A stretch of 64,000 bases of DNA from Desulfobacterales bacterium. GTDB lineage: Bacteria > Desulfobacterota > Desulfobacteria > Desulfobacterales > Desulfosalsimonadaceae. A model generated the notes under the pieces. That model ran no database searches, was not told where the DNA came from, and saw nothing but the letters and a program-made list of their open reading frames with translations. The position numbers and the translations under genes are program-made. This document shows, one piece after another, positions 1 to 64,000 of this stretch. Location of the stretch: positions 25,483 through 89,482 of the forward strand of contig JBKHES010000001.1 of assembly GCA_046540695.1 (NCBI GenBank). Direction: 5' to 3'. The number at the start of each line of letters is the position of its first letter. Within the stretch, counting starts at the first letter, position 1.

Positions 1-182
1 CTGCCCATCATGGCCTTTCCGAATTTGTGGGTAATATTGCTTGCAACCGACACCACGCCGGGCACGCCCAGGTTCATCATGCCGGGGGTCATGAAAAAGG
101 CCCCGCCGCTTCCAACAAACCCGCTCAATATTCCACCCACAGCCCCGAGCATTACCACCTGGAGGCAGGTGGCAAAATTCAT
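1..182 (-). CDS. TauE/SafE-family anion exporter, N-terminal fragment (gene runs off the window start)
   Basis: Not in the ORF track (<60 aa in window). The reverse complement of 1-182 reads MNFATCLQVVMLGAVGGILSGFVGSGGAFFMTPGMMNLGVPGVVSVASNITHKFGKAMMG with no stop. It is a hydrophobic, Gly-rich first helix (GxxGSGGAFxxxP) typical of TauE/SafE (DUF81) permeases. Confidence 0.5.
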   Translation of the reverse strand, partial: MNFATCLQVVMLGAVGGILSGFVGSGGAFFMTPGMMNLGVPGVVSVASNITHKFGKAMMG

Positions 183-230
183 TTCAATGAAACGTCCCAA
201 TAAAAGTTCCATGGCGATATGCTCCTTTTA

Positions 231-1793
231 TCATTCCATCTTGATAAGTTTCAGGATGCTCGAAGCCACGGTCCCGTAGCAGAATGCCACAATCGGGACC
301 ATTATAAAAACTGCTGCTGACACAACCAGGCCGGGGCCCCAGTCGGATGAACCGAGAAAAGAGTCCTTCAGGGCTTCTTCGTACCACCCGGTCTGTGAAA
401 GGAAGGCCAGAATAGGTTCCTGGTTGGTAAACACCACCATAAAGAAAAACAGTGTTGCAGCCAGGCAAATGCCGGCTTTTGTGATGTCTTTTTTCCCGAA
501 AAGGTATTGGCTGCCGATCTCGTCTGCTGTCACCACCGGCGCCTTGATCCGTTCGCCGAGAAAGTTTCTCAGATCCCTGGTCGACCGCAGCATTGCGGCA
601 TGCCCGCTTGACTTGAAAATTTCGCCTATAACAACGAGAGTATAAGGTGTCGAGGGATCAATGGCATTTATCAGCTGGCTCTGCCCGCCGTATACAAACC
701 TGCCTCCGCCGGATCTTCCCTCCCTTGCAAGTTCATTCAGGGTTTTTTTGAGATTGCCCTTATCCTCTTCGGAAAAATCGGGTTCTTCCTCGATGCCCCC
801 GTTATATTCAGAATGATCCGGATTAATGTCTCCTGCCGCAGCTTCGACTATGGAGCCTCCATGCTCCGAGGGTGATTCATCTTCCGGGGCAAGCCTTATG
901 AGTTCCACTGCAGCGTTCCACTTGGTGGCTATTTCCACAACCTGCTCGTAGATCTCGGAATGAGGCTGGAAGTCTTCCTGTATCCAGAGTATGTTGGTCA
1001 TGGCCATGGTGGTGTTGATCTGCTGCAGGCCCTCTATGCCGGAGCACACGGTTGGGATAAACCCTGCCATTTCAGAGTCCTGTGGAAGGTATGTTACAGT
1101 GGCAGTACCGTTTTCCGCTCTTACCTTTAAGCTTGCGGCAAAGGTTCGTTCGTCTTCGGCAAGGGCCAGCCTGACCCGGGCTGCAAGGTCCAGGTTCTTC
1201 AGGGCCTTGGTATCAGCAGGCGTCAACTGGAAATCCGGCAGCTGGGCCATGTTTACCAGAGCTGCAGCGGCGTTTTCCCGGTTTATATTTCCCAGGTTTA
1301 TCATCACGTCATAATTTGCCGGATCCTCCAGGGAAACGCCGTACATGGAATATACCCACCTTCTTCTGTCCTCGTCCACTTCGCGGATGTATCTGGAGGC
1401 CTTTTGACGGTCCAGGCCCTTTTCCTGCATTACGATCTGTATTCTCTGTTCATGATCCGCAAGCACCCTGACCCGCAGTATGTGGCTGATGCCCGGCAGC
1501 TTCAGGTGCCCGATCCGGCCGTGATAGATCAGCCCTTTGCTTTCAGTAAGCCTTGTGCACATATAGGAAGTGGCAAAAGCCAGGAAGTGTTCTTTTTCCA
1601 GGGCAAGCTTTCCGCTGAAAACACCCGAATTTACCATTGACATCTCGAGCTTTCCCACCTGGATTCCCCGCCGGGTGGCCTCGCCTGACAGGTCCTCCCA
1701 GCTGAGACACTCGTAATCGAGCTTTTGAGCAAGTTTTTCGGCAAGTTCCTTGCCCCGCCTGAAAGTTCCCCTTGAAATACATATAATCTGCAT
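231..1793 (-). CDS. Multidomain membrane protein: N-terminal cytidylate-kinase-like (PF13189-like) domain, BON-like and USP-like middle regions, C-terminal TM helices
   Basis: 520-aa ORF. The N-terminus MQIICISRGTFRRGKELAEKLAQKLDYECLS resembles the cytidylate-kinase-like family and the paralogue at 10227-10853. The stretch TLVVIGEIFKSSGHAAMLRSTRDLRNFLGERIKAPVVT is USP-like. The last ~90 aa hold two hydrophobic helices. A GGAG sits 9 nt upstream of the ATG. Confidence 0.75.
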   Translation of the reverse strand: MQIICISRGTFRRGKELAEKLAQKLDYECLSWEDLSGEATRRGIQVGKLEMSMVNSGVFSGKLALEKEHFLAFATSYMCTRLTESKGLIYHGRIGHLKLPGISHILRVRVLADHEQRIQIVMQEKGLDRQKASRYIREVDEDRRRWVYSMYGVSLEDPANYDVMINLGNINRENAAAALVNMAQLPDFQLTPADTKALKNLDLAARVRLALAEDERTFAASLKVRAENGTATVTYLPQDSEMAGFIPTVCSGIEGLQQINTTMAMTNILWIQEDFQPHSEIYEQVVEIATKWNAAVELIRLAPEDESPSEHGGSIVEAAAGDINPDHSEYNGGIEEEPDFSEEDKGNLKKTLNELAREGRSGGGRFVYGGQSQLINAIDPSTPYTLVVIGEIFKSSGHAAMLRSTRDLRNFLGERIKAPVVTADEIGSQYLFGKKDITKAGICLAATLFFFMVVFTNQEPILAFLSQTGWYEEALKDSFLGSSDWGPGLVVSAAVFIMVPIVAFCYGTVASSILKLIKME

Positions 1794-1811
1794 TGTTTCA
1801 CTCCGGGTTTT

Positions 1812-2243
1812 TTATCCGTGGGTATCAGTTTTCAGCGCAGGTACCACCACCGGGCATCCCAGCCGGTCCTTTACCCTGCCCAGCCAGTGGTCCCGCTGCC
1901 GCCTGCTTCCGTCCACCCCGGACACTCCGCCCCAGACAATGGCCCGGGGTGAACGACAGTCTGCAAGAAACTTCATCAATTCCGAAGAGGGATTTCCTGT
2001 CCTTATTTCCGCCTCTCCCACGAGTCCCGCCTGTCTGACAGGGACTGTGAGCTCGTTAAATGTCTGCCGGTTCAGGGATTCAAGATTCCCCCCGCTGGCA
2101 TGCCCGTGTTGTGAAGGATCGAGCAGAACCAGGCTCATCACAGAGCAGTCTGTCCTTTTTGCCAGCTCTATTGCGTACTGCAGGGCTTCTTTGCGTATCT
2201 GCCGCGAATCAAAGATAACCATTATTTTGCCTTTCATTTTCAC
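1812..2243 (-). CDS. Universal stress protein (UspA family), single domain
   Basis: 143 aa. USP-like pattern: IMVIFDSRQIRKEALQYAIELAK ... GNPSSELMKFLADC ... AIVWGG ... GCPVVV. Confidence 0.8.
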   Translation of the reverse strand: MKMKGKIMVIFDSRQIRKEALQYAIELAKRTDCSVMSLVLLDPSQHGHASGGNLESLNRQTFNELTVPVRQAGLVGEAEIRTGNPSSELMKFLADCRSPRAIVWGGVSGVDGSRRQRDHWLGRVKDRLGCPVVVPALKTDTHG

Positions 2244-2324
2244 CTCGGATGGCGCTAAAAATAACGGATCTTCGGCTCTTGTCGTTACAAAGTCCCCGGG
2301 TCAGCGGAATAAAGCTCAATGACA

Positions 2325-3170
2325 TCACCTCAGAATCAGTATGGATGATTCGGCGCTTTTGACCATGTCAGCAAGGCGCTGTCTTGAAAATATCCTGTCG
2401 AGCAGCGATTCTTTTCCCATCCACAGCGCAAGAAGGTTGTTTTTTTCAGCCTGGGCGACAAAGGATTTCAAGGAGGCTGAGTCAACAAGCCTTACCCAGG
2501 CTTTTACACCCCGATCAGTGTAATAGCTCAGTATGCTTGCCATGCGCCGGTCCACTTCTCCGGGCAGCACCGCGGAATCAGTTACTCCCACTATTTCCAG
2601 CTCAGCGCCGTACAGGGTCACAAGCTGGTTGATCAATTCTATGGAAGCCTGGGTTACAGTGTCCTGGTCCAGGCAGCAGACTATCATCTGCGGCTTTTTT
2701 TCCTCCTTGAGAACCAGCACCGAACAGTTTGCGTTTCTTACCACCTTCTTGAGGGAATCTTCCGGCCATAAGCCTCTGCCGCCGTTTCCGCCGCTCATAA
2801 TAATAAGGTCGGCATTGGTATCCATGGATTCGGAAACGATCGCCCTTCCCGGATTGCCGCAGCGGATTCGGAAGCCAAGGTCCTTTCTGCCGGCTTTGCC
2901 TTCGTATTGCTGATCCCAAACACCCTTTTCCAGCTTAACAAGCGTGTAGTCGGAACCGTGGACTTCATACGGGGATACTTCACCTTCTGTTTCAGAAAGC
3001 AGCATGTCCCTGCAGGCATGGAGCTTTGCTGCGGTTTCCTCAACCCCCTTTTCGTCGGGGCAGATGCCCAGGAAGTTGATATTTGCCCATGTATTTCCTG
3101 CCAGCTCGGCCACCTGGCGGACCATGAAGCTCGGGTTCTGCTGTTGGTCCACTTCAACCAGGATCTGCAT
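2325..3170 (-). CDS. Tandem universal stress protein domain protein
   Basis: 281 aa with two USP-like halves (..GNPGRAIVSESMDTNADLIIMSG.. CSVLVLK; second half ..IVCCLDQD.. AESSILILR). Confidence 0.8.
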   Translation of the reverse strand: MQILVEVDQQQNPSFMVRQVAELAGNTWANINFLGICPDEKGVEETAAKLHACRDMLLSETEGEVSPYEVHGSDYTLVKLEKGVWDQQYEGKAGRKDLGFRIRCGNPGRAIVSESMDTNADLIIMSGGNGGRGLWPEDSLKKVVRNANCSVLVLKEEKKPQMIVCCLDQDTVTQASIELINQLVTLYGAELEIVGVTDSAVLPGEVDRRMASILSYYTDRGVKAWVRLVDSASLKSFVAQAEKNNLLALWMGKESLLDRIFSRQRLADMVKSAESSILILR

Positions 3171-3188
3171 GGCGACCTCCGTTTTAAA

Positions 3189-4001
3189 TTACTTTTCAGA
3201 CCAGCATATGAGCACCGGGCTCTGCATACCGGCCAGAATCTCCAGCTTGGGTTCTTTGGCCTCCGGATTCCTCGGCAGGGATGCCGCAACCAGTCCGTAT
3301 GTCCTCAGGTATTGGGCGGCGGCTTCGGCCGGCCCTTCAAGCATGGCTTTAATGCCCGGCTTCACTCCTTGTTGTTCTGCTGTTTTGAATGCCTCATCGA
3401 GCCAGGCAGGTGCATCTTCTGCATCCTTAACTTCGAGGTTTCCGCTGCTGCCTGTTTTGCAGACAAATGCATCAATGCCGATTCCCGATGATGCGAAAAT
3501 TTTCAGGAAACCGGAAAGCGGAGAATGATTGTCACCGGCATCAATCAGCATTGCCGCTTTATCCAGGGAAACCAGGTTTTTGACCACAAGGGCGGGGCAT
3601 GGCATGGTGCTGTAGAGTTTCGAGCAGATTCTTGAGTAGAAATCAGCGGTGTCAAAGGTCGGCAGCGCCCCTTCGATAAAAAGTTGGTATTGACGGGTAA
3701 GAAGTTTTTCCACCAGTTTTTCGGTCCGGTCTCCGATAAGGATTTCGGTATTCCTGAGCCTTTTCAGATCCAGGTTTTCCATGGCAAGAAACTGGCGGAT
3801 TTCCTTGGTCGCAGTATCAATGGAAGCATTCTCCCATGTCTGCTTGACCCATCCGTGCCCCGGTGTCGGTCCTGCACGGGATGAGTCTATGACATGGACC
3901 TCCTGGAGCCTGAGGTCGATCCAGCGGGAGAGTTCTTTTGAATATCTGAGGGCAATGCTTGATTCGAGCTGGATATTTATTGGGATAAGGGCTTTTACCA
4001 T
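3189..4001 (-). CDS. Tandem USP-like protein (divergent)
   Basis: 270 aa. It has the same size and architecture as the neighbour and ends in ..SPVLICW. Similarity to USP is weaker. Confidence 0.65.
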   Translation of the reverse strand: MVKALIPINIQLESSIALRYSKELSRWIDLRLQEVHVIDSSRAGPTPGHGWVKQTWENASIDTATKEIRQFLAMENLDLKRLRNTEILIGDRTEKLVEKLLTRQYQLFIEGALPTFDTADFYSRICSKLYSTMPCPALVVKNLVSLDKAAMLIDAGDNHSPLSGFLKIFASSGIGIDAFVCKTGSSGNLEVKDAEDAPAWLDEAFKTAEQQGVKPGIKAMLEGPAEAAAQYLRTYGLVAASLPRNPEAKEPKLEILAGMQSPVLICWSEK

Positions 4002-4031
4002 TGATTCCGCCCTCCTGAGAGTAATAATGGT

Positions 4032-4427
4032 TTATTGCCTGGCTTCCTCTTTGAACTTTTGCTCGGCTTTCTTTATTACTTCATAAATTTCTTCCGGCTT
4101 GAAGGGTTTTGCCAGAAAATCGAATACCCCCTTGTGAAACGATTCCTTTGCGGTGTCCATTGTGGCGAACCCGGTGATCACGATTACCTCGGTTTCAGGG
4201 GATCTTTTTTTAACCTCGCTCAGAAACTCCATACCGTCTATCCCCTTCATTTTCAGGTCAGTGACAACTATGTGAAACGGGGTTTTAGTGAAACGCCTGA
4301 GCGCAAGATTGCTCTGATAAAATGCCTCCACGTAATAGCCCTTTTTCTCCAAAAATGGCTGCAGTCGTTTGCATACTATGGATTCATCATCCAGAATCAG
4401 AATCCTTGTCTGCTGGTTGTCCTCCAT
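4032..4427 (-). CDS. Stand-alone response regulator receiver (CheY-like)
   Basis: 131 aa: ILILDDE..., phospho-acceptor context HIVVTDLKMKGIDG, ...VIVITGF..., ...FLAKPF. Confidence 0.9.
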   Translation of the reverse strand: MEDNQQTRILILDDESIVCKRLQPFLEKKGYYVEAFYQSNLALRRFTKTPFHIVVTDLKMKGIDGMEFLSEVKKRSPETEVIVITGFATMDTAKESFHKGVFDFLAKPFKPEEIYEVIKKAEQKFKEEARQ

Positions 4428-4511
4428 TGCGGCTTACCCCCTTGTTTTAGTTAACAGCCGGCAAAGACGGTTTCACAAGACAGTAATTCCGGGTGCTGTT
4501 ACTAATAAATA

Positions 4512-4527
4512 TGCAATAAGGATGCCG
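4512..4527 (-). promoter_or_regulatory. Sigma-54 (-24/-12) promoter for the receiver/USP operon
   Basis: The minus strand reads tttCGGCATccttaTTGCAtat. GG and GC have the canonical TGGCAC-N5-TTGCW spacing. It lies ~85 nt upstream of the receiver ATG (4427) and directly downstream of a sigma-54 activator gene. Confidence 0.6.
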
Positions 4528-4602
4528 AAAAAGAATAAGGGGAAAAAGTATCTGAAAACAAAGGAAAAATAATATAGAAGCCCGATCAGGGGGAAAAGAA
4601 TG

Positions 4603-4621
4603 CCGTTGCATTATTCAACAG
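4603..4621. promoter_or_regulatory. Candidate enhancer (UAS) site 1, inverted repeat GTTG-N7-CAAC
   Basis: CCGTTGcattattCAACAG, centred ~85 bp upstream of the -24 element. It has the same architecture as site 2. Confidence 0.35.
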
Positions 4622-4691
4622 CAGAGTGTTCTTGTGAGTTTAATGTCTTGATATTATATGATAAAAAAGCTATATTGCAAATTTCATCGCG

Positions 4692-4710
4692 GTGTTGAAA
4701 TCTGCAACAC
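4692..4710. promoter_or_regulatory. Candidate enhancer (UAS) site 2, inverted repeat GTGTTG-N7-CAACAC
   Basis: GTGTTGaaatctgCAACAC with perfect 6-bp arms, 89 bp from site 1, abutting the activator stop codon. It could alternatively be a weak hairpin after that gene. Confidence 0.35.
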
Positions 4711-4711
4711 T

Positions 4712-6067
4712 TTACTCTTCGATCTCGTGCCGGCGCAGATGCCTCCACAAAGAGGCCCTGTCTATGCCGAGAACCTCTGCTGCCCGGGTCTTGTTTCTGC
4801 CGACCCTGTTTAATACCCACTGGATATATTCGTGCTTGATTTCTTCCAGTGTCTTTATTTCCGAATCAGGACGGCTGAATGAAAAAACGTCCATCTCTGA
4901 GATGTCCGGGGGCAGGTCTTTTACCTGGATTTCCTCGTCCACGGCCATTGCCGCGGCCCGTTCCACGATGTTTTCAAGCTCCCTGACGTTGCCCGGAAAA
5001 TCATAATCCATAAGCGCCTTCATTGCCTGTTTTGAAAACCCGGTGAATTTCTTTTCTGCCCTGGCGCCTGCCCGGTTTAAAAAGAACCTTGCCATCAGGG
5101 GGATGTCGCGTTTTCTTTCCCTTAAGGGTGGTATGTAGATGGAGATTACGTTTAGGCGGAAATACAGATCCTGCCGGAAAATCCCGGCGCTCAATGCTTT
5201 TTTGAGATCCTTGTTCGTGGCGGCGATTATCCTTACATCAACCGGGATTTCCTGGTTGCCGCCCACCCGGATAATTTTTTGCTCCTCGATTGCCCGCATC
5301 ACCTTTACCTGCATGCTAAGGGGCATGTCGCCGATTTCATCCAAAAAAAGAGTTCCCCCGCTTGCCGCCTCGAGCAGTCCCGGGCTGAATCCTGATGCCC
5401 CGGTGAAAGCGCCTTTTTCATGTCCGAAAAGCTCGTTTGCCAAAAGTTCCTCGGTGAATGCCCCGCAGTTTACTGCCAGAAATTTTTTGTCCCGCCTGTG
5501 GCTGTGGTAGTGGATCATGGATGCTGCCAGTTCCTTTCCGGTTCCTGACTCTCCCGTGATGAGAACATTGCAGCCTGTCTTTGCCACCTGCCTGGCAACC
5601 TTTATTACCTCGCGTATCTCCCTGCTTTCTCCGATGAAACCGGGTTCCCCGGGTTGGTCTTTCAGGCGGGATTCCAGCTCTGTTACTTTTCTGCGGAGCT
5701 GCTTTTTTTCAATAGCCTGTCGTGCCAGGTGCAGGACTGCTTCAGGGCGGAAGGGTTTTTCAAGATAATGGTAGGCGCCTTTTTTGGTGGACTCTATTGC
5801 CGTGGATATGGAGGCATAGGCAGTAACCACGATGACTTCGATTTCAGGGTCGGTTTCCCTGATTTTGGAAAGCAGTTCCAGCCCGCTCATTTCATCCATG
5901 ACAAGATCGGTTATAACCAGGTCAATTCCGCCGGCTGATACATGCTCCAATGCCTCGGCTCCGCCGGCTGCCTGTGCCGTTTCAAACTCCTGCCCGGAAA
6001 AGATCCTGACCAGGTTTTTCCTGGCCACCTTGTCATCGTCTACTATGAGTATTTTCGGGGCGGTCAT
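4712..6067 (-). CDS. Sigma-54-dependent Fis-family response regulator (NtrC-type enhancer-binding protein)
   Basis: 451 aa. Receiver (ILIVDDD, DLVITDLVMDEMSG), AAA+ domain (GESGTGKE, GAFTGA) and C-terminal HTH (RAAEVLGIDRASLWRHL). Confidence 0.95.
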   Translation of the reverse strand: MTAPKILIVDDDKVARKNLVRIFSGQEFETAQAAGGAEALEHVSAGGIDLVITDLVMDEMSGLELLSKIRETDPEIEVIVVTAYASISTAIESTKKGAYHYLEKPFRPEAVLHLARQAIEKKQLRRKVTELESRLKDQPGEPGFIGESREIREVIKVARQVAKTGCNVLITGESGTGKELAASMIHYHSHRRDKKFLAVNCGAFTEELLANELFGHEKGAFTGASGFSPGLLEAASGGTLFLDEIGDMPLSMQVKVMRAIEEQKIIRVGGNQEIPVDVRIIAATNKDLKKALSAGIFRQDLYFRLNVISIYIPPLRERKRDIPLMARFFLNRAGARAEKKFTGFSKQAMKALMDYDFPGNVRELENIVERAAAMAVDEEIQVKDLPPDISEMDVFSFSRPDSEIKTLEEIKHEYIQWVLNRVGRNKTRAAEVLGIDRASLWRHLRRHEIEE

Positions 6068-6124
6068 GGGAATGATTCCGTTTTTAATTGGCTGGCGGGA
6101 ATCTGGTTCTTCTGATGAAGGCCT

Positions 6125-7087
6125 TTACCCGTTCTGCCGTTTTTCCCAGTTTGAGAAAAAAACCGCATATCCGCTGTCAAACTCGTAGAGGCTCTTTTCC
6201 GAGCGGCGGTAGCCGGCAATTTTTCCGGGCAGCTTTCCCTGGCCGGGGTCGCTCTCCGAGACCGCCTCTGTAAATACAAGTGTAAACCTGCCGGGCCTGA
6301 AAATATCAAGAATCTGCCTGATCCGCTCGCTGTAGCGGTCTTCTGCCACGTTTGTCTCAAAGCTGGCATAAGAGCCGTCTTCCTCCGGCGTTACATGGAT
6401 TGTGGCATACTGCTCACCTGAAATCCGGTTCATTGAATACCCGTATGGCTCGAACATGAAGCTGTCATTGATCATGTCAGGATAAAGCCTGTCTATTCCG
6501 GTGCGCGCCTCTATATCAGAGGATTTTTCCCCTGATTTCGGCATGAATGCATTCAGCACCGATGGGTCCAGGTCGTGCATCAGCAGTTCGAGTGTTTCGT
6601 CGTCTTCTTCTTGTTCCGCGGGGGCGACCGCATTTTTTTTATCCGGCGCGGAGGCGTAGAATATATGCACGTGGTCGTGGTTTGCAGGGCCCAGTCTGTA
6701 GCTTTTGCCCTCGAATAGCTCCGCGAGTCCGGCAACATCAGCCTCGAAGTCAGACGGCTGGGCCTGCGGGTACATCAGGTTTTTGCGCTCATAAAAGAAA
6801 AACGCTATCCTGTCGCGTTCTATGGTCCTGATAAGTTCAGGCACAGCCCTAACCAGGGTTGTTGTCCCGCAGGTTATCATCAACACCCGGTCATCCCAGA
6901 CAAAAAGGCTGGACTCTGAAAGAAGGTAGGCATCCATGGACTGCGAGGATATGCTGCTTACTATTTCCGCGCCGCTGGCATGGACCACCGAGTTCCACCT
7001 TCCATCCTCGTTGGAGCGCAACCGGGAATCAGGCTCAGACAGTATAAGCTCCAGCTTTTTTTCCGGGCCTTCGAATTCCATGCCCAT
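6125..7087 (-). CDS. S-adenosylmethionine decarboxylase proenzyme, eukaryote-type (class 2, pyruvoyl)
   Basis: FEGPEKKLEL, YLLSESSLFV (self-cleavage LSESS motif), ITCGTT, TLELLMHDLDP, FEPYGYSMN and TIHVTPEEDGSYASFETN are collinear with human AMD1 as I recall it. I start it at the internal ATG 7087 (AGGTGA 4 nt upstream). The track's 7120 start is a TTG. Confidence 0.85.
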   Translation of the reverse strand: MGMEFEGPEKKLELILSEPDSRLRSNEDGRWNSVVHASGAEIVSSISSQSMDAYLLSESSLFVWDDRVLMITCGTTTLVRAVPELIRTIERDRIAFFFYERKNLMYPQAQPSDFEADVAGLAELFEGKSYRLGPANHDHVHIFYASAPDKKNAVAPAEQEEDDETLELLMHDLDPSVLNAFMPKSGEKSSDIEARTGIDRLYPDMINDSFMFEPYGYSMNRISGEQYATIHVTPEEDGSYASFETNVAEDRYSERIRQILDIFRPGRFTLVFTEAVSESDPGQGKLPGKIAGYRRSEKSLYEFDSGYAVFFSNWEKRQNG

Positions 7088-7268
7088 TTTATCACCTGCT
7101 GAAATAATATTGAATATCAATGGATGTTTAAGGGTTATGTTGTTGATGTTATGTTAAATTTCATTTATAACACTTCTTTGTGCAAGGGTAAATGACAAAT
7201 GTATCGCCCCGGCAATCGCCGGGTAAGTGAAAACCAGCCGGCGGCGGGAGCCGGAACAGGGAGGTTTC

Positions 7269-8822
7269 ATGCAGATTCGGTTTTACGGAGCGGTTCGGGA
7301 GGTTACGGGCTCGATGCACATGATTGAAACTGCAGACGACAGAATCCTGCTGGACTGCGGTATGTTTCAGGGCAGGCGAAAGGAGGCGGACAGGAAGAAT
7401 CGGGTGCTGCCATTTGATCCCGGAATTATTGCAAACGTTGTGCTTTCTCACGCCCATATCGATCATTCCGGCAGGATACCGCTTCTTACAAGCAGGGGTT
7501 TTACCGGTCAGGTCCTGTGCACCCGTGCCACTGCTGACGCATGCGGATACCTGCTGCCCGACAGCGCCCATATCCAGGAGTCAGACGCGGCTTACCTTAA
7601 TTACAAGAGAACGCGCGAGGCATTGGCCGATTTGACCGGAAAGAGCCGCGAGGAGATCAAGAAAAGGCTCAAGGAAAACGGCCGCACTGACCCTGATGCA
7701 GTGGAGCGATTCATGGATCGCTACGGCCTGGAAAAAATCGAGCCATTGTATACCTCGGCTGATGCAGAACAGGCCCTTTCTCATTTTTCAGGCCAGCCCT
7801 ACCGGCACGCAGTGGCCGCTGCCAGGGGTATTGAATGCGTATTCTATGACGCGGGCCACATACTGGGTTCGGCAATTACAATGATCAGGGCAAGGGAAAA
7901 CGGCCGGGATTTGCGCATCTGTTACACAGGAGATATGGGAAGATTTGACAAGCCTATCATAAAAAATCCCGAACTCGAGTTCGAAGAACAGGACAGGGAT
8001 GTGGACCTGATGTTAATGGAAAGCACCTACGGCAACCGGTCCCATGAGCCTGTGGCAGACATGACTCCGCAACTGAAAAGGGTTATAACCGAAACAGTTG
8101 AGCGCGGCGGCACCTTGCTGATTCCATCCTTTGCATTCGGCCGAACCCAGGAGCTTCTCTACGCCATCCACCAGCTCTACAATGAAAACGAGGTTCCCAG
8201 GGTCCCGGTTTACATTGACAGTCCCCTTGCAACAAGGATTACCAGGGTGTACGGCGAGCATCCGGAGGTATATGACAGGCAGACCCACAGGGATTTTCTG
8301 CAGGAGGGCATGAATCCGTTTTTGTTCGACCGCCTGCATTTCACCGAGTCAGTGGAGGATTCCATGGCGCTGATGAGGGAGAAAAATCCCCATATCGTGC
8401 TATCCGCCTCCGGCATGTGCGAAGGCGGCAGGATACTTCATCATCTGCGCTACAAGATCCACGATGAGAAAAACACCATACTTATAGTAGGCTACATGGC
8501 TGCCCATACCCTGGGCAGAAGACTGCTGGAAAAGGGTCTGGAATACGAGCAGGGCGGCAGAAAGACAGAGCCCCCCATGATGCGTTTCATGGGCAAGGAA
8601 TATCCCCTGAAGGCAAGGGTTGTAAGTCTTGATGGGTTTTCGGCCCACGCGGACAGAGACGAGATGCTCAGGTTTTTAAGAGAATCAAACCTCCGGGTAA
8701 AGCGAATTGCCCTGGTCCACGGCGAAGAAGACCAGATGGATTCATTTGCCGGGACTCTTAAAAAGGAAGGTTTCGAGGTTTTTGTCCCCAGGCCGGGAGA
8801 GGGCCTCAGGATAAGGGCTTAG
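7269..8822 (+). CDS. MBL-fold beta-CASP hydrolase (CPSF73/TTHA0252-like RNA-metabolising nuclease)
   Basis: MQIRFYGAVREVTGSMHMIE..LLDCGMFQG.., HAHIDHSG, ..MESTYG.. and C-terminal ..GFSAHAD.. are typical beta-CASP motifs. GGGAGG sits 5 nt upstream of ATG 7269. The track start 7227 is probably too long. Confidence 0.85.
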   Translation: MQIRFYGAVREVTGSMHMIETADDRILLDCGMFQGRRKEADRKNRVLPFDPGIIANVVLSHAHIDHSGRIPLLTSRGFTGQVLCTRATADACGYLLPDSAHIQESDAAYLNYKRTREALADLTGKSREEIKKRLKENGRTDPDAVERFMDRYGLEKIEPLYTSADAEQALSHFSGQPYRHAVAAARGIECVFYDAGHILGSAITMIRARENGRDLRICYTGDMGRFDKPIIKNPELEFEEQDRDVDLMLMESTYGNRSHEPVADMTPQLKRVITETVERGGTLLIPSFAFGRTQELLYAIHQLYNENEVPRVPVYIDSPLATRITRVYGEHPEVYDRQTHRDFLQEGMNPFLFDRLHFTESVEDSMALMREKNPHIVLSASGMCEGGRILHHLRYKIHDEKNTILIVGYMAAHTLGRRLLEKGLEYEQGGRKTEPPMMRFMGKEYPLKARVVSLDGFSAHADRDEMLRFLRESNLRVKRIALVHGEEDQMDSFAGTLKKEGFEVFVPRPGEGLRIRA

Positions 8823-10201
8823 CTTTTTTTTCTCCTGATTATTTCCTTTGCCGGAATCAGGCCGGTGGCTGCTGCAGACACTATGTTTCCGGCCACCCCG
8901 GGGCCGTCTCCTGCCACGAACAGTCCCGGGACAGAGGTTTCCAGTGTGTCTTTTGTTTCAACCTGGGTGGCGAAGAACTTGATTTCCGGGGCGTAAAGCA
9001 GGGTTTCATCGTTTGATACGCCCGGCACCACCTGGTTTAGCTTGTCCATGCCCTCCATGATGTTTGTCAGGATCCGTTCGGGAAGAGCCATTGCGATATC
9101 TCCGCAGACCACGTTTTTCAGGGTGGGCCTGATGGAGCTTTTTTGGATCCGCGCCCAGGTGCTGCGCCTGCCGCGTTTCAAGTCACCCATCCGCTGGAGA
9201 AGCGGGCTTCCCCCTCCTATAAGCGATGCAAGCCTGCCTATGGACTCGCCGTATGCCTGGTTGTCAGTAACAGGATCGGTTAAAACCACCTTTGACAGAA
9301 ACGCAAAGTTGGTGTTGTCGGACTTGCGGTCCATGTAGGCATGTCCGTTTACGCATACAAACCCGTGGTAGTTTTCCTGGCTGACAAAGCCGCCGTTGTT
9401 GGTGCAGAAGGTGCGGGTTTCGTCGTCGTATTTTGCGGTCTGGATAAAAAAGGTGGGGTCGTAGATCACGTTGCACAGGTCATCCATTATTTCACGGTGG
9501 ACTTCAACGCGCACGCCCACCTCTATTCCCCTTTGGTGCATGCTGATGCCGCATCTGCGGGCAAGCTGCGAAATCCAGTCCGCCCCCGCCCTGCCGGGTG
9601 CAAGGATCACGGAATCACCGAGATACTGGCTTTTTTCCGAAACCACGCGGATTCTCCCGGGCGCCTCCGGCACGACGTCTGTGACCGGCTCCATGGTTCG
9701 GATGGTAGTTGTTTTTTCCAGGCTTGCCTGCATGCCGCCTATATACTCGGGCAGCCGGTCGCTGCCCAGATGTTTCTGGCGTATTATAAGCAGGTCTATG
9801 CCGTGTTTTCTCGCGTTCTTGCGCAGATTTTTTGCCTGCTGCAGGTCAGTGGGAAACACGGGGCCTGTCATTTTGAATATGTCAAAAATGGACTCTGTTT
9901 CGTCAATCAATGCCTGGGCGTCCGCAGGGGGCATGAACTGGGTGAGATCGGTTTTGCCGAGCCTGGGGATAAAGTTTAGCTTTCCGTCGGAGAAAAGGCC
10001 CGCCCCGCCTATGCCGCACAATACGTCACAGGGGCGGCATTCGGGGCACCGGCTTGTGTCATCGATCCTGCACCTTCGTTTGTCGGGCCGTTTGCCCTTT
10101 TCCAGCAAAAGAACCTTTAGCCCTGAGTTTTCTGCCAGATACCAGGCGGAAAACAGGCCGGCAGGCCCTCCTCCGACTATGATTACGTCATATTTTTCCA
10201 T
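8819..10201 (-). CDS. FAD-dependent oxidoreductase (COG2509-like)
   Basis: 460 aa: MEKYDVIIVGGGPAGL dinucleotide-binding N-terminus, a Cys-rich insert (RCPECRPCDVLCGIGGAG) and C-terminal GLFVAGDG. Confidence 0.8.
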   Translation of the reverse strand: MEKYDVIIVGGGPAGLFSAWYLAENSGLKVLLLEKGKRPDKRRCRIDDTSRCPECRPCDVLCGIGGAGLFSDGKLNFIPRLGKTDLTQFMPPADAQALIDETESIFDIFKMTGPVFPTDLQQAKNLRKNARKHGIDLLIIRQKHLGSDRLPEYIGGMQASLEKTTTIRTMEPVTDVVPEAPGRIRVVSEKSQYLGDSVILAPGRAGADWISQLARRCGISMHQRGIEVGVRVEVHREIMDDLCNVIYDPTFFIQTAKYDDETRTFCTNNGGFVSQENYHGFVCVNGHAYMDRKSDNTNFAFLSKVVLTDPVTDNQAYGESIGRLASLIGGGSPLLQRMGDLKRGRRSTWARIQKSSIRPTLKNVVCGDIAMALPERILTNIMEGMDKLNQVVPGVSNDETLLYAPEIKFFATQVETKDTLETSVPGLFVAGDGPGVAGNIVSAAATGLIPAKEIIRRKKS

Positions 10202-10226
10202 GTTTATGGGCCCGCGCAGTTTTTTA

Positions 10227-10853
10227 TTACTGCTGCGGGGTTATCTGCCCGCCGGCCTTGCTGCATATCAGGTCAATTGCAGAGTCGGGGGTGTAGTTTT
10301 CCATGTCCAGTATAAGGTTGTAAAGGGAAGGATCCTCCCAGTCCGCATTGAAGTATTTTTTTATGTAGGCCTTTTTTTCCTCTTCATCGTTTCTGATCTG
10401 CTGCTCCGCGTTTTTGCGGGAGCAGTTGAGTGTCTCCATTGTTTCGCTGACCTTTTTCTCGTGTTCTTTTTTCAAAAGCACGTGGAATGTTTCGGGCTTT
10501 TTCTGAAGAATGCACTGCGCCCCCCAGCCCAGTATAACCGTGTTTTCGTTTTTGTAGATGTCTTCGACAAGCTTTCTGGTCTTCTCATAATAGGTGCTGT
10601 CATCAAGGCAGCCGTGCTCCCTGTCCACAACCTTCTGGACAATCGAGCAGGTATAGCGGTCCAGGTATCTCAGCACGGAAGAGCTTCCGGGCTTTAGAAA
10701 TGTTTCAGCCTCGTGCTTTGATATGTTTAACTGTTTTGCCACTTCCGCCACCAGCTTGTCGCCGATGAATGCAAAGCCCAGCCTGTCTGCAACCCCTTTT
10801 GCCACACGCTGTCCGCCTGCCTTGTATTCGCTTGTAATGGTGATAACTGCCAT
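10227..10853 (-). CDS. Cytidylate-kinase-like family protein
   Basis: 208 aa. MAVITITSEYKAGGQRVAKGVADRLGFAFIGDKL is the typical PF13189-like N-terminus. Paralogous to the N-terminus of the 231-1793 protein. Confidence 0.8.
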   Translation of the reverse strand: MAVITITSEYKAGGQRVAKGVADRLGFAFIGDKLVAEVAKQLNISKHEAETFLKPGSSSVLRYLDRYTCSIVQKVVDREHGCLDDSTYYEKTRKLVEDIYKNENTVILGWGAQCILQKKPETFHVLLKKEHEKKVSETMETLNCSRKNAEQQIRNDEEEKKAYIKKYFNADWEDPSLYNLILDMENYTPDSAIDLICSKAGGQITPQQ

Positions 10854-10964
10854 TTTCTTCTCCTTGTATCTTGGGATAAACGAAAGAAACCGGATTTATA
10901 TTAAAGATTATCCATTCGCTCGTCAAGCTGCAAAGACTTGCATAAGATCTAAACTCAGCGGTTC

Positions 10965-11034
10965 AAATTTTTGAAAATTTTATTTTTATATTATTTTAAA
11001 GGATTTAAACCATTTATAGTTTTAAAAATTTAAA
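10965..11034. repeat. Phased A/T-tract array (TTTAAA/TTTATA every ~8-9 bp)
   Basis: TTTAAA occurs at 10995, 11004, 11021 and 11029, TTTATA at 11013, preceded by AAATTT/AAAATTT tracts. This is ~70 bp of almost pure A/T in the divergent region between the CK-like gene and mraZ. Confidence 0.5.
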
Positions 11035-11341
11035 ACCCGGCCGATTTTCAATTTTGTCGCACCTGCTGTGTCAGCGCATGCCTTGCATAATTGACTATAG
11101 CTCAGCATAGGCTTCCCTTTATCTTCGATAAACCTGAAAATCGCTCAGTACAGGTAAGAAATTCCCGACCTTGATTTTTAAGAAAACAGGTCAGGATTGC
11201 CGGAATGCCGGGGCTGGCATCGTTTCGGGCTGCCTCCGCAAAAAAAGGTATCATATTTTAAACCACTTTCACCCACTAAAACCCTTTTTTGTTACTTACT
11301 AAAATTACATATAAAAATTAAAGAAAGTCTGAGTTTTTTCC

Positions 11342-11369
11342 TTGACAAACCCTCCTGTTACTGTAAATT
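11342..11369 (+). promoter_or_regulatory. Candidate sigma-70 promoter of the dcw cluster (Pmra)
   Basis: TTGACA (11342-11347), 16-nt spacer, TAAATT (11364-11369). It lies ~40 nt upstream of the mraZ ATG. Confidence 0.4.
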
Positions 11370-11393
11370 TGGGATGAAAGTGGTGCAAAGTGG
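11367..11393 (+). promoter_or_regulatory. Candidate MraZ operator: direct repeats with 10-bp period
   Basis: ATTTGGG (11367), AAAGTGG (11377) and AAAGTGG (11387), exactly 10 bp apart, between the putative -10 and the mraZ start. The architecture matches reported MraZ boxes (GTGG-containing direct repeats with a 10-bp period). Confidence 0.45.
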
Positions 11394-11409
11394 TTGACAG
11401 GGGAGGGAA

Positions 11410-11868
11410 ATGTTTAGAGGGAGTTCATACCATACAATCGATGCCAAGGGCCGCATCAATATTCCCTCCCGGTTCAGGGAAGTCATTAGGAATAACGGGG
11501 GCAGCGGACTGGTGCTGTCCGGTCCGGGCCTCGATGAGAAAAGCCTGGTGGCCTACCCCTACAAGAGCTGGGAAGCAGTGGAGGAGAAAATCCTTCAGAT
11601 GGCGGAAAAAAGCCCGGCCATGAGGCGTTTCAGGCGTATTTTTATTGGCGAGTCAGCCGAGTGCCCTCTTGACAAGCAGGGTCGTATCCTTGTCCCTCAA
11701 TCCCTGAGGGAGTACGCGAACCTTGAAAAAGACATCGTAGTGGTCGGCGTTCTTGATCATTTTGAAATCTGGTCTCTGGACAACTGGAATGAGGAGAAAC
11801 GCAAGCTGCGCGAAGAGGATATGAAAGATGAGGAGGTTTCCAACGAAATTGCCAGACTAGGGCTGTAG
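11410..11868 (+). CDS. mraZ: Transcriptional regulator MraZ
   Basis: 152 aa with two SpoVT/AbrB-like halves (DAKGRINIPSRFR and DKQGRILVPQSLR). GGAGGG RBS. Confidence 0.95.
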   Translation: MFRGSSYHTIDAKGRINIPSRFREVIRNNGGSGLVLSGPGLDEKSLVAYPYKSWEAVEEKILQMAEKSPAMRRFRRIFIGESAECPLDKQGRILVPQSLREYANLEKDIVVVGVLDHFEIWSLDNWNEEKRKLREEDMKDEEVSNEIARLGL

Positions 11869-11871
11869 ACC

Positions 11872-12813
11872 ATGGCTTACCAGCATGTTCCCGTAATGCG
11901 CGAGGAAGCGCTCCATTACCTTAATTGTGCACCGGGAAAATTAGTGGTCGACTGCACCCTGGGTGGCGGGGGGCATGCCATGGCCATTGTTGAAAAGATT
12001 CTGCCGGGCGGGGTTTTCATAGGAATCGATCAGGACCCCGAAGCAGTTGAGAATGCAGGTATTCTGCTCGCGCCCATGGCCGACAACGTCCGCCTGGTTA
12101 ATGATAATTTTGTAAACCTTCCTCATATCCTTTCTTCGCTCGGAATCGACACAGTTGACGCGATTCTCGTAGACCTGGGGCTTTCTTATGATCAGCTTGA
12201 ATCCTCGGGCAGGGGTTTTTCCTTCAGAAAGGATGAACCTCTTGATATGCGGATGGATCCGCAGAATCCGCAGACAGCATCAGATATAGTAAATACGGCC
12301 GGGGTAAAGCGCCTTACCCGTATTTTCAGGGAGCTGGGAGAAGAGCGGCAGGCAGGGCGGATAGCCAGGAAGATTGACAACCGCCGCAAGGCCTCGCCAA
12401 TTGAGACCACCGGCCAGCTTGCAGGCATAGTAAAAGATGCAGTCGGGGCAAAAGCAGCGGCAGGCCGGAAAATTCACCCCGCAACCAGGGCCTTCATGGC
12501 CCTTCGCATAGCAGTAAACCGAGAACTCGAAGTTCTCGACTCTTTTCTTGATGAAGCTGTGGCGCATCTGAAGCCCGGGGGGCGGATATGCGTGATTTCT
12601 TTTCATTCCCTGGAGGACCGGATAGTGAAGCGCCGTTTCAATAAGTTTGCCGCGGGATGTGAGTGTCCGCCGGATTTTCCCGTATGCGCCTGCGGCAAAA
12701 AGCCGGCGTTAAAAGTTCTGACCCGCAAGGTCAGAAAGCCCTCTGAGGCAGAAATCCGGGCCAATCCAATGTCGAGAAGCGCAAAGCTCAGGGCGGCTGA
12801 AAAACTTTATTAA
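11872..12813 (+). CDS. rsmH: 16S rRNA (cytosine1402-N4)-methyltransferase RsmH
   Basis: VDCTLGGGGH, DLGLSYDQLE, FHSLEDRIVK. Confidence 0.95.
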   Translation: MAYQHVPVMREEALHYLNCAPGKLVVDCTLGGGGHAMAIVEKILPGGVFIGIDQDPEAVENAGILLAPMADNVRLVNDNFVNLPHILSSLGIDTVDAILVDLGLSYDQLESSGRGFSFRKDEPLDMRMDPQNPQTASDIVNTAGVKRLTRIFRELGEERQAGRIARKIDNRRKASPIETTGQLAGIVKDAVGAKAAAGRKIHPATRAFMALRIAVNRELEVLDSFLDEAVAHLKPGGRICVISFHSLEDRIVKRRFNKFAAGCECPPDFPVCACGKKPALKVLTRKVRKPSEAEIRANPMSRSAKLRAAEKLY

Positions 12814-12842
12814 AACCGCCGCGGATATTTGCAGGAGATGCC

Positions 12843-13145
12843 ATGAGCACAAATAAAAAGCAGACAAGGCCGATTCTCACGCCGCGCAGGATCGCCGCGG
12901 CCCTGGCCCTTGTCGCGCTCATGGCCGCAGAGATGTTTTTTGATACCTGGTGCGCTGTGCAGTGCAGGAGAGCGGGCTACGAAATCGTACGGGCTGAATC
13001 AAGGCAGGAAAGCCTTCTTGAGACCAGGAAAAAACTCATGATCGAGAGAAGAAGGCTGAAGTCGCACCAGGTGCTGGGCGCCAGGGCCAAACAGGAACAC
13101 GGGCTTATAACGCCAAAACCAGAACAGATAGTGATAATTCCATGA
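12843..13145 (+). CDS. ftsL: Cell division protein FtsL-like (small bitopic protein)
   Basis: 100 aa with a single TM helix (IAAALALVALMAAEMFF) followed by a coiled region. It occupies the canonical position between rsmH and ftsI. Confidence 0.75.
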   Translation: MSTNKKQTRPILTPRRIAAALALVALMAAEMFFDTWCAVQCRRAGYEIVRAESRQESLLETRKKLMIERRRLKSHQVLGARAKQEHGLITPKPEQIVIIP

Positions 13146-14890
13146 ACGGCAATGAAACAGGAAAAAACCGCATCACCGGGCGCAACAGGCGGATTGCCTG
13201 GGTTTGTTGTTTTCTGATCCTCTGCTACGCCGTGATTGCGGGCAAGGCTGTTTATCTTCAGATTTTCGAGGAGCCCCGCCTTTCCAAGCGTGCTTCCGGT
13301 GAGTACAGCCGTTCTGTAAAAATGCGCGAAAAGCGCGGGACCATATATGACGCAAACTCCAGGGAGCTTGCAGTAAGCACAGGCGTGGTGTCCATAGGGG
13401 TGCATCCGTCCAGGATTCAGGATCAAGGAAAAGCCGCGTCTGTATTGGCTGACAGGCTGGATATGGACAGAAAGCAGGTGATGAAAAAGCTGCGTTCCAA
13501 CAAGCCGTTTCTCTGGATTAAGCGCAACGTATCGCCTGACAGGGCAGAGGCCTTGAACCGGGAATTGGGCGGCAGGCTGGAGCTGGTAAACAATTATTCC
13601 AGGGTATATCCCAACAAGGAGCTGGCAGGACAGGTGCTGGGCTTTTGCGGAATTGACGGAAACGGCCTGGAGGGGCTTGAATATTCTTTTGATGATCATC
13701 TCAAAGGAGAGATGAGGCAGTGGACGGTTGTCAAGGACGCCCTCGGCCGGATTTTCCAGAAGACGGAACCTGAAAAGCAGGGCAGGGAGGGCAGGAACCT
13801 GGCCCTGACGCTGGATGCTAATATCCAGTATACCACGGAAGAAGCATTAAAAAAATCAGTGCTCAAATCAAATGCTGAATCAGGCATGGCCCTGGCCATG
13901 GACCCTCAGACCGGTGCAATCCGGGCCATTGCGCATTATCCTTTTTTCAATCCCAACGCATACAGCAGGTTTCCGAAGCAAACGTGGCGTAACAGGGCAG
14001 TGGCCGGAGAGTTTGAACCCGGCTCAACCCTCAAGATTTTCCTGGCTGCAGCGGCGCTGGAATCCGGACTGTATTCACCGAATACCATGCTTGACTGTGA
14101 AGACGGAAAGTACAATGCAGAAAACTTTACTATTAAGGATACCAGGCCTCATGAAGAGTTGAGCCTCGGGGAGGTGGTCAAATATTCCAGCAATATAGGC
14201 GCGGTAAAGATCGCGCAGTCCATCGGCCCTAAAACCCTCTATGACACCCTTACCAAATTCGGCTTCGGGGAAAAGACAGGCATAAACGCACCCGCTGAGG
14301 CTTCCGGCCGGCTGAGGCATTACAACAACTGGCGTGCGGTGGATAATGCGACCATAGCCTTCGGCCAGGGAATCACGGTGTCAGCCGTACAACTGCTTAC
14401 GGCGGTGTCGGCGATCGCAAATGACGGTATTCTTATGAAGCCAAGGCTCGCCAGTGCCATAAAAAACCAGGACGGCAGCATTTACAAGCGCTTCGAGCCG
14501 GAGGTGGTAAGGCGGGCGATTTCTCCTGAAACCGCCGGGCAGGTGAAAAACATGATGAAGGCAGTCACCGAGCCAGACGGGACGGGGCCACAGGCTTCGC
14601 CAAAGGGTTACAGGGTGTGCGGCAAAACCGGAACCGCGCAGATACTCAATGCAAGGGGCAACTATGAGGACAGCGAATACAACGCGGTTTTCGCGGGGTT
14701 CGCCCCTGTAGAGTCCCCTGAGCTGGCTGTCCTGGTGGTGGTAAGGGCGCCCCAGGTGGGTCATTACGGCGGGATGGTCGCCGGTCCGCCTTTTGCCGAG
14801 ATTGTTAGTGAATCCTTTAATTACATGGATATTGCGCCGGTTGTCGCCAAAAGAAAAGACGGCGACGGAGGAGAAGAAGAAGGGGCATGA
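13142..14890 (+). CDS. ftsI: Peptidoglycan D,D-transpeptidase FtsI (PBP3-class)
   Basis: 582 aa with an N-terminal TM helix and the STLK, SSN and KTGTA motifs. Confidence 0.95.
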   Translation: MNGNETGKNRITGRNRRIAWVCCFLILCYAVIAGKAVYLQIFEEPRLSKRASGEYSRSVKMREKRGTIYDANSRELAVSTGVVSIGVHPSRIQDQGKAASVLADRLDMDRKQVMKKLRSNKPFLWIKRNVSPDRAEALNRELGGRLELVNNYSRVYPNKELAGQVLGFCGIDGNGLEGLEYSFDDHLKGEMRQWTVVKDALGRIFQKTEPEKQGREGRNLALTLDANIQYTTEEALKKSVLKSNAESGMALAMDPQTGAIRAIAHYPFFNPNAYSRFPKQTWRNRAVAGEFEPGSTLKIFLAAAALESGLYSPNTMLDCEDGKYNAENFTIKDTRPHEELSLGEVVKYSSNIGAVKIAQSIGPKTLYDTLTKFGFGEKTGINAPAEASGRLRHYNNWRAVDNATIAFGQGITVSAVQLLTAVSAIANDGILMKPRLASAIKNQDGSIYKRFEPEVVRRAISPETAGQVKNMMKAVTEPDGTGPQASPKGYRVCGKTGTAQILNARGNYEDSEYNAVFAGFAPVESPELAVLVVVRAPQVGHYGGMVAGPPFAEIVSESFNYMDIAPVVAKRKDGDGGEEEGA

Positions 14891-16434
14891 AACTTGCTGA
14901 ACTCATAGAAGAGGTCGGCGCCGGAAATCTCAGAGCCCTGCATGCAGAGGGCCTGGCCTCGGGTGATATGCAGGTGACCGGAATTTATTATCGTTCAGAT
15001 CTGGTAAAGCCCGGAGGGGTGTTTTTTGCCATTGCAGGCAGCCGGACAGACGGCCATGATTTTGCAGAAGACGCCGTGGCCCGGGGAGCGGCGGCAGTTG
15101 TGGCGCAGCGTCCGCTGGAAACGAACTGCTGTGTAATAGAGGTTAAAAATCCACGTCTTGCGCTTGCTGAGACTTCAGCAGCATTTTACGGCCATCCTTC
15201 CAGGAAAATGACCCTTATCGGGGTGACGGGAACCAACGGGAAAACCACAACTGCTTTTCTTCTTGACCACATCCTGCGGCAGGCAGGACTCAATTCTGGG
15301 GTGATAGGTACCGTAAACTACCATTATGCCGGAAGAACCGTAAAAAGCGGGCTGACCACTCCGGAGGCTCCGGATCTGCAGGGCATGCTTGCAGAAATGC
15401 AGGAAGCGGGCGTAACCCATGTCATCCTTGAGGTCTCCTCCCACGGCGTCGCCCTGGAACGGATTGCCGGCTGCAGGTTCGCGGCGGGGGTTTTTACGAA
15501 CCTGAGTCAGGATCATCTTGATTTCCATGGTGACATGGACAGTTACTGGGCGGCAAAAAAGCGTTTTTTCACCGATTATACTCAGGGCTCCGGGGCCTGC
15601 GCGGTCATCAATATTGATGACACAAAGGGCCGCGAACTGGCAGCCGGACTTGAAAGCGTCAGGCAGATACGCGTGGGACTTTCTGATGCGGCCTCAATCC
15701 GGGCAACAGAACTCAGATTCGACCAGAGCGGGATTTCCGGCAGTTTGATGCTCGAAGGTGTGCCTTATCCGTTTCATTCCAACCTGGTGGGTCAGTTTAA
15801 TATAGAAAACATCCTCTGCGCCGCAGGAGCTGCTTCAGCCCTTGGTGTAGAACCGGAACTCCTGCGCCGGGGCATTGAAACTTTTGTCTCGGTTCCCGGC
15901 CGCATGGAGCGGATTCCAAACACCCTGGAAAGGCACGTGTTCGTGGATTTTTCCCACACCCCGGCGGCCCTGCAAAACGTGCTTCTGACCCTGAAGGAAA
16001 TAGTCGAGGGAAGGGTGATCTGTGTTTTCGGCTGCGGCGGTGACAGGGATCCCGGGAAACGACCGTCCATGGGAAAAATTGCCGCCAGATACTCGGACCT
16101 CGCGGTTGTGACTTCGGATAATCCGCGCACAGAGGAGCCCGAAAGAATCATAGAAGATATTGTCAAAGGTTTCTCCGGCCTTACCCGGATATCACCGGTG
16201 TCGTTGACTCCGGATTTCGAACCGGGGGTTTTTGTTGTGGAACCTGATCGCAGAGAGGCTATCAGGCTGGGGATAAGGGCCTCAAAACCCGGAGATGCGG
16301 TTTTGATAGCAGGCAAGGGGCATGAAACCTATCAAATAATAGGAAAAGACACCGTGGCCTTTGATGACCGGCTGGAGGCCGAACAGGTGCTTTCATGGTG
16401 TATGAATGACAAAACCCATATCGTGGACAATTGA
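14887..16434 (+). CDS. murE: UDP-MurNAc-L-Ala-D-Glu:meso-diaminopimelate ligase MurE
   Basis: GVTGTNGKTTT. The DNPR motif (TSDNPRTEEP) is the meso-DAP specificity determinant. Confidence 0.95.
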   Translation: MKLAELIEEVGAGNLRALHAEGLASGDMQVTGIYYRSDLVKPGGVFFAIAGSRTDGHDFAEDAVARGAAAVVAQRPLETNCCVIEVKNPRLALAETSAAFYGHPSRKMTLIGVTGTNGKTTTAFLLDHILRQAGLNSGVIGTVNYHYAGRTVKSGLTTPEAPDLQGMLAEMQEAGVTHVILEVSSHGVALERIAGCRFAAGVFTNLSQDHLDFHGDMDSYWAAKKRFFTDYTQGSGACAVINIDDTKGRELAAGLESVRQIRVGLSDAASIRATELRFDQSGISGSLMLEGVPYPFHSNLVGQFNIENILCAAGAASALGVEPELLRRGIETFVSVPGRMERIPNTLERHVFVDFSHTPAALQNVLLTLKEIVEGRVICVFGCGGDRDPGKRPSMGKIAARYSDLAVVTSDNPRTEEPERIIEDIVKGFSGLTRISPVSLTPDFEPGVFVVEPDRREAIRLGIRASKPGDAVLIAGKGHETYQIIGKDTVAFDDRLEAEQVLSWCMNDKTHIVDN

Positions 16435-17860
16435 TGACGTGCTGGAAGCAACCGGCGGACGGTTGCTTGCTGCAGCGGACAAAGGAGTTTTTTCGGGTGT
16501 TGGCATTGACTCGAGAAAGATCGGTCCGGACGAGATTTTCGTGGCCATACCCGGCCATCGCTACGACGGTCATGATTTTCTCTCTAATGTGGCTGCTGAA
16601 GGGGTCAGGTGCGTAATTGTTCATGAAAACAGGGTGGATACTCTTCCTATTTCGCAATGGAGGACCGGAAAAGTGGCATGCATAGCAGTTGATGACACTG
16701 TAAGTGCGCTGGGAGCCATGGCGGCATACCAGCGGAACCGGGCGGGACTTGCCGTGGCCGCGGTGACGGGTTCCAACGGAAAGACCACCACCAAGGAAAT
16801 GGCCGCCTCGGTTCTTGGCCGTAATTACAATGTGCTGGCGACGCCGGGCAATTTCAATAACGAGATCGGACTGCCCCTGACTCTTCTGCAGCTTAACTCA
16901 GAGCACCAGGCAGCGGTGGTTGAGCTTGGTATGAATAACCCCGGTGAAATCCACAGGCTTTCCGCAATCTGCCGGCCTGATATAGGCGTGATAACCAACA
17001 TCGGTCCGGCGCATCTGGCAGGGCTCGGCAGTATAGATGCAGTGGCGAAAGCCAAGGCTGAAATTTTGGAGAACATCAATGCCGGGGGAACGGCAGTGAT
17101 CAATGCTGATGACGATTACGGTCAATGGCTTGCATCACGCACGGACCGCCGGGTGGTCTTTTACGGATGCGGCAGCACGGCGGAAATCCGCGCGGAAGAT
17201 ATTGAACAGCGCGAAAACGGGGTTTGCTTTAAACTGGTTCTGCCCGGCGAATCCGTAAGCGTGACCCTACCGGTCAGATGGCGCTTCATGGTCTACAACG
17301 CCATGGCAGCGGCTGCAGTGGGTTATCTCATGGGAGTTTCAGCCGCAGACATAAGCGCGGGGCTGGCCGAATTCCGGCCGGTTTCCGGAAGGATGGCGGT
17401 ATACAGGACAGGCACCGGCGCCTACATAATAGACGACACGTATAACGCCAATCCCGGCTCCATGAAAACTGCCATAGCCTCCCTTGCCGCATTGAGCGAC
17501 AGAAAACGCGGCATACTGGTGGCCGGCGACATGCTGGAGCTCGGAGACGCGGCGGAAGAATTGCACGAGGATATAGGCAGACTGGCTGCGGACGCAGGCA
17601 TCAACAGGCTTTACCTTGCGGGTGAATTTGCCTACAGGGTGGCGCATGGTGCCAGGAGTTCCGGTATGAAAGGCGGGGATGTGTTCGTGGGCGCAAAGGA
17701 AGACATCATAAAAGACCTTGAACAATGGCTTGAGCCGGGGGACTGGATACTTATCAAGGGGTCCAGGAGCACGGGAATGGATGAAATCGTAGCCCGGCTC
17801 ACTGCAGATGCAAGCACCCATGCCACAGATCCGGAAGGCCGGGAGGCGGAGCCGGAATGA
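16406..17860 (+). CDS. murF: UDP-MurNAc-tripeptide:D-Ala-D-Ala ligase MurF
   Basis: [13 protein letters not shown], Mur ligase central and C-terminal domains, canonical position. Confidence 0.95.
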
Positions 17861-18936
17861 TTTATCACCTGTTATACTCCCTGCATACTGAGATAACAGC
17901 GTTCAACGTGTTTCGCTACATCACGTTCAGAACGATTTATGCCGGGCTGACAGCCTTTCTCATCTGTTTTGTGCTCGGACCCTGGGTGATCGAAAAGCTA
18001 AGGGAAAAGCAGATAGGCCAATACATACGCCGCCTGGGCCCGGACTCGCACAGGGACAAGGCAGGGACCCCCACTATGGGGGGAGTCCTGATTCTGCCTG
18101 CAGTGCTGATTTCGACCCTGCTGTGGGTGGATCTCGGCAATCATTATGCCTGGATCGTGATTTTCATTCTCGTGAGCTATTTTTTAATAGGGTTTGCAGA
18201 TGATTACATGAAGCAGATCCAGAAACGAAACCGCGGCCTGAAGGCATGGGAAAAATTTTCCATGCAGATTCTTGCGGCAGGGGTTGCCGGTGCCGTGCTC
18301 TACATGAATCCGGATTTTCCCAGCAGTATCACTATACCGTTTTTCAAGGGTGCTGAACCTGAACTGGGCGCAGGTTATATAGTCCTGGTGGTGCTGGTTA
18401 TCGTTGGGACCTCGAATGCGGTCAATCTTACTGACGGACTGGACGGCCTGGCAATCGGGCCGGTGGTGATTGCTTCTGCCACCTACATGCTTTTTGCTTA
18501 CGTGGCGGGTCATGTTCATATATCCGACTACCTCCAGATCAATTATGTATCAGGCTGCGGCGAGGTGACAATACTGTGCGGGGCCCTTGCAGGGGCGGGG
18601 CTGGGTTTTTTGTGGTTTAACACCTATCCGGCCGAGGTTTTCATGGGCGATGTTGGCTCACTGCCCCTTGGTGCGACACTTGGAGCTGTGGCGGTTATAA
18701 CAAAGCAGGAAATCCTGATGATAATCGTGGGCGGGGTTTTCGTGGTGGAGGCCCTTTCAGTGATGCTGCAGGTTGGTTATTTCAAGATTACCGGGGGCAG
18801 GCGGATTTTCAAAATGGCACCGCTGCATCACCATTTCGAGCTCAAGGGCTGGGCAGAACCCAAGGTGATCGTGCGTTTCTGGCTGATTGCAATCATGCTT
18901 GCCCTGGTGGCAATCAGTACACTTAAACTGCGATAG
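17857..18936 (+). CDS. mraY: Phospho-N-acetylmuramoyl-pentapeptide transferase MraY
   Basis: 359 aa, polytopic. [18 protein letters not shown] and PLHHHFE motifs. Confidence 0.95.
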
Positions 18937-18994
18937 CAGAGATGAAATATTTAAAACACGAAATCCGAAATCCGAAGACCGGAGTTTTTTTTCA

Positions 18995-20377
18995 ATGCAG
19001 CTTGCCGGCAAGCATATAACAGTTGTCGGCCTTGGCAAAACAGGGCAGGCCATGGCTGAGTTCCTGCTTAGGCAAGGGGCGAGGGTGACGGTTTCAGACA
19101 GCGCGTCTGAACAACAACTGGGCGATGTCGCCGGGTCCCTCAGGCAGGCGGGCGCTAGGGTTGAGCTCGGCCGGCACGGGCCTGATGCGTTTGAAAATGC
19201 GGATTTAATTGTTTTAAGTCCCGGGGTGCCCCATACCATCGAACAGGTAAGAGCGGCCCGCAAGGCCGGGGTGCCGGTAACAGGCGAAATCGAGCTGGCG
19301 TCAAGGTTTATAAACACGCCGGTTGTTGCGGTAACAGGAACCAACGGCAAGTCCACGGTCACCCGGCTGATCGGGCTGATGCTGGAAAAATCAGGGCTGA
19401 CAGCGTTTGTGGGCGGAAACCTGGGCACGCCGCTTATATCATACGCAAACGGCGAACAGGGCGCCGATGTTGTTGTTGCGGAAATCAGCAGTTTCCAGCT
19501 TGACACGGCCGAGAGTTTTCATCCCGCGGTGGGGGTGCTGTTAAACATAACTGCTGATCACCTTGACAGGTATCCGGATTTACGCACATACGGCGAGTCC
19601 AAGGCAAAACTTTTTTCAAAACAGACCGGCAGGGACACAGCGGTGCTAAATGCTGCAGATCCCCTGGTAATGGAGCTCACAGAAAACATAAACTCCCGCA
19701 GGTGCTTTTTTAACTCTGACGCCGGTGGTGAATGCAATGCATGGATCGACGGAAGTGAGATCAGCATCTGTACCCCGCACACAGGAAAGGCAGTTATAGC
19801 AGGCAGGGATGTTTTTCTGCCGGGCAGGCATAATCTGGAAAACACGGCTGCTGCCGCCCTTGCCGCCCTTGCAGCGGGTGCGGACCTGAAAGGCGTCAGG
19901 GACGGCCTTCGTGATTTTAAACCTGATCCCCACCGGATGCAGTGGGTGGCTTGTATCAACGGGATCAATTATTACGACGACTCCAAGGCCACAAACGCGG
20001 ACGCAGTGGCCAGGGCTGTGGAGGCAATGGAGGCGCCTGTTGTCCTTATTCTCGGCGGCAGGGACAAGGGCGGGGGTTACGGAAGCCTTGCTGAAACAAT
20101 CAGGCGGCATGCAAAGGCCCTGGTCGTGATGGGCGAGGCTGCGGATACGATATACAGGGAGCTGGGCAAAATTGTTGAGACCAGGCGCGCTTTATCCATG
20201 GATGAGGCTGTTGCAGAAGCCGGCGGGCTGGCTTCTGCAGGAGGCACGGTGCTGCTTTCTCCGGCCTGTGCGAGTTTTGACATGTATGAAAGCTATGCCC
20301 GCAGGGGCGAGGATTTTCAGCGGGCCGTCCTGAGCCTGGGAAGCGACGTAGATGGAAAACAGCATGGAAAAAAGTAA
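18995..20377 (+). CDS. murD: UDP-MurNAc-L-Ala:D-Glu ligase MurD
   Basis: MQLAGKHITVVGLGKTGQAMA.., VTGTNGKST. I use the internal ATG 18995. The track start 18887 overlaps mraY and adds non-homologous residues. Confidence 0.93.
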   Translation: MQLAGKHITVVGLGKTGQAMAEFLLRQGARVTVSDSASEQQLGDVAGSLRQAGARVELGRHGPDAFENADLIVLSPGVPHTIEQVRAARKAGVPVTGEIELASRFINTPVVAVTGTNGKSTVTRLIGLMLEKSGLTAFVGGNLGTPLISYANGEQGADVVVAEISSFQLDTAESFHPAVGVLLNITADHLDRYPDLRTYGESKAKLFSKQTGRDTAVLNAADPLVMELTENINSRRCFFNSDAGGECNAWIDGSEISICTPHTGKAVIAGRDVFLPGRHNLENTAAAALAALAAGADLKGVRDGLRDFKPDPHRMQWVACINGINYYDDSKATNADAVARAVEAMEAPVVLILGGRDKGGGYGSLAETIRRHAKALVVMGEAADTIYRELGKIVETRRALSMDEAVAEAGGLASAGGTVLLSPACASFDMYESYARRGEDFQRAVLSLGSDVDGKQHGKK

Positions 20378-21473
20378 ACTGAAAACAGGTTTTCCTGATC
20401 CTGTGCTGCTTTTTGCGGTCCTGATTCTGAGCGTCATCGGGGCTGCAATGGTTTACAGCGCCAGCAGCGAGCTTGCCCTGAGGCTGTACGGAGACGAGTA
20501 CCATTTTTTTTCAAGGCAGTTAGCAAACCTGGCCCTGGGGTTTTGCGCCATGCTGGTGCTGTTTGTCCTCCCTTACAGGATTTTTCTGAAATTGAGCTAC
20601 TTTATGCTACTGGCCGCAGTGGTTATGCTTTCGGTGGTGCTGTTTACTGACGTCGGTCATTCGGCGGGCGGGGCCACCCGGTGGCTGCGAATTGCCGGAT
20701 TGCAGTTTCAGCCGGCTGAATTTGCAAGGCTGGCGCTGATAGTGTTCATGGCATATTCGCTTTCCAAAAAGCAGGAAAAGGTCGCGGAGGCTTCTATAGG
20801 TTTTCTTCCGCATTTTCTGGTGCTCTGCGTGTTTACGGTTCTGATACTTTTGCAGCCGGATTTCGGAACCGTGGCACTGCTGTGGATACTTGCATGGATC
20901 ATAATGTTTGCAGGCAGAGTTCCGCTCAGGCACCTGGCATCCGCGGTCTTAATTATAATGCCGGCTGCGCTATGGCTTCTGTTTTCCGCGGACTACAGGA
21001 TAAGGCGTTACATGACGTTTCTCGACCCGTGGAAAGTACCAAAGGATGACGGCTACCAGATAATACACTCTCTGATGGCATTCGGTTCGGGGGGGATTTT
21101 CGGCAAAGGCTTCGGTGAAGGCTATCAGAAGCTGTTTTATCTGCCGACACCCCACACGGATTTCATTTTTTCGGTGATCGGCGAAGAAGGCGGCCTAATA
21201 TGGGTTTTAATGGTCTTGGGGCTATACATTGTTATTCTGCTGCGCGGAATGAAGATTTCTGCTGATGCCCCGGACTATTTCGGCTCACTGCTCGCCTTCG
21301 GTATCACTGCGGCCATTGGCCTTCACGCTGTCGTAAACATGGGGGTCAACCTGAGTCTGCTGCCGACCAAGGGGCTGACCCTTCCGTTTCTGAGTTACGG
21401 AGGTTCGTCGCTGGTTTTTAACCTTGGATGTATAGGCATACTTATGAATATCGCCAACGCGAGGGAAAAATGA
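20352..21473 (+). CDS. ftsW: Peptidoglycan glycosyltransferase FtsW (SEDS family)
   Basis: 373 aa, ~10 TM helices. SEDS blocks: RWLRIAGLQFQPAEFAKL-like, PDFGT, LPTKGLTLPFLSYGGSS. Confidence 0.93.
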   Translation: MENSMEKSKLKTGFPDPVLLFAVLILSVIGAAMVYSASSELALRLYGDEYHFFSRQLANLALGFCAMLVLFVLPYRIFLKLSYFMLLAAVVMLSVVLFTDVGHSAGGATRWLRIAGLQFQPAEFARLALIVFMAYSLSKKQEKVAEASIGFLPHFLVLCVFTVLILLQPDFGTVALLWILAWIIMFAGRVPLRHLASAVLIIMPAALWLLFSADYRIRRYMTFLDPWKVPKDDGYQIIHSLMAFGSGGIFGKGFGEGYQKLFYLPTPHTDFIFSVIGEEGGLIWVLMVLGLYIVILLRGMKISADAPDYFGSLLAFGITAAIGLHAVVNMGVNLSLLPTKGLTLPFLSYGGSSLVFNLGCIGILMNIANAREK

Positions 21474-22663
21474 ATTCGGCCGGCCACAGGGGCGCAGACG
21501 GGGCGAAAGCAGAAAGCCCGCTTAATCCCGGGGATTTCGTTATGCGTCTTGTTATCGCGGGAGCCGGGACCGGCGGCCACCTGTTTCCCGGTATAGCGGT
21601 GGCAGACGAGTTGATGAAGCGCTCTTCCGGGTCCAGGGTTCTTTTCATAACCACCGGCAGGCCTGTGGAGAGAACTGTTCTGGCTGACAGATCCTTTGAA
21701 ATCTCGGAAATCTCCGCCTCTGGTTTCAAGGGGATGGGACTTTTGAAAAAGATGGGGGCTTTGACTGTTCTGCCCAGGGGGCTTTTCCAGTCCCTGAGGC
21801 TTTTGAAAAGCTTTCGCGCTGATGCGGTTCTGGGCATGGGAGCTTATTCCTCTGCCCCGGTTCTGGTCGCGGCATCCCTGTCGGGAATACCCGGGTTTAT
21901 CCATGAGCAGAACCGGATTGCCGGGATGACAAACCGCTGGCTTGGCAGGTTTGCAAAACTCGTGTTTGTGTCTTTTAAAGATACCTGTATCGGCAGCAAT
22001 CCCGGCAAAATCGTGTATACAGGAAATCCTGTCCGAAGTGAAATCCGCAGATGCGCGAAGGCCAGAATGCAGGTCGAAGGAAAAGACCCTGAAGATCAGT
22101 TCACCGTGCTTGTCCTGGGAGGAAGCCAGGGGGCAAGCGCTATAAACACGGCAATGACCGAAGCGTTTTCGCATATAACAAATCCCGAGAAATTCAGGGT
22201 GATACATCAGACAGGCACCCGGGACGAAGAAACCGTGCGGCTGGCCTATGAATCCATGGGAGTGGAGGCCACAGTGTCTGCATTTTTTAACGATATGGAA
22301 AGCGTTTATAAGCAGGCAGACCTGGCAGTATGCAGGGCCGGGGCATCAACGGTGGCTGAAATTGCAGCGGTGGGGCTTCCTGCGGTTTTTGTACCGTTTC
22401 CCCATGCGGCAGACGACCACCAGGCGGCAAATGCCGAGGGGCTGGAGTCTGCAGGAGCTGCAGAGATAATATACGAGAAGGACTTAAACGGACGGGAGCT
22501 TGCACGGCGCCTGCAGTATTACCAAGAGGATGAAGCCTCGTTTAAAAGATTCTGCGCCGCTGCGGAAAATGCAGGCCGTGCTGATGCAGCCTCCTTGATT
22601 GTCGATGAAATAGCGGCTTCATTGACGGCAAAGCATCGGCAAAAAAAGCAGGGCAGGGGATAG
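21470..22663 (+). CDS. murG: UDP-GlcNAc:lipid I GlcNAc transferase MurG
   Basis: VIAGAGTGGHLFPGIAVADEL, GGSQGA. I take the start at the ATGA overlap with the ftsW stop. ATG 21542 (MRLVIAG..) is an alternative, and the track start 21428 is less likely. Confidence 0.92.
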   Translation: MNSAGHRGADGAKAESPLNPGDFVMRLVIAGAGTGGHLFPGIAVADELMKRSSGSRVLFITTGRPVERTVLADRSFEISEISASGFKGMGLLKKMGALTVLPRGLFQSLRLLKSFRADAVLGMGAYSSAPVLVAASLSGIPGFIHEQNRIAGMTNRWLGRFAKLVFVSFKDTCIGSNPGKIVYTGNPVRSEIRRCAKARMQVEGKDPEDQFTVLVLGGSQGASAINTAMTEAFSHITNPEKFRVIHQTGTRDEETVRLAYESMGVEATVSAFFNDMESVYKQADLAVCRAGASTVAEIAAVGLPAVFVPFPHAADDHQAANAEGLESAGAAEIIYEKDLNGRELARRLQYYQEDEASFKRFCAAAENAGRADAASLIVDEIAASLTAKHRQKKQGRG

Positions 22664-22664
22664 C

Positions 22665-24041
22665 ATGTATCGAAAGCAGTATCATATACACTTCGTTGGC
22701 ATAGGCGGCATTGGCATGAGCGGAATCGCCGAGCTCCTGCTCAACCTGGGCTACCGGGTCTCGGGCTCTGACATTTCTGAGTCAGATATCACCAGACGAC
22801 TGACGGGCCTGGGCGGGAAAATATTTGTCGGACACAGCCCTGAAAACGTGAAAGATGCAGACGTGGTGGTTACATCATCTGCCATCAACCGCGAAAATGC
22901 AGAGGTCAGCGCGGCACTGGCCGCATCCGTGCCCGTGATACCGAGAGCGGAGATGCTTGCCGAACTCATGCGCCTTAAATACAGCGTTGCTGTTGCCGGG
23001 GCCCACGGAAAGACCTCAACTACTTCGATGATGGCCGCAGTGCTCGAGGCCGGAGGTATGGATCCCACGGTTGTTATAGGAGGCAAGCTCAAAAGCATCG
23101 GCAGCAACGCGGTTCTGGGCAGAGGCGACTTCATCGTTGCCGAGGCGGATGAAAGCGACGGATCGTTTCTCAAGTTTTCGCCCACCATTTCAGTTGTTAC
23201 GAACATCGATCTCGAGCATCTTGATTTTTACACCGATCTTGAGGAGATAAAGCAGGTGTTCCTGCAGTTCATTGACAGGCTGCCGTTTTACGGCCTGGCT
23301 GTTTTGTGTCTGGACAACGAACACGTGCAGGACCTTATCCCTGAGATAAAAAAACGCTGTATCACTTACGGCCTTTCAGCCCAGGCTGATTTTCAGGCAG
23401 CTGCTCTGGTTTTCCGGGGCGCAAAAAGCGGTTTTTCGGTCTATCACCAGGGCGTGCACCTGGGAGACGTGAGTTTGAACCTTCCGGGCAGGCACAATGT
23501 TTCAAACGCCCTGGCGGCAATAGCTGTGGGCCATGAACTGGAAATTCCCTTTGAAACCATCCGCGCATCCCTTGAAAGCCTTGAAGGTGTTCAGCGGCGT
23601 CTGGAAGAAAGGTCAGAGACGGGCGGAATAAAGATTATAGACGACTACGGCCATCATCCCACGGAAATAAAGACCACCCTGGAGGCTATCAAGACAAGCT
23701 GGCCTGACAGGCGGCTGGTGGTTGTATTCCAGCCCCACCGCTACAGCAGGACCAGCGCCCTGTTTGACGGGTTTGCAAGGTCTTTTTACCAGTCCGACGT
23801 CCTTATTGTTATGCCCGTGTATGCTGCAAACGAACGGGAAATCAAGGGGGTTGACCATAATGAGCTTTGCGGCGCCATATGCGCTCATGGCCATAAGCGG
23901 GCGCATGCGGCAGACGACATGGAGGCGGCCCTGGATCAGCTGGAGAAAATCCTGGAGCAGGGCGATATAGTTTTGACCCTGGGCGCGGGGAATGTATGGC
24001 AGGTTGGAGATGCTCTGTGCGAGCGGCTCAGCAGAAAGTAA
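22665..24041 (+). CDS. murC: UDP-N-acetylmuramate:L-alanine ligase MurC
   Basis: HFVGIGGIGMSGIAE, VAGAHGKTSTTSM. Confidence 0.95.
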   Translation: MYRKQYHIHFVGIGGIGMSGIAELLLNLGYRVSGSDISESDITRRLTGLGGKIFVGHSPENVKDADVVVTSSAINRENAEVSAALAASVPVIPRAEMLAELMRLKYSVAVAGAHGKTSTTSMMAAVLEAGGMDPTVVIGGKLKSIGSNAVLGRGDFIVAEADESDGSFLKFSPTISVVTNIDLEHLDFYTDLEEIKQVFLQFIDRLPFYGLAVLCLDNEHVQDLIPEIKKRCITYGLSAQADFQAAALVFRGAKSGFSVYHQGVHLGDVSLNLPGRHNVSNALAAIAVGHELEIPFETIRASLESLEGVQRRLEERSETGGIKIIDDYGHHPTEIKTTLEAIKTSWPDRRLVVVFQPHRYSRTSALFDGFARSFYQSDVLIVMPVYAANEREIKGVDHNELCGAICAHGHKRAHAADDMEAALDQLEKILEQGDIVLTLGAGNVWQVGDALCERLSRK

Positions 24042-25018
24042 ATCCGTTTTTTATCAACGGGGAATCAGGTTTGTTAACAAGCCAGTTTAAAAAGCAGCTT
24101 GCCGAAAAATTCGGTGAAAGGGTCCGCTTTGATGTTCCCATGGCCCGTCACACTTATTTCAGGGTTGGAGGTCCTGCGGATGCCATGGCCATGCCCGCGG
24201 ATATCAGAGAACTCAAGGATCTTCTCGGCCTGGTGGAACAGGCCGGTGTTGACTGGTTCGTGCTCGGCGGCGGAACCAACCTGCTGGTAAAGGACAAGGG
24301 CATCAGAGGGGTCGTGGTTTCCCTGGAAAAGGGGTTTTCAGCAATAGAAACCGTTGAATCAAGCACAGACAGGGTGCTGGTCCGCGCGGGAGCGGGCGCA
24401 GGGCTGAGCGCCCTGTGCAGGTATGCGCTGGAAAACAACCTGGCCGGGATGAACTTTGCCGTAGGGATCCCGGGCACAGTGGGAGGTGCAGTGGTCATGA
24501 ACGCAGGCACCAGGCAGGGATCAATGGAATCGGTGCTGGCGGCAATTGATGTGCTGAATGCGCCTGATGTAACAGTCACCATTCCTGCAAAATCCCTTTC
24601 GTTTACATACAGGAGCCTGAAATGGGACCGGTCCGTGATTGGGAAAAGCGACCGCGAACCCATTGTGCTTGCCGGCTTATTCGGGCTTATACCCGCCGAC
24701 GGCAGGGAGCAGGCAGCCGAGGCCCGGCGTATGCGGGAGTTGCGAAGGCAAAGCCAGCCGGCCGGTTTTTCCGCGGGATGCGCGTTTAAAAATCCATCCG
24801 CGGACATGCCTGCGGCAAGATTAATTGACCATGCCGGGTTAAAGGGCATGAGGATAGGAGATGCCCAGGTGTCAGAGATCCACGCCAATTTTATTGTAAA
24901 TCTTGGCGGGGCAAATGCAGCAGACATTCTGCGACTCATGGAAAAGGTCAGGGAAAAGGTATTTATTGCACACGGAGTTGAGCTTGAACCAGAGATAATA
25001 ACCGTGGGTGAGCAATAA
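23996..25018 (+). CDS. murB: UDP-N-acetylenolpyruvoylglucosamine reductase MurB
   Basis: ..PMARHTYFRVGGPA.., FAD-binding domain, ..FKNP... The start is uncertain. ATG 23996 overlaps murC by 46 nt. An in-frame TTG at 24071 (after GGGGAA) fits a typical MurB N-terminus better. Confidence 0.9.
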   Translation: MAGWRCSVRAAQQKVNPFFINGESGLLTSQFKKQLAEKFGERVRFDVPMARHTYFRVGGPADAMAMPADIRELKDLLGLVEQAGVDWFVLGGGTNLLVKDKGIRGVVVSLEKGFSAIETVESSTDRVLVRAGAGAGLSALCRYALENNLAGMNFAVGIPGTVGGAVVMNAGTRQGSMESVLAAIDVLNAPDVTVTIPAKSLSFTYRSLKWDRSVIGKSDREPIVLAGLFGLIPADGREQAAEARRMRELRRQSQPAGFSAGCAFKNPSADMPAARLIDHAGLKGMRIGDAQVSEIHANFIVNLGGANAADILRLMEKVREKVFIAHGVELEPEIITVGEQ

Positions 25019-25865
25019 TATGAACAGTAAACGGCAGCCGGAAAACCGTTACAGTAACACAGCCGTCCAGACACGGAGTTTTTCTGACCGATGGCCTGTG
25101 ACCCTTTTGAAGGGACTTTCCGTTGCCGCGGCAATCGGGGTCATGGGCCTGGTGTTTGCCTCAGGCTATGGCTGGCTGACAGGCTGCAGTTATTTCAGGG
25201 CTGAATCCATCGAGATCACAGGCGCTGAAAGGCTCGGCCAAAAGCAGATCCTTGAGGCCGCAAAGATATCAAAAGGAGTAAATATACTTTCTGTAAATTT
25301 GAGCACAGCCAGCAAACGCCTTCTTGCCCTGCCGTGGGTTGCTGAGGTTGAAATCAGAAGAGACCTGCCGGATTCTTTTGCAATAAACGTTACTGAGCAC
25401 AGGCCGATGGCGGTTATCGAGCTGGGCAGTCGATTTCTGGTCAATTCGTCCGGAGAAATTTTCAAGGAGGCAGGCAGCGGTGATTTCACCGAACTTCCCT
25501 TGATAAAGGGAGCGGAATACCGGGACTGGAAAGACGGCGGCAAGGTTGCAGAATCCGTGATGTCGGTGATCACCCGGGGAAAAGGTTCCGAAAGCGTGCT
25601 TCCGGCAGAAAGGATTAAGCGAATAGAAGTGGACCGTGAACTCGGCCTGACGGTAATAACCGAAGATTTCCCTGCGGAAAAAATCTACATGGGATTTGGC
25701 GGATACGAAAACAAGTACCTGCGTTTGTCAAAAATCTTTTCATATCTGGAGCGCAGGGGGGCTTCTTCCCGGTTCGAGGAAATTGATCTGAGGTATCCGG
25801 ACAGGATCGTGGCAAAGCCGGCGGAGGCGAAAAAGGTTTTAATCAAGGGGCAAAAGGAGGCCTGA
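25008..25865 (+). CDS. ftsQ: Cell division protein FtsQ (POTRA domain)
   Basis: 285 aa with a TM helix (VAAAIGVMGLVFASGYGWL), then a POTRA-like stretch (FRAESIEITGAERL.. ILSVNL.. LPWVAEVEIRR). Canonical position. Confidence 0.88.
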   Translation: MSNNMNSKRQPENRYSNTAVQTRSFSDRWPVTLLKGLSVAAAIGVMGLVFASGYGWLTGCSYFRAESIEITGAERLGQKQILEAAKISKGVNILSVNLSTASKRLLALPWVAEVEIRRDLPDSFAINVTEHRPMAVIELGSRFLVNSSGEIFKEAGSGDFTELPLIKGAEYRDWKDGGKVAESVMSVITRGKGSESVLPAERIKRIEVDRELGLTVITEDFPAEKIYMGFGGYENKYLRLSKIFSYLERRGASSRFEEIDLRYPDRIVAKPAEAKKVLIKGQKEA

Positions 25866-25866
25866 G

Positions 25867-27093
25867 GTGAAAGATCAGGAAGAAATAGTCGTAGGACTGG
25901 ATATAGGCACAACCAAGATATGCACGGTGGTTGCCGAAGTGTCCGGCGGGAATGTAAATATCATAGGCATAGGAAGTCACCCTTCAATCGGGCTGCGCAA
26001 AGGGGTTGTGGTCAACATAGACTCAACCGTTGACTCCATAAAAAAGGCAGTACAGGACGCCGAGCTTATGGCGGGGTGTGAAATCTCATCAGTGTATGCC
26101 GGTATTGCGGGCGGGCATATTACCGGGTTCAACAGCCACGGTGTGATTGCCATCAAGGGCAGCGAAATTACCCAGGCGGATGTCAACCGGGTCATAGAGG
26201 CGGCCCGTGCAGTGGCCATTCCCATGGACAGGGAAGTCATCCATGTGCTGCCCCAGGAATTCATAATAGACGGCGAGGCCGGCATCCAGAACCCCGTGGG
26301 AATGGCCGGAGTAAGGCTTGAGGCAAGGATTCACATAGTAACCGGCGCAGTGACTTCAGCGCAGAACATCGTAAAATGCGCCAATCAGGCCGGCCTTGAC
26401 GTATGCGACATTATTCTCGAGCCAATTGCCTCCTGCGAATCCGTTCTTACTCCTGAGGAACGCGAAGTGGGTACAGGCCTTATAGATCTTGGGGGCGGGA
26501 CAACCGATCTGGCCGTATTTTCAGGCAATACCATCCGTCACACCTTTGTGTTGTCGCTTGGCGGCAATAACATGACAAACGACATTTCAGTGGGTCTCCG
26601 TGTTCCGATGGCTGAAGCTGAACGCATAAAAAAGGACCACGGCACCTGTGCCCCGGACAGGATCAAAAGCGACGAAACCATCGACCTGCCGGATATAGGA
26701 AGCAGGAAAGGAAAAAAACTTCCCAGGCAGATCCTCGCTGAAATACTGGAGCCGCGCGTGGAGGAGATATTCGCCCTGCTTCGCAGGGAGGTCAATCGAT
26801 CTGCCATGAACGAGGATATCGGCTCAGGGATTGTTATCACCGGCGGCGCCTCTCTTCTGGACGGAATCTCGGAGGTTGCGGAATCAGTTTTCGAAGTCCC
26901 GGTGCGCAGGGGAACGCCGCACGGAATAAGCGGCCTGGTCGACGTAGTCAATAATCCCATGTATGCCACGGGCGTGGGCTTGGTCTTGTACGGGGCAAAA
27001 GACGAGGAGCGAAAGAAGTTCCGCATCCGGGACACAAACATTTTCCACAGGATCATAAACCGCATGAAAAGGTGGTTCAATGAAGTGATATAG
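25867..27093 (+). CDS. ftsA: Cell division protein FtsA
   Basis: GTG start after GGAGG. VVGLDIGTTKICTVVAE, actin-like ATPase blocks and a C-terminal amphipathic helix (INRMKRWFNEVI). Confidence 0.95.
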   Translation: MKDQEEIVVGLDIGTTKICTVVAEVSGGNVNIIGIGSHPSIGLRKGVVVNIDSTVDSIKKAVQDAELMAGCEISSVYAGIAGGHITGFNSHGVIAIKGSEITQADVNRVIEAARAVAIPMDREVIHVLPQEFIIDGEAGIQNPVGMAGVRLEARIHIVTGAVTSAQNIVKCANQAGLDVCDIILEPIASCESVLTPEEREVGTGLIDLGGGTTDLAVFSGNTIRHTFVLSLGGNNMTNDISVGLRVPMAEAERIKKDHGTCAPDRIKSDETIDLPDIGSRKGKKLPRQILAEILEPRVEEIFALLRREVNRSAMNEDIGSGIVITGGASLLDGISEVAESVFEVPVRRGTPHGISGLVDVVNNPMYATGVGLVLYGAKDEERKKFRIRDTNIFHRIINRMKRWFNEVI

Positions 27094-27181
27094 GGCCGTA
27101 AAAAGATGAAAACCGGGAATTCGGAACAAATCCGAAATCATAAAAAAGACATAAAACTCCAAAAATAAAAGGAGGCAGGAT

Positions 27182-28432
27182 ATGGATTTTACCTACGTAG
27201 ACCACGAAAAGTCCGCAAAAATCAAAGTTATCGGAATCGGAGGGGGCGGCGGCAATGCAGTTAACAACATGATAGACTCCCAGCTAAACGGGGTGAAATT
27301 TATTGCCGCCAATACCGATGCCCAGGCCCTGGCCCATGCAAAGGCAAACACCAAGATCCAGCTTGGCGAGCAGCTCACGCAGGGGCTGGGCGCCGGTGCA
27401 GACCCCAACGTGGGAAGGGACGCCGCACTGGAGTCTGCCGATCTTCTCCGGGAGGCCTTGAGCGAAAGCCACATGATTTTCATCGCAGCAGGCCTCGGCG
27501 GGGGCACTGGTACCGGAGCCGCACCGGTTATTGCCGAGATCTGCAAGGAGGTCGGCGCCCTTACGGTTGCTGTCGTGACAAAACCGTTTAAGTTCGAGGC
27601 AAAAAAGCGCAGCAAGCAGGCTGAAGACGGCATAGCCAGGTTAAAGGAGGTTGCAGACACTGTTATAACAATTCCAAACGACCGCCTGCGCGGGCTTGCC
27701 AAAAAAAACGCCACCCTGATAGATATGTTCAGGATGGCCGACGAGATACTTCACCATTCCGTAAAGGGCATCACCGACTTGATCATGCATCCGGGGCTGA
27801 TCAACCTGGACTTTGCAGACGTCAAAACCATCATGTCCAAGTCCGGCATGGCAATTATGGGCATAGGTATTTCCGATGGCGACAACCGTGCAATCGAGGC
27901 TGCGGAAAAGGCGATTTCCCATCCCCTTCTCGAGGACAATTCCATTTCCGGAGCCAAGGGTGTGCTGATGAATATCACGAGCAGCTCAGAACTTACAATG
28001 GAAGAAGCCATAGAGGCGTCCGAGCGGATATACAATGAAATCGGCGACGATGACGTGGAGATCATCTGGGGTACAGCCATGGATGACGGCCTTGGCGATG
28101 AAATGCGTATCACGGTTATAGCCACCGGCATAGGCGAGGAAAGCGGGGAGGATATGCATCTTCCCAGAAAGTCGGTGCGGCAGTTAAAAGATGTCAAGCG
28201 CGGAAGGGTTCGCGATTACACCACCGAAGACAGGGAATACGAAAAGACCCTTAACCAGCCAACTTTCTGGCGGGTAAAGCAGCAGGAGCAGCAGGAGCAG
28301 AAGCAGCAGGCAGAGCAGAAGAAGGAATCCGGCAGCGAACAGAAAAGAAAAAAAGCAGGAAACAGCATGGATGACTATTTTGACCTTGACATGCTCGATG
28401 TCCCGACTTTCCTGCGCAGGAAGGCTGATTAG
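27182..28432 (+). CDS. ftsZ: Cell division GTPase FtsZ
   Basis: GIGGGGGNAVNNM, GGGTGTGAAPVIAE, NDRL. The linker is Q/E/K-rich (QQEQQEQKQQAEQKK). The C-terminal peptide DYFDLDMLDVPTFLRRKAD is conserved. Confidence 0.97.
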   Translation: MDFTYVDHEKSAKIKVIGIGGGGGNAVNNMIDSQLNGVKFIAANTDAQALAHAKANTKIQLGEQLTQGLGAGADPNVGRDAALESADLLREALSESHMIFIAAGLGGGTGTGAAPVIAEICKEVGALTVAVVTKPFKFEAKKRSKQAEDGIARLKEVADTVITIPNDRLRGLAKKNATLIDMFRMADEILHHSVKGITDLIMHPGLINLDFADVKTIMSKSGMAIMGIGISDGDNRAIEAAEKAISHPLLEDNSISGAKGVLMNITSSSELTMEEAIEASERIYNEIGDDDVEIIWGTAMDDGLGDEMRITVIATGIGEESGEDMHLPRKSVRQLKDVKRGRVRDYTTEDREYEKTLNQPTFWRVKQQEQQEQKQQAEQKKESGSEQKRKKAGNSMDDYFDLDMLDVPTFLRRKAD

Positions 28433-28554
28433 GGGCGATCTGCGGAAAATTTGTTTAAAGTGCTTGACAAATGGGATCTTCCGTAATAGATGCAGTAGTT
28501 TAAATTTCTGTAATTTATTCGGCAGTCCGGAAGGCGGCGAAGGCAGCCTGATGA

Positions 28555-29268
28555 ATGGATGCCGGGCTCAACTCGGAAAGCATGCCCTCTGAAAGGAATC
28601 GCCAGAACATGTCTGATAACAAAGAACGAAAACTCGCTTACGGTATTGTACTGGCCTGCCTGGTTGTGGGGATTGTCTCCTACAGCCTGGTGAAGACCGG
28701 GGCGCCAGAAGATACCCAGGATCCCGAAGAACCGGTACGCGTTTTCTACGAGACCACCGGCGAAAACGTCCTTTTCGACCACATGACCCACAGTGAAAGC
28801 TACGGTCTTGAGTGCACAGACTGCCATCACAAGGTGGCATGGGAAAGCGAAGAGGACGTGGACATGGAGATTTCGTGCGGCAGCTGCCACACATCCGAAA
28901 GCAGCCATGAGCCCGCCCTCGGCGAAGACGGGCTGTTTGACCATGATGCTCATGTAGACGGGTACGGGCTGTCATGCACAGATTGTCATCATATGTATGA
29001 TGAAGACAGCGATGACGAGCCCCAGAACTGCAACGCATGTCACGGTGAAACCGGAGACGACGATATGCCGGGCCTTACGGACTCTTACCATCAGCAGTGC
29101 ATAGAGTGCCACGTTGATTTCGGAAGCGGCCCGACAACCGAGAACTGCAGTGACTGTCACGGGGAACGCAACAGGACTGATGCGTTTCATGACCAGTGCA
29201 TCGGTTGCCATGAAGATATGGGAACAGGACCCGCGGAAGATGATTGCGCCAGCTGCCACGGATTTTGA
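28555..29268 (+). CDS. Membrane-anchored octahaem cytochrome c (cytochrome c3 / class III-like)
   Basis: Eight CxxCH motifs: CTDCH, CGSCH, CTDCH, CNACH, CIECH, CSDCH, CIGCH, CASCH. There is an N-terminal hydrophobic anchor (LAYGIVLACLVVGIVSYSLV). Alternative start at ATG 28609 (MSDNKERK..). Confidence 0.9.
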   Translation: MDAGLNSESMPSERNRQNMSDNKERKLAYGIVLACLVVGIVSYSLVKTGAPEDTQDPEEPVRVFYETTGENVLFDHMTHSESYGLECTDCHHKVAWESEEDVDMEISCGSCHTSESSHEPALGEDGLFDHDAHVDGYGLSCTDCHHMYDEDSDDEPQNCNACHGETGDDDMPGLTDSYHQQCIECHVDFGSGPTTENCSDCHGERNRTDAFHDQCIGCHEDMGTGPAEDDCASCHGF

Positions 29269-29327
29269 TCTTTCGCGCGGCCGGGGTTTAACATCCATAA
29301 AATTCAAGCCCAAGCAAAGGGAGATCC

Positions 29328-30602
29328 ATGATTAAGAGGTCTTTTTTCGGAATCGCTGCACCAAGGCTAACCTACGATTTAATAGAGGATGTAAGGTCAG
29401 AGCCGGTTTCTGTTGAGCCGAAACAGCGGGTTACACTGTTTATAGATGCAGCTTTCAAAAACGCGGGCGACGCCCTTATCAAGAAGGGCGATTCGGTGGC
29501 TGCCGGACAGCGCCTGCAGCTTTTCGAAGACGAGCCGGCAGGGTACACCGTATCCCCTGTTTCCGGGAAAATCTCCGAGGTTTCGCCTTTCATAGGAATG
29601 ATGGAAAAACAAAGGACCGCCGTCGTCATAGACATCGAAGAGCAGGGCGGGGAAGCAGTAAACGACGGGTTCAGGGAGATATCGAAGAGTCCGGATCTCG
29701 AAGGGGCGGCACGTTTTCTTGATGCACTTCCCGGCAAACCGGATCTGGCCAGGTTTATCGATCCCGGCAGGCCTGTAAAAACAATAGTTATTCTCGGCGC
29801 TGACCGGGATCTGATGAGCGTTTCCAGTCAATATGTAATCAAGACCGGCGTTTCATCAATCAAGTCCGGCATTGACATACTTCGTAAACTAACCGGCGTG
29901 CAGAACGTTGTGCTCACGGTCGCCCAGAATCAGGTCCAGGCAGCAGGTTCCGCTGCTGCAGGCGTTAGATCTGTCGGCAACGTTTATCCATCGGCCCATC
30001 CGGAGATGATACTGAGGCATCAGCTTTATGAGCAGACAGAACAGGGCGGGATAGCCCTTCTTACTGCGGAAGCTGTTTCTGCAATAGGCGAGGCATTCAA
30101 CAGCGGTACCATCCCCCTTGAAAAAGTTATCACCGTTGTGAAAAAAGACGGCACCCGCCGGCTTGTAACCGCGCCCATGGGAACCCCGGTCTCAGATATC
30201 CTTGATGCGGTCGGAGAGAAGGTTCAGGCAGGTGATCGTCTTATTGCAGGCGGGCCAATGACAGGGGCCGCGCTGTATTCAGTGGAACAGCCTGTGGAGC
30301 AGGATACTGATACAGTGATTGTTCAGGGAAAAGATATTATAGTGGAGGGAACCGATACCCCCTGCACCAATTGCGGGGAATGCGTTCGGATCTGCCCGGT
30401 CAATATCCCGGTAAACGAATTGGTTAGATACATGGATGCCGGGGAATACGAACAGGCCGCAGAGAACGCCTCTTTGTTTTCCTGTATAGAATGCGGGCTG
30501 TGCGCGTATGTGTGCGAGTCCCGGATACCGATCTTTCAGTTTATCAGGCTGGCCAAACATGCTGTAAATCGCATGAACGCAGCGGAGGAAGCAAATGCCT
30601 AA
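29328..30602 (+). CDS. rnfC: Rnf complex subunit C-like (2x[4Fe-4S] retained; NuoF-like FMN/NADH motifs apparently absent)
   Basis: 424 aa with an NqrA/RnfC-type N-terminal barrel (IKKGDSVAAGQRL..VSPVSGKISEV), AGGPMTG, and CTNCGECVRICP plus CIECGLCAYVCE. No GGAGFP or ECEPY motifs (see findings). Confidence 0.85.
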   Translation: MIKRSFFGIAAPRLTYDLIEDVRSEPVSVEPKQRVTLFIDAAFKNAGDALIKKGDSVAAGQRLQLFEDEPAGYTVSPVSGKISEVSPFIGMMEKQRTAVVIDIEEQGGEAVNDGFREISKSPDLEGAARFLDALPGKPDLARFIDPGRPVKTIVILGADRDLMSVSSQYVIKTGVSSIKSGIDILRKLTGVQNVVLTVAQNQVQAAGSAAAGVRSVGNVYPSAHPEMILRHQLYEQTEQGGIALLTAEAVSAIGEAFNSGTIPLEKVITVVKKDGTRRLVTAPMGTPVSDILDAVGEKVQAGDRLIAGGPMTGAALYSVEQPVEQDTDTVIVQGKDIIVEGTDTPCTNCGECVRICPVNIPVNELVRYMDAGEYEQAAENASLFSCIECGLCAYVCESRIPIFQFIRLAKHAVNRMNAAEEANA

Positions 30603-31563
30603 TCGGATGAAGCTCACAGTATCACACGCCCCGTTCTGGCATGACGGGAGCAGTGTAAACACAAAGTACTACAACATAATTGCGGCCACCATGATTGCGG
30701 TTATAGCCGGCCTGCTGCAGTTCGGAGTTCCTGCTCTTGCGGTGATTGCCCTTTCGGTAGGCTCGGCCATGGCCTGGGAACTTGCCATGAACCTTGCCAT
30801 GCGCCGGCCGGTAACCATCGGAGACGGCAACGCTGCATTGATCGGCCTTCTGTTTGCGATGCTGATGCCCGCGGTTGTGCCCTGGTGGGTGGTTGTAACA
30901 GGAACTTTGATTGCCGTTGTGATAGGCAAACAGATTTACGGCGGAATAGGCGGCAACCCTTTTAATCCGGTGGTGGTAGCATATGCAATTCTTCTGATTT
31001 CCTGGCCGGTTTACCTTAATTTCAACGCAGCCCTTGTGGACTACAACTTTGATTTTAATGCCGCATACCCGCTTATGCTCTACAAGTCAATGGGCCCTGA
31101 TGCCCTGGAATCCTTCAGCACTGCGGGTCTGCTTCTGGGCAGGCAGGCAGGCGGCATAGGCACGACATTCGGGCTTGGGCTGATCATAGGCGGAATATAT
31201 TTGATTGCCAGGGGATTTATTCGCTGGGAAATTCCTGCTGCCTTTCTGGTAAGCATGTTTGTCACCGCCCTGTGCTTCAGTATTTATGATCCTGAGGTTT
31301 ACGCAGGCCCGGGGTTTCATATACTTACGGGATATACCCTCATAGGAGCCTTTTTTCTTGCCCCGGAGGATTCCTCTTCGCCGGTTAATTTTGTGCCAAT
31401 GCTCATATACGGGGCTCTTGGCGGGTTTTTAACCGTTCTTATAAGAAATATCGGCGCTCATGTGGACGGGGTTATATACGCTATCCTGATCATGAATCTG
31501 GTTCATCCGATCATACAAAAAATCAGACCCAAAGCGATGGGAAGGATTATGCATCATGCGTGA
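30595..31563 (+). CDS. rnfD: Rnf complex subunit D (polytopic membrane subunit)
   Basis: 322 aa. PWWVVVTGTLIAVVIGKQIYGGIGGNPFNPVVVAYAILLISWP is the RnfD/NqrB signature block. Confidence 0.92.
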   Translation: MPNRMKLTVSHAPFWHDGSSVNTKYYNIIAATMIAVIAGLLQFGVPALAVIALSVGSAMAWELAMNLAMRRPVTIGDGNAALIGLLFAMLMPAVVPWWVVVTGTLIAVVIGKQIYGGIGGNPFNPVVVAYAILLISWPVYLNFNAALVDYNFDFNAAYPLMLYKSMGPDALESFSTAGLLLGRQAGGIGTTFGLGLIIGGIYLIARGFIRWEIPAAFLVSMFVTALCFSIYDPEVYAGPGFHILTGYTLIGAFFLAPEDSSSPVNFVPMLIYGALGGFLTVLIRNIGAHVDGVIYAILIMNLVHPIIQKIRPKAMGRIMHHA

Positions 31564-32149
31564 AATCGTTAAAATGGTCATCGTCCTGACGGTGCTGAGC
31601 AGCCTGTCCGGCGGATTGCTTGCGGCCCTGAACAATAAGACCGAGGACCGTATTGATAACCAGGTATTAAAATTCGTCCAGGGACCGGCCGTTGAAAAGA
31701 TCATGGAGGGTGCTGAAAATGACCCGGTTAAAGACAGGTTCTCGCTTAGTATTGATGATGAGGATACGGACTTTTTCGTAGGAATATTTGACGGCGAGCC
31801 CAGGACGGTTGCACTTGAAACCTCTGCCTCGGGCTATGGCGGAGACGTGGGAGTGATTGTTGCAATAGACGTTGAAAAAGGTGAGATTTTCGGCGTGGAG
31901 GTTACAACGCATAATGAGACGCCGGGTATCGGTGCAACCGTAGAAACCAACGAGGACTTCAAAGGGGAGTTCGAGGGAATGGAACTTGACGGGGATTTCG
32001 CGGTAAAGGACGACGACGGCGACATAACGGCCATTGCCGGAGCGACTGTAACGTCCCGCGCTGTCTGCAAGGCCGTGCGCAGGGCTGCCGACATTTACCA
32101 GGAGAAGAGATCGCAAATCAATGACCAGGTGAAAACCTTTACCGGCTAG
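31556..32149 (+). CDS. rnfG: Rnf complex subunit G (FMN-binding)
   Basis: 197 aa with an N-terminal TM helix, ETPGIG, and the flavinylation motif ITAIAGATVTSRAV. Confidence 0.92.
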   Translation: MREIVKMVIVLTVLSSLSGGLLAALNNKTEDRIDNQVLKFVQGPAVEKIMEGAENDPVKDRFSLSIDDEDTDFFVGIFDGEPRTVALETSASGYGGDVGVIVAIDVEKGEIFGVEVTTHNETPGIGATVETNEDFKGEFEGMELDGDFAVKDDDGDITAIAGATVTSRAVCKAVRRAADIYQEKRSQINDQVKTFTG

Positions 32150-32162
32150 GAGTGAATCCATT

Positions 32163-32756
32163 ATGGCAAAAACCATCGGGCAGGAATTTGTAAAAGGCTT
32201 ATGGGAAGAGATCCCTCCATTTCGACTGGTGCTCGGGCTTTGCCCGACGCTTGCAGTGACAAAGTCGGTTGAAAACGGTATAGGGATGGGGCTTGCAACC
32301 ACATTCGTGCTGGTATGCGCCAATCTTCTGGTTTCAATATTAAGCGGCGTCATTCCTTCAAAGATCAGGATCGCATGTTTTATCATTATTATAGCCACCT
32401 TTGTGACAGTGGTTGAGCTGATGATGCAGGCCTACACCTACCAGTTGTTCCAGGAGCTGGGGATATTTATCCCCTTGATCGTGGTAAACTGTATCGTGCT
32501 TGGAAGATCCGAGGCATTTGCTTCCAAAAACCCCATTGTGCCTTCTGTTGCAGACGGTCTTGGCATAGGCATCGGGTTTACCCTTTCGCTGACAGCAATC
32601 AGCGCTGTACGCGAAAGCCTCGGAAGCGGCACTCTTATGGGTGCCGAGGTGTTCGGTTCTTCCTATGAGCCCTTATCATTCATGGTGGAGGCGCCTGGTG
32701 CTTTCATCTGCCTCGGGCTGCTTTTGTGCCTGATGAATATTGTCAGTAAAAAATAA
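32163..32756 (+). CDS. rnfE: Rnf complex subunit E
   Basis: 197 aa. LGLCPTLAV and VVNCIVLGR blocks (conserved Cys pair). Confidence 0.93.
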   Translation: MAKTIGQEFVKGLWEEIPPFRLVLGLCPTLAVTKSVENGIGMGLATTFVLVCANLLVSILSGVIPSKIRIACFIIIIATFVTVVELMMQAYTYQLFQELGIFIPLIVVNCIVLGRSEAFASKNPIVPSVADGLGIGIGFTLSLTAISAVRESLGSGTLMGAEVFGSSYEPLSFMVEAPGAFICLGLLLCLMNIVSKK

Positions 32757-32858
32757 ACGTCCGCCCTTCCGCAATACAAATGTCAACGGGGGACTTGAAA
32801 ACTATATGCTGCCCGGCCTGAAGGCGGCCGGTTAACTAGGAGGCACGGGAGAAATATT

Positions 32859-33434
32859 ATGGGCGACTATCTGGTCCTGATAATCAGCAGCATGCTGATC
32901 AATAACATCGTTCTGGCGCAGTACCTGGGAATATGCCCGTTTATCGGCACTTCCAAGAAAATGGAAACCGCAACAGGCATGGCCGGAGCTGTTGTATTTG
33001 TCATGACCCTGGCTGCTATCATAACGTGGTGCATAGACACGTATCTTTTGAAAACCCTGGGTATTGAATATCTGCGGACCATTGCGTTTATTCTCGTTAT
33101 TGCCTCTCTGGTGCAGTTCGTGGAAATGTTTCTCAAGAAAAGCATTCCCGCCCTTTATGCCGGGCTCGGAATATTCCTCCCCCTTATTACCACAAACTGC
33201 GCGGTCATGGGTGTCTGCCTGATAAATATTCAGGAGGAATATATTTTCATTGAGGCTCTGGTTTCCTCGATTGCCTATGCTCTTGGTTTCGGGATCGCCC
33301 TGATTCTTTTCGCAGGTGTACGCGAGCGTGTGGTGCTCGGCAGGGTGCCCAAACCTCTGCAGGACACTTCAATCGCTCTTGTTACCGCCGGCATGCTGGC
33401 GCTTGCGTTTATCGGTTTCAGGGGGCTTGTTTAG
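32859..33434 (+). CDS. rnfA: Rnf complex subunit A
   Basis: 191 aa. LGICPFIG and TTNCAVMGV blocks. GGAGG RBS. Confidence 0.93.
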   Translation: MGDYLVLIISSMLINNIVLAQYLGICPFIGTSKKMETATGMAGAVVFVMTLAAIITWCIDTYLLKTLGIEYLRTIAFILVIASLVQFVEMFLKKSIPALYAGLGIFLPLITTNCAVMGVCLINIQEEYIFIEALVSSIAYALGFGIALILFAGVRERVVLGRVPKPLQDTSIALVTAGMLALAFIGFRGLV

Positions 33435-33502
33435 AGTCAATAAGTGATTATAATACGTTTTCAGTTGGATAAAATCTGATATATCAATAAAAGAGGCATA
33501 AG

Positions 33503-35584
33503 GTGATAGAAGCAATACTGTTTACCCTTGGGCTGGGAGGCACATGCGGAGTAGCACTAAGTGTGGCTTCCAGGATATTCTACGTTTATGAGGACCCGCG
33601 GATTGCCAGGGTGGAAGATCTGCTGGCGGGGGCCAACTGCGGCGGATGCGGCTATACCGGGTGCTCTGCAGCAGCCGAGGCTATTGTCAACGGTGAAGCT
33701 GCTCCCAACGCTTGCATACTGATCGGTCCTGATAATGTAGCTGAGATCGCTGCGATAATGGGCTCGGAAGCCGGAACCGCAGAACCCTACAAATCCTACA
33801 ACAACTGCCAGGGCGGTGACCGTGCCACTGACAGGTTTTTTTATCAGGGATTGAACCGGTGCAGTGCAGTCAGTTCCCTTTACGGCGGCAAGAGAGACTG
33901 CAGCATCGGGTGCCTCGGATTTGGTGACTGTGTGCGTGCATGCAAGTTCGACGCCCTGGAAATCGGTCCCAACGGATACCCTATTGTTGACAAGGATAAA
34001 TGCGTCGGCTGCGGGGCATGCGAGATAGTCTGCCCCAAGTCAATTATCGAGGTAAAGACCATGTCCCAGCGTCTTTTGCATCTCAATACCGAAGAAGACG
34101 CCCTTTCGCCCTGTCAGCAGACATGTCCCGCGGAAATCGATATCCCCCGTTATATAGACCACATAAGGCAGGGCGAATATGAGTCCGCCGTTGATACCAT
34201 AAGAGAGCGCAATCCGCTGCTGCTTGCCTGCGGCAGGGTGTGTCCCCATCCCTGCGAGGAATACTGCAGAAGAGCCATAGAAGACGAAGAGTCGGTTTCC
34301 ATTAACCAGCTAAAGCGTTTTGTGGCTGACATGGAGATGACTTCTGGCAAGAGACTGCCCATTTCCCGGGCTCCTGATACAGGAAAAAAGGTGGCAGTAA
34401 TCGGCGGCGGTCCTGCCGGGCTGAGCTGTGCCTACTTTCTCCGGCGTGTCGGGCACAGTGTAAACATATTTGAGGCCATGCCTAAGCTGGGAGGCATGCT
34501 CAGATACGGAATTCCTGAATACAGGCTTCCCAAGGCAGTACTTGATTGGGAAATTCAGGGAATACTGAATCTGGGGATTGAGCATCACAGCAACGTAAAG
34601 ATGGGCGTGGACTTTGACCTTGGCTCTCTGATCGGAGCAGGATTTGATGCAATATTTATGGGCGTAGGATCCTGGAAGGACTATAAGCTCAATATTCCCG
34701 GCGAGGATTTAGAAGGCTGTTATACAGGAATTGATTTTCTTTCCCGTATCGGCAACCAGCAGCCCGTTGAGGTAGGCAAGCGTGCCGCAGTTATAGGGGG
34801 CGGCAATACGGCCATTGACTGTGCAAGAACCCTGGTGCGTTTAGGGCTTGAAAAGGTCTACATTGTATATCGCCGCACCCGCAAGGAAATGCCCGCCAAT
34901 GAAGTTGAAATCGTGGCAGCCGGGCACGAGGGAATTGAATCCGTTTTTCTTGCGGCTCCCAACAAGGTGCTCGGAGATGACCAGGACAGGGTGAAAGGTC
35001 TTGAATATTTAAAGATGGAACTGGGCGAACCTGATGCCAGCGGACGCAGGAGGCCTGTGCCGGTGGAGGGATCTGAAACTGTGCTCGATGTTGATACGAT
35101 AATCACTGCCATCGGGCAGTCCACTGATACCACCTTCCGTACTCCCGGAACCCGGATGGACGAGCTAAATATTACCCGGTGGGGCACAATTGACGTTGAT
35201 CCGGGAACATGCCGCTCCAATGTTCCCTATATATTTGCAGCAGGAGACGGGGCAACAGGGCCCGCTCTTGTAGTGGACGCCATCGGAGGCGGCAGGCGGG
35301 CAGCCAGGGCGATAGACATGTTTCTCAAGGGCAGGGAGGTCAAGCCCGAGCCCGGGGCACTCTTGTCCCAGAGGCATATTCCGGAGTCATTGTTTGAGAG
35401 GGTCCCGGGAATTAAGAAGAGCAAAAGAGCCGAGATGCCTGAGATGCCGGTCCGCGAAAGGTGCTCTAATTTCCTTGAGGTTGACCAGGTTCTGCCGGAA
35501 CCCGAAGCAATCAGCGAAGCCGTTCGCTGCCTGAATTGCTGCAGATTATGTTATGATCCTGACAGTGATCAAAATGCTGCATAA
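33503..35584 (+). CDS. rnfB: RnfB fused to a GltD/NfnB/SudA-like NAD(P)H-dependent FAD/Fe-S oxidoreductase
   Basis: 693 aa, GTG start. Residues 1-~190 are RnfB: a TM helix, NCGGCGYTGC, and CLGFGDCVRAC plus CVGCGACEIVCP. Residues ~200-693 carry CQQTCPAEIDIP, GRVCPHPCEEYC, KKVAVIGGGPAGL (FAD), AAVIGGGNTAIDCA with VYIVYRR (NAD(P)H), FAAGDG and a terminal CLNCCRLC. Confidence 0.88.
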   Translation: MIEAILFTLGLGGTCGVALSVASRIFYVYEDPRIARVEDLLAGANCGGCGYTGCSAAAEAIVNGEAAPNACILIGPDNVAEIAAIMGSEAGTAEPYKSYNNCQGGDRATDRFFYQGLNRCSAVSSLYGGKRDCSIGCLGFGDCVRACKFDALEIGPNGYPIVDKDKCVGCGACEIVCPKSIIEVKTMSQRLLHLNTEEDALSPCQQTCPAEIDIPRYIDHIRQGEYESAVDTIRERNPLLLACGRVCPHPCEEYCRRAIEDEESVSINQLKRFVADMEMTSGKRLPISRAPDTGKKVAVIGGGPAGLSCAYFLRRVGHSVNIFEAMPKLGGMLRYGIPEYRLPKAVLDWEIQGILNLGIEHHSNVKMGVDFDLGSLIGAGFDAIFMGVGSWKDYKLNIPGEDLEGCYTGIDFLSRIGNQQPVEVGKRAAVIGGGNTAIDCARTLVRLGLEKVYIVYRRTRKEMPANEVEIVAAGHEGIESVFLAAPNKVLGDDQDRVKGLEYLKMELGEPDASGRRRPVPVEGSETVLDVDTIITAIGQSTDTTFRTPGTRMDELNITRWGTIDVDPGTCRSNVPYIFAAGDGATGPALVVDAIGGGRRAARAIDMFLKGREVKPEPGALLSQRHIPESLFERVPGIKKSKRAEMPEMPVRERCSNFLEVDQVLPEPEAISEAVRCLNCCRLCYDPDSDQNAA

Positions 35585-35612
35585 CTAAATCATACCCTCC
35601 CCCCCTGTAATA

Positions 35613-35649
35613 CGAAAGTCGCGGGCGATTAATTCGCCTGCGGCTTTCG
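35613..35649 (+). terminator. Stem-loop after rnfB (possible terminator)
   Basis: CGAAAGTCGCGGGCGA-ttaat-TCGCCTGCGGCTTTCG, a ~16-bp stem including G-T pairs, 29 nt after the stop. The downstream T-run is weak (cgttt). Confidence 0.4.
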
Positions 35650-35763
35650 CGTTTGAGGCCGGCTTCTGCTGATTCTTTACAAAATTTCCGTATGCTGGTA
35701 TTTATAAATAAGAAAGAGAATGCTGGTCTTGCCCTGGTTCAAATGAGTGCACGGAGGTGAAAT

Positions 35764-36363
35764 ATGGCTGTGAGCCCTGATCAGAAGAGAAAGCAGATCG
35801 AAAACGAGCTTATTTCACTGAGGCGCCAGGCTGATGAAATGGATGCAAGGATCCGGGCATATCTTTCAGACCGTAAAAACAAGCCTCATCCGCGTCACCA
35901 GGAGCTTATAGAAAAAGTCCAGAGATACAGGATCAATCCCTCGGTTTCAACAAAACGTCTTGAGACCATGCTCGATAATCTTCAGTGGAAGATATATTAT
36001 TACAGCCGTGCCTGGCGTCAGCTCTGGGACAACGCGGATGCAGCAAGAAGGCGGGAGGAAATCAGAGAAAAAACTTCACCTGACCAGCCCGGCGGCTCTG
36101 TTGAATCCGGCCGATCATCACGGGACCACGACAGGATCTATTCAGTGGACAGGCTCTGGGAGATCCAGAAGCAAAAGCTTTCAGCGCTGGGTGACGACCC
36201 GGCCCCTGAAAGCAGGGAAGGCTTTATAAAGCGGATACGGGAGAGATATGGAAAGCTGGCCTCTGAGAAAAAACAGGATGAAGAAATAGTCATGAGGTTT
36301 GACAAAAAGAGCCGCCGGTGCACCCTGTCGCTTAAAAAACGGGATCGTGTCCCGGAGCAGTAG
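35764..36363 (+). CDS. Hypothetical highly charged protein (no family recognised)
   Basis: 199-aa ORF with a strong RBS (GGAGGTG 5 nt upstream). It is Lys/Arg/Glu-rich with a predicted coiled character. Its last 32 nt overlap the convergent rluD 3' end. Confidence 0.55.
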   Translation: MAVSPDQKRKQIENELISLRRQADEMDARIRAYLSDRKNKPHPRHQELIEKVQRYRINPSVSTKRLETMLDNLQWKIYYYSRAWRQLWDNADAARRREEIREKTSPDQPGGSVESGRSSRDHDRIYSVDRLWEIQKQKLSALGDDPAPESREGFIKRIRERYGKLASEKKQDEEIVMRFDKKSRRCTLSLKKRDRVPEQ

Positions 36364-37381
36364 AAATGTTTTCAGGATCGGCAATCTGCCTTCCCATATG
36401 CCTGAGAATTGATTCTCGGAGCGCGGTCATGTCTCCGGGCAGCGGGGCTGAAAAAAAAACGCGTCTGCCGCTCTCAGGGTGACTGAAGGCGATTTTCGCC
36501 GCGTGAAGCATCTGCCTGGGTGCGGCGGCAATCATCCCCGCCAGTGCGGGATCCGACTTATGCTGGCGGCCGGGGTTTTTGTACCCGTAAACCCTGTCTC
36601 CTATTAGAGGATGCCCTGTGGAGGACAGGTGCACGCGGATCTGGTGGGTCCTGCCTGTTTTTATGATGCATTCCAGCATTGCAGATGATCTCCAGCGTTC
36701 CACCACCTTCCAAAGTGTCTCTGCATGCCTTGTTTTTTCGCCGCTGACATTTTCTGTTGTCATTTTTTTTCTGTGAACCGGGTGTCTGCGGATAGGCAGG
36801 GTTATCTTTCCTTCATCCGTATCAGGGCTGCCGTGGACAAAAGCTATATAGGTTTTTTCAACGCTGCGGGCTTTGAACTGCGCGGAAAGGCTCTGCCATG
36901 ATTCCGGGTTCCTTGCAATCACCAACAGGCCTGATGTGTCCTTGTCAAGGCGGTGGATGATGCCCGGCCTTTCGGGCTGCTCACACACGCTGCGCAGTTC
37001 CGGGAAATGATAGACAAGACCGTGGACAAGGGTGCCTGAGTAATTGCCTGCCGCGGGGTGTACTACGAGGCCTGCAGGCTTGTTGATAACTATAACCGAG
37101 CGGTCCTTGAATACAACGTCTATGTCAAGGGGCTCAGCCTCAAGCTGGCAGGATTGCTCCGCTGCACCGGCTTGATATGTGACTGTGTCTGCACTGGATA
37201 GCCTGTAACCAGGCTTTTTTTCGAAGCCATTGACAAGTACACGGCCTTCTTTAATCATGCGCGCCGCGGTATTTCGGGAGCAACCCGGCACGCTTGATGA
37301 CACGGCAAGATCCAGCCTTATACCGTCATCCTCAGGCCCGACAGTCAATGTTATTAATTCGGGATTCCTGACTGACGTCAT
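36332..37381 (-). CDS. rluD: RluA-family 23S rRNA pseudouridine synthase (RluD-like)
   Basis: N-terminal S4 domain, catalytic HRLDKDTSGLLVIA, and ..GRTHQIRVHL... Confidence 0.9.
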   Translation of the reverse strand: MTSVRNPELITLTVGPEDDGIRLDLAVSSSVPGCSRNTAARMIKEGRVLVNGFEKKPGYRLSSADTVTYQAGAAEQSCQLEAEPLDIDVVFKDRSVIVINKPAGLVVHPAAGNYSGTLVHGLVYHFPELRSVCEQPERPGIIHRLDKDTSGLLVIARNPESWQSLSAQFKARSVEKTYIAFVHGSPDTDEGKITLPIRRHPVHRKKMTTENVSGEKTRHAETLWKVVERWRSSAMLECIIKTGRTHQIRVHLSSTGHPLIGDRVYGYKNPGRQHKSDPALAGMIAAAPRQMLHAAKIAFSHPESGRRVFFSAPLPGDMTALRESILRHMGRQIADPENISTAPGHDPVF

Positions 37382-37938
37382 TCACCCTTGTCTGCGCCGT
37401 TGCCGTTGCTGCTGAAAAGGGACTCGATTTCCGCCCAGACCTTATCTTCGTCCTGGTCTTTGGCGGTGCAGATTTCCCGAACCAGCAGTGCCTTGGCAGT
37501 GTCCAGGAGTTTGCGTTCCCCGAAGGACAGATCCTTGGTCAGTTTAAGCAGGTAAAGATCCCGGAACACCGCTGCAACATCATAGGGGGAGCCTGTCTTG
37601 AGCCTTTCCATGTATTCCTTGTAACGCCGGTTCCAGGTCTGATTGTCCTGTATGTCGTGGTGCTGATCCGCAAGGACAGAGTAGACCTCCGGGATTTCCC
37701 CCTTGCCAATGACCGAGCGCAAACCAACGGACTCAACATTTGATGTGGGGATCATGATGACCATGCCGTTGTCGATGATTTTCATTATGTAAAAATCATG
37801 AGTATCGCCGTTGATTACCCGGCTTTCAATGGATTCGATTTGTCCTACCCCGTGGGCGGGGTATACTGCCAAGTCGCCGACCTGGAACCCTTCGCCGGGG
37901 GTCTTTTGGGATTGTGCTTTTTCAGCCATTTTTATCAC
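37378..37938 (-). CDS. carD: CarD/CdnL-family RNA-polymerase-binding transcription factor
   Basis: FQVGDLAVYPAHGVGQIESIESRVINGDTHDFYIMKI is the typical CarD_TRCF N-terminal domain. Stop and start overlap rluD (ATGA). Confidence 0.9.
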   Translation of the reverse strand: MIKMAEKAQSQKTPGEGFQVGDLAVYPAHGVGQIESIESRVINGDTHDFYIMKIIDNGMVIMIPTSNVESVGLRSVIGKGEIPEVYSVLADQHHDIQDNQTWNRRYKEYMERLKTGSPYDVAAVFRDLYLLKLTKDLSFGERKLLDTAKALLVREICTAKDQDEDKVWAEIESLFSSNGNGADKGE

Positions 37939-38002
37939 CCAAACTTAATGCAAGGTTTATTCCTAAAAAAACAACACCTAACATTTTTTTGAGATGAAAT
38001 CA

Positions 38003-38034
38003 ACAAAAAAAGGGCCGGTGAAATTCACCGGCCC
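38003..38034 (-). terminator. Rho-independent terminator of hppA
   Basis: The minus strand reads GGGCCGGTGA-att-TCACCGGCCC followed by TTTTTTTT, 30 nt after the hppA stop (38064). Confidence 0.85.
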
Positions 38035-38063
38035 TTCGCTAAATATTATTACAGGTTATGAAA

Positions 38064-40130
38064 TTACAGCAGAAACGGCACCATCAGCAGTGCTACCACG
38101 TTGAGCACCTTGATCATCGGGTTGACTGCGGGGCCGGCTGTGTCCTTGTAGGGGTCGCCTACGGTGTCGCCGGTAACAGCGGCCTTGTGAGCATCGCTGC
38201 CCTTGCCGCCGAAATAGCCGTCTTCAATGTATTTCTTGGCATTGTCCCATGCGGCTCCGCCGGTGCACATGGAAATTGCAACAAACAGACCTGTTACAAT
38301 ACTTCCGATGAGCACGCCTCCCAGGGCGATTTTGCCGAGGAACAGGCCCACAAGGATCGGGGTGATGACGGGCAGAAGTGCCGGAACCATCATCTCCTTG
38401 AGGGCGAACTTGGTGACGATGTCAACGCACCTTCCGTAGTCCGGCTTTGAAGTTCCCTCCATAATGCCGGGAATCTCCCTGAACTGCCTGCGGACTTCGT
38501 CCACAACCGCGCCGCCTGCACGTCCGACCGCGTTCATTGCGATAGAGGTGAACAGGAAGGGCAGCAGGCCGCCTATAAACAGCCCGATAATAATGTATGG
38601 GTCGCTTAGTTCGAATGCCAGTTCAGCTGCAGCTTCATCGGTTCCGGCCTGGATGACGAATTCCTGGACGTAGCAGGAAAACAGAACCAGTGCCGCGAGA
38701 CCGGCAGAACCGATGGCATAGCCCTTTGTAACTGCCTTGGTTGTGTTGCCCACTGCATCAAGGGGATCCGTGACAGCGCGAACACTTTCATCCATTTCCG
38801 CCATTTCGGCAATACCGCCTGCATTGTCGGTGATCGGGCCGTATGCGTCAATTGCGATAACCATTCCTGTCATAGACAGCATGGCCACTGCGGCAATTGC
38901 AATGCCGTAGAGGTCTGCCAGTCCGTATGCTATGCCGATGCCCACGCAGATTGCAAGCACGGGAAGAGCAGTGGACTGAAGGCTGACTGCAAGACCGGCT
39001 ATAATGTTGGTGCCGTGGCCTGTTGTTGAGGCCTCTGCAATGCCTTTAACCGGGCCGTAGGTACCGGTATAGTATTCTGTGATAATGACGATGAGAACTG
39101 TTAGCACAAGTCCCACCAGTGAGGAATAAAACAGGTTCATGGCGGGAATGCCTCCGATGCTGTCAACCGCGGTTATGGTGAAGATGTAAAACGCGATTGC
39201 AGCAAGGATGGCTGCTCCGAACATCCCCTTGTAAAGGGCGCCCATGATGTATTCATCCTTGCCCATGCGGACAAACAAAGTTGCAATGATCGAGGCGATA
39301 ATGGAGATGGCTCCCAGGATCATGGGGTAGTTGACAGCCATTGCCTCGCCTTCGAAAAACAGGCTGCCCAGCAGCATTGCAGCAACAACCGTTACTGCAT
39401 AGGTCTCAAACAGGTCTGCTGCCATGCCTGCACAGTCGCCTACATTATCGCCGACGTTGTCTGCGATTGTGGCGGGGTTTCTCGGGTCGTCTTCCGGGAT
39501 CCCTGCTTCTACCTTGCCCACCAGGTCTGCTCCGACGTCAGCGCCCTTGGTGAATATGCCGCCGCCGAGACGCGCGAAGATTGAAACGAGGCTGCCGCCG
39601 AATCCCAGTGCCACAAGCGGGGCAATAGAGTGAACCTCTCCTGCCTCTGCGTCCATGGTCAGGACGGTATAGAAGCCTGCTATTGCGGTGAGCGCAAGGC
39701 TGGCAACGAGCATACCCGTGACAGAGCCTCCCCGGAACGCCATTTTCAGGCCTGCGGCAAGTCCGTCCTTTGCAGCTTCAGCAGTGCGGATGTTTGCAAT
39801 TACTGAAACCCGCATACCGATGTAGCCCGCCAGATAGGAAGCCACTGCACCTATGGCAAAGCCGACCGCGGTACTCGTTCCTATGGTGTCGGAATAAAAC
39901 TGGCTTAAGTAAAGGATGATAAAAATCACCACGCCAACGATGGCCATGCTTTTCAGCTGCCGGTGCAGATACGCGATGGCGCCTTCCTGCACCGCGTTGG
40001 CGATTTCCACCATTTTTTCAGAGCCGGTGGGTGCGCTTTTGATGATGCCGGCAACGACCAGGGAATAAATAATCCCAATCACTCCGACGATGGTGCAAGT
40101 TAGAGAAACATTCTCCAGTAGAACTTCCAT
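38064..40130 (-). CDS. hppA: Membrane-bound proton-translocating pyrophosphatase (K+-independent type)
   Basis: 688 aa, ~16 TM helices. [26 protein letters not shown] and [31 protein letters not shown] carries Lys rather than Ala, the signature of K+-independent H+-PPases. Confidence 0.95.
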
Positions 40131-40179
40131 GCCTACCTCCCTAAAACTTTAGGTTAATAAATAAGACACCCTGAACAAT

Positions 40180-40755
40180 TTACCTTTGATTAAATCGATT
40201 CATTGCTTCAGCCAAACCCCTGCTTATCATGGTGAGTACGGCATCTTCTGCATCCTGCATCACGGGTGCAAAAATTTTTTTCTCTTCAGCCGTGAACCTT
40301 CCAAGCACATAGTCGGTAACATCTATTGGCGGCTCAGGTCTTCCGATGCCGATTCTAAGCCTGGGAAAACTGCCGGACCCGAAGGCTTCCATAATGGATT
40401 TGACTCCGTTGTGCCCTCCGTGACCTCCTTTCGCTTTGATTTTGATTTGTCCTTTGTTTATATCCAGATCATCGTGTATTACAAGAACGTATTCGGCAGT
40501 AATGCCGAAATATTCTGCCAGTTGTCGAATTGGAGGGCCGCTTCGGTTCATGTAGGCCTGGGGCTTTGCAATAATTACGCGTGCATCTTCGCATCCGCCC
40601 CTTCCGAAGTTGGTACTGAATTTTTTCTGCTCAAGCGGGATGCGGCATCTATCTGCAACCTTTTCTGCAGCCATGAAGCCTACGTTGTGCCTTGTCTTCT
40701 GGTATTTTCTCCCCGGGTTGCCCAGACCGGCAATAAGCCAGGACGAAGGCTCCAT
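40180..40755 (-). CDS. pth: Peptidyl-tRNA hydrolase
   Basis: LIAGLGNPGRKYQKTRHNVGF (catalytic His), ..GGHGGHNG... Confidence 0.95.
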   Translation of the reverse strand: MEPSSWLIAGLGNPGRKYQKTRHNVGFMAAEKVADRCRIPLEQKKFSTNFGRGGCEDARVIIAKPQAYMNRSGPPIRQLAEYFGITAEYVLVIHDDLDINKGQIKIKAKGGHGGHNGVKSIMEAFGSGSFPRLRIGIGRPEPPIDVTDYVLGRFTAEEKKIFAPVMQDAEDAVLTMISRGLAEAMNRFNQR

Positions 40756-41426
40756 TATTCTTCGGAAGATTCGGATTCTTCGTCCGCTGCAGCCTCACCG
40801 CCTTCTTCTTCTTCTCCTTCTTCAGCTTCTTCTTCACCTGCGGCTTCTTCCTCGGGAACTTCCATCTTGGGGCTTACCACAGTAAGAATTGTGAAGTCGG
40901 CTTCGTAGGGTATCTCCACGCCTGAAGACAGCGGGATTTCGCTTACATGAACAGAATCACCCACGTCGAGCTCCGAGATGTCGATCTCGATCTGTTCGGG
41001 AATATTTGCAGGCAGGCAGTAGACTTCGAGCTCGCGCCTTATGATCTGCAGAATTCCACCTTCTTCAACCCCCTTTGATGTTCCGGTGGTTGTAACGGGT
41101 ACCATGGTGGCGATCTTCTGGTCCATCTTGACCTCGTAGAAATCAATGTGGAGGTAGTGCTCTTTTACGGGGTCGCGCTGGAATTCCTTGATCATAACCG
41201 TGCGCTGGGATTTGCCGCTCTCACCGGTTGCAAGATTAATCAGCCCCCGGGAGAATTCCGGGCTGTTAAACATCCTTTCGAGTTCCTGGATGCTTACAGA
41301 CAGCGGCTGGCTGTCGATGCCTGATCCGTATAAAACAGCAGGTATGCGGCCTTCCCGTCTTAATGCGCGGGCTGCGCCCTTGCCTGTATTGCCGCGTGGT
41401 TTTGCGTTGAGTTTTACGATATCCAA
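40755..41426 (-). CDS. rplY: 50S ribosomal protein L25 (Ctc form) with a long acidic C-terminal tail
   Basis: L25/Ctc N- and C-domains (KGAARALRREGRIPAVLYG..). The last ~35 aa are poly-acidic (EEEAAGEEEAEEGEEEEGGEAAADEESESSEE). Confidence 0.92.
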   Translation of the reverse strand: MDIVKLNAKPRGNTGKGAARALRREGRIPAVLYGSGIDSQPLSVSIQELERMFNSPEFSRGLINLATGESGKSQRTVMIKEFQRDPVKEHYLHIDFYEVKMDQKIATMVPVTTTGTSKGVEEGGILQIIRRELEVYCLPANIPEQIEIDISELDVGDSVHVSEIPLSSGVEIPYEADFTILTVVSPKMEVPEEEAAGEEEAEEGEEEEGGEAAADEESESSEE

Positions 41427-41462
41427 GTCTTATCCTCCGGTATATTTTCTTTTGTAGTATTG

Positions 41463-42413
41463 TCAGATGAACAAAGATGTGACTGAGTCGCCGGTGTGGC
41501 TTCTGTAAATCGCCTCTCCGAAAAGCCTGGCAATGCTTAGCACCACGATTTTTTCGCAGGTCTTGGGCTTGCCGGTAAGGGGAATGGTATCTGCTACAAC
41601 AAGGGACTTGATGGCCGAATCATTGATTCTGTCAACCGCGGGCCCCGAGAGAACAGCGTGGGTGCAGCAGGCATGTACCTCGCTGGCTCCGTTTGCCTCA
41701 ATTGCATTTGCCGCTTCTGTAAGAGTACCTGCAGTGTCTACCATGTCATCGAGTATAATGGCCTTTTTCCCCTCAACGTTGCCTATGACCGCCATTGCTT
41801 TGGCCTGGTTGGGCGATGAGCGCCGCTTGTCTATGATGGCCAGCCCGGCGTTGAGCCGTTTTGCAAAAGCTCTTGCTCGCTCCACGCCTCCCGCATCAGG
41901 GGAGATAATAACAAGGTTATCTGAAAGGTTTTTGCGCATGTACTCGATTAATACTGGTGCTGCAAAAAGGTTGTCCACGGGTATGTCAAAAAAGCCCTGG
42001 ATCTGCCCGGCATGAAGGTCCATGGTAATCACCCGGTTGGCCCCTGCCGTGGTAAGAAGATCCGCCACGAGCTTTGCACTGATCGGCACCCTGGGCGCGA
42101 CTTTTTTGTCCTGCCTGGCGTAACCGAAATAGGGTATTACCGCGGTAATCCGTTTGGCTGATGAGCGCTTGAAAGCGTCTATCATCAAAAGAAGTTCTAT
42201 CAGGTTGTCGTTTACGGGGTTGCACGTGGACTGGATAACAAATACATCCTTTGCCCTAACGTTGTCATCGACCTCTATCTGTACCTCTCCGTCGCTGAAA
42301 CGCTTTACCTTGGCATTGCCGAGCGGGCTGTTTAAGTAACTGCAGATTGCCTCCGAGAGTTCCGGATGTGAAGATCCGGCAAATACAATGTACCCGTTGG
42401 TGTCCACTTCCAT
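41463..42413 (-). CDS. prs: Ribose-phosphate pyrophosphokinase
   Basis: DLHAGQIQGFFDIPVDNL, ISPDAGGVERA, DDMVDTAGT. The start is ATG 42413 (GGGGAG RBS). The track ORF extends to 42542 only because it reads through the tRNA gene. Confidence 0.95.
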   Translation of the reverse strand: MEVDTNGYIVFAGSSHPELSEAICSYLNSPLGNAKVKRFSDGEVQIEVDDNVRAKDVFVIQSTCNPVNDNLIELLLMIDAFKRSSAKRITAVIPYFGYARQDKKVAPRVPISAKLVADLLTTAGANRVITMDLHAGQIQGFFDIPVDNLFAAPVLIEYMRKNLSDNLVIISPDAGGVERARAFAKRLNAGLAIIDKRRSSPNQAKAMAVIGNVEGKKAIILDDMVDTAGTLTEAANAIEANGASEVHACCTHAVLSGPAVDRINDSAIKSLVVADTIPLTGKPKTCEKIVVLSIARLFGEAIYRSHTGDSVTSLFI

Positions 42414-42460
42414 GGTCTCCCCTTGGAGGTTGAGGTTATGGTTGAAGCCTTTTAGCAAGA

Positions 42461-42535
42461 TGGCTGGGGCGGGAGGATTCGAACCTCCGAATGCAGGAAC
42501 CAAAATCCTGTGTCTTACCGCTTGACGACGCCCCA
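42461..42535 (-). tRNA. tRNA-Gln (anticodon UUG)
   Basis: The minus strand reads TGGGGCGTCGTCAAGCGGTAAGACACAGGATTTTGGTTCCTGCATTCGGAGGTTCGAATCCTCCCGCCCCAGCCA. It folds as a cloverleaf with anticodon loop TTTTGGT (TTG), a TPsiC arm GGTTCGAATCC and an encoded CCA. It is close to E. coli tRNA-Gln as I recall it. Confidence 0.93.
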
Positions 42536-42575
42536 GCAGCATGTCGGCCTGCGTGCCAGCGGCAGATACACAGTG

Positions 42576-43436
42576 CTATGTCAGCAGCTGCGTGCGAAAA
42601 ACCCGCCACCGGTCCTGCCCTGATAATCTTCGGTATGCGCTTTCAGCACAGTGGGTATCAGCATAAATCCCGAAAACCGAAGAGCCGCTTCCGGTCATGA
42701 CAGCGCCGGCGGCGCCGGATGAAAGCAGGGCTTTTTTTGCCTCTCCGATTTCCGGGCAGAGCTCCACAGCTGTCTTTTCAAGCGCATTGAACAGCTGCTT
42801 TGATACATCATCGGCGACCCAGCCCGGTTTAAAAATAAAATTTTTATTTATTTTTTCGGATTTTGTCAATGCCAAATTAAACTTTTTATACACCTCTGCC
42901 GTGGACAGCGGCCGGCCGGGATATACCACAACAACGGGAATGGAGGGAAGTCCTTGGAATTCCGAGAGCTTTTCTCCTATTCCCGTTGCAACCGCGGGGC
43001 GGCCAAAGAGAAAAAACGGTACATCCGCACCCAGGGAGCATCCCAGTTCCATGAGCCTGCCCGCGGAAACCGGGTGACCGAAATAACTGTTCAGGCCTCG
43101 GAGCACTGCCGCGGCGTTGCTGCTGCCGCCTCCCAGCCCGGCCCCCACAGGGATTCTTTTTTCTATTGATATGGCAACACCGGGCGGGTTAATGCCTGTT
43201 TCCGTGAAGAACTCAGAGGCTGCCCGGTAAGCTATGTTGTTTCTGCCAGGCGGCACCCCGGGGTGGCTGCATTCAACTGCAATACCACCGGGATGATTGG
43301 CAGGGGCAAAAGAAAAACGTACGGTATCATGGATTTCGATTAAGCACATCAAGGAAACCAGTTCATGATAACCGTCCGAACGCCTGCCGACTACATCCAG
43401 ATAAAGGTTTATTTTCGCAGGTGCCTGGATTTCCAA
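42576..43436 (-). CDS. ispE: 4-diphosphocytidyl-2-C-methyl-D-erythritol kinase
   Basis: APAKINLYL, PVGAGLGGGSSNAAAVL (GHMP kinase motif). It sits in the conserved ispE-tRNA-prs-rplY-pth neighbourhood. Confidence 0.93.
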   Translation of the reverse strand: MEIQAPAKINLYLDVVGRRSDGYHELVSLMCLIEIHDTVRFSFAPANHPGGIAVECSHPGVPPGRNNIAYRAASEFFTETGINPPGVAISIEKRIPVGAGLGGGSSNAAAVLRGLNSYFGHPVSAGRLMELGCSLGADVPFFLFGRPAVATGIGEKLSEFQGLPSIPVVVVYPGRPLSTAEVYKKFNLALTKSEKINKNFIFKPGWVADDVSKQLFNALEKTAVELCPEIGEAKKALLSSGAAGAVMTGSGSSVFGIYADTHCAESAYRRLSGQDRWRVFRTQLLT

Positions 43437-44924
43437 TTACTTGGTCATTTTTATTATTACAATTCCCTGGCGCGGCCGGATTACGTAAAACTGAAGTGTA
43501 TCACCCTCGTCTGAATCTTCTACGTACTGCTGAAAATCCTCAGCGGATTCTACGGGATTGTGGTTTACTTCTTTTACTATGTCGCCCTGTCTGAATCCTG
43601 ACTGGGCAGCCTTGCTGCCGGATTCAACCTCGGTTACCACAGCACCGCTGGTATCGCTGAGTCCAAGCTGTTTGGCAATGTCGCGCGTGATGTCCGATAC
43701 CGTAACGCCCAGCCCGCTGGTTTCTGGCTCCTCCTGCTGGCGGCCTCTTTCCGCCATTTCCTTTTCATCCCTTTTCGAGAGGGTGACCTCTGCGGTCCGG
43801 GTTTTTCCGTCGCGGATGAATTTTATTTCTGCTTCATCACCGGGCTTGATTTCAGCTATCGTACGCGACAGCTCCCGTGGTGAATCAACTTTGCTGCCGT
43901 TTACGGATACGATTATGTCATTGGGCTCTATGCCCGCCTTGTCTGCGGGATCCCCGTCAAATACCCGGCTTACAAGCACGCCGGCATCAGTGTCATAGTA
44001 TTCTTTAAGGTCGTCATCGAGTTCCTGGATGCCAACGCCGAGCCAGCCCCGGGTTACCTCGCCGCTTTTTTTCAGCTGAGAGATTATATCGCTTGCCATG
44101 CCGGAAGGAATCGCAAAACCTATCCCTGTTCCTCCCGCAACTATGGCAGTGTTGATGCCTATGACCTCGCCTTCCATGTTTAAAAGAGGCCCTCCGCTGT
44201 TGCCCGGGTTAATGGAAGCATCCGTCTGAATGAAATTGTCATAGGGCCCTGCTCCTATTGCCCGGCCCTTGGCGCTTATTATGCCCGCTGTTACTGTGTG
44301 ATCCAGGCCGAAAGGGTTACCGATTGCCAGCACCCACTGGCCTATCCGCATGGCGTCAGAATTGCCGAGTTTTAAAACCGGCAGTTCATCGTCTGTTTCT
44401 ATCTTGATCAAAGCCAGGTCCGTGTTTGGATCCGTGCCGATGATTTCTGCATCGTATTCCCTGCCGCTTTTGAGTTTGACCTGGATTTCGTCTGCGTTTT
44501 CAATCACGTGGTTGTTTGTAACTATATGGCCGCTGCTGTCCATTATAAAACCGGAACCAAGGCTCCTTTGTTTGAATTCCCTGGGGTCCTGCTGCCCGAA
44601 GAAACGATCGAAGAATTCGTCAAAAGGATGCTGTCCGCCCGGGCTGCGCGGGTCCTGCCCGTCCCGGCCCCTGGGGCCGAAGAAATGGCGAAACATGCGG
44701 TCCTGGCCTTCCACGGTTTTTTCGGTCCTGATGTTGACCACAGCAGGTCCGGCCTTTTCAGCAAGTTTTGTAAAGTCGGCAGGAGCCCCTGCGGTCTTTT
44801 CGGGTCTGGATCCGGCAGCTGAAGTTGCATAATTGTCCGGAGCAATTACAGGGCCGCCGGCAAGGACTGCCGCGGCTGCAACCACGGCGGCAAGCCATGC
44901 AATTGGTTTGCGGTAGAATATCAT
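43437..44924 (-). CDS. HtrA/DegP/DegQ-family periplasmic serine endoprotease with two PDZ domains
   Basis: Signal/TM N-terminus, catalytic triad contexts VTNNHV, DLALIKI and GNSGGPL, and two PDZ-like C-terminal repeats. Confidence 0.93.
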   Translation of the reverse strand: MIFYRKPIAWLAAVVAAAAVLAGGPVIAPDNYATSAAGSRPEKTAGAPADFTKLAEKAGPAVVNIRTEKTVEGQDRMFRHFFGPRGRDGQDPRSPGGQHPFDEFFDRFFGQQDPREFKQRSLGSGFIMDSSGHIVTNNHVIENADEIQVKLKSGREYDAEIIGTDPNTDLALIKIETDDELPVLKLGNSDAMRIGQWVLAIGNPFGLDHTVTAGIISAKGRAIGAGPYDNFIQTDASINPGNSGGPLLNMEGEVIGINTAIVAGGTGIGFAIPSGMASDIISQLKKSGEVTRGWLGVGIQELDDDLKEYYDTDAGVLVSRVFDGDPADKAGIEPNDIIVSVNGSKVDSPRELSRTIAEIKPGDEAEIKFIRDGKTRTAEVTLSKRDEKEMAERGRQQEEPETSGLGVTVSDITRDIAKQLGLSDTSGAVVTEVESGSKAAQSGFRQGDIVKEVNHNPVESAEDFQQYVEDSDEGDTLQFYVIRPRQGIVIIKMTK

Positions 44925-44974
44925 TTTTTCAGCCTCCTTGGAGTTTGCCCGGGCAATACCCGGCGCTTTCCGGA

Positions 44975-45274
44975 TTATTTGCCTTCGGTTTCTTTTACAT
45001 AAAGCAACCGTAATTCATATAGTACGTTTGTCAACAAGCGTTCTTCTTCCTGGGTCAGGTTGCCTTCGGTCTTTTGTGAAAGCATTGCTATAACGTCTAT
45101 GGTCTGCTTTGCCACCGGCAGGTTTTTGGCAGTGGCGCCGGTGGTGGGATCTGCATGCTGGCCCAGATGGACCAGTGCAGAGGAGTTAAGCGACAGGATA
45201 AAGGTTGTGAAATTGATTTCCGGCATCACGTACTGGGAATAACCGGTTTCATCATTTTTTGTGCCGTTTTGCAT
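44975..45274 (-). CDS. DUF1844 domain protein
   Basis: 99 aa. INFTTFILSLNSSALVHLG..DP.TG... NL..AKQTIDVIAML..KT.GNL..EE..LL...L.ELR..Y matches the DUF1844 pattern as I remember it. Confidence 0.7.
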   Translation of the reverse strand: MQNGTKNDETGYSQYVMPEINFTTFILSLNSSALVHLGQHADPTTGATAKNLPVAKQTIDVIAMLSQKTEGNLTQEEERLLTNVLYELRLLYVKETEGK

Positions 45275-45360
45275 AATCTTGTTTCACCCCCTTGTTGGTT
45301 TGAATAAGACTGAAACCGAAAATCCGGATCGGTTTCGGATGTTGGTATCCGGATTTGTTT

Positions 45361-46947
45361 TTACAATTCCAGGGTGTTGACTGATTTTACCTTTGTCAGG
45401 GCCCGCACGGCTTCCGCGGTCTCTTCCGGTATCGGGGTATCCGTGCGAAGCAGGATAATGTTGTGCTCACCGTCTACTTCCTGGCCCACCTGCATCCTGG
45501 ATATGTTTATGTTGTGTTCGCCCAGGGTCATGCCTATGCTTCCTATGGCCCCGGGTTCATCGCGGTTCTGGATAAGCGCAAGGTGGCCTTGGGGAATTAT
45601 TTCTATTCTGAAGTCATCGAGCTTTACAATCCTGGCGTCGCTTTTGCCGAATACAGTTCCGGCAACAGTTGAGATTTTTTCCGTGCCGGTTATTTTGGTG
45701 GTTATAAGGTGGAGAAACTCGGTTGGTTCAGCCTTGCTGGACTCGGAGATCTTGATTCCCCACTCCTTGGCCAGGTAATAGGCGTTGACCGCATTTACCT
45801 CCTCGCCGAGCCGGTAGGCCAGAAGTCCCTTTATAAAGGCCGAAGTCACAGGATTCATGTCGTATCCGAAAAAATCGCCGTTGTACTGCACCTCGATTTC
45901 CTTGAGCTGCCCCGTGACTAGCTGGGCCTGCAGCTGCCCCATTTTCTCTGAGAGCTCGATAAAAGGGCTGAGCTGTTCAAGAGCGCGGCCGGATATGGAC
46001 GGGACATTGACAGCGTTTACAACGTTGTTGTTTTTTAGGTACTCTATTATTTGATTCGCCACTGTCACTGCCACGTTGGTCTGGGCCTCAAAGGTTGAGG
46101 CACCGAGGTGTGGGGTGACCACCACGTTTTCAAGGCCGAGAAGACCGAGATCCGCGGGCGGTGGCTCCTGGGAGAACACGTCAAGGGCCGCCCCTGCCAC
46201 CTTTCCGCTGACAAGACCCTCATAAAGTGCGTCTTCGTCAACTATGCCGCCCCGTGCGCAGTTAATAATCATCACGCCGTCTTTCATGCGTGATATGGCT
46301 TCTTTGTCTATCATGGAGGCGGTGTTTTTGTTTTTCGGGACATGTACTGTCACATAATCTGCTTCTGCATATAGTTTTTCAAGGTCCACGCACTCAAAAC
46401 CCTGCTTTTCAATGTTGTCGGGCTGGACAACCGGGTCGTATACCATAACCCGCATTTTAAGTCCCCGGGCCCTGTCGGCAACCACGGAGCCTATTTTGCC
46501 GAAACCTATTACACCTAGGGTTTTATCGAAGATTTCGCGGCCCATAAGCTTTTTCTTCTCCCAGCGCCCGGCCTTAAGGGATGCCGTTCCCCGGGGTATG
46601 TTTCTGGTCAGAGAAAGCATGAGTGCCAGGGTGTGTTCCGCGGTTGTGACCACGTTGCCCCCCGGGGTGTTCATCACAACCACTCCTTTGCGGGTGGCCG
46701 CTGCAGTATCCACATTGTCAAGGCCTATGCCCGCGCGGCCCACAACCTTGAGGTTTTCTCCGGCATCCAGCAGTTCAGCGGTCACCTGCGTTGAACTGCG
46801 TATTACCAGGGCATGGTAGGGGGGGATAACAGATTTGAGTTCCTCAGGGGAAAGCCCGGTTTTAACATCCACTTCAAAACCTGCGTTTTCAAGGATCCGG
46901 ATGCCGGCTTCGCCCAGATTGTCGCTTATGAGTACCTTCATTTTCAA
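45361..46947 (-). CDS. serA: D-3-phosphoglycerate dehydrogenase (long form with ASB and ACT domains)
   Basis: 528 aa. GVIGFGKIGSVVA (NAD), ..ARGGIVDE.., PHLGAST, and a C-terminal ACT-like domain. Confidence 0.93.
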   Translation of the reverse strand: MKMKVLISDNLGEAGIRILENAGFEVDVKTGLSPEELKSVIPPYHALVIRSSTQVTAELLDAGENLKVVGRAGIGLDNVDTAAATRKGVVVMNTPGGNVVTTAEHTLALMLSLTRNIPRGTASLKAGRWEKKKLMGREIFDKTLGVIGFGKIGSVVADRARGLKMRVMVYDPVVQPDNIEKQGFECVDLEKLYAEADYVTVHVPKNKNTASMIDKEAISRMKDGVMIINCARGGIVDEDALYEGLVSGKVAGAALDVFSQEPPPADLGLLGLENVVVTPHLGASTFEAQTNVAVTVANQIIEYLKNNNVVNAVNVPSISGRALEQLSPFIELSEKMGQLQAQLVTGQLKEIEVQYNGDFFGYDMNPVTSAFIKGLLAYRLGEEVNAVNAYYLAKEWGIKISESSKAEPTEFLHLITTKITGTEKISTVAGTVFGKSDARIVKLDDFRIEIIPQGHLALIQNRDEPGAIGSIGMTLGEHNINISRMQVGQEVDGEHNIILLRTDTPIPEETAEAVRALTKVKSVNTLEL

Positions 46948-46961
46948 CCTCCGGGGCTCCT

Positions 46962-48092
46962 TTATTCGTTGTTTTTTCCTGTTGATTCAGGCAGCTGTGC
47001 AACTGCCCGGTTGCGTCCTTCTGCTTTTGCCAGGTAAAGGGCGTTGTCTGCTCGTTTAATCATTTCCTCTACGCTTTCGGAAGGGCAATACATGGTCATC
47101 CCGATGGAAATCGTTACCTTAAATGAGTCTGAAAATCCAGAGTATTTTATGTCCTCTGCTTTTTTTCGCAGCCTTTCGGCGAATTCCCTTGCTCCTTGTA
47201 TATTTGAGTCAAGCATGATTACAAGGAATTCCTCTCCCCCGTATCTGGCAATAACGTCTGTCTGCCTCAGTTCACTGCGCAGTTCGCGGATCAAGTGTTT
47301 CAGGATGTAGTCGCCTTTCTGGTGTCCGTATGTGTCGTTTACCCACTTGAAGTTGTCAAGGTCAAAAAGTATGATTGCAATCTGCACGCCTGTACGGTCA
47401 GCTATGTTTTTGTTTCTGTTTAACTCGTGAAACATCTGCCTGCGGTTATAGGTTTTGGTAAGATCGTCCTGGATAGCAATGATTTCAATGGTTTCAAGCG
47501 CTCGGGTAAGTTCCTTGTTCGCGTTTGAAAGCCGGTTTCTAAGGGTGCTTATATAGCCGCAGATAAACGAGAACCAGAAAAGAACTGCTGCAAAAATGAT
47601 AAACTGCAGAATTTCTATTGCAGGATCCACTGTTGCAGGGTGGTTGTAGAAAAGCAAAACCACCACCAGGCCGTAGCTTGCCAGGGAAAAAACCGCAAAG
47701 CCGAAGTACTGGCGAATGTTGAACCTGAATATTCCGAATATAAATGTTACGAAGTATATGAAAATCATCAGCGGCCGTATCCTGTCTGTAAAGTAGATGA
47801 TGGTCATGGCCGCAATGGTGCCTGTTATCATCTGGGCCAGGGTCATGCTGGGATCGTTGAACTTTTTGTTTATTCCGGTGCGTATCAGGACGTAGAAAAT
47901 TAGGTTGGCAAGCAGGAAGATCCCGTAAATAAAAGCTGTTTCCCTCGGGTCCAGGCGTATAAAATCAAGTATGTGGCAGTATAGGATCAGAAAAAGCCAC
48001 AGGAAATAGGTTCCCAGGGCTATAAAATATCGCCTGAGCCTCAAGGCCTGCCTGGGGTCGTCATCAGGGATCAGTTTAAAGGCGGGATTCAT
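46962..48092 (-). CDS. Membrane-anchored diguanylate cyclase (GGDEF) with intact I-site
   Basis: 376 aa with ~6 N-terminal TM helices, an active-site RYGGEEF, and RQTD five residues upstream (RxxD inhibition site). Confidence 0.9.
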   Translation of the reverse strand: MNPAFKLIPDDDPRQALRLRRYFIALGTYFLWLFLILYCHILDFIRLDPRETAFIYGIFLLANLIFYVLIRTGINKKFNDPSMTLAQMITGTIAAMTIIYFTDRIRPLMIFIYFVTFIFGIFRFNIRQYFGFAVFSLASYGLVVVLLFYNHPATVDPAIEILQFIIFAAVLFWFSFICGYISTLRNRLSNANKELTRALETIEIIAIQDDLTKTYNRRQMFHELNRNKNIADRTGVQIAIILFDLDNFKWVNDTYGHQKGDYILKHLIRELRSELRQTDVIARYGGEEFLVIMLDSNIQGAREFAERLRKKAEDIKYSGFSDSFKVTISIGMTMYCPSESVEEMIKRADNALYLAKAEGRNRAVAQLPESTGKNNE

Positions 48093-49444
48093 TTCAGGCT
48101 GCTCTGGATCTGTTCAATCGTATTTTCCACAATCCTGCGGATTTCATCCCTGCGCCGGGCGGATAGCGCTTCAAACCGCATCACAAGGGCCGGCTGGGTA
48201 TTAGAGGCCCTCACAAGGCCCCATCCGTCATCAAAAACTATTCTTACCCCGTCAATATCAATTACTTCATGTTTTTCACACAAAATGTCTCTGGCCCTGT
48301 CCACCACCCTGAATTTTATCTCATCCGGGCAGTCAACGCGGATTTCCGGCGTGTTGTGTGTCTCTGGGACTCCTTCGAGCAGCTGGTCAATTGTGGCCCC
48401 TGTTTTTGAAAGGATTTCAAGAAGACGGCACGAGGCGTATACAGCATCGTCAAAGCCGAAATACCTGTCTGAAAAAAACATGTGCCCGCTCATTTCCCCT
48501 GCCAGGGCGGCCTGCATTTCTTTCATCTTCTCTTTTATCAGGGAGTGACCTGTTTTCCACATAACGGGCCGGCCGCCGTGTTTTTCTATATCGTCATACA
48601 TTGTCTTTGAGCACTTGACCTCGGAGATAAATACTGAGCCAGGTTTTCTGCTCAATATTTCCCTGGCGAATATTATCATGAGCTGATCGCCGTATACTGC
48701 TTTTCCCTTGTCATCCACGACGCCTATACGGTCTCCGTCGCCGTCATAACCGATTCCCACGTCAAGGCCGTTTTGTTTCACCAGTTCTGTGAGATCCCGA
48801 AGGTTGTCAATCACGGTTGGGTCAGCCTCGTGGTTGGGAAATCTGCCGTCTGGTTCGCAGTATATATCATGGACCTCGCAGCCCAGGCTTTTGAGCAGAG
48901 GCACCGCAACCGGGCCGGCTGTTCCGTTGCCGGCGTCAATTCCAACCCTGAGGGGTTTTTCAATGGAGATGTTGTTTTTTAAGTAATTGAGATACGGGGT
49001 AATTGCATCCGCGTGAGAGACGCCCGCATCTGCTGATATAAAATCGCCTTTTTCTGCGATTTCCCGTATTTTCTGTATCTGGGCGCCGTGTACAGGGTCG
49101 GTTCCCATGCATATTTTAAATCCGTTGTACTCCGGCGGATTGTGGCTGGCTGTAACCATTACCCCCCCGTCTGTGTCAAACTGCCTTATGGAAAAGTAAA
49201 GCACGGGGGTCGGGCAGACGCCTATATTTATTACCTCGCATCCGGTTTCAGAAAGGCCTCTTATCATGTTTTCCGCGTATCGGTCGGAAGTCAGCCGGCA
49301 GTCACGGCCCACGGCGATTTTTTTGCAGTGGTTGTCCCTCATGTAGGTTCCTATGGCCCTGGCAAGCGCATAGACCTCGTTGTCTGTTATATCCCTGTCT
49401 GCAACTGCCCGGATGTCGTATTCCCTGAATATTGACGGATTCAT
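48089..49444 (-). CDS. Phosphomannomutase/phosphoglucomutase (alpha-D-phosphohexomutase)
   Basis: TASHNPPEYNGFK (phospho-Ser loop), GYDGDGDR (Mg2+), GEMSGH (sugar loop). Confidence 0.93.
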   Translation of the reverse strand: MNPSIFREYDIRAVADRDITDNEVYALARAIGTYMRDNHCKKIAVGRDCRLTSDRYAENMIRGLSETGCEVINIGVCPTPVLYFSIRQFDTDGGVMVTASHNPPEYNGFKICMGTDPVHGAQIQKIREIAEKGDFISADAGVSHADAITPYLNYLKNNISIEKPLRVGIDAGNGTAGPVAVPLLKSLGCEVHDIYCEPDGRFPNHEADPTVIDNLRDLTELVKQNGLDVGIGYDGDGDRIGVVDDKGKAVYGDQLMIIFAREILSRKPGSVFISEVKCSKTMYDDIEKHGGRPVMWKTGHSLIKEKMKEMQAALAGEMSGHMFFSDRYFGFDDAVYASCRLLEILSKTGATIDQLLEGVPETHNTPEIRVDCPDEIKFRVVDRARDILCEKHEVIDIDGVRIVFDDGWGLVRASNTQPALVMRFEALSARRRDEIRRIVENTIEQIQSSLK

Positions 49445-49532
49445 TTCAGCTCTTTCCTCCGTGGATTTGGTTTTTGCATCTAAAATCAGACTTTTACGAG
49501 AGCATCCAATTCAAATAACAAAAACATTTTTT

Positions 49533-50966
49533 TCATCCCTTGACCACTGCAATGGGCCGCAGTTTTGCAACCTTTTTTGAAATCCCCGAGCCGTGTACAG
49601 CCTCGACAACTTCAGATACGTCCTTGTATGCGTCAGGCATTTCCTCCGCAATTGTTCTTCCGCTTGAAGCCCGGACAATTATGCCCTTTTTTTCAAGTTC
49701 CTGCCGCAGGGATCTTCCCTTTGCCGCCTTTTTTGCAGCCTTGCGGCTCATAACCCTTCCCGCGCCGTGGCAGGTGGACCCGAAGGTTTCGTCCATGGCC
49801 TGCTGAGTGCCTACCAGGACATAAGAGGCGGTGCCCATGTCGCCGGGAATAAGTATGGGCTGCCCGGTATGCCGGAAGGTATCGCTTAGCGCCGGGTGCC
49901 CGGGCGCAAAAGCCCTGGTGGCTCCTTTGCGGTGAACGCACAGTTTTTGTTTACCGCCTTCCAGGCTGTGGGTTTCAATCCTTGCGATGTTGTGGCATAC
50001 GTCATATACCTGCCGCATTGCAAGGTCGCGCGGGCTTATGCCCAGAGTGCTCATAAACGAGTCTGCAGCAACATTCATGAGAATCTGGCGATTGGCCCAG
50101 GCGAAATTGGCCGCGCAAGCCATTGCCCCGTAATATGCCCTGCCTTCAGGGGAATTGACAGGCATGCAGGCAAGCTGGCGGTCAGGAAGCTTGATTCCGG
50201 CCTGGTGGACCTTTTTGGTCATGGCGGCAAGGAAATCGTCGCAGATCTGATGTCCCAGCCCCCTGGAGCCGGTATGGATAAGCAGGGTAACCTGGCCTGG
50301 CCTTATTCCGAAGGCATCCGCTGTTGCAGGGTCATAGACCGCGTCAACAACGCCTATTTCCATGAAGTGATTGCCTGATCCAAGCGTTCCCAGTTGTTTG
50401 CGTCCGCGGTCCAGGGCCCTGCTGCTTACTGCCGCGGGATCTGCTTGCTGCATGCAGCCGCCGTCCTCGGTCCTGTCCGCGTCCCCGGGTTCGCCGTATC
50501 CCTGCTCAATCGCCCAGGGACTGCCCTTTGCGAGCATTTTTTTGAGCCTGGCGTCAGAGAGCTTAATGGGTCCTGTTGAGCCCAGCCCGGAGGGAACATC
50601 CCGCTGCAGCGCGTCTGCCAGGTGCTCGAGTTTAGGCCTTACCTCGGATTCCTCCAGGCCTGTTGCAGCCAGCCTTACCCCGCAGTTTATGTCATATCCG
50701 ACTCCTCCGGGCGAAATTACGCCGCTTTCAATATCGAAGGCAGCCACCCCGCCTATCGGAAATCCGTATCCCCAGTGAATGTCGGGCATTGCCATGGCGC
50801 GTCCCACTATGCCGGGCAACTGCGCCACGTTTACCAGCTGCCTGAACGTTTCGTCCTTTTTTACAGCTTCGATCAGGGCGCTGCTGGAATAAATCCTGGC
50901 ACCAACGTTCATTGCACCGCTCTTTTTTATCTCCCAGCGGTAGTCATCTATTTTCGTCAGTTCCAT
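49533..50966 (-). CDS. rtcB: RNA-splicing ligase RtcB
   Basis: MPDIHWGYGFPIGG, GSGNHF, GSRGLGHQ, HRKGATRA, GSTCHGAGR. I use ATG 50966 (MELTKIDDYRWEI, GGGGG upstream). The track start 50993 would overlap the archease gene. Confidence 0.93.
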   Translation of the reverse strand: MELTKIDDYRWEIKKSGAMNVGARIYSSSALIEAVKKDETFRQLVNVAQLPGIVGRAMAMPDIHWGYGFPIGGVAAFDIESGVISPGGVGYDINCGVRLAATGLEESEVRPKLEHLADALQRDVPSGLGSTGPIKLSDARLKKMLAKGSPWAIEQGYGEPGDADRTEDGGCMQQADPAAVSSRALDRGRKQLGTLGSGNHFMEIGVVDAVYDPATADAFGIRPGQVTLLIHTGSRGLGHQICDDFLAAMTKKVHQAGIKLPDRQLACMPVNSPEGRAYYGAMACAANFAWANRQILMNVAADSFMSTLGISPRDLAMRQVYDVCHNIARIETHSLEGGKQKLCVHRKGATRAFAPGHPALSDTFRHTGQPILIPGDMGTASYVLVGTQQAMDETFGSTCHGAGRVMSRKAAKKAAKGRSLRQELEKKGIIVRASSGRTIAEEMPDAYKDVSEVVEAVHGSGISKKVAKLRPIAVVKG

Positions 50967-50982
50967 TGAAAAGCCCCCGTTA

Positions 50983-51396
50983 TTATACGTCAAAAATTAC
51001 GGTGGCCTCCCAGCCGCTGCCGGATGGTGCGGCTTCTGCGCCGTGGTAGGTAACCGCCTTTATGTCTGTATAAATGACGTGTTTTTCCGGGTCAAAAGGT
51101 TCTGCAAAAGCCTGTGCAGACAGGGCGTTATCCGTCATCTCAACTATCCGCGCGGACCGGAGCAAAAGCTGCTCCGCGCTCCACAAAAACAGCAGTTCCC
51201 TTAGCCAGTTGATGAGAAGATCGGTCAGGTCCAGGCCTTCTATGTAAAGATCTTTTGTTTGTTTGCAGGAAACCCGTCCCGTGTCTGCAATCAATTCGAA
51301 CATGGCCCTGGCTGCTTCTGTGAAAAGGTGCTGCTTGTTTCTGCCCCATACCCGTATGCCGGTATCTGCGGTATGGTCTATTACCCTGTACGGCAT
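50983..51396 (-). CDS. Archease (RtcB activator)
   Basis: 137 aa. The MPYRVIDHTADTGIRVWG N-terminus is diagnostic. It lies immediately upstream of rtcB. Confidence 0.9.
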   Translation of the reverse strand: MPYRVIDHTADTGIRVWGRNKQHLFTEAARAMFELIADTGRVSCKQTKDLYIEGLDLTDLLINWLRELLFLWSAEQLLLRSARIVEMTDNALSAQAFAEPFDPEKHVIYTDIKAVTYHGAEAAPSGSGWEATVIFDV

Positions 51397-53333
51397 CAGC
51401 TGCTTTTCCAGACAGTTTTACCAGTATTGCCGGTATGATATCCGCCCATGGCATTAACCCTTTCCGTGAAGGATTCAGACCTTATCACTTCCAGCATCAG
51501 CGCAATTCTCCCGGTGTAAAAAAAAGCCTCCGGGATTACAAGGTCGTAGGATTCGGTTGCCACCGGGACAAAGTCAAGGCCCAGAGCCTTTGCCGCTGCA
51601 TTTATGCCCAGGCCCGCATCAGCGCTTCGGCCCAGCACGGCGGCTGCCACTGCCATGTGGGTGTATTCTTCTTTTTCATATCCACGTATTGAATCAGGAT
51701 CAAGGCCGGCTGTTTTAAGATGGTAGTCAAAAAGTACCCTGGTGCCTGAACCTGCCTGGCGGTTGATAAAGGTAATGTCTTTTTCTGCAAGGTCGCTTAT
51801 GCCCGAGATGTTTTTCGGGTTGCCGGGGGCGGTTATAATACCCTGCTCTCTTTCTGCCAGCCTCACAAGACGCACGGGGATATCCGGCAGGTACCTGCGG
51901 ATGTAGGAGATATTGTACGTGCCGTCGTTTTCATCCAGCAGGTGGGATCCCGCAAAATGGCAGAGGCCGTTTTTAACCGCCATCAATCCCCCCATGGAGC
52001 CCACGTGGCTTGAAGACAGGGTGAAGCTGGTGCTCTCTGCCCGCAGCAGGTCGGCTATAACGTCTAATGTGTTGTCGTGGCTGCCCACTGCGACGATGGT
52101 TTTTTCAACCGAGCCGCGCGACTTGAGCAGGCGTGCAGCGGTTTTTTCGCCTTCCCTTATGCCTTCCCTGTCAGCCGGGATACGTATGATGCCGTCTGCC
52201 TCGGTGATGCTTGTTATGGTTCCGGCCCCCCTGGGCAGAGTGCTGGCAACGGTGCGTGTGCCCACACTGCCGAGTTTGACCCTTATGAACTGGTCCATGC
52301 CGATTCTGCCGGATATTTTTCTGGCTGGTTCAGCCTCAATGGTTTCATATTCGGGTTCAGGCTGGCCCAGCATGGATGCAATCAACGGAACGGCAAACTG
52401 TTCAAATGCCATGATTGCAGATACAGGATAACCGGGAATTCCGAAAGCGGGTTTTCCGTTTATTACGCCTATTACCGTGGGCTTGCCCGGCATCATGGCC
52501 ACGCCGTGGACAAGGACTTCTCCCAGAGAAGCTATGACCTCTCTTGCAAAATCCTCGCTTCCCGCGGAAGATCCTCCTGTAATAAGTATCATGTCAGATT
52601 CTTCCGAGTATGCGGCCTGTTTTGCAGCCTCTCCTATGAGCTCAGGATCATCAGGCACAATATTGTACCTTGTGTATACCGCCCCGCATTTTTCAGCCAT
52701 TTTGCCGAGCACGTGGGTGTTGGATTCAATTACCCGCCCCGCAGCGAGCCTGCCTGTGGCCTCCTTATAATCAATGAGTTCGGGACCGGTGGGGATAAAA
52801 ACCAAACCGGGTTTTTCTATAACTTTAACTTCCCTGATACCCCCTGCTATAAGCGCGCCGATGCAGTAGGGTGTGATTACGTGATGTCTCGGGAAAAGAA
52901 GTTCAGTGGCCACAATGTCTTCTCCCATTCGGCGGACATTCTGCCAGGGAAACGCGGGCCCCTCGATGCGTATCGTGTTTTCATCCAGGATTTCAACGTC
53001 TTCGATAATTATAACCGCATCCGCGTGCTGCGGCAGCACGTGGCCTGTATTTACGAAAACTGCATCCCCGCCCGTCTTAAGGGTCTTCGGGTTTGTCTCG
53101 CTTGCGCCGAAGGTGTTTTCAGCCTTTACTGCAACCCCGTCCATGGCGGCGGAATGAAAGCCCGGAGAAGAAAGCCGGGCGTAAACCGGCCGGGAAAGCG
53201 CCCGCCCCACGGCATCTGAAACATCAACTGTCTGCCCGCGGGTTTTGGGCCCTGCTGCCAGGTGCCGGAAAACAAGCTGCCTTGCCTCCTGCAGGGTCTT
53301 CATTTTAAGGTATACGTTGCGGGATTTGTTCAT
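51396..53333 (-). CDS. moeA: MoeA-type molybdopterin molybdenum/tungsten transferase fused to a C-terminal PBP-like (oxyanion-binding-type) domain
   Basis: 645 aa. The MoeA core (..AMDGVAV.., ..ILITGGSSAGSEDF.., ..GVAMMPGKP..) is followed by ~235 aa resembling the periplasmic-binding-protein-like domain found on ModE/MoeA fusions (..VGSHD...LSSSHVGSMGGL.. NRQAGSGTR..). Confidence 0.85.
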   Translation of the reverse strand: MNKSRNVYLKMKTLQEARQLVFRHLAAGPKTRGQTVDVSDAVGRALSRPVYARLSSPGFHSAAMDGVAVKAENTFGASETNPKTLKTGGDAVFVNTGHVLPQHADAVIIIEDVEILDENTIRIEGPAFPWQNVRRMGEDIVATELLFPRHHVITPYCIGALIAGGIREVKVIEKPGLVFIPTGPELIDYKEATGRLAAGRVIESNTHVLGKMAEKCGAVYTRYNIVPDDPELIGEAAKQAAYSEESDMILITGGSSAGSEDFAREVIASLGEVLVHGVAMMPGKPTVIGVINGKPAFGIPGYPVSAIMAFEQFAVPLIASMLGQPEPEYETIEAEPARKISGRIGMDQFIRVKLGSVGTRTVASTLPRGAGTITSITEADGIIRIPADREGIREGEKTAARLLKSRGSVEKTIVAVGSHDNTLDVIADLLRAESTSFTLSSSHVGSMGGLMAVKNGLCHFAGSHLLDENDGTYNISYIRRYLPDIPVRLVRLAEREQGIITAPGNPKNISGISDLAEKDITFINRQAGSGTRVLFDYHLKTAGLDPDSIRGYEKEEYTHMAVAAAVLGRSADAGLGINAAAKALGLDFVPVATESYDLVIPEAFFYTGRIALMLEVIRSESFTERVNAMGGYHTGNTGKTVWKSS

Positions 53334-53431
53334 CTGGCAAGCCTGTTTATCTATCCTGAAAAAAAGATTTTCTTGTACCGAAATCTCAAGTCAGGGCCTG
53401 TTGCGGATTTATGGGTTAAATCCCCTGATTT

Positions 53432-54667
53432 TTACCGCAGCACAATCACCTCGACCGGTTCTCCTTTTTCCAGGCCCTCGGTGTTCATGTCGATTTCTAT
53501 CAGCCCGTCCGCCTCCACCATGGTCCTTATCAGTCCTGACGGTCCAGGAACGGGCTCTGCGAAATACCGTCCCTCCTGCTTGACGATCCTGGCGCGCACA
53601 TAATCCGTCCGGCCCTGGGCGGAGGCTATATTTCTGGTAAGAACTGCAGGAATTCTGTAGTTTTTCTCAGATAATAACGCGTTTCCGGCGATATGTCCAA
53701 TAAAGGGCGCAACAACCCTGTCAAAGACAACCATGGCTGAAGCTATTTGCCCGGGCAGGCCCCAGATTGCCTTACTACCGGTTTTAGCCAGTATTGTGGG
53801 TTTTCCCGGTTTCACGGGAATGCCGTGGACCAGAACCCTGGAATCAGGAAGAGATTCAAGTACTTCCAGGGTCAGATCCCGGGTGCCGACGGAACTTCCC
53901 CCTGATATAAGAACCATGTCTGATTCCTCAAGTGCCAGGCTGCAGGTCTTGAAAAGCCGGTTGTAGTCGTCTTCAATAATTCCGTATACGCGGGGGCGGC
54001 CGCCTGCGCGCTCAATCCAGCCGGAAAGCGACCATGTGTTTACGTCGCGAATCTGTCCCGGCGCCGGATTCTGACCTATTTCAATTAGTTCATCCCCGGT
54101 TGAAATTATTCCTATCACCGGTTTTTTAAATACTGTTATCCCGGTTCTGCCCAGGGCTGCAAGAAGACCCATTTCCTGGGGGCGGATCACAGTGCCTGCT
54201 GACAGAACACTGCTGCCGCGGGAAAAATCCTCATCTGCCGCAACCACGTTAATTCCCGGTGCAACGCTTTTGTAGACCTCAAGGGCTGTTTCGTCGAGTT
54301 CTTCTGCGTTTTCCATCATTACCACGGCATCAGCCCCTTCAGGCAGCATTCCCCCGGTGGGGATGCGAACGCACTGGCCCGGCCCTATTTTCAGGTCGGG
54401 AGCATCGCCCATGTTGACTTTGCCTGCAATGCTAAGGTAGGCAGGGGATGACTCTGATGCCCCGAATGTGGAGGCCGCGCGTACTGCATAGCCGTCCATT
54501 GTAGCCCTGGCAAAGCCGGGCAGATCGGTTCCGGAGACCAGGTCCTCTGCAATGATGCGTCCGAGGGATTTCCTGAGGTCAACGGTTTCTTTTTTAACCC
54601 TGTTAAATCCGCGTATAAGTTCAAACACACGGTCAAGGGAGGTGACTGTAAAAAATTCCTTGCTCAT
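53432..54667 (-). CDS. moeA: MoeA-type molybdopterin molybdenumtransferase (stand-alone paralogue)
   Basis: ..TMDGYAV.., ..VLISGGSSVGTRD.., ..GIPVKPGKP... The start is ATG 54667 (MSKEFFTV..). The track's longer start 54760 overlaps the dapF-like gene. Confidence 0.9.
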   Translation of the reverse strand: MSKEFFTVTSLDRVFELIRGFNRVKKETVDLRKSLGRIIAEDLVSGTDLPGFARATMDGYAVRAASTFGASESSPAYLSIAGKVNMGDAPDLKIGPGQCVRIPTGGMLPEGADAVVMMENAEELDETALEVYKSVAPGINVVAADEDFSRGSSVLSAGTVIRPQEMGLLAALGRTGITVFKKPVIGIISTGDELIEIGQNPAPGQIRDVNTWSLSGWIERAGGRPRVYGIIEDDYNRLFKTCSLALEESDMVLISGGSSVGTRDLTLEVLESLPDSRVLVHGIPVKPGKPTILAKTGSKAIWGLPGQIASAMVVFDRVVAPFIGHIAGNALLSEKNYRIPAVLTRNIASAQGRTDYVRARIVKQEGRYFAEPVPGPSGLIRTMVEADGLIEIDMNTEGLEKGEPVEVIVLR

Positions 54668-54683
54668 GAAGGCATTCCTGTTT

Positions 54684-55559
54684 TCAGTTCTGATTCTCAC
54701 GGGCCATGCAGCCTGTCTCCGGCTGATCAAAGAGCTCGGGGTGCAGGAAACCTTCGGCAATGCGGGTGACAGGGCCTGTCATGAACACGGAGTAATCGTC
54801 TCCGATCCGTATATCCAGTTTCCCTCCCGGCATGTAAACGGTTATGTCAGATCCGCATAATCCGAGCCTGTGTGCCACGGCAGCGCAGGCAGAGGCGCTT
54901 GAGCCGGAAGCCAGGGTATAGCCCGCCCCGCGTTCCCAGATTTCCACGGCTATATTTTCATGATCAAGTATTTTTACAAACTGCACGTTTGTGCGGTTGG
55001 GAAAAAGCCGATGGGTTTCTATTTCCGGGCCCAGCCTGCGCGTGTTTTCTGCTGAAATCTCCGGGTTTATGATCACGCAGTGAGGGTTTCCTATGGTGGC
55101 GGCGCAAAATGTTATTTCTTTGCCTGCTATACTCATGGTCTCATTTATAACTTCCCGTTTTGCGCCCGCAACCGGTATAAGTTCGCTGTCAAAGCTCACC
55201 CTTCCCATTTCAACCGAGACAAGGGCCCCTGCATCCATAACCCTTGCAGTTACACTGCCTCCCTTTGTCTCAATTACAAAGGGTTTTTCCGATACCATAC
55301 TGCGGTCATAAAGGTAACGGGCGAATATACGCAGACCGTTTCCGCTTTTTTCCGCCTCGCTTCCGTCAGGGTTGAAAATTCTAAGACCCGTGGCCTGCCG
55401 GGATCCGGGCAGCGGGCCGAACAATATTCCGTCCGACCCTATGCCGCAGTTTCTGTGGCATATCCGCCTGACCCGGCCGGGGTCAATGTCGGGGCCGAAT
55501 TCCTCGGGGCTGATAACAATATAATCGTTTCCGAGCCCGTGGTATTTGAAAAATTTCAT
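54684..55559 (-). CDS. Diaminopimelate-epimerase-fold protein (DapF-like) with both catalytic Cys positions occupied by Ser
   Basis: MKFFKYHGLGNDY, IFNPDGSEAEKSGNG, IGNPHCV, RTNVQF and WERGAGYTLASGSS are collinear with E. coli DapF, apart from CGNG->SGNG and ACGSG->ASGSS. The start is ATG 55559. The track's 412-aa version overlaps the aminopeptidase gene. Confidence 0.85.
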   Translation of the reverse strand: MKFFKYHGLGNDYIVISPEEFGPDIDPGRVRRICHRNCGIGSDGILFGPLPGSRQATGLRIFNPDGSEAEKSGNGLRIFARYLYDRSMVSEKPFVIETKGGSVTARVMDAGALVSVEMGRVSFDSELIPVAGAKREVINETMSIAGKEITFCAATIGNPHCVIINPEISAENTRRLGPEIETHRLFPNRTNVQFVKILDHENIAVEIWERGAGYTLASGSSASACAAVAHRLGLCGSDITVYMPGGKLDIRIGDDYSVFMTGPVTRIAEGFLHPELFDQPETGCMARENQN

Positions 55560-55590
55560 GGCCTGTTTTTCCTTTGCAGTATGTGCGATT

Positions 55591-58101
55591 TCAATATGAA
55601 TCCGCGCGCGTGCGAAGCCTGTGATTGATCTCAAGTTTTTCAAGAGACATCCGTACCGTGTCTGCGGCCGGAGGGCTTTTTTCAAGGTATTTTTCAAAAT
55701 GGGCGGCTGCCTCATCCGGTTTTTCCAGGCCGGGCAAGGGAAGCACAGCTGCGATGATGCGTTCATGGATAATAGGGTGGAGCGATTCGAGGGCTGACTC
55801 GCTTTCTTTGTACCAGTCCCATAAAAACGGAACCGCAGCCGGGTTGGATGCCATCTGGGCCACGGGTATAAACTTGTTGCGCTCAGGCACTTTTTGAAGG
55901 ATATAGGAAAGTGCTTTTTCAATCACTGCCGGCTCGGAGAAACAGCCCATTGCCCTCAGGCAGTTTATCCTGTCGTGCTCTGACGCCGAGGTCTCCATCC
56001 TTCGGGTGAACCACTCAAAGGTTTTTTCATCCCCGGCCCAGGCTCCGGCCTGCATCGCCCCCCGCATAATGTCGGGATGAACGTCCCTGCCTGCTGCAAG
56101 TTCTTCAAAACGGGAAAGCGCGGCCTCGGTTGTGCCGGATATGTCGAAAATCGAGGCCTGCCAGAGCAAAAGATTTCTAAGCCTTGAAACCCCGTGTGGT
56201 TCCCCCGGTTCAGGGTCATGGCCCACCCGGTTTAAGGCTGCGGTCAGATGCGAGGCTGCACAGGCTGACACTGTTTTACGGGCTTTTCCCCGGGTTGCCA
56301 GCATAAGGTGGTGCAGATTGCTCATCTTGCCTGATATGGGCAAAGGTTCTGATTCGGTCTCGCACCAGCTCAGATGGTCCAGGTATGTCGAAATGTGGAT
56401 GCGGCCTGACACTGCCAGGGCGTAAAGGTCTCCTTCCAGCCCCCACCGGTCTGTTTCCGGCAGGGCGCGGTCCTTTGTCATTTTCTTCAGGCGTTTGAGG
56501 TTTTCAGCGTCTGCGTACCATACCCTGAAGAACCCAGACTGCCTGTCATTAATCTTGTAAGCCTCCACATCATCATCAAGCTCGACCTCGGTTTCAGCAG
56601 AGTCAAACAGCAGTGTTTTCTCGAAGCTTTCCCCGTTTGAGCGATACATGCGGATGCTTGCAGGAATAGGCCAGACATTGCCTTCACCGGACGCAGCAGG
56701 CAGGTAGGTAAACCTCTGCTGGGAAAGCAAAAGGGTGTTTTGCTTTCTTTCTGCGTATACCAATGGATGGCCTGCAAGGGTGATCCATTGGTTCATTATT
56801 TTCTGTACTGGCATGCCGGATTCAGCCTCCATTGCCGCCCACAGGTCATTGCTTGCAGCGCGTCCGTATGAATGGGTATCAAGGAATCTGCAAAGCGAGG
56901 CCCTGAATTTTTCATCGCCAAGGTAATCCTTTATTTGACGGAGGATGCTTCCTCCCTTGCTGTATATTACCGGCGCAGTGGAGCTGTTTATAACCACGTG
57001 ACTGCCTCCGGGAATTTCAATGGAGGTGGTATCTGTAAGCCCGTCACGGCTCATGGCCGGGGCTGTCTGGGATTCGAGAAACTCGTGCCATACCTGCCAG
57101 TCTCCATTAAAAAAATCCACAATCGTGTAGCCGAAAAAGGTTGCAAAACTTTCATTGAGCCACAGGTATTTCCAGTCCTGCGGCGTTACCAGGTTGCCGA
57201 ACCACTGGTGGACTATTTCATGGGCTATGACCTCGCAGATCCTTTCTTCTCCGTCCACAGATGTGTATTGCGGATCATAGCGCAGCAGGTTTTCGCGGAA
57301 AGTGATCGCCCCCCAGTTCTCCATTGCACCGAATGCAAAGTCAGGAACTGCTATCAGGTCCATCTTGGGAAGAGGGTAGGGGAAGGAAAAATAATTTTCG
57401 CAGTAATGAAGGGCCTTTCTGGCAAATGCCAGGCTGTAGTGAATCCCGTTTTCCATGCCTTCCGCCACGACGGCCCTGATACGCCGGTCAAGCTCGTCTG
57501 TTGCGAGTCCGAACCTGCCGACTCCGAAAAACAAAAGGTAGGTGGACATAAGTGGAGTCTGCTGAAACTTGACCTTCCTTTTTCCTTCCTGCAGGCTTGT
57601 CTCTGACTCCACGGGCATGTTGCTCACTGGAGTCATTTCCCTGTCAGTGACAAGACTCAGCTCGAAGCGGGCTTTTGCCCCGGGTTGATCAATGCAGGGA
57701 AAGGCGCGTCTTGCGTCGCTTTCCTGGAACTGGGTCACTGCAATGGTTTCGATTCCCCGGCTGGTTTTGACGGTGCTTTTGTAAAACCCGGCCATTTTTT
57801 CATTTATCCTGCCGTAATAACAGATCCGTATTTCCAGTCCGGCTTCGGCCGGTTCCGGCAGATGTATATCAAGGGTCTCAAAATCAGGGTTTACTGAAAA
57901 CCCGCAGCTTGTCCAGTTGCCGGCAAGCCTGCATTCGCATCGCATAATCGCCAGTTCGGCAATGTTTAGCGTAACCCCTGTTACCTGGCTGCCTGTCTTT
58001 AAGCTCAAAACAAGCTCGCCTGAAAAGTCAAGCCGGTTCAAATCGGGTTCTATGGTGATATTATAAGTTTCCGGATAAACAGAATCTTGCAGTTGCTGCA
58101 T
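55591..58101 (-). CDS. M1-family zinc aminopeptidase (aminopeptidase N-like)
   Basis: GAMENWG, HEIVHQWFGNLV..(18 aa)..WLNESFATF (HExxH-E), and an ERAP1-like C-terminal domain. The start is ATG 58101 (GGGAGG RBS). The upstream 50 aa of the track ORF are AT-rich noise. Confidence 0.92.
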   Translation of the reverse strand: MQQLQDSVYPETYNITIEPDLNRLDFSGELVLSLKTGSQVTGVTLNIAELAIMRCECRLAGNWTSCGFSVNPDFETLDIHLPEPAEAGLEIRICYYGRINEKMAGFYKSTVKTSRGIETIAVTQFQESDARRAFPCIDQPGAKARFELSLVTDREMTPVSNMPVESETSLQEGKRKVKFQQTPLMSTYLLFFGVGRFGLATDELDRRIRAVVAEGMENGIHYSLAFARKALHYCENYFSFPYPLPKMDLIAVPDFAFGAMENWGAITFRENLLRYDPQYTSVDGEERICEVIAHEIVHQWFGNLVTPQDWKYLWLNESFATFFGYTIVDFFNGDWQVWHEFLESQTAPAMSRDGLTDTTSIEIPGGSHVVINSSTAPVIYSKGGSILRQIKDYLGDEKFRASLCRFLDTHSYGRAASNDLWAAMEAESGMPVQKIMNQWITLAGHPLVYAERKQNTLLLSQQRFTYLPAASGEGNVWPIPASIRMYRSNGESFEKTLLFDSAETEVELDDDVEAYKINDRQSGFFRVWYADAENLKRLKKMTKDRALPETDRWGLEGDLYALAVSGRIHISTYLDHLSWCETESEPLPISGKMSNLHHLMLATRGKARKTVSACAASHLTAALNRVGHDPEPGEPHGVSRLRNLLLWQASIFDISGTTEAALSRFEELAAGRDVHPDIMRGAMQAGAWAGDEKTFEWFTRRMETSASEHDRINCLRAMGCFSEPAVIEKALSYILQKVPERNKFIPVAQMASNPAAVPFLWDWYKESESALESLHPIIHERIIAAVLPLPGLEKPDEAAAHFEKYLEKSPPAADTVRMSLEKLEINHRLRTRADSY

Positions 58102-58312
58102 TTGCACGACCTCCCTTATATCTGTAAAGCGGAAAAATATCCGGCAAAGCCTGCCGGATACCCTTCGAATCCCTACAAAATGAACACGGATGGCTTTGGT
58201 ATGCAAGATTTTTGTTTTAATAAGGAAATAAAGAATAGTTTTTGTTTGCATATTTACAAAAAAAAACTATAGTTATATATATAAACCTTTTGCTGACAGC
58301 AAGGAGGGAAAA

Positions 58313-58720
58313 ATGGCAGAAGCAAGTAAAATAAGGCGTAATGTGGCGGTTTCACCCCTTACTGCCGAGCTTATCGATACTGTTGTCGGGATGTCTCCTG
58401 ATCAGCAGCGCGAGCTCCTTTCGGAGTTAACTTCCCGCAGGGGGGAGGCCAGAAGAAGATTTTCAAGGCGGCCCCACAGGGAAGCGGTTCAGTTTTCTGC
58501 AGGGGGGAAACTGTTTGCCGGGGCTGTAAAAAATGTCAGTGATAACGGGCTGTTCGTGGAAACACTCAGGTCGGATCTTCGCAGGCTGGAGCCTGGCGAA
58601 AAGGTCACAATCTCTTTTGAGCACCCCAACAGCAGCGAAAAAAGACATGTTAAACGCAGCGGTGAAATTGCCCGAACCAGCAAGGAAGGAATAGGCATAC
58701 TGCTATATACCCTGTTGTAG
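58313..58720 (+). CDS. PilZ-domain protein (c-di-GMP receptor type)
   Basis: 135 aa. RRRFSRR ... VKNVSDNGLFV matches the RxxxR / (D/N)xSxxG PilZ motifs. AGGAGGG RBS. Confidence 0.75.
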   Translation: MAEASKIRRNVAVSPLTAELIDTVVGMSPDQQRELLSELTSRRGEARRRFSRRPHREAVQFSAGGKLFAGAVKNVSDNGLFVETLRSDLRRLEPGEKVTISFEHPNSSEKRHVKRSGEIARTSKEGIGILLYTLL

Positions 58721-58916
58721 CATTGTCAATTCCCGTATTTTCAAAATCGATACAGCCATCCGGGATGTTATCGGCCTGAACATGAACCTTGCTCCTCCTC
58801 CGGAATCCTCCTCAGATTTCCCCGTTTAAGCGGAAAACTCAGCTATTCATGCTCCTGTTGTTGTTTCTTCCGGAATTGTGCTTGCAAACCTGTTTGTTTT
58901 TCCATAAAAAAACGTC

Positions 58917-59708
58917 ATGGGCTACGTATTCGACTACAATGATGCTGTTGGCTATGAACGCTGGCTTTCAGACAAAAAAAACCGTATCATACTGGATCTG
59001 CAGAGAACTCTGATGATGGAGATGCTCCGTCCGGCATTCGCCCAGAGCCTTCTGGACATAGGGTGCGGAACAGGAGCCAGCCTGGAGCCCTTTCTAAACA
59101 AGGGAATCGACCTTACGGGCATTGACCCGTCTGCCCACATGCTCGAAGCCGCCCGCAGTAACCTGGGCCACCGCGTGGATCTGCACATGGGATACGCGGA
59201 AGAGCTTCCCTTTGACGACAATTTTTTCGATTACACGGTGGTTTTTCTTACCCTGGAGTTCTGCGAGAATCCATTTAAGGCGCTGGAGGAGGCCTGCCGC
59301 GTTACCAGGGACAGGATTTTTGTCGGGATATTCAACAGGTTTTCCCTGTATGCTGCTCATCGCAGGATTGACAGGCTGATTAAAAGATCCGTGTACAGAC
59401 ATGCCAGATTTTTCAGCATCGGCGATGTCAGGAGGATGCTTTTTTATCTGCTGGGCAGGGTGCCTCTTGACTGGCAGACAGTTTTTCAGGTTCCATGGCT
59501 GCCGGCACCCCTGATTTACAGAATGGAATCAGGCGGGGTATTCCGGTCAAGCCCCTTCGGAGGGTTTGCAGGCATAGTGGCCGAGCCGGTTCCCAGATTC
59601 AGGGCGCTTCCCCTGGGCTTAAAATCCGAAGTCCCCAGGAATGCCGCTTCAGGGGAAAGGGTGGCCAGTTGTGCCGGTGACTATAAAAATGAAAAAATAC
59701 GGAATTGA
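58917..59708 (+). CDS. Class I SAM-dependent methyltransferase (Methyltransf_11-like)
   Basis: LLDIGCGTGASLEPF (motif I), acidic loop GIDPS, ..FDYTVVFLTLEF... No obvious RBS. Confidence 0.8.
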   Translation: MGYVFDYNDAVGYERWLSDKKNRIILDLQRTLMMEMLRPAFAQSLLDIGCGTGASLEPFLNKGIDLTGIDPSAHMLEAARSNLGHRVDLHMGYAEELPFDDNFFDYTVVFLTLEFCENPFKALEEACRVTRDRIFVGIFNRFSLYAAHRRIDRLIKRSVYRHARFFSIGDVRRMLFYLLGRVPLDWQTVFQVPWLPAPLIYRMESGGVFRSSPFGGFAGIVAEPVPRFRALPLGLKSEVPRNAASGERVASCAGDYKNEKIRN

Positions 59709-59766
59709 CAATCCGGGCTTGCGATACCAGAATTAATTAAAAGCAAATTTGCAGGAGGATGCACAC

Positions 59767-60783
59767 ATGGAAGCCCGGCTATATGAGCGACAGCAGGAAA
59801 AGGCAGTAAAGTGCAGGCTTTGCAGCCACCATTGCCGGATCAAAGAAGGCAGGCGGGGCATATGCAATGTAAGGGAAAACCGGGAAGGGACTCTTTACTC
59901 TCTGGTATACGACCGGATAATAGCCAGGCATGTAGATCCCATAGAGAAAAAACCCCTTTTTCATTTTTTCCCCAAGAGCCTTGCATATTCCATTGGAACA
60001 GTGGGCTGCAATTTCAGGTGCAAGTTCTGCCAGAATGCTGATATTGCGCACATGGCAACCGACAATCAGGGAAGAATAATCGGCAAGGCCTTTACACCGG
60101 AACAGGTTGCGCAGGAGGCCGAAATCACGGGCTGCACCTCCATTGCCTACACCTACACAGAACCGACTGTCTTTTTCGAGCTGGCGTTTGATTCCGCACG
60201 CATAGCCCATGAAAAAGGCATAAAAAACGTATTTGTCACCAACGGCTACATGACCGAAGAGGCGCTGCAGCAGATACATCCCTACCTGGACGCCGCAAAC
60301 GTGGATCTAAAGGCGTTTACCGAGGAATTTTACCAGAACTATTGCAGCGCAAAGTTAAAACATGTTCTGGCGGCAATGGTGAAGATGAAGGAACTCGGGA
60401 TTTTCATGGAGGTGACCACCCTTTTGATACCCGGTTTAAACGATGATGAAAAGGAGCTTCAGGGTCTTGCAGGATACCTGGTATCAGAGCTCGGGGCTGA
60501 CACGCCCTGGCATGTCAGCCGTTTTCATCCCACCTACAGGCTCACAGACCGGCCATCAACGCCGGTGGAAACGCTGAAGAGGGCCCGCGATATAGGCATG
60601 GCCGAGGGTCTGAAATATGTCTACACCGGCAATATTCCGGGAGAGGCCACGGAAAGTACTTATTGTCATCAATGCGGGGCCTGCGTTATCGCAAGAAAAG
60701 GATTTTCCGTAATAGAAAACCGCGTGGAAAACAACAGTTGTCCTGATTGCAGTGCAAAGATACACGGGGTGGGGCTTTCGTAA
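59767..60783 (+). CDS. AmmeMemoRadiSam-system-type radical SAM enzyme
   Basis: VKCRLCSHHCRIKEGRRGICNVRENREGTLYSLVY..VDPIEKKPLFHFFP..GTVGCNFRCKFCQN matches the TIGR04337-type signature as I recall it. I use ATG 59767. Confidence 0.85.
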   Translation: MEARLYERQQEKAVKCRLCSHHCRIKEGRRGICNVRENREGTLYSLVYDRIIARHVDPIEKKPLFHFFPKSLAYSIGTVGCNFRCKFCQNADIAHMATDNQGRIIGKAFTPEQVAQEAEITGCTSIAYTYTEPTVFFELAFDSARIAHEKGIKNVFVTNGYMTEEALQQIHPYLDAANVDLKAFTEEFYQNYCSAKLKHVLAAMVKMKELGIFMEVTTLLIPGLNDDEKELQGLAGYLVSELGADTPWHVSRFHPTYRLTDRPSTPVETLKRARDIGMAEGLKYVYTGNIPGEATESTYCHQCGACVIARKGFSVIENRVENNSCPDCSAKIHGVGLS

Positions 60784-61833
60784 TTGGCTGCAGAGTACGA
60801 AAAAACCCCTGAATGGAAAACCCTCCTGTCAAAGAGCCTTACAAGTCCGTCGGACCTGGCGGCCGCGCTGGGGATTTCAGAAAACGGAATCCGCGATGTT
60901 GTTTCGACTTATCCCTTCCGCATCAACCCTTATGCTCTTGATCTGATCCGGACTGCCGGCGATCCCGTGCGGCGTCAGCTTGTACCCGACACGGCGGAGC
61001 TCGACGAGTCGGGATTGGCAGACGGCGATCCTCTGTGCGAGGAGGATCAGGAACCGGTTGCCGGCATTATACACAGGTATCCGGACCGTGTGGTCTTTCT
61101 GGTGTCAGACAGATGTGCAGCCTATTGCAGGCACTGCATGCGTAAAAGGCGGGTGGGCGGAAAACGACGGATCAAAATTTCTGCCGGCCTTGACTATATT
61201 GCTGCTGATCCCGGTATAAAGGAGGTCATCCTTTCAGGCGGAGACCCCCTGCTGCTTGACGACAACAGGCTTTTTGAACTCCTGTCAGCCATCCGTTCCA
61301 CAGATCATGTGGAGCTGGTAAGGATACATACCAGAACCCCTGCAATGCTGCCCCAGCGGATAACCCGGGAGCTTGCCCGGGGACTTGCCCGTTTTCATCC
61401 GGTTTACGTGAATATTCAGTTCAATCACCCGGCGGAGCTAACCGCGCAGGCGGTTTCAGCCTGCTGCATGCTTGCTGATGCAGGCATCCCCCTTGGATCG
61501 CAGACCGTGCTGCTAGCCGGGGTCAACGATGATGCCGAGACAATGGGAGTATTGATGCGCAGGCTTCTTTTTGCAAGAGTCCGCCCCTATTATCTGCACC
61601 ACCCTGACCCTGTAAAGGGGACTGCGCATTTCCGCGTGCCTCCGGAAAAAGGCCTGGAAATTCTGGAGTCAATGCGGGGAAGGATTTCCGGTACGGGAAT
61701 ACCGCATTACATGATCGACCTGCCCGGCGGAGGCGGCAAGGTGCCGCTTTTGCCGGGGTATGAAGTCGATAATACAGGTAGGCGGCTTGTGGTGTACAAC
61801 TTCGAAAAAAAGCGCTACACTTACCCATTGTAA
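60784..61833 (+). CDS. KamA-family radical SAM/PLP aminomutase (lysine 2,3-aminomutase-like, short form)
   Basis: SDRCAAYCRHCMRKR (CxxxCxxC), SGGDPLLL, PYYLHHPDPVKGTAHF, and IDLPGGGGKVPL (PLP-Lys context as in KamA). TTG start immediately after the preceding stop. Confidence 0.88.
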   Translation: MAAEYEKTPEWKTLLSKSLTSPSDLAAALGISENGIRDVVSTYPFRINPYALDLIRTAGDPVRRQLVPDTAELDESGLADGDPLCEEDQEPVAGIIHRYPDRVVFLVSDRCAAYCRHCMRKRRVGGKRRIKISAGLDYIAADPGIKEVILSGGDPLLLDDNRLFELLSAIRSTDHVELVRIHTRTPAMLPQRITRELARGLARFHPVYVNIQFNHPAELTAQAVSACCMLADAGIPLGSQTVLLAGVNDDAETMGVLMRRLLFARVRPYYLHHPDPVKGTAHFRVPPEKGLEILESMRGRISGTGIPHYMIDLPGGGGKVPLLPGYEVDNTGRRLVVYNFEKKRYTYPL

Positions 61834-61867
61834 TTCAGGAATTATTCACCAGTTTTATGGAGAAAAA

Positions 61868-63583
61868 ATGATACCCCAGTCTGATGACACATATGCGGAA
61901 TTTTCGCTTGCAGACAGGTCGCGTCTGGCCATACGCACCTTTAAGACAATTGCGGACGCAGCGCTTTTGAGGGGATATTACCGGATGGGAGGACGCACCG
62001 GCAACACCCTGGAAAGCGCGTTAAGGACTCTCAGCCCGGAGATTTACGGATCAATGAACGATCCGAGAAGCATTGAGCTCAAAGGCCTTGAATATGTGAT
62101 AGACAGGCTGCCCCGTGGCACGGAGGCCTGCAACAGGATCGTTATGACGGGACGCGAGGACTATGCGGGCGCAAGCTTTGAAAAAATCCAGCCCCCCAAG
62201 CGCAGGAGGCTGTCATACCGCATAAGTGACCTGGAGATGAGTTTCGTTGTAACCAGGGGGCACAGCGAGATATACGATATTCTGACTCACCTGACATTTC
62301 TTTACGTGGAGGCCAGGAAGGTGCAGAACAGGATGCGCGACGATTACGGCCGCATCACCACGGAGTGGCGCGTTCTGGAAAGGGATCTTTCCTGCACTGA
62401 CGAGATGTGCGGCAGGGATCTCGACCAAGCCCTCTGGAATCTCAGCCTGATTCTGGGCAGGACATTTGACGAAACAAAGGCCGCCTACATGTACCTGGAA
62501 GAGGGCCGGAGGGAGTCGAATGCCAACAGCGGCCTTTTCAACATCATCCATAACATGGGAAAGAGCGCCGACAGCGAGCTTCAGGAAAAAGATCAGTCAG
62601 TGGCGGTGCATTTCACTCCTTCGCTCAGTGCACTTATATTAAACCGCACCCATGCCAGAAAGTGGGCGGCAGCGGTTAAGTCAAGCCTTTGTGAACTGGG
62701 CCTGGAAAAGCGTCCCCTGCATGTAATCAGCGCAAACATGCACAGCGTGGTAAACCTGCTCTATGGTTACGCAGCCGAGGGGGGGAAGCAGGAATCAGCC
62801 GAATGCCGGGATATTTACGATTTTGCGGGGTTGCTCCGCGGTCTGGGCGACAGGGTTGACGCGTTTGCCTGCGAGAACGGATGCTGCAGGCTGACAGATA
62901 AAAGCGGCTCTCAGATAGACTGCCAGATAATAGATACCCTCGCATTGTTAAATATTGAAGCCCATCCCGGGCTGTGTCTTGACAAAGAGCGGATTGAAAA
63001 GGAAAAGCCCGTGATCCTGGTCATGGATTACGCATTTGGCGAACAGGCCTTTGAGGTCATGGATGAACTTCTTTATCCATGGGAGGAAAACGGCCGCCAG
63101 CACAACTTAAATGCAGAGTCCATTTCCGTTATAGGCAAGGCGGGCATACTTCCCGGCAAAAAGGGAGATATAATGCTTGCCACTGCTCACGTGCTTGAGG
63201 GGACGCCGCACAATTACATAATAAAAAATGACCTGCGCAAAGATGATTTCAATGCAGAGGCGGATATCTATACCGGGCCGCTCATAACTGTGCTTGGTAC
63301 TTCCCTTCAAAACAGGCATGTCCTGGAAAAATTCCAGGCTTCAACCTGGCGGGCTGTGGGTCTCGAGATGGAGGGCGGACATTATCAGAGGGCTATAAAC
63401 GCAGCAGTTATCCGGGGTCATGTCTCAGAGGAGTTAAAAGTAATGTATGCCTATTACGCATCTGACAATCCGCTTAAAAGCGGACAAACCCTCGCCTCGG
63501 GAAGCATGGGAGAAGAAGGCATAAAGCCCACCTACCTGATTACCCGCGTTATCATTGAAAAGCTACTCGGCCCGTGCCGGTAG
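61868..63583 (+). CDS. Uncharacterised 571-aa protein with a C-terminal nucleoside-phosphorylase-superfamily-like (PNP_UDP_1-like) domain
   Basis: I recognise no family for the N-terminal ~380 aa. The C-terminal block VILVMDYAFGEQ..VIGKAGILPGKKGDIMLATAHV..GPLITVLGTS..AVGLEMEGGHY resembles the MTAN/AMP-nucleosidase fold pattern. ATG 61868 sits after GGAG. The track start 61760 overlaps kamA. Confidence 0.7.
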   Translation: MIPQSDDTYAEFSLADRSRLAIRTFKTIADAALLRGYYRMGGRTGNTLESALRTLSPEIYGSMNDPRSIELKGLEYVIDRLPRGTEACNRIVMTGREDYAGASFEKIQPPKRRRLSYRISDLEMSFVVTRGHSEIYDILTHLTFLYVEARKVQNRMRDDYGRITTEWRVLERDLSCTDEMCGRDLDQALWNLSLILGRTFDETKAAYMYLEEGRRESNANSGLFNIIHNMGKSADSELQEKDQSVAVHFTPSLSALILNRTHARKWAAAVKSSLCELGLEKRPLHVISANMHSVVNLLYGYAAEGGKQESAECRDIYDFAGLLRGLGDRVDAFACENGCCRLTDKSGSQIDCQIIDTLALLNIEAHPGLCLDKERIEKEKPVILVMDYAFGEQAFEVMDELLYPWEENGRQHNLNAESISVIGKAGILPGKKGDIMLATAHVLEGTPHNYIIKNDLRKDDFNAEADIYTGPLITVLGTSLQNRHVLEKFQASTWRAVGLEMEGGHYQRAINAAVIRGHVSEELKVMYAYYASDNPLKSGQTLASGSMGEEGIKPTYLITRVIIEKLLGPCR

Positions 63584-63592
63584 ATGTGCACA

Positions 63593-64000
63593 TCAGTGGC
63601 ATACCCCGCATTTTTCAACCCCGCTGCCGGTGTCCTGCCGGGGGACATGTCTGGCGCCGGTGATGGTCGGTTTGAACCTGTCAGAACGCCTGGCTTTTTT
63701 TTCAAGCGACATTATTGCGGCCAGTGCGAGAAAGAACCCGCCAAATCCCGTTACTGCTGAAAACACAGAGGCGTCAAAGCCGAAGCCCGCTGCTGTTTCG
63801 TTACCTATAATCGCTCCTGCGAGCAAAGCGATTATGGGGAATATGTAGAGCAGCAAGGAAAGCTGCAGCATTTTGCCGCTGGCAAATTCCAGTGTAACCC
63901 TGTCTCCGACCCTTGCATGAACTGGATTCAGGGCCTCTATTTCCATTTCCTTGCCGCCTCCCATGCTGTGGCAGGTGCTTTTTTCCGAGCAGCCTTCACA
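63593..64000 (-). CDS. rseC: RseC/MucC-family (SoxR-reducing system) protein, C-terminal part (start lies beyond the window end)
   Basis: The frame stays open upstream of the track's Met to the window edge (CEGCSEKSTCHSMGGG..), giving the Cys-rich N-terminus. It continues ..ALNPVHARVGDRVTLEF.. plus two TM helices, the typical RseC layout. Confidence 0.7.
   Translation of the reverse strand, partial: CEGCSEKSTCHSMGGGKEMEIEALNPVHARVGDRVTLEFASGKMLQLSLLLYIFPIIALLAGAIIGNETAAGFGFDASVFSAVTGFGGFFLALAAIMSLEKKARRSDRFKPTITGARHVPRQDTGSGVEKCGVCH

What the first reader, a model, noticed from the sequence alone, without database searches (positions are those of the whole stretch)
28555..35584. Locus-level hypothesis: an Rnf variant with its nucleotide site moved from RnfC to RnfB and a periplasmic haem outlet
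Four observations combine here. The RnfA/E core keeps its conserved Cys pairs (GLCPT/NCIVLG and GICPF/NCAVMG) and the RnfG FMN site is intact. RnfC lacks its flavin/NADH motifs. RnfD seems to lack its covalent-FMN Thr. RnfB has gained a GltD-like NAD(P)H/FAD module, and an octahaem cytochrome is encoded first. One reading is that electrons enter from NAD(P)H via RnfB-GltD, cross RnfA/E to the periplasmic RnfG flavin and leave to the multihaem cytochrome, or flow in the reverse direction. The remaining RnfC Fe-S clusters might instead serve ferredoxin. This is speculation built on motif-level evidence.
Basis: inference. Interest (0 to 1): 0.65.

Follow-up and report, generated by a model that had tools for sequence, protein, structure and literature searches.

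The report
Cytochrome-linked Rnf2-type respiratory operon
This is a seven-gene operon for a known but never biochemically tested variant of the Rnf membrane ion pump of sulfate-reducing bacteria, which has lost the two flavin sites of its usual NAD+ branch, has gained an NAD(P)H-binding module on another subunit, and is encoded with a periplasmic eight-haem cytochrome.

Summary
All four motif-level observations hold on proper alignment. The operon (28555-35584, + strand) encodes an anchored octahaem c3-family cytochrome followed by RnfC-D-G-E-A-B. RnfC keeps its eight Fe-S cysteines but has no FMN/NADH loops. RnfD has Tyr158 where solved Rnf complexes carry the flavinylated Thr. RnfG keeps its flavinylation Thr. 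RnfA/E keep the [2Fe-2S] cysteines and the ion-pair residues. RnfB (693 aa) is fused to an NfnB/GltD-like FAD/NAD(P)H module.

This is not local decay. In 67 evaluable related loci, 53 have the cytochrome plus a degenerate RnfC plus a Thr-less RnfD. Twelve are canonical in all three respects, and none is discordant between RnfC and RnfD.

The RnfB fusion does not co-vary strictly. Desulfovibrionaceae loci share the RnfC and RnfD losses but have a short RnfB.

The large RnfB, the degenerate RnfC and the cytochrome as an extra electron outlet are already published as "Rnf2" (the Desulfobacula toluolica Tol2 type). Rnf2 is part of the Desulfobacteraceae core genome and is abundantly formed in proteomes.

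I did not find two points in print: the RnfD Thr loss, and its extension to the Desulfovibrio-type Rnf.

The most likely function is ion-coupled electron transfer between cytoplasmic ferredoxin/NAD(P)H and the periplasmic cytochrome pool. This is inferred, not shown.

The parts
28555..29268 (+). Membrane-anchored periplasmic octahaem cytochrome c of the c3/HmcA-TmcA family. The longest ORF gives 237 aa; the public annotation starts at 28609 and gives 219 aa.
   Evidence: There are eight CxxCH motifs, at residues 87, 108, 141, 159, 182, 198, 215 and 231. A KERK segment followed by a 20-residue hydrophobic stretch forms the N-terminal anchor. The mature part has 48 D/E against 4 K/R. Pfam gives Cytochrom_CIII, C7 and c3_2, and NCBIfam gives TmcA/HmcA-like hits below cut-off. 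The best PDB relatives are HmcA and cytochrome c3.
29328..30602 (+). RnfC variant (424 aa). It has an N-terminal barrel-sandwich domain, a degenerate middle domain without FMN/NADH loops, and a C-terminal 2x[4Fe-4S] domain.
   Evidence: Pfam gives RnfC_N and Fer4 hits only, with no Complex1_51K or SLBB hit. The protein scores 157 bits on TIGR01945, below the cut-off of 246, and gives weak NqrA hits. It was aligned to 7zc6_C, 8ahx_C and 9eri_C.
29724..29816 (+). Region of RnfC that corresponds to the FMN/NADH loops of canonical RnfC. Here it reads ALPGKPDLARFI ... LGADRDLM in place of GxGGAxFPTHVKL ... NGAECEPY.
   Evidence: The loops are absent from all 62 cytochrome-clade RnfCs and present in all 15 canonical ones.
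30363..30518 (+). The two [4Fe-4S] motifs of RnfC: CTNCGECVRICP and CIECGLCAYVCE.
   Evidence: All eight Cys are invariant in 62 of 62 variant RnfCs.
30595..31563 (+). RnfD (322 aa), an integral membrane subunit.
   Evidence: PF03116 scores 287 bits and TIGR01946 scores 225 bits, above its cut-off.
31066..31068 (+). Codon for Tyr158 of RnfD, at the position of the FMN-bearing Thr (T156 in A. woodii).
   Evidence: The 120 closest homologues mostly have Tyr here, otherwise Phe, Asp, Glu or Cys, and none of the variants listed has Thr. In the loci the aligned column is Y/D/A/F/S/E/P/N in the cytochrome clade and T in all canonical RnfDs.
31556..32149 (+). RnfG (197 aa), the periplasmic FMN-binding subunit. 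Its flavinylation motif AGAT(164)VTS is intact; the Thr codon is 32045-32047.
   Evidence: PF04205 is hit, and NF045876 (RnfG_DVU2794) scores 235 bits against a cut-off of 205. The motif aligns with solved RnfG chains and is nearly universal in the related loci.
32163..32756 (+). RnfE (197 aa). It carries C27 and C110 (ligands of the membrane [2Fe-2S] cluster) and the R69/E117 ion pair.
   Evidence: These residues are invariant in 77 of 77 sequences. Their roles are taken from PMC11889175.
32859..33434 (+). RnfA (191 aa). It carries C26 and C114 (ligands of the [2Fe-2S] cluster) and K33.
33503..34087 (+). RnfB proper (residues 1-195). It has a membrane helix, an N-terminal [4Fe-4S] domain (C46, C49, C54, C71) and a 2x[4Fe-4S] ferredoxin-like domain (C133-C147 and C167-C177).
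   Evidence: Pfam gives FeS (PF04060) and Fer4. The best PDB relatives are 7zc6_B and 9eri_B, with E-values of 1e-50 and 1e-44. These Cys are invariant in 30 fused RnfBs.
34088..35584 (+). NfnB/GltD-like module fused to RnfB (residues 196-693). It has two [4Fe-4S] sites completed by C-terminal Cys676, Cys679 and Cys683, an FAD site (GGGPAG, from residue 301), and a nucleotide site (GGGNTA from residue 432, with YRR at 456-458).
   Evidence: Pfam gives Fer4_20 and Pyr_redox_2. NCBIfam PRK12771 scores 512 bits and TIGR01316 scores 374 bits. The best PDB relatives are 9bov_A, 9n5u_A (NfnA), 8oh5_C and 4ylf_B.

Best explanation
The locus is an Rnf2-type operon (the Desulfobacula toluolica Tol2 type) of a Desulfosalsimonas-like sulfate reducer from a hypersaline mat.

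Shown by sequence:
- The ion-coupling core is intact. This comprises the RnfA/E [2Fe-2S] ligands, the RnfE Arg/Glu pair and the RnfG covalent-FMN site.
- Both flavin sites of the canonical return branch are gone: the FMN-bearing Thr of RnfD and the FMN/NAD(H) domain of RnfC.
- RnfB carries a complete NfnB/GltD-like FAD, NAD(P)H and 2x[4Fe-4S] module.
- The first gene encodes an anchored periplasmic octahaem cytochrome.

Inferred:
- Electrons from reduced ferredoxin enter at the RnfB Fe-S domain.
- Electrons from NAD(P)H enter at the fused flavoprotein module. NADPH is favoured by the YRR motif.
- They run down the RnfB cluster chain to the membrane [2Fe-2S] cluster. That step drives Na+ or H+ translocation, as in A. 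woodii Rnf.
- They then reach the periplasmic RnfG-FMN.
- Instead of returning through RnfD-FMN and RnfC-FMN to NAD+, they leave to the multihaem cytochrome and from there to the periplasmic cytochrome c3 / Qrc / menaquinone route of sulfate respiration.
- The reaction may also run in reverse, using the ion gradient to make reduced ferredoxin from periplasmic electrons.

The role of the conserved RnfC Fe-S clusters, and of a possibly retained riboflavin site in RnfD, is not explained by this model.
For: Residue-level alignment to solved Rnf chains is. Cofactor roles of those residues are taken from the A. woodii structure paper (PMC11889175).

Conservation:
- The 120 nearest RnfD homologues lack the Thr.
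- Most of the roughly 45 nearest 50%-identity cluster representatives lack the D-x-x-[ST]-x-A-T-P-L motif, while most remoter ones keep it.
- In 67 evaluable loci, 53 combine a Thr-less RnfD, a degenerate RnfC and a cytochrome. Twelve are canonical in all three respects and two are variant without an adjacent cytochrome.
- The RnfG motif and the AE1 ligands are conserved throughout.
- The Fe-S, FAD and NAD(P)H motifs of the fused RnfB are conserved in 30 sequences.

Expression:
- Rnf2 subunits are abundant and constitutive in the proteomes of Desulfobacteraceae (PMC5109826; PMC11887813).
- Salt-lake metatranscriptome contigs that are mostly 90-95% identical cover all seven genes.

Precedents:
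- M. acetivorans Rnf, whose operon begins with the multihaem MmcA, does not use NAD(P). It is modelled as passing electrons from RnfG to the cytochrome (PMC4023990; PMC12174285).
- In D. alaskensis, whose Rnf shares the RnfC and RnfD state, attempts to show Fd:NAD+-coupled ion gradients in vesicles failed. Rnf is needed for growth on periplasmically oxidised H2 and formate (PMC4841214; PMC4215793).
Against: No activity, cofactor or structural data exist for any Rnf2 complex. The path to the cytochrome is anatomical inference.

All eight Fe-S cysteines of RnfC are invariant. The riboflavin ligands of RnfD are mostly kept: N124, and E258 in place of Asp. The 'abandoned' arm is therefore still under selection.

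In D. alaskensis G20 the operon's decahaem cytochrome was dispensable under conditions where rnf was essential.

The cytochrome was detected in only one of many proteomic conditions in D. multivorans.

NAD(P)H and typical c3 haems have similar potentials, so NAD(P)H-driven ion pumping toward a c3-type acceptor is energetically doubtful. This point rests on my own knowledge.

Six related loci lack rnfB next to rnfA, and two fused-RnfB loci lack an adjacent cytochrome.
Confidence: 0.55

Rival explanations
1. The circuit is unchanged and only the nucleotide site has moved. Electrons still make the U-turn: ferredoxin to RnfB, to the RnfA/E cluster, to RnfG-FMN, to RnfD (non-covalent flavin or riboflavin), to the RnfC Fe-S clusters. 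They then pass from RnfC into the neighbouring NfnB-like module of RnfB and reduce NAD(P)+. On this reading the complex is a ferredoxin:NAD(P)+ pump and the cytochrome is only a side outlet or inlet.
For: The eight RnfC cysteines are invariant. The RnfD riboflavin ligands are largely conserved. In the A. woodii structure RnfC contacts RnfB on the cytoplasmic side (PMC11889175). The operon cytochrome is dispensable in G20. In two-subunit Nqr/Rnf-like complexes, a Thr-less RnfD-like subunit is proposed to borrow the flavin of the RnfG-like subunit (PMC10979944).
Against: The same RnfC and RnfD state occurs in 13 Desulfovibrionaceae-type loci, and in 120 of 120 RnfC homologues of that type, that have a short RnfB and hence no nucleotide site in the operon-encoded subunits. 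The NfnB-like clusters are tethered about 25 residues from the RnfB ferredoxin domain, which invites a cytoplasmic short circuit that would uncouple the pump. The strict association with a first-gene cytochrome (53 of 55 variant loci) would be left unexplained.
Confidence: 0.2
2. The complex is a membrane-wired electron bifurcase. The NfnB-like FAD splits the electron pair of NADPH. One electron goes uphill to ferredoxin. The other goes downhill through the Rnf membrane path to the periplasmic cytochrome or menaquinone pool, which takes the place of the NfnA/NAD+ branch. The reaction could also run as the reverse confurcation.
For: The fused module is closest to the NfnB-like parts of the bifurcating StnABC and NfnABC-type enzymes and of NfnB itself. 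All of its cofactor motifs are conserved. No NfnA-like gene is present in the cluster. Canonical rnf loci of related taxa sit next to complete nfnAB genes, which shows a functional link between Rnf and Nfn.
Against: The same module type works without bifurcation in glutamate synthase (GltD), a point from my own knowledge. No high-potential acceptor site next to the FAD can be identified from sequence. Relatives with a short RnfB manage without the module.
Confidence: 0.1
3. The complex is a convergent, NQR-like NAD(P)H:menaquinone oxidoreductase. As in Na+-NQR, the nucleotide site sits on the RnfB/NqrF side, RnfC has become an NqrA-like scaffold, and a quinone is reduced at RnfD/RnfC.
For: The middle of RnfC gives NqrA hits: PRK05352.1-4 scores 97 bits and NQRA_2nd gives a weak hit. 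The nucleotide entry is on the same side as NqrF.
Against: NqrA has no cofactors, whereas this RnfC keeps eight invariant Fe-S cysteines. NqrB keeps the covalent-FMN Thr that is lost here. There is no NqrF homologue. The cytochrome association is unexplained. Some Desulfobacteraceae, such as D. toluolica, carry a true Nqr in addition.
Confidence: 0.05
4. The changes reflect local decay. The RnfC and RnfD changes are degenerative mutations in a dying or misassembled operon.
For: None beyond the missing motifs themselves.
Against: The reading frames are intact. The same states are found in hundreds of homologues and 55 loci across several orders. Cofactor ligands elsewhere are invariant. Rnf2 proteins are abundant in proteomes, and the operon is covered by metatranscriptome contigs.
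Confidence: 0.01

Closest known systems
Rnf2, the 'Desulfobacula toluolica Tol2-type' Rnf of Desulfobacteraceae. It was reported with the Tol2 genome (reference 49 of PMC5109826), in Desulfococcus multivorans (PMC5109826) and in the 2025 Desulfobacteraceae meta-analysis (PMC11887813).
   Same: [quoted passage not shown] RnfC lacks the NADH-ubiquinone oxidoreductase/FMN and SLBB domains. A cytochrome c3-family gene sits in the cluster. The gene order and the taxon match. All of these defining features were tested here and met.
   Different: The cytochrome here has eight haems rather than the 4-5 of most relatives. The published descriptions call the remaining subunits 'very similar' and do not mention the loss of the RnfD flavinylation Thr. 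They also group the Desulfovibrionaceae Rnf with the canonical Rnf1, which my alignments do not support.
Canonical Rnf, the ferredoxin:NAD+ oxidoreductase solved from A. woodii (9eri), C. tetanomorphum (7zc6) and A. vinelandii (8ahx).
   Same: All six subunits are homologous. The RnfA/E [2Fe-2S] ligands, the RnfE Arg/Glu pair, the RnfG covalent-FMN Thr, the RnfB N-terminal Fe-S domains and the RnfC 2x[4Fe-4S] domain are all present.
   Different: There is no FMN/NADH site in RnfC and no flavinylation Thr in RnfD. RnfB carries an extra FAD/NAD(P)H module, and the operon includes an extra cytochrome gene. Two defining features were tested and not met, so the locus should not be filed as a ferredoxin:NAD+ oxidoreductase on homology alone.
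Methanosarcina acetivorans Rnf with the multihaem cytochrome MmcA, a ferredoxin:methanophenazine pathway.
   Same: The multihaem cytochrome gene comes first and is followed by rnfCDGEAB. RnfC is reported to carry only two [4Fe-4S] motifs. The complex does not use NAD(P) through RnfC. The published model has RnfG-FMN passing electrons to the cytochrome.
   Different: That system is archaeal, its acceptor is methanophenazine, and it has no nucleotide-binding module on RnfB. I did not compare its sequences directly, so the resemblance is functional and rests on the literature. Membership was not tested.
Desulfovibrio-type Rnf, dhcA-rnfCDGEAB-apbE (D. vulgaris, D. alaskensis G20).
   Same: It belongs to the same RnfD clade. 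It has a first-gene multihaem cytochrome, an RnfC without the FMN loop and an RnfD without the Thr. The window's RnfG passes the NCBIfam model named after DVU2794.
   Different: Its RnfB is short (about 280-315 aa) and lacks the NfnB-like module. The cytochrome has 9-10 haems. apbE sits at the end of the operon.
Na+-NQR.
   Same: It shares the membrane core, and its nucleotide entry is on the RnfB/NqrF side. RnfC gives weak NqrA-like hits.
   Different: There is no NqrF here. RnfC keeps its Fe-S clusters. The NqrB-type covalent-FMN Thr is absent, and no quinone site is shown.
Two-subunit Nqr/Rnf-like complexes (Méheust 2021; PMC10979944).
   Same: The RnfD-like subunit has lost its flavinylation Thr while the RnfG-like subunit keeps it. 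The proposed electron flow is one-way, from NAD(P)H to extracytosolic acceptors.
   Different: Those systems have only two subunits, an NqrF-type NAD domain fused to the RnfD-like protein, no RnfA/E core and no cytochrome.

Membership tests
Rnf complex (RnfABCDGE ferredoxin:NAD+ oxidoreductase) | Six homologous subunits encoded together. | tested here: met
   Pfam and NCBIfam hits cover all six subunits. RnfD, G, E and A score above the curated cut-offs, as does the RnfB N-terminal domain; RnfC scores below.
Rnf complex (RnfABCDGE ferredoxin:NAD+ oxidoreductase) | Four Cys of RnfA/RnfE that bind the membrane [2Fe-2S] cluster. | tested here: met
   RnfE C27 and C110 and RnfA C26 and C114 align with the A. 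woodii ligands. They are invariant in the related loci.
Rnf complex (RnfABCDGE ferredoxin:NAD+ oxidoreductase) | Covalent-FMN Thr in RnfG. | tested here: met
   AGAT164 aligns with the motif of solved RnfG chains and is conserved.
Rnf complex (RnfABCDGE ferredoxin:NAD+ oxidoreductase) | Covalent-FMN Thr in RnfD (motif [ST]-x-A-T-P-L). | tested here: not met
   Tyr158 occupies the position. The state is conserved across the clade.
Rnf complex (RnfABCDGE ferredoxin:NAD+ oxidoreductase) | FMN/NADH domain in RnfC (Complex1_51K plus SLBB; loops GxGGAxFP and AECEP). | tested here: not met
   Pfam gives no hit, and the protein is below the TIGR01945 cut-off. The loops are absent in the alignments.
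Rnf complex (RnfABCDGE ferredoxin:NAD+ oxidoreductase) | Fd:NAD+ oxidoreductase activity coupled to Na+/H+ transport. | not testable with these tools
   This needs the purified enzyme or membrane vesicles.
Rnf2 (D. toluolica Tol2-type Rnf of Desulfobacteraceae) | RnfB of about 700 aa with an added pyridine-nucleotide oxidoreductase/NAD-binding domain. | tested here: met
   RnfB is 693 aa. Fer4_20 and Pyr_redox_2 cover residues 202-596.
Rnf2 (D. toluolica Tol2-type Rnf of Desulfobacteraceae) | RnfC lacking the NADH-ubiquinone oxidoreductase/FMN and SLBB domains. | tested here: met
Rnf2 (D. toluolica Tol2-type Rnf of Desulfobacteraceae) | A cytochrome c3-family gene in the cluster. | tested here: met
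   The octahaem gene is first in the cluster.
Rnf2 (D. toluolica Tol2-type Rnf of Desulfobacteraceae) | Occurrence in Desulfobacteraceae / Desulfobacterales. | tested here: met
   The nearest RnfD homologues are named Desulfosalsimonas, Desulfosalsimonadaceae and Desulfobacterales. In the RnfD tree the window sits inside the Desulfobacterales clade.
Cytochrome-coupled Rnf of Methanosarcina (Rnf-MmcA) | A multihaem cytochrome c gene co-transcribed as the first gene of rnfCDGEAB. | tested here: inconclusive
   The gene order is the same. Metatranscriptome contigs cover the cytochrome and all rnf genes, but they do not prove a single transcript. The promoter and terminator scan gave counts at chance level.
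Cytochrome-coupled Rnf of Methanosarcina (Rnf-MmcA) | No interaction with NAD(P). | tested here: not met
   RnfC has no nucleotide site, but RnfB carries a conserved FAD/NAD(P)H module.
Cytochrome-coupled Rnf of Methanosarcina (Rnf-MmcA) | Electron transfer from RnfG-FMN to the cytochrome. | not testable with these tools
   This needs biochemistry or a multimer structure.
Na+-NQR | NqrF subunit (FAD, [2Fe-2S], NADH site). | tested here: not met
   No NqrF-like gene is in the cluster.
Na+-NQR | Cofactor-free NqrA and a covalent-FMN Thr in NqrB. | tested here: not met
   RnfC keeps eight Fe-S Cys, and RnfD lacks the Thr.
NfnB / GltD-like NADPH flavoprotein module | Fer4_20 domain with 2x[4Fe-4S], an FAD GxGxxG motif, and a second Rossmann fold with GxGxxA and YRR. 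| tested here: met
   Conservation across 30 fused RnfBs is.
NfnB / GltD-like NADPH flavoprotein module | A partner NfnA (or GltB) subunit encoded alongside. | tested here: not met
   No such gene is in the operon or its flanks. The canonical loci of other taxa do carry nfnA and nfnB. The rest of the genome was not available.

The most novel reading that the evidence does not exclude
The whole cytochrome-first Rnf clade of Desulfobacterota lost both flavins of the NAD+ branch. This includes the Desulfovibrio model-organism Rnf, which is routinely drawn as a ferredoxin:NAD+ pump. On this reading the clade is the bacterial counterpart of Methanosarcina Rnf-MmcA. It would be an ion-coupled ferredoxin:periplasmic-cytochrome oxidoreductase. 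In the Rnf2 form it would have an added NAD(P)H entry that may work as a membrane-wired, Nfn-like bifurcation site.
Probability: 0.4. Interest if true: 0.75.

Novelty: new member of a known kind. Interest (0 to 1): 0.5.

Why it matters
Rnf2 belongs to the core genome of the Desulfobacteraceae and is one of their most abundant redox complexes. These bacteria mineralise a large share of marine sediment carbon, yet the reaction Rnf2 catalyses is unknown.

The residue-level picture assembled here narrows the possibilities:
- The coupling core and the periplasmic flavin are kept.
- Both flavins of the NAD+ branch are lost.
- These changes are strictly linked to a cytochrome gene.
- The NAD(P)H module on RnfB is optional.

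The results also suggest that energy-conservation schemes for Desulfovibrio that assume Fd:NAD+ activity of Rnf need re-examination. A simple first experiment follows: on an SDS gel of the purified complex, only RnfG should fluoresce as a covalent flavoprotein.

Tried and rejected
A five-sequence alignment (A4) worked.
- A profile search with diverse Thr-less RnfDs returned mostly the same Desulfobacterales clade and added little.
- Pereira et al. 2011 (PMC3119410), the likely first description of cytochrome-linked Rnf in sulfate reducers, is not held. The D. toluolica Tol2 genome paper is known to me only through its citation in PMC5109826.
- I searched the fetched proteins for the 'SGTF' motif reported for M. 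acetivorans RnfD. This found no archaeal sequence, so the Methanosarcina RnfD and RnfC states were not checked directly.
- The promoter and terminator scan gave counts at chance level and says nothing about operon boundaries.
- My regex for the RnfD Thr flagged L053 as Thr-positive. That was a match elsewhere in the protein; the aligned site is Tyr.
- No apbE was found anywhere in the window.
- The local-decay explanation was considered and rejected (see the rival explanations).
- I did not run a single-chain structure prediction, because the open questions concern distances between subunits.
- The Fisher test (p about 1e-11) is not a valid probability, because the loci are phylogenetically related. 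The pattern may reflect one or two ancient events.

Full report
ANATOMY. On the + strand, directly after a complete dcw cell-division cluster that ends in ftsZ (27182-28432), lie seven closely spaced or overlapping genes:
- a 237-aa cytochrome (28555-29268)
- rnfC (29328-30602)
- rnfD (30595-31563)
- rnfG (31556-32149)
- rnfE (32163-32756)
- rnfA (32859-33434)
- a 693-aa rnfB (33503-35584)

The window comes from contig JBKHGC010000001.1 of assembly GCA_046539935.1, where the same genes are called. DNA runs that hold this sequence are hypersaline mat and lake metagenomes. The nearest RnfD homologues are named Desulfosalsimonas, Desulfosalsimonadaceae and Desulfobacterales.

CHECK OF THE OBSERVATIONS. 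All four hold.

- Cytochrome. It has eight CxxCH motifs, an N-terminal hydrophobic anchor and a very acidic mature part. It belongs to the c3/HmcA/TmcA family.
- RnfC. Pfam reports only RnfC_N and the 4Fe-4S dicluster domain, with no Complex1_51K or SLBB hit. The protein scores 157 bits against a cut-off of 246 for TIGR01945. In pairwise alignments with the three solved RnfC chains, the FMN loop G(M/L)GGAxFPTHVKL is replaced by ALPGK--PDLARFI. The loop NAAECEPY is replaced by LGADRDLM.
- RnfD. The protein is a good RnfD (287 bits on PF03116). The motif ttATPL of A. woodii and C. tetanomorphum reads fnAAYPL here. In A. woodii the FMN is covalently bound to T156 of that motif (PMC11889175). The window has Tyr158 at that position.
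- RnfG. It keeps AGAT164, aligned with the motif of solved RnfG chains.
- RnfE and RnfA. RnfE C27/C110 and RnfA C26/C114 align with the four ligands of the membrane [2Fe-2S] cluster.
- RnfB. Residues 1-195 are RnfB proper. The rest is Fer4_20 plus Pyr_redox_2. Its best solved relatives are the NfnB-like modules of 9bov_A, 9n5u_A ('NfnA'), 8oh5_C (StnC) and NfnB 4ylf_B, with E-values of 1e-95 to 1e-134.

IS IT A CONSERVED VARIANT OR LOCAL DECAY?

In the 120 closest RnfD homologues (61-100% identity), the position is mostly Tyr, otherwise Phe, Asp, Glu or Cys. None of the variants listed has Thr.

Among 150 cluster representatives from 1.8 billion proteins, most of the roughly 45 nearest lack the D-x-x-[ST]-x-A-T-P-L motif. 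Most remoter ones have it.

A scan of one genome per species returned 80 loci. I annotated them with the window's proteins as queries. Three architectures appear.

- Type I: cyt-C-D-G-E-A-B with a fused RnfB. It occurs in Desulfobacterales, Syntrophales and Desulfarculaceae. It also occurs in single Lentisphaeria, Neomarinimicrobiota and Spirochaetota MAGs, in a Pseudodesulfovibrio MAG and in Salidesulfovibrio brasiliensis.
- Type II: cyt-C-D-G-E-A-B(short)-ApbE. It occurs in Desulfovibrionaceae and Mailhella.
- Type III: A-B-C-D-G-E without a cytochrome. It occurs in Syntrophobacterales-like and other MAGs.

The RnfC loops GGAxFP and GAECEP, and the RnfD Thr, are present in every type III locus. 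They are absent from every type I and type II locus.

Pfam confirms this. Type III RnfCs score 174-181 bits on Complex1_51K and also hit SLBB and RnfC_N. Two of three type II RnfCs give only 23-26 bits, below the cut-off of 31.2 and starting after the FMN loop; the third gives no hit.

Of 67 loci in which all three features can be judged:
- 53 have a non-Thr RnfD, a degenerate RnfC and a cytochrome
- 12 have a Thr in RnfD, an intact RnfC and no cytochrome
- 2 (L067, L079) have a non-Thr RnfD, a degenerate RnfC and no adjacent cytochrome
- none is discordant between RnfC and RnfD

The loci are related by descent. In a neighbour-joining tree of RnfD, types I and II form one clade. The association may therefore go back to one or two ancient events, and the Fisher p-value is not a probability.

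WHAT IS KEPT. The following are conserved across the loci:
- The [S/T/A]GAT motif of RnfG is nearly universal in all three types.
- The four AE1 cysteines, the RnfE Arg69/Glu117 pair and RnfA Lys33 are invariant or nearly so. These residues are implicated in Na+ handling in A. woodii.
- All eight Fe-S cysteines of RnfC are invariant in 62 variant sequences.
- The two riboflavin ligands of A. woodii RnfD (N123, D249) correspond to N124 and E258 here. In the variant clade these positions are N in 45 of 68 sequences and E or D in 67 of 68.
- In 30 fused RnfBs, all Fe-S cysteines are invariant. These include three in the C-terminal tail that complete the NfnB-like clusters. The FAD motif GGGPaG, the nucleotide motif GGGNtA and y-r-r..EMPA are conserved at 60-90% or more.

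WHAT DOES NOT CO-VARY. The RnfB fusion is not tied to the other changes.
- Thirteen variant loci have a short RnfB.
- Six type I loci have no rnfB after rnfA. One of them (L040) otherwise keeps the window's downstream synteny.
- Fused RnfBs are scattered through the variant clade, including its Desulfovibrionales branch. This suggests an old fusion that was lost in some lineages. That is inference.
- The haem number also varies: 8 in the window's subclade, 4-6 in other type I loci and 9-10 in type II.

A last homology search used a Desulfovibrionaceae RnfC as the query. None of its 120 best homologues has the FMN loop. Several of them are named: Oleidesulfovibrio sp., Desulfovibrio psychrotolerans, Halodesulfovibrio marinisediminis, Desulfocurvibacter africanus and Salidesulfovibrio onnuriiensis. 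NCBI names several of them merely '4Fe-4S dicluster domain-containing protein'.

LITERATURE. The variant is known.

[quoted passage not shown] Its RnfB is about 700 aa and carries NAD-binding sites. [quoted passage not shown] The paper says a different mode of action had been suggested. It notes a cytochrome gene in the rnf2 cluster and reports proteomic detection of five of the six Rnf2 subunits under all conditions tested, with RnfA2 in six (PMC5109826).
- The 2025 Desulfobacteraceae study lists Rnf2 in the family's core genome and finds it abundantly and constitutively formed in six strains. [quoted passage not shown] It proposes that ferredoxin, and perhaps NADH, reduces the cytochrome via Rnf, and that the cytochrome then feeds Qrc and the menaquinone pool (PMC11887813).
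- The same text calls the other subunits 'very similar' and assigns Desulfovibrionaceae to the canonical Rnf1 type.
- I found no mention of the RnfD Thr loss in Rnf2, or of the missing FMN loop in Desulfovibrio RnfC, in the searchable library. Pereira et al. 2011 and the Tol2 genome paper could not be read.

Relevant experiments on relatives:
- In D. alaskensis G20, rnf is essential on H2, formate, ethanol, malate and fumarate, but the operon's decahaem cytochrome is dispensable (PMC4215793).
- Attempts to show Fd:NAD+-coupled ion gradients in G20 vesicles were unsuccessful (PMC4841214).
- M. acetivorans Rnf, whose operon starts with the multihaem MmcA, does not interact with NAD(P). It is modelled with RnfG-FMN donating to the cytochrome (PMC4023990; PMC12174285).
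- Two-subunit Nqr/Rnf-like complexes are a published case of an RnfD-like subunit that lost its flavinylation Thr while the RnfG-like partner kept it (PMC10979944).

MECHANISM.

Shown: the coupling core and the periplasmic flavin are intact. The two flavin sites of the return branch are missing. A complete FAD/NAD(P)H/Fe-S module is fused to RnfB. A periplasmic multihaem cytochrome is encoded first.

Inferred, at about 0.55: ferredoxin enters at the RnfB Fe-S domain, and NAD(P)H enters at the fused module. The electrons run through the RnfB cluster chain to the RnfA/E [2Fe-2S] cluster. That step drives ion translocation, as in A. woodii. The electrons then reach RnfG-FMN and leave to the octahaem cytochrome and the periplasmic c3/Qrc/menaquinone route. 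The reaction may also run in reverse.

Unexplained: RnfC keeps both clusters, and RnfD mostly keeps its riboflavin ligands.

The main rival (about 0.2) keeps the U-turn and lets the RnfC clusters feed the NfnB-like module. It explains the RnfC conservation. It does not explain type II relatives, which have no nucleotide site in the operon-encoded subunits, and it does not explain the tight link to the cytochrome.

A bifurcating reading is attractive (about 0.1). In it, NADPH would reduce both ferredoxin and the cytochrome. The fused module belongs to the NfnB lineage, no NfnA is present, and canonical rnf loci in related taxa sit next to nfnAB. However, GltD-type modules also work without bifurcation.

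An NQR-like quinone reductase (about 0.05) and decay (about 0.01) are unlikely.

EXPRESSION. Contigs from four salt-lake metatranscriptomes, mostly 90-95% identical to the window, cover all seven genes. Contig depth is a poor measure of expression, and DNA carry-over cannot be excluded. The scan for promoter-like and terminator-like sites gave counts at chance level.

VERDICT.

The locus is a new member of a known but biochemically uncharacterised kind. The extra value of this re-examination has three parts:
- the residue-level loss of the RnfD flavinylation site
- the strict association of that loss with the RnfC loss and the cytochrome
- the indication that the Desulfovibrio-type Rnf shares this state

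Noticed in passing
L042-L058, L065, L074, L081 and proteins P0359-P0478: Desulfovibrionaceae-type Rnf operons (dhcA-like cytochrome, rnfCDGEAB, apbE) have an RnfC in which the FMN loop is deleted and an RnfD without the flavinylation Thr. Rnf of Desulfovibrio is nevertheless generally treated as a ferredoxin:NAD+ oxidoreductase. All 120 best homologues of one such RnfC lack the loop, including those named Oleidesulfovibrio, D. psychrotolerans, Halodesulfovibrio and Desulfocurvibacter.
   Followed up: partly
L017, L018, L028, L030, L031, L040: Six Rnf2-type loci have no rnfB after rnfA, and tblastn finds none in the flank. L040 otherwise keeps the window's downstream synteny (the 199-aa ORF, rluD, carD, H+-PPase). 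In these genomes rnfB must be encoded elsewhere or be absent.
   Followed up: partly
L059:5720-8006, and likewise L063, L064, L066, L068, L072, L078, L080, L083, L084: Many canonical rnfABCDGE loci of Syntrophobacterales-like MAGs carry an NfnB/GltA-type gene shortly after rnfE. In L059, the one locus examined in detail, an NfnA-like gene lies between rnfE and the NfnB-type gene, forming a complete nfnAB pair. Rnf and Nfn are therefore linked as neighbours in some lineages and fused in others.
   Followed up: partly
L067 and L079 (Desulfobacterales MAGs): A further variant has a fused RnfB, an RnfC without the FMN loop but with residual Complex1_51K, SLBB and RnfC_N hits, and an RnfD with Pro at the Thr position. 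No cytochrome gene lies within 3 kb. These loci branch apart from the main cytochrome clade in the RnfD tree.
   Followed up: no
window:35764-36363 (+): A 199-aa ORF directly after rnfB has no Pfam or NCBIfam hit. A homologue sits in the same position in L040. Its function is unknown.
   Followed up: partly
L002:12015-13927: In a distant Rnf2-type locus (RnfD 43% identical to the window's), rnfB is followed by a second, four-haem cytochrome and by a NiFe hydrogenase small subunit.
   Followed up: no
L003:13018-15890; ApbE hits of about 722 aa also follow rnfB in L033 and L037: In the Syntrophales locus L003, rnfB is followed by a separate FMN_bind protein and a fused MFS-transporter/ApbE protein. 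L033 and L037 show a similarly sized ApbE-type protein at the same place. The window itself contains no apbE.
   Followed up: no
window:11410-28432 (+) and 36332-49444 (-): The flanks are ordinary housekeeping genes. Upstream is a complete dcw cell-division/murein cluster ending in ftsA and ftsZ. Downstream are RluD-type pseudouridine synthase, CarD, a membrane H+-pyrophosphatase (38064-40130), Pth, L25, PRPP synthetase, a GHMP kinase, a DegP-like protease, SerA, a GGDEF protein and phosphoglucomutase.
   Followed up: partly
window:31667-32398 (-): A 243-aa antisense ORF overlaps rnfG and rnfE. It is most likely a chance ORF opposite real genes.
   Followed up: no

Follow-up and report, generated by a model that had tools for sequence, protein, structure and literature searches.

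The closest described relatives of the locus studied here are the 'D. toluolica Tol2-type' or 'Rnf2' complexes of Desulfobacteraceae. A Tol2-type Rnf complex was described by Wöhlbrand et al. (2013, Environ Microbiol 15:1334, as represented in papers that cite it), and the type is treated by Dörries et al. 2016 (PMC5109826) and in a 2025 paper (PMC11887813, main text and supplement). The published evidence on Rnf2 is proteomic (PMC5109826, PMC11887813). Its subunits were abundant and constitutive in cultured Desulfobacteraceae (PMC5109826, PMC11887813), and its cytochromes were almost never detected. Rnf2 has been reported in the core genome of Desulfobacteraceae, to which a large share of the carbon oxidation in marine sediments is attributed (PMC11887813). 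The donor and acceptor of Rnf2 determine by which routes the electrons of NAD(P)H and ferredoxin reach sulfate reduction in these bacteria, and how large an ion gradient is gained. A recent review of Rnf/Nqr complexes does not include Rnf2, and every Rnf chain that we matched among solved structures was of the classical type.

We analysed a 64,000-nt stretch of DNA from a Desulfobacterales bacterium (hereafter the window), in which an octaheme cytochrome c gene is followed by rnfC-D-G-E-A-B and the last gene is a fusion (Table 1). The fusion gene encodes RnfB of the Desulfobacterales Rnf2 (D. toluolica Tol2-type) complex, and its architecture is already known, not new. The window and the published type share an RnfB of ~700 aa with a pyridine-nucleotide oxidoreductase domain (PMC5109826), an RnfC that lacks both the NADH-ubiquinone-oxidoreductase domain and SLBB, a gene for cytochrome c and a Desulfobacterales host. 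Nothing essential is different in the window; its cytochrome has 8 haems versus 4-5 in most relatives.

Table 1. Features of the Rnf2 operon and its terminal fusion gene (nucleotide positions within the window)
Feature	Position	Strand	Details
Octaheme cytochrome c, membrane-anchored, first operon gene	28555..29268	+	8 CxxCH and N-terminal hydrophobic anchor
rnfC, degenerate	29328..30602	+	NuoF-like FMN/NADH domain lost; two [4Fe-4S] motifs kept
rnfD	30595..31563	+	TIGR01946 225 bits (cut-off 207); flavinylation Thr missing
rnfG, periplasmic FMN subunit	31556..32149	+	NF045876 RnfG_DVU2794 235 bits; flavinylation motif AGAT (Thr174) intact
rnfE	32163..32756	+	TIGR01948 243 bits; C27 and C110 conserved
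rnfA	32859..33434	+	TIGR01943 256 bits; C26 and C114 conserved
rnfB fused to NfnB/GltD-like flavoprotein (putatively NADPH-dependent)	33503..35584	+	693 aa, GTG start, no internal stop
RnfB part of fusion	33503..34051	+	TM helix aa 1-26, FdI aa 41-72, FdII dicluster aa 133-183
RnfB part, interface segment between FdI and FdII			C102/C120
Fer4_20 Fe-S domain of fusion (aa 202-281, including Lys271)	34106..34345	+	PF14691 83 bits
FAD and NAD(P)H Rossmann domains of fusion (aa 295-596)	34385..35290	+	PF07992 118 bits
C-terminal tail of fusion (aa 639-683), RC676LNC679C680RLC683	35417..35551	+	Predicted permuted first segment of NfnB Fe-S domain

An earlier note on this DNA had read the last gene as an RnfB that continues without a stop into a GltD/NfnB-type flavoprotein. 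We observed a single uninterrupted frame, preceded directly by the ribosome-binding site AGAGG. Residues 1-190 are a normal RnfB, and residues 196-685 make up a GltD/NfnB-type module that is complete in its Fe-S, FAD and NAD(P)H parts; the change of character that the note had placed near nt 34100 falls at aa 200. Profile searches, which the note had named as a check, detected both halves. PF04060 (FeS) matched aa 41-72 with 43.2 bits against a cut-off of 23, and the Fer4 dicluster matched aa 136-183 (Pfam). TIGR01944 (RnfB) scored 75.7 bits, above its cut-off of 68.7, with RnfB models spanning aa 2-191, and PRK12771 ('NAD(P)-binding protein') covered aa 196-685 (E = 2.6e-153; NCBIfam). The PF14691 match covered profile positions 30-111 only.

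The RnfB part aligned to residues 8-195 of 7zc6_B (E = 2.5e-50) and residues 2-195 of 9eri_B; the domain names FdI, FdII and FdIII are those of PMC9588780. The expected membrane helix and CGGCGYTGC domain were both found. The hydrophobic helix (aa 2-26) precedes an FdI domain with the pattern CxxCx4Cx16C (C46GGC49GYTGC54...C71), the FdII dicluster and interface Cys are present, and rnfA, rnfC, rnfD, rnfE and rnfG adjoin the gene. Of the two CxxCxxCxxxCP ferredoxin motifs that had been claimed, one is canonical (C167-C177) and the other is instead CxxxCx5CxxxC (C133-C147). The flavoprotein half has a Fer4_20 domain with two predicted [4Fe-4S] sites (CQQTCP at aa 204-209; GRVCPHPCEEYC at aa 244-255), a FAD GxGxxG motif (VAVIGGGPAGL, aa 297-307) and a NAD(P)H GxGxxA motif (AAVIGGGNTAIDCA, aa 428-441) followed by VYIVYRR (aa 452-458), as had been listed. 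Eight Cys of this half are conserved (204, 208, 243, 247, 251, 255, 676 and 679). An assignment of six [4Fe-4S] clusters to 24 conserved Fe-S-type Cys, with C680/C683 pairing with C102/C120, was dropped; C680 is Gly in distant fusions. An AlphaFold model built from a 19-sequence alignment (mean pLDDT 57.7, Fe-S parts < 50) was discarded and no fold search was made with it. With a 71-sequence alignment the pLDDT was 73.6; aa 90-141 and the last residues were still poorly predicted, and the FAD/NAD(P)H domains (aa 295-596) were mostly modelled at 75-95.

The fusion was widespread among relatives, for which the earlier note had asked for a survey. The two-part protein (686-713 aa, 64-88% identity to the fusion protein) was present in >120 clusters, formed at 90% identity from NCBI, JGI, ENA and Logan assemblies. 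A search of GTDB species genomes with N-terminal RnfB sequence patterns, confirmed by tblastn, gave 555 matching stretches; the 80 best loci all carried the full fusion (80/80), with aa 1 to ~690 in one frame. The junction positions L191, P203 and C204 were invariant among fusions. The Cys of the RnfB part (C133-C177, C102 and C120 included) were kept in 81/81 sequences, and C676, C679 and C683 of the tail in at least 80 of 81; GGGPAG and GGGNTA...YRRTRKEMPAN were kept in 80 fusions. A sequencing or assembly error that joined two genes is extremely improbable, and we found nothing in its favour. The same architecture, with a conserved junction, occurs in >120 independent clusters and at all of the 80 best genome loci, complete genomes among them, and so is not an assembly error.

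rnfC-D-G-E-A lay directly upstream of the fusion in 52 complete loci, and six further loci had B first. A few fusion genes had no rnf neighbour at all (L018, L026); the neighbours in L018 were regulator, IF-2B-like, protease and ArgJ genes, none of them redox-related. One distant fusion (L083) has FFCLENR in place of YRR.

The closest chains to the flavoprotein half by sequence were NfnA of Csac NfnABC (9bov_A, E = 1e-134), T. sibiricus NfnABC (9n5u_A) and S. ovata StnC (8oh5_C), and the same three came first when the predicted model was ranked by fold. As judged from these matches, this half is nearest to the non-bifurcating NADPH-input domain of NfnABC/StnABC. The tail could be aligned with T. 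maritima NfnB (residues 2-42) and, in 9bov_A, 9n5u_A and 8oh5_C, with the equivalent segment that follows the flavoprotein; on this alignment, the first Cys pair of the half is circularly permuted to the C-terminus. The module is an Fe-S/FAD/NAD(P)H flavoprotein as the note had it, but not a plain GltD: its first Cys pair is C-terminal and its nearest relatives are these NADPH-input domains. The YRRTR(K/N)EMPAN of the fusions shares the pattern YRR(T/S)xxEMPA with the NADPH enzymes 4ylf_B, 9bov_A and 8oh5_C, and this motif similarity points to NADPH as the most likely preferred nucleotide. The deviating motif of L083 counts against that preference.

We considered electron bifurcation at the NfnB-like FAD, by which NADPH electrons would be split between ferredoxin and the membrane chain or cytochrome. 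In its favour, the module folds like NfnB/NfnL, the subunit of NfnAB that bifurcates (4ylf_B, 5jca_L). However, the nearest homologues are non-bifurcating versions, and the Glu ligand of the proximal [4Fe-4S] cluster, present in T. maritima NfnB, is absent; Lys271 stands in its place, is invariant in fusions and corresponds to K170 of StnC. Further, a profile scan of the genes around the operon (25.9-40.1 kb) detected no NfnA partner (FNR-like FAD and [2Fe-2S]). We consider bifurcation highly improbable.

The RnfB part finds its counterpart in C. tetanomorphum RnfB within residues 8-195 only, and the replaced part is FdIII: by alignment, the flavoprotein module sits in place of this ferredoxin-docking end of RnfB. 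This bears on the suggestion of the Rabus group, who took the domain to mean 'interaction with NAD+/NADH in addition to ferredoxin' and proposed a route from ferredoxin (perhaps also NADH) through cytochrome c3 to Qrc (PMC11887813 supplement). Ferredoxin would then be the main donor at the RnfB clusters, and the module would either admit NAD(P)H as an additional donor or act as a tethered ferredoxin:NADP+ oxidoreductase equilibrating both pools at the entrance of the pump, with exit to the cytochrome and ion export. Stand-alone NfnB-like proteins do work as ferredoxin:NADP+ oxidoreductases (PMC12221290), and conservation of the FdI and FdII clusters is complete; both points speak for two donors. 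The loss of FdIII, the modelled ferredoxin dock in C. tetanomorphum RnfB (PMC9588780), speaks against them, as does the result of a profile search that found no ferredoxin gene in the fusion operon. On balance we regard a two-donor complex as unlikely, yet still a serious candidate.

We also assessed the other subunits. RnfC scored 157 bits with TIGR01945, against a cut-off of 246. Complex1_51K (PF01512) was not detected in it even at E ≤ 1, SLBB (PF10531) reached 13 bits, and the motifs GMGGATFP and AECEP of C. tetanomorphum RnfC (7zc6_C) were absent from the aligned RnfC. All eight cluster Cys of RnfC (346-396) were kept in 59/59 homologues. The earlier note had proposed that the flavoprotein adds a second, or relocated, NAD(P)H site. 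Relocation suits the window better, since its RnfC has no detectable Complex1_51K/SLBB, GMGGATFP or AECEP; a predicted NAD(P)H site that moved from RnfC to RnfB fits better than a second site.

In RnfD, Tyr158 stands at the position of C. tetanomorphum Thr153 (AYPL versus ATPL; alignments to 9eri_D and 7zc6_D), which is the FMN carrier in the solved RnfD structure, and no [ST]GA[ST] motif was found in this subunit. Among 63 homologues adjoining fusions, this position was Y, H, A, D or V and never T or S. A related operon with an ordinary 268-aa RnfB (L084) has also lost the RnfD threonine. We therefore rejected the loss as a consequence of the fusion and regard it as a clade trait. The RnfG motif AGAT aligned with AGAT of A. 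vinelandii RnfG, and (S/A/G)GAT was kept among homologues. In the papers that we read on Rnf2 (PMC5109826, PMC11887813 and the accounts that citing papers give of Wöhlbrand et al. 2013), we found no mention of the RnfD Thr loss, of Lys271 and the non-bifurcating kinship, of the permuted Cys pair or of the conserved YRRTR motif.

RnfC has kept both of its clusters and nothing else, and one may ask whether the complex runs with its ends exchanged, with NAD(P)H at RnfB and ferredoxin at exposed [4Fe-4S] clusters of RnfC, the reaction still being ferredoxin:NAD(P)+. In solved Rnf/Nqr complexes, ion export is coupled to electrons moving from the B to the G side (PMC9588780). Swapping the ends would hence make the exergonic direction one of ion import, in which energy is not conserved. 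The G to D to C route is also broken by the missing RnfD FMN site. These points make exchanged ends quite improbable.

In all loci (52/52) where the gene order was canonical and the DNA extended far enough upstream, a cytochrome gene preceded rnfC; an adjoining cytochrome gene is missing from some fusion operons (L081). The window's cytochrome matched Cytochrom_CIII and Cytochrome_C7 (Pfam). Its nearest solved structures were the HmcA C-terminal domain, type II c3 and NhcA, and it resembles the cytochromes that serve as subunits in the membrane complexes Hmc, Tmc and Nhc. A promoter and terminator scan of 28300-36500 gave counts not above those of shuffled sequence and thus does not delimit the transcription unit.

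The input polarity resembles that of Nqr, and the degenerate RnfC has weak NqrA matches (NF003761, 97 bits; NQRA_2nd, 22.7 bits and below cut-off). Both would suit a true analogue of Nqr, in which NAD(P)H enters at RnfB, menaquinone is served at an RnfD/RnfC site as in NqrB/NqrA and the cytochrome is accessory. RnfD, however, is without the FMN Thr that Nqr needs en route to quinone, and RnfC retains two Fe-S clusters that NqrA does not have. The co-encoding of the cytochrome in every complete operon also argues against a quinone acceptor of this kind, and genuine Nqr/Nuo complexes have been reported in the literature for the same family. We judge such an analogue improbable.

The reading that we favour, while holding it somewhat short of evenly balanced, is that Rnf2 may be a reversible, ion-translocating NAD(P)H:cytochrome c oxidoreductase, most likely using NADPH, with a polarity like that of Na+-NQR. 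It starts from the observed domain architecture and its conservation, the motifs lost and kept, the operon, and homology with NADPH-input domains of the non-bifurcating kind. From these we infer the cofactor content, NADPH preference, cytochrome exit, direction of flow and ion coupling. NADPH would be oxidised at the FAD of the NfnB-like module that replaced the distal, ferredoxin-docking FdIII end of RnfB. The FAD would give single electrons to its two [4Fe-4S] clusters, and these would pass to FdII and FdI of RnfB. Electrons would then cross the membrane via the RnfA/RnfE centre to the covalent FMN of periplasmic RnfG; in known Rnf/Nqr complexes, this crossing to RnfG is the step driving Na+ or H+ export. 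The exit would be the co-encoded membrane-anchored octaheme cytochrome c, followed by Qrc, Dsr or Tmc. RnfC (no FMN/NADH site) and RnfD (no flavinylation Thr) may have been kept mainly as a structural or ion-channel half, like NqrA/NqrB.

A cytochrome exit is supported because all complete canonical operons carry the cytochrome gene. There is also a precedent in M. acetivorans, whose Rnf works without NAD(P), passes electrons to a co-transcribed multiheme cytochrome and pumps Na+ (PMC4023990). The exit is weakened because some operons are without a cytochrome gene and because proteomics almost never detected the cytochromes. Fusion genes without an rnf neighbour count against a complex-bound NADPH:cytochrome reading, and a purely structural role of RnfC leaves its eight strictly conserved cluster Cys unexplained.

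Compared with NfnABC/StnABC, the flavoprotein half shares with the input domain the permuted first Cys segment, Lys at the proximal cluster and YRR(T/S)xxEMPA, and by analogy may share its proposed role as a converter of two-electron to one-electron transfer that feeds an Fe-S wire. In those Bfu-type transhydrogenases the domain lies inside soluble proteins of 950-1180 aa, between [2Fe-2S] and Fdh/NuoG-like domains, whereas here it follows a membrane-anchored RnfB at the end of the protein. NfnB/NfnL, GltD and domains I-III of dihydropyrimidine dehydrogenase have the same Fer4_20 and two-Rossmann fold as the fusion. The order of the first Cys segment differs from theirs, and the fusion is without an NfnA, GltB or dihydropyrimidine dehydrogenase-type partner domain.

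Classical Rnf, the Na+/H+-translocating ferredoxin:NAD+ oxidoreductase of A. woodii and C. tetanomorphum (9eri, 7zc6), shares with the window six homologous subunits and the order rnfCDGEAB, an RnfB with TM helix, FdI and FdII, the RnfA/E Cys and the RnfG FMN motif. The window differs from it in that a 500-aa flavoprotein stands in place of FdIII, the FMN/NADH site is missing from RnfC and the FMN Thr from RnfD, and there is an additional cytochrome c. In M. acetivorans Rnf with MmcA, as in the window, RnfC does not use NAD(P) and a multiheme cytochrome is the proposed acceptor from RnfG (PMC4023990); there, an ordinary RnfB takes electrons from ferredoxin, while the RnfB of the window bears its own predicted NAD(P)H dehydrogenase.

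Na+-NQR has in common with the window, on the reading favoured here, an input by a membrane-anchored Fe-S flavoprotein that oxidises pyridine nucleotide and feeds the RnfA/E (NqrD/E) centre, and an RnfC/NqrA homologue without nucleotide and FMN site. The input modules are unrelated: the window has NfnB-like FAD with [4Fe-4S] and not the FNR-like NqrF with [2Fe-2S], and no NqrF-type match was obtained in the fusion protein (Pfam, NCBIfam). In addition, RnfC keeps two clusters, RnfD is without the NqrB-type FMN, and the likely acceptor is a cytochrome and not quinone. The likeness to Na+-NQR is convergence and not membership. If the Nqr-like reading is true, Rnf became a pyridine-nucleotide-driven pump twice, via different grafts. 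Rnf2 could then represent a third functional class of Rnf/Nqr pumps, a proposal that we advance a shade more tentatively than the reading it extends. It would be an NADPH-driven cytochrome c reducer, reversible to cytochrome-driven NADP+ reduction, that converged with Na+-NQR by a B-side flavoprotein graft and lost both exit-branch flavins of RnfD/RnfC, with the FMN of RnfG as the sole hand-over to a dedicated multiheme cytochrome.

We observed that the RnfB–flavoprotein fusion proposed in the earlier note is an uninterrupted reading frame preceded by an AGAGG ribosome-binding site, and that all motifs quoted for it are present. Of its two ferredoxin motifs, C167-C177 is a canonical CxxCxxCxxxCP, as described, but C133-C147 reads CxxxCx5CxxxC. 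Domain assignment with Pfam and NCBIfam detected both halves: NCBIfam RnfB models covered residues 2-191, with TIGR01944 exceeding its cut-off, and PRK12771 (‘NAD(P)-binding protein’) covered residues 196-685 (E = 2.6e-153). In a survey of related sequences, four independent sources yielded >120 clusters (90% identity) with the same architecture, at 686-713 aa and 64-88% identity. All 80 best loci among GTDB species genomes matched residues 1 to ~690 in one frame. The recurrence of the fusion, in frame and with a conserved junction, leaves practically no room for a mis-assembly or an overlooked stop.

Positions of the fusion gene, its domains, other operon features and the four RnfD-variant loci (nucleotide positions are those of the window, or of the locus for L081-L084; residues are those of the fusion)
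Feature	Position	Strand	Description
rnfB-flavoprotein fusion	33503-35584	+	single 693-codon ORF, GTG start, no internal stop
RnfB-type FeS domain	aa 41-72		Pfam
dicluster domain	aa 136-183		Pfam
Fer4_20	aa 202-281		Pfam
Pyr_redox_2	aa 295-596		Pfam
permuted first Fer4_20 segment, RCLxC Cys pair	aa 639-683, nt 35417-35551	+	extreme C-terminus
rnfD	30595-31563		Tyr158, ~nt 31066-31068, at FMN-threonine position
membrane-anchored octaheme cytochrome c	28555-29268		8 CxxCH motifs, N-terminal membrane anchor, very acidic
L081	6652-14117		696-aa fusion; RnfC Complex1_51K 69 bits; no adjacent cytochrome; apbE directly after rnfB
L082	6655-12949		699-aa fusion; RnfC Complex1_51K 33 bits; large multiheme cytochrome downstream
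L083	5179-13927		fusion; RnfC Complex1_51K 22 bits; cytochrome c gene on each side
L084	6111-11746		ordinary 268-aa RnfB; RnfC Complex1_51K 76 bits; c3 cytochrome

Alignment placed the RnfB half against residues 8-195 of the 274-aa C. tetanomorphum RnfB and residues 2-195 of its A. woodii counterpart. The part of the solved complex covered in this way runs from the TM helix through the mobile FdI domain and the RnfC-interface segment to FdII. Because the alignment reaches only to ~residue 195, the flavoprotein occupies the place of the distal FdIII end and is not appended to a complete RnfB.

The second half had been called GltD/NfnB-like. Its type was correctly recognized, but the best solved relatives were internal NADPH-input domains of Bfu-type transhydrogenases, namely NfnA of Caldicellulosiruptor NfnABC (9bov_A, E = 1e-134), Thermococcus sibiricus NfnABC (9n5u_A) and Sporomusa StnC (8oh5_C). 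T. maritima and P. furiosus NfnB/NfnL, GltD and DPD ranked lower, and Foldseek with an AlphaFold model (built from 71 sequences, mean pLDDT 73.6) repeated this ranking. The Pfam Fer4_20 match begins only at profile position 30. The C-terminal segment aligned to T. maritima NfnB residues 2-42 and to the post-flavoprotein segments of 9bov_A, 9n5u_A and 8oh5_C. Because this is the first Cys segment of NfnB, the last 50 residues belong to an Fe-S site rather than forming a spare tail. The circularly permuted Cys segment is the arrangement of the NfnABC/StnC subgroup. Two further cysteines, C680 and C683, hardly varied among close relatives; distant fusions have Gly in place of C680.

Lys271, invariant in 71 fusion sequences, aligned with K170 of StnC, where T. 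maritima NfnB has Glu. This position distinguishes bifurcating from non-bifurcating versions, and the fusion is StnC-like, not NfnB-like. In NfnABC and StnABC, NADPH is oxidised by this domain, which feeds single electrons into an Fe-S wire; bifurcation takes place elsewhere in the enzyme. Bifurcation at the fusion FAD is a less likely reading, given Lys271 instead of Glu, nearest relatives that are non-bifurcating, and no NfnA partner among the genes scanned by profile around the operon (25.9-40.1 kb). The nucleotide motif VYIVYRRTRKEMPAN fits the YRR(T/S)xxEMPA pattern of NfnABC/StnABC-type NADPH enzymes, and YRRTR(K/N)EMPAN was conserved across 80 fusions. Because of this match, motif similarity points to NADPH as the likelier nucleotide.

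The fusion is the last gene of an operon that runs octaheme cytochrome c, rnfC, rnfD, rnfG, rnfE and rnfA. Among 80 related loci, this order was complete in 52, which are all canonical-order loci with at least 4.95 kb of upstream DNA. Contig ends truncated 15 loci, six had the fusion first with cytochrome-rnfCDGEA downstream, and seven had no rnf neighbour, two of them (L018 and L026) with 9 kb of flanking DNA in each direction. Both of these carry a full-length fusion gene (L018:8995-11064 and L026:9001-11055), and the flanking 9 kb contain no further rnf gene; L018 has regulators, an IF-2B-like protein, a protease and ArgJ as neighbours. The hosts are Desulfobacterales (Desulfobacteraceae, Desulfosarcina, Desulfobacula, Desulfobacter, Desulfonema and MAGs related to Desulfosalsimonas), and the closest relatives of the window share 88-89% identity.

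The operon lies directly 3' of ftsA-ftsZ (25867-28432) with a 122-nt gap. A highly charged 199-aa ORF directly downstream of rnfB (35764-36363, + strand) had no Pfam/NCBIfam match; it kept its position in 11 of the most closely related loci (44-73% identity), and more distant loci did not share it. On the opposite strand after the operon (36332-40130), a pseudouridine synthase, a CarD-family regulator and a membrane H+-pyrophosphatase are encoded. The window yielded no ApbE flavin-transferase gene. A partial ORF clipped by the window end (63596-64000, − strand), 28 kb from the operon, resembles the RseC/MucC-family gene adjoining rnfB in L082 and L084 (30% identity over 138 aa, E = 7e-19).

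We observed marked differences among the other subunits. RnfC (424 aa) scored 157 bits against the rnfC-model cut-off of 246, and Complex1_51K gave no match to it even at E <= 1. GIVGMGGATFP and NAAECEP of C. tetanomorphum RnfC are LDALPGKPD and LGADRDL in the window; all eight Cys of the two [4Fe-4S] motifs were conserved in 59/59 homologues. RnfD passes the rnfD model. In alignments to A. woodii and C. tetanomorphum RnfD, AYPL stands opposite ATPL, whose threonine (Thr153 in C. tetanomorphum) bears covalent FMN in the solved structure, and [ST]GA[ST] is absent throughout the window RnfD. Among the 63 RnfD homologues with a neighbouring fusion gene, the equivalent residue was Y, H, A, D or V and in no case T or S. 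The flavinylation motif of RnfG is retained as AGAT, as in A. vinelandii RnfG (SGAT in most relatives). RnfA C26/C114 and RnfE C27/C110 are conserved and, by NqrD/E homology, presumably hold the intramembrane Fe centre. The closest solved relatives of the cytochrome are the HmcA C-terminal domain, type II cytochrome c3 and NhcA, which are known as cytochrome subunits of redox complexes in the membrane. Homologous cytochromes in other operons of this type carry 4, 5 or 8 haems.

We searched 1.8 billion cluster representatives with RnfD as query. The ~30 nearest 50%-identity clusters mostly lacked the ATPL threonine; almost all more distant ones had [ST]xATPL. Four RnfD-variant contexts were retrieved (L081-L084). 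L084 is a Desulfovibrio-like operon (cytochrome c3, rnfCDGEA, then ordinary rnfB) whose RnfD also lacks the FMN threonine; threonine loss is therefore a trait of a deltaproteobacterial-type clade, not of the fusion. With L084, it may also be asked whether Rnf complexes linked to cytochromes depart generally from the clostridial model. The RnfC glycine-rich loop (GMGGAxFP) was absent from all four RnfC. Co-occurrence of the fusion with a degenerate RnfC held for the window's lineage, but RnfC of L081 and L082 still score against Complex1_51K, so that RnfC decay is graded and is complete in the lineage of the window. Despite these scores, the FMN glycine loop is not conserved in L081/L082 RnfC; in such lineages, the fusion could have added a second nucleotide site rather than relocated one. 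The fusion occurs both with and without an adjacent cytochrome gene. A NiFe-hydrogenase small-subunit gene lies just downstream of the distant L083 fusion operon. The L083 nucleotide motif is FFCLENR, not YRR, and this locus may represent an NADH-type variant or a route from H2 via cytochrome to NAD(P)+.

The earlier note left the novelty of the architecture undecided. It is already known in the sulfate-reducer literature as the Tol2-type Rnf, or Rnf2, and is not a discovery. Dörries et al. 2016 (PMC5109826) summarise what the genome paper on D. toluolica Tol2 (Wöhlbrand et al. 2013) had found and state that D. multivorans encodes Rnf2 plus an A. woodii-type Rnf1, with five of six Rnf2 subunits detected under all conditions tested. 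[quoted passage not shown] Our literature search found no Rnf2 enzymology, and Rnf2 was absent from the structural and mechanistic Rnf literature searchable here; in a 2025 review of Rnf/Nqr, ‘Desulfo’, ‘cytochrome c’ and ‘fused’ do not appear. We saw no mention of the RnfD threonine loss in the Rnf2 papers, where the other subunits are described as ‘very similar’. What the present analysis adds is that the module is akin to non-bifurcating NADPH-input domains, down to Lys271, that its first Cys segment is permuted, that its nucleotide motif is of the NADPH type, that RnfD lacks a flavinylation site and that RnfC decay is graded; a census of operon types is added as well.

The conserved cofactor sites form an intact chain of NAD(P)H/FAD, two Fer4_20 clusters, FdII, FdI, the RnfA/E cysteines and RnfG FMN. 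The flavin sites of RnfD and RnfC are absent, and a dedicated membrane-anchored multiheme cytochrome is present. A ‘second, or relocated, NAD(P)H site’ had been suggested; with RnfC lacking the FMN/NADH site, the predicted site in the window is relocated, not duplicated. NADPH would donate at the B side and electrons would cross to RnfG, the direction in which solved Rnf and Nqr complexes export ions (PMC9588780). From RnfG they would exit to the cytochrome, a route also proposed for the Rnf of M. acetivorans, which pumps Na+ and is independent of NAD(P) (PMC4023990). Less likely is an ‘inverted’ Rnf in which ferredoxin acts at RnfC, since ion import would accompany the exergonic direction. 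We tentatively suggest, at slightly short of an even chance, that the fusion complex is a reversible, ion-translocating NADPH:cytochrome c oxidoreductase. The strictly conserved RnfC clusters, the fusion operons without an adjacent cytochrome gene and the near-absence of cytochromes from proteomes do not fit this reading. The main rival, a published suggestion that we consider rather improbable, is a dual-donor complex in which ferredoxin still feeds the RnfB clusters, with the module either bringing in NAD(P)H or serving as a tethered ferredoxin:NADP+ oxidoreductase. A true menaquinone-reducing Nqr analogue is less likely, because RnfD has no FMN site and the cytochrome is nearly always co-encoded.

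As a putative NADPH:cytochrome c oxidoreductase, the fusion complex resembles Na+-NQR in that electrons enter through a pyridine-nucleotide flavoprotein and RnfC/NqrA is poor in cofactors. However, the parts are unrelated, and the likeness is therefore convergence, not membership. With M. acetivorans Rnf, it shares a cytochrome as the proposed electron exit.
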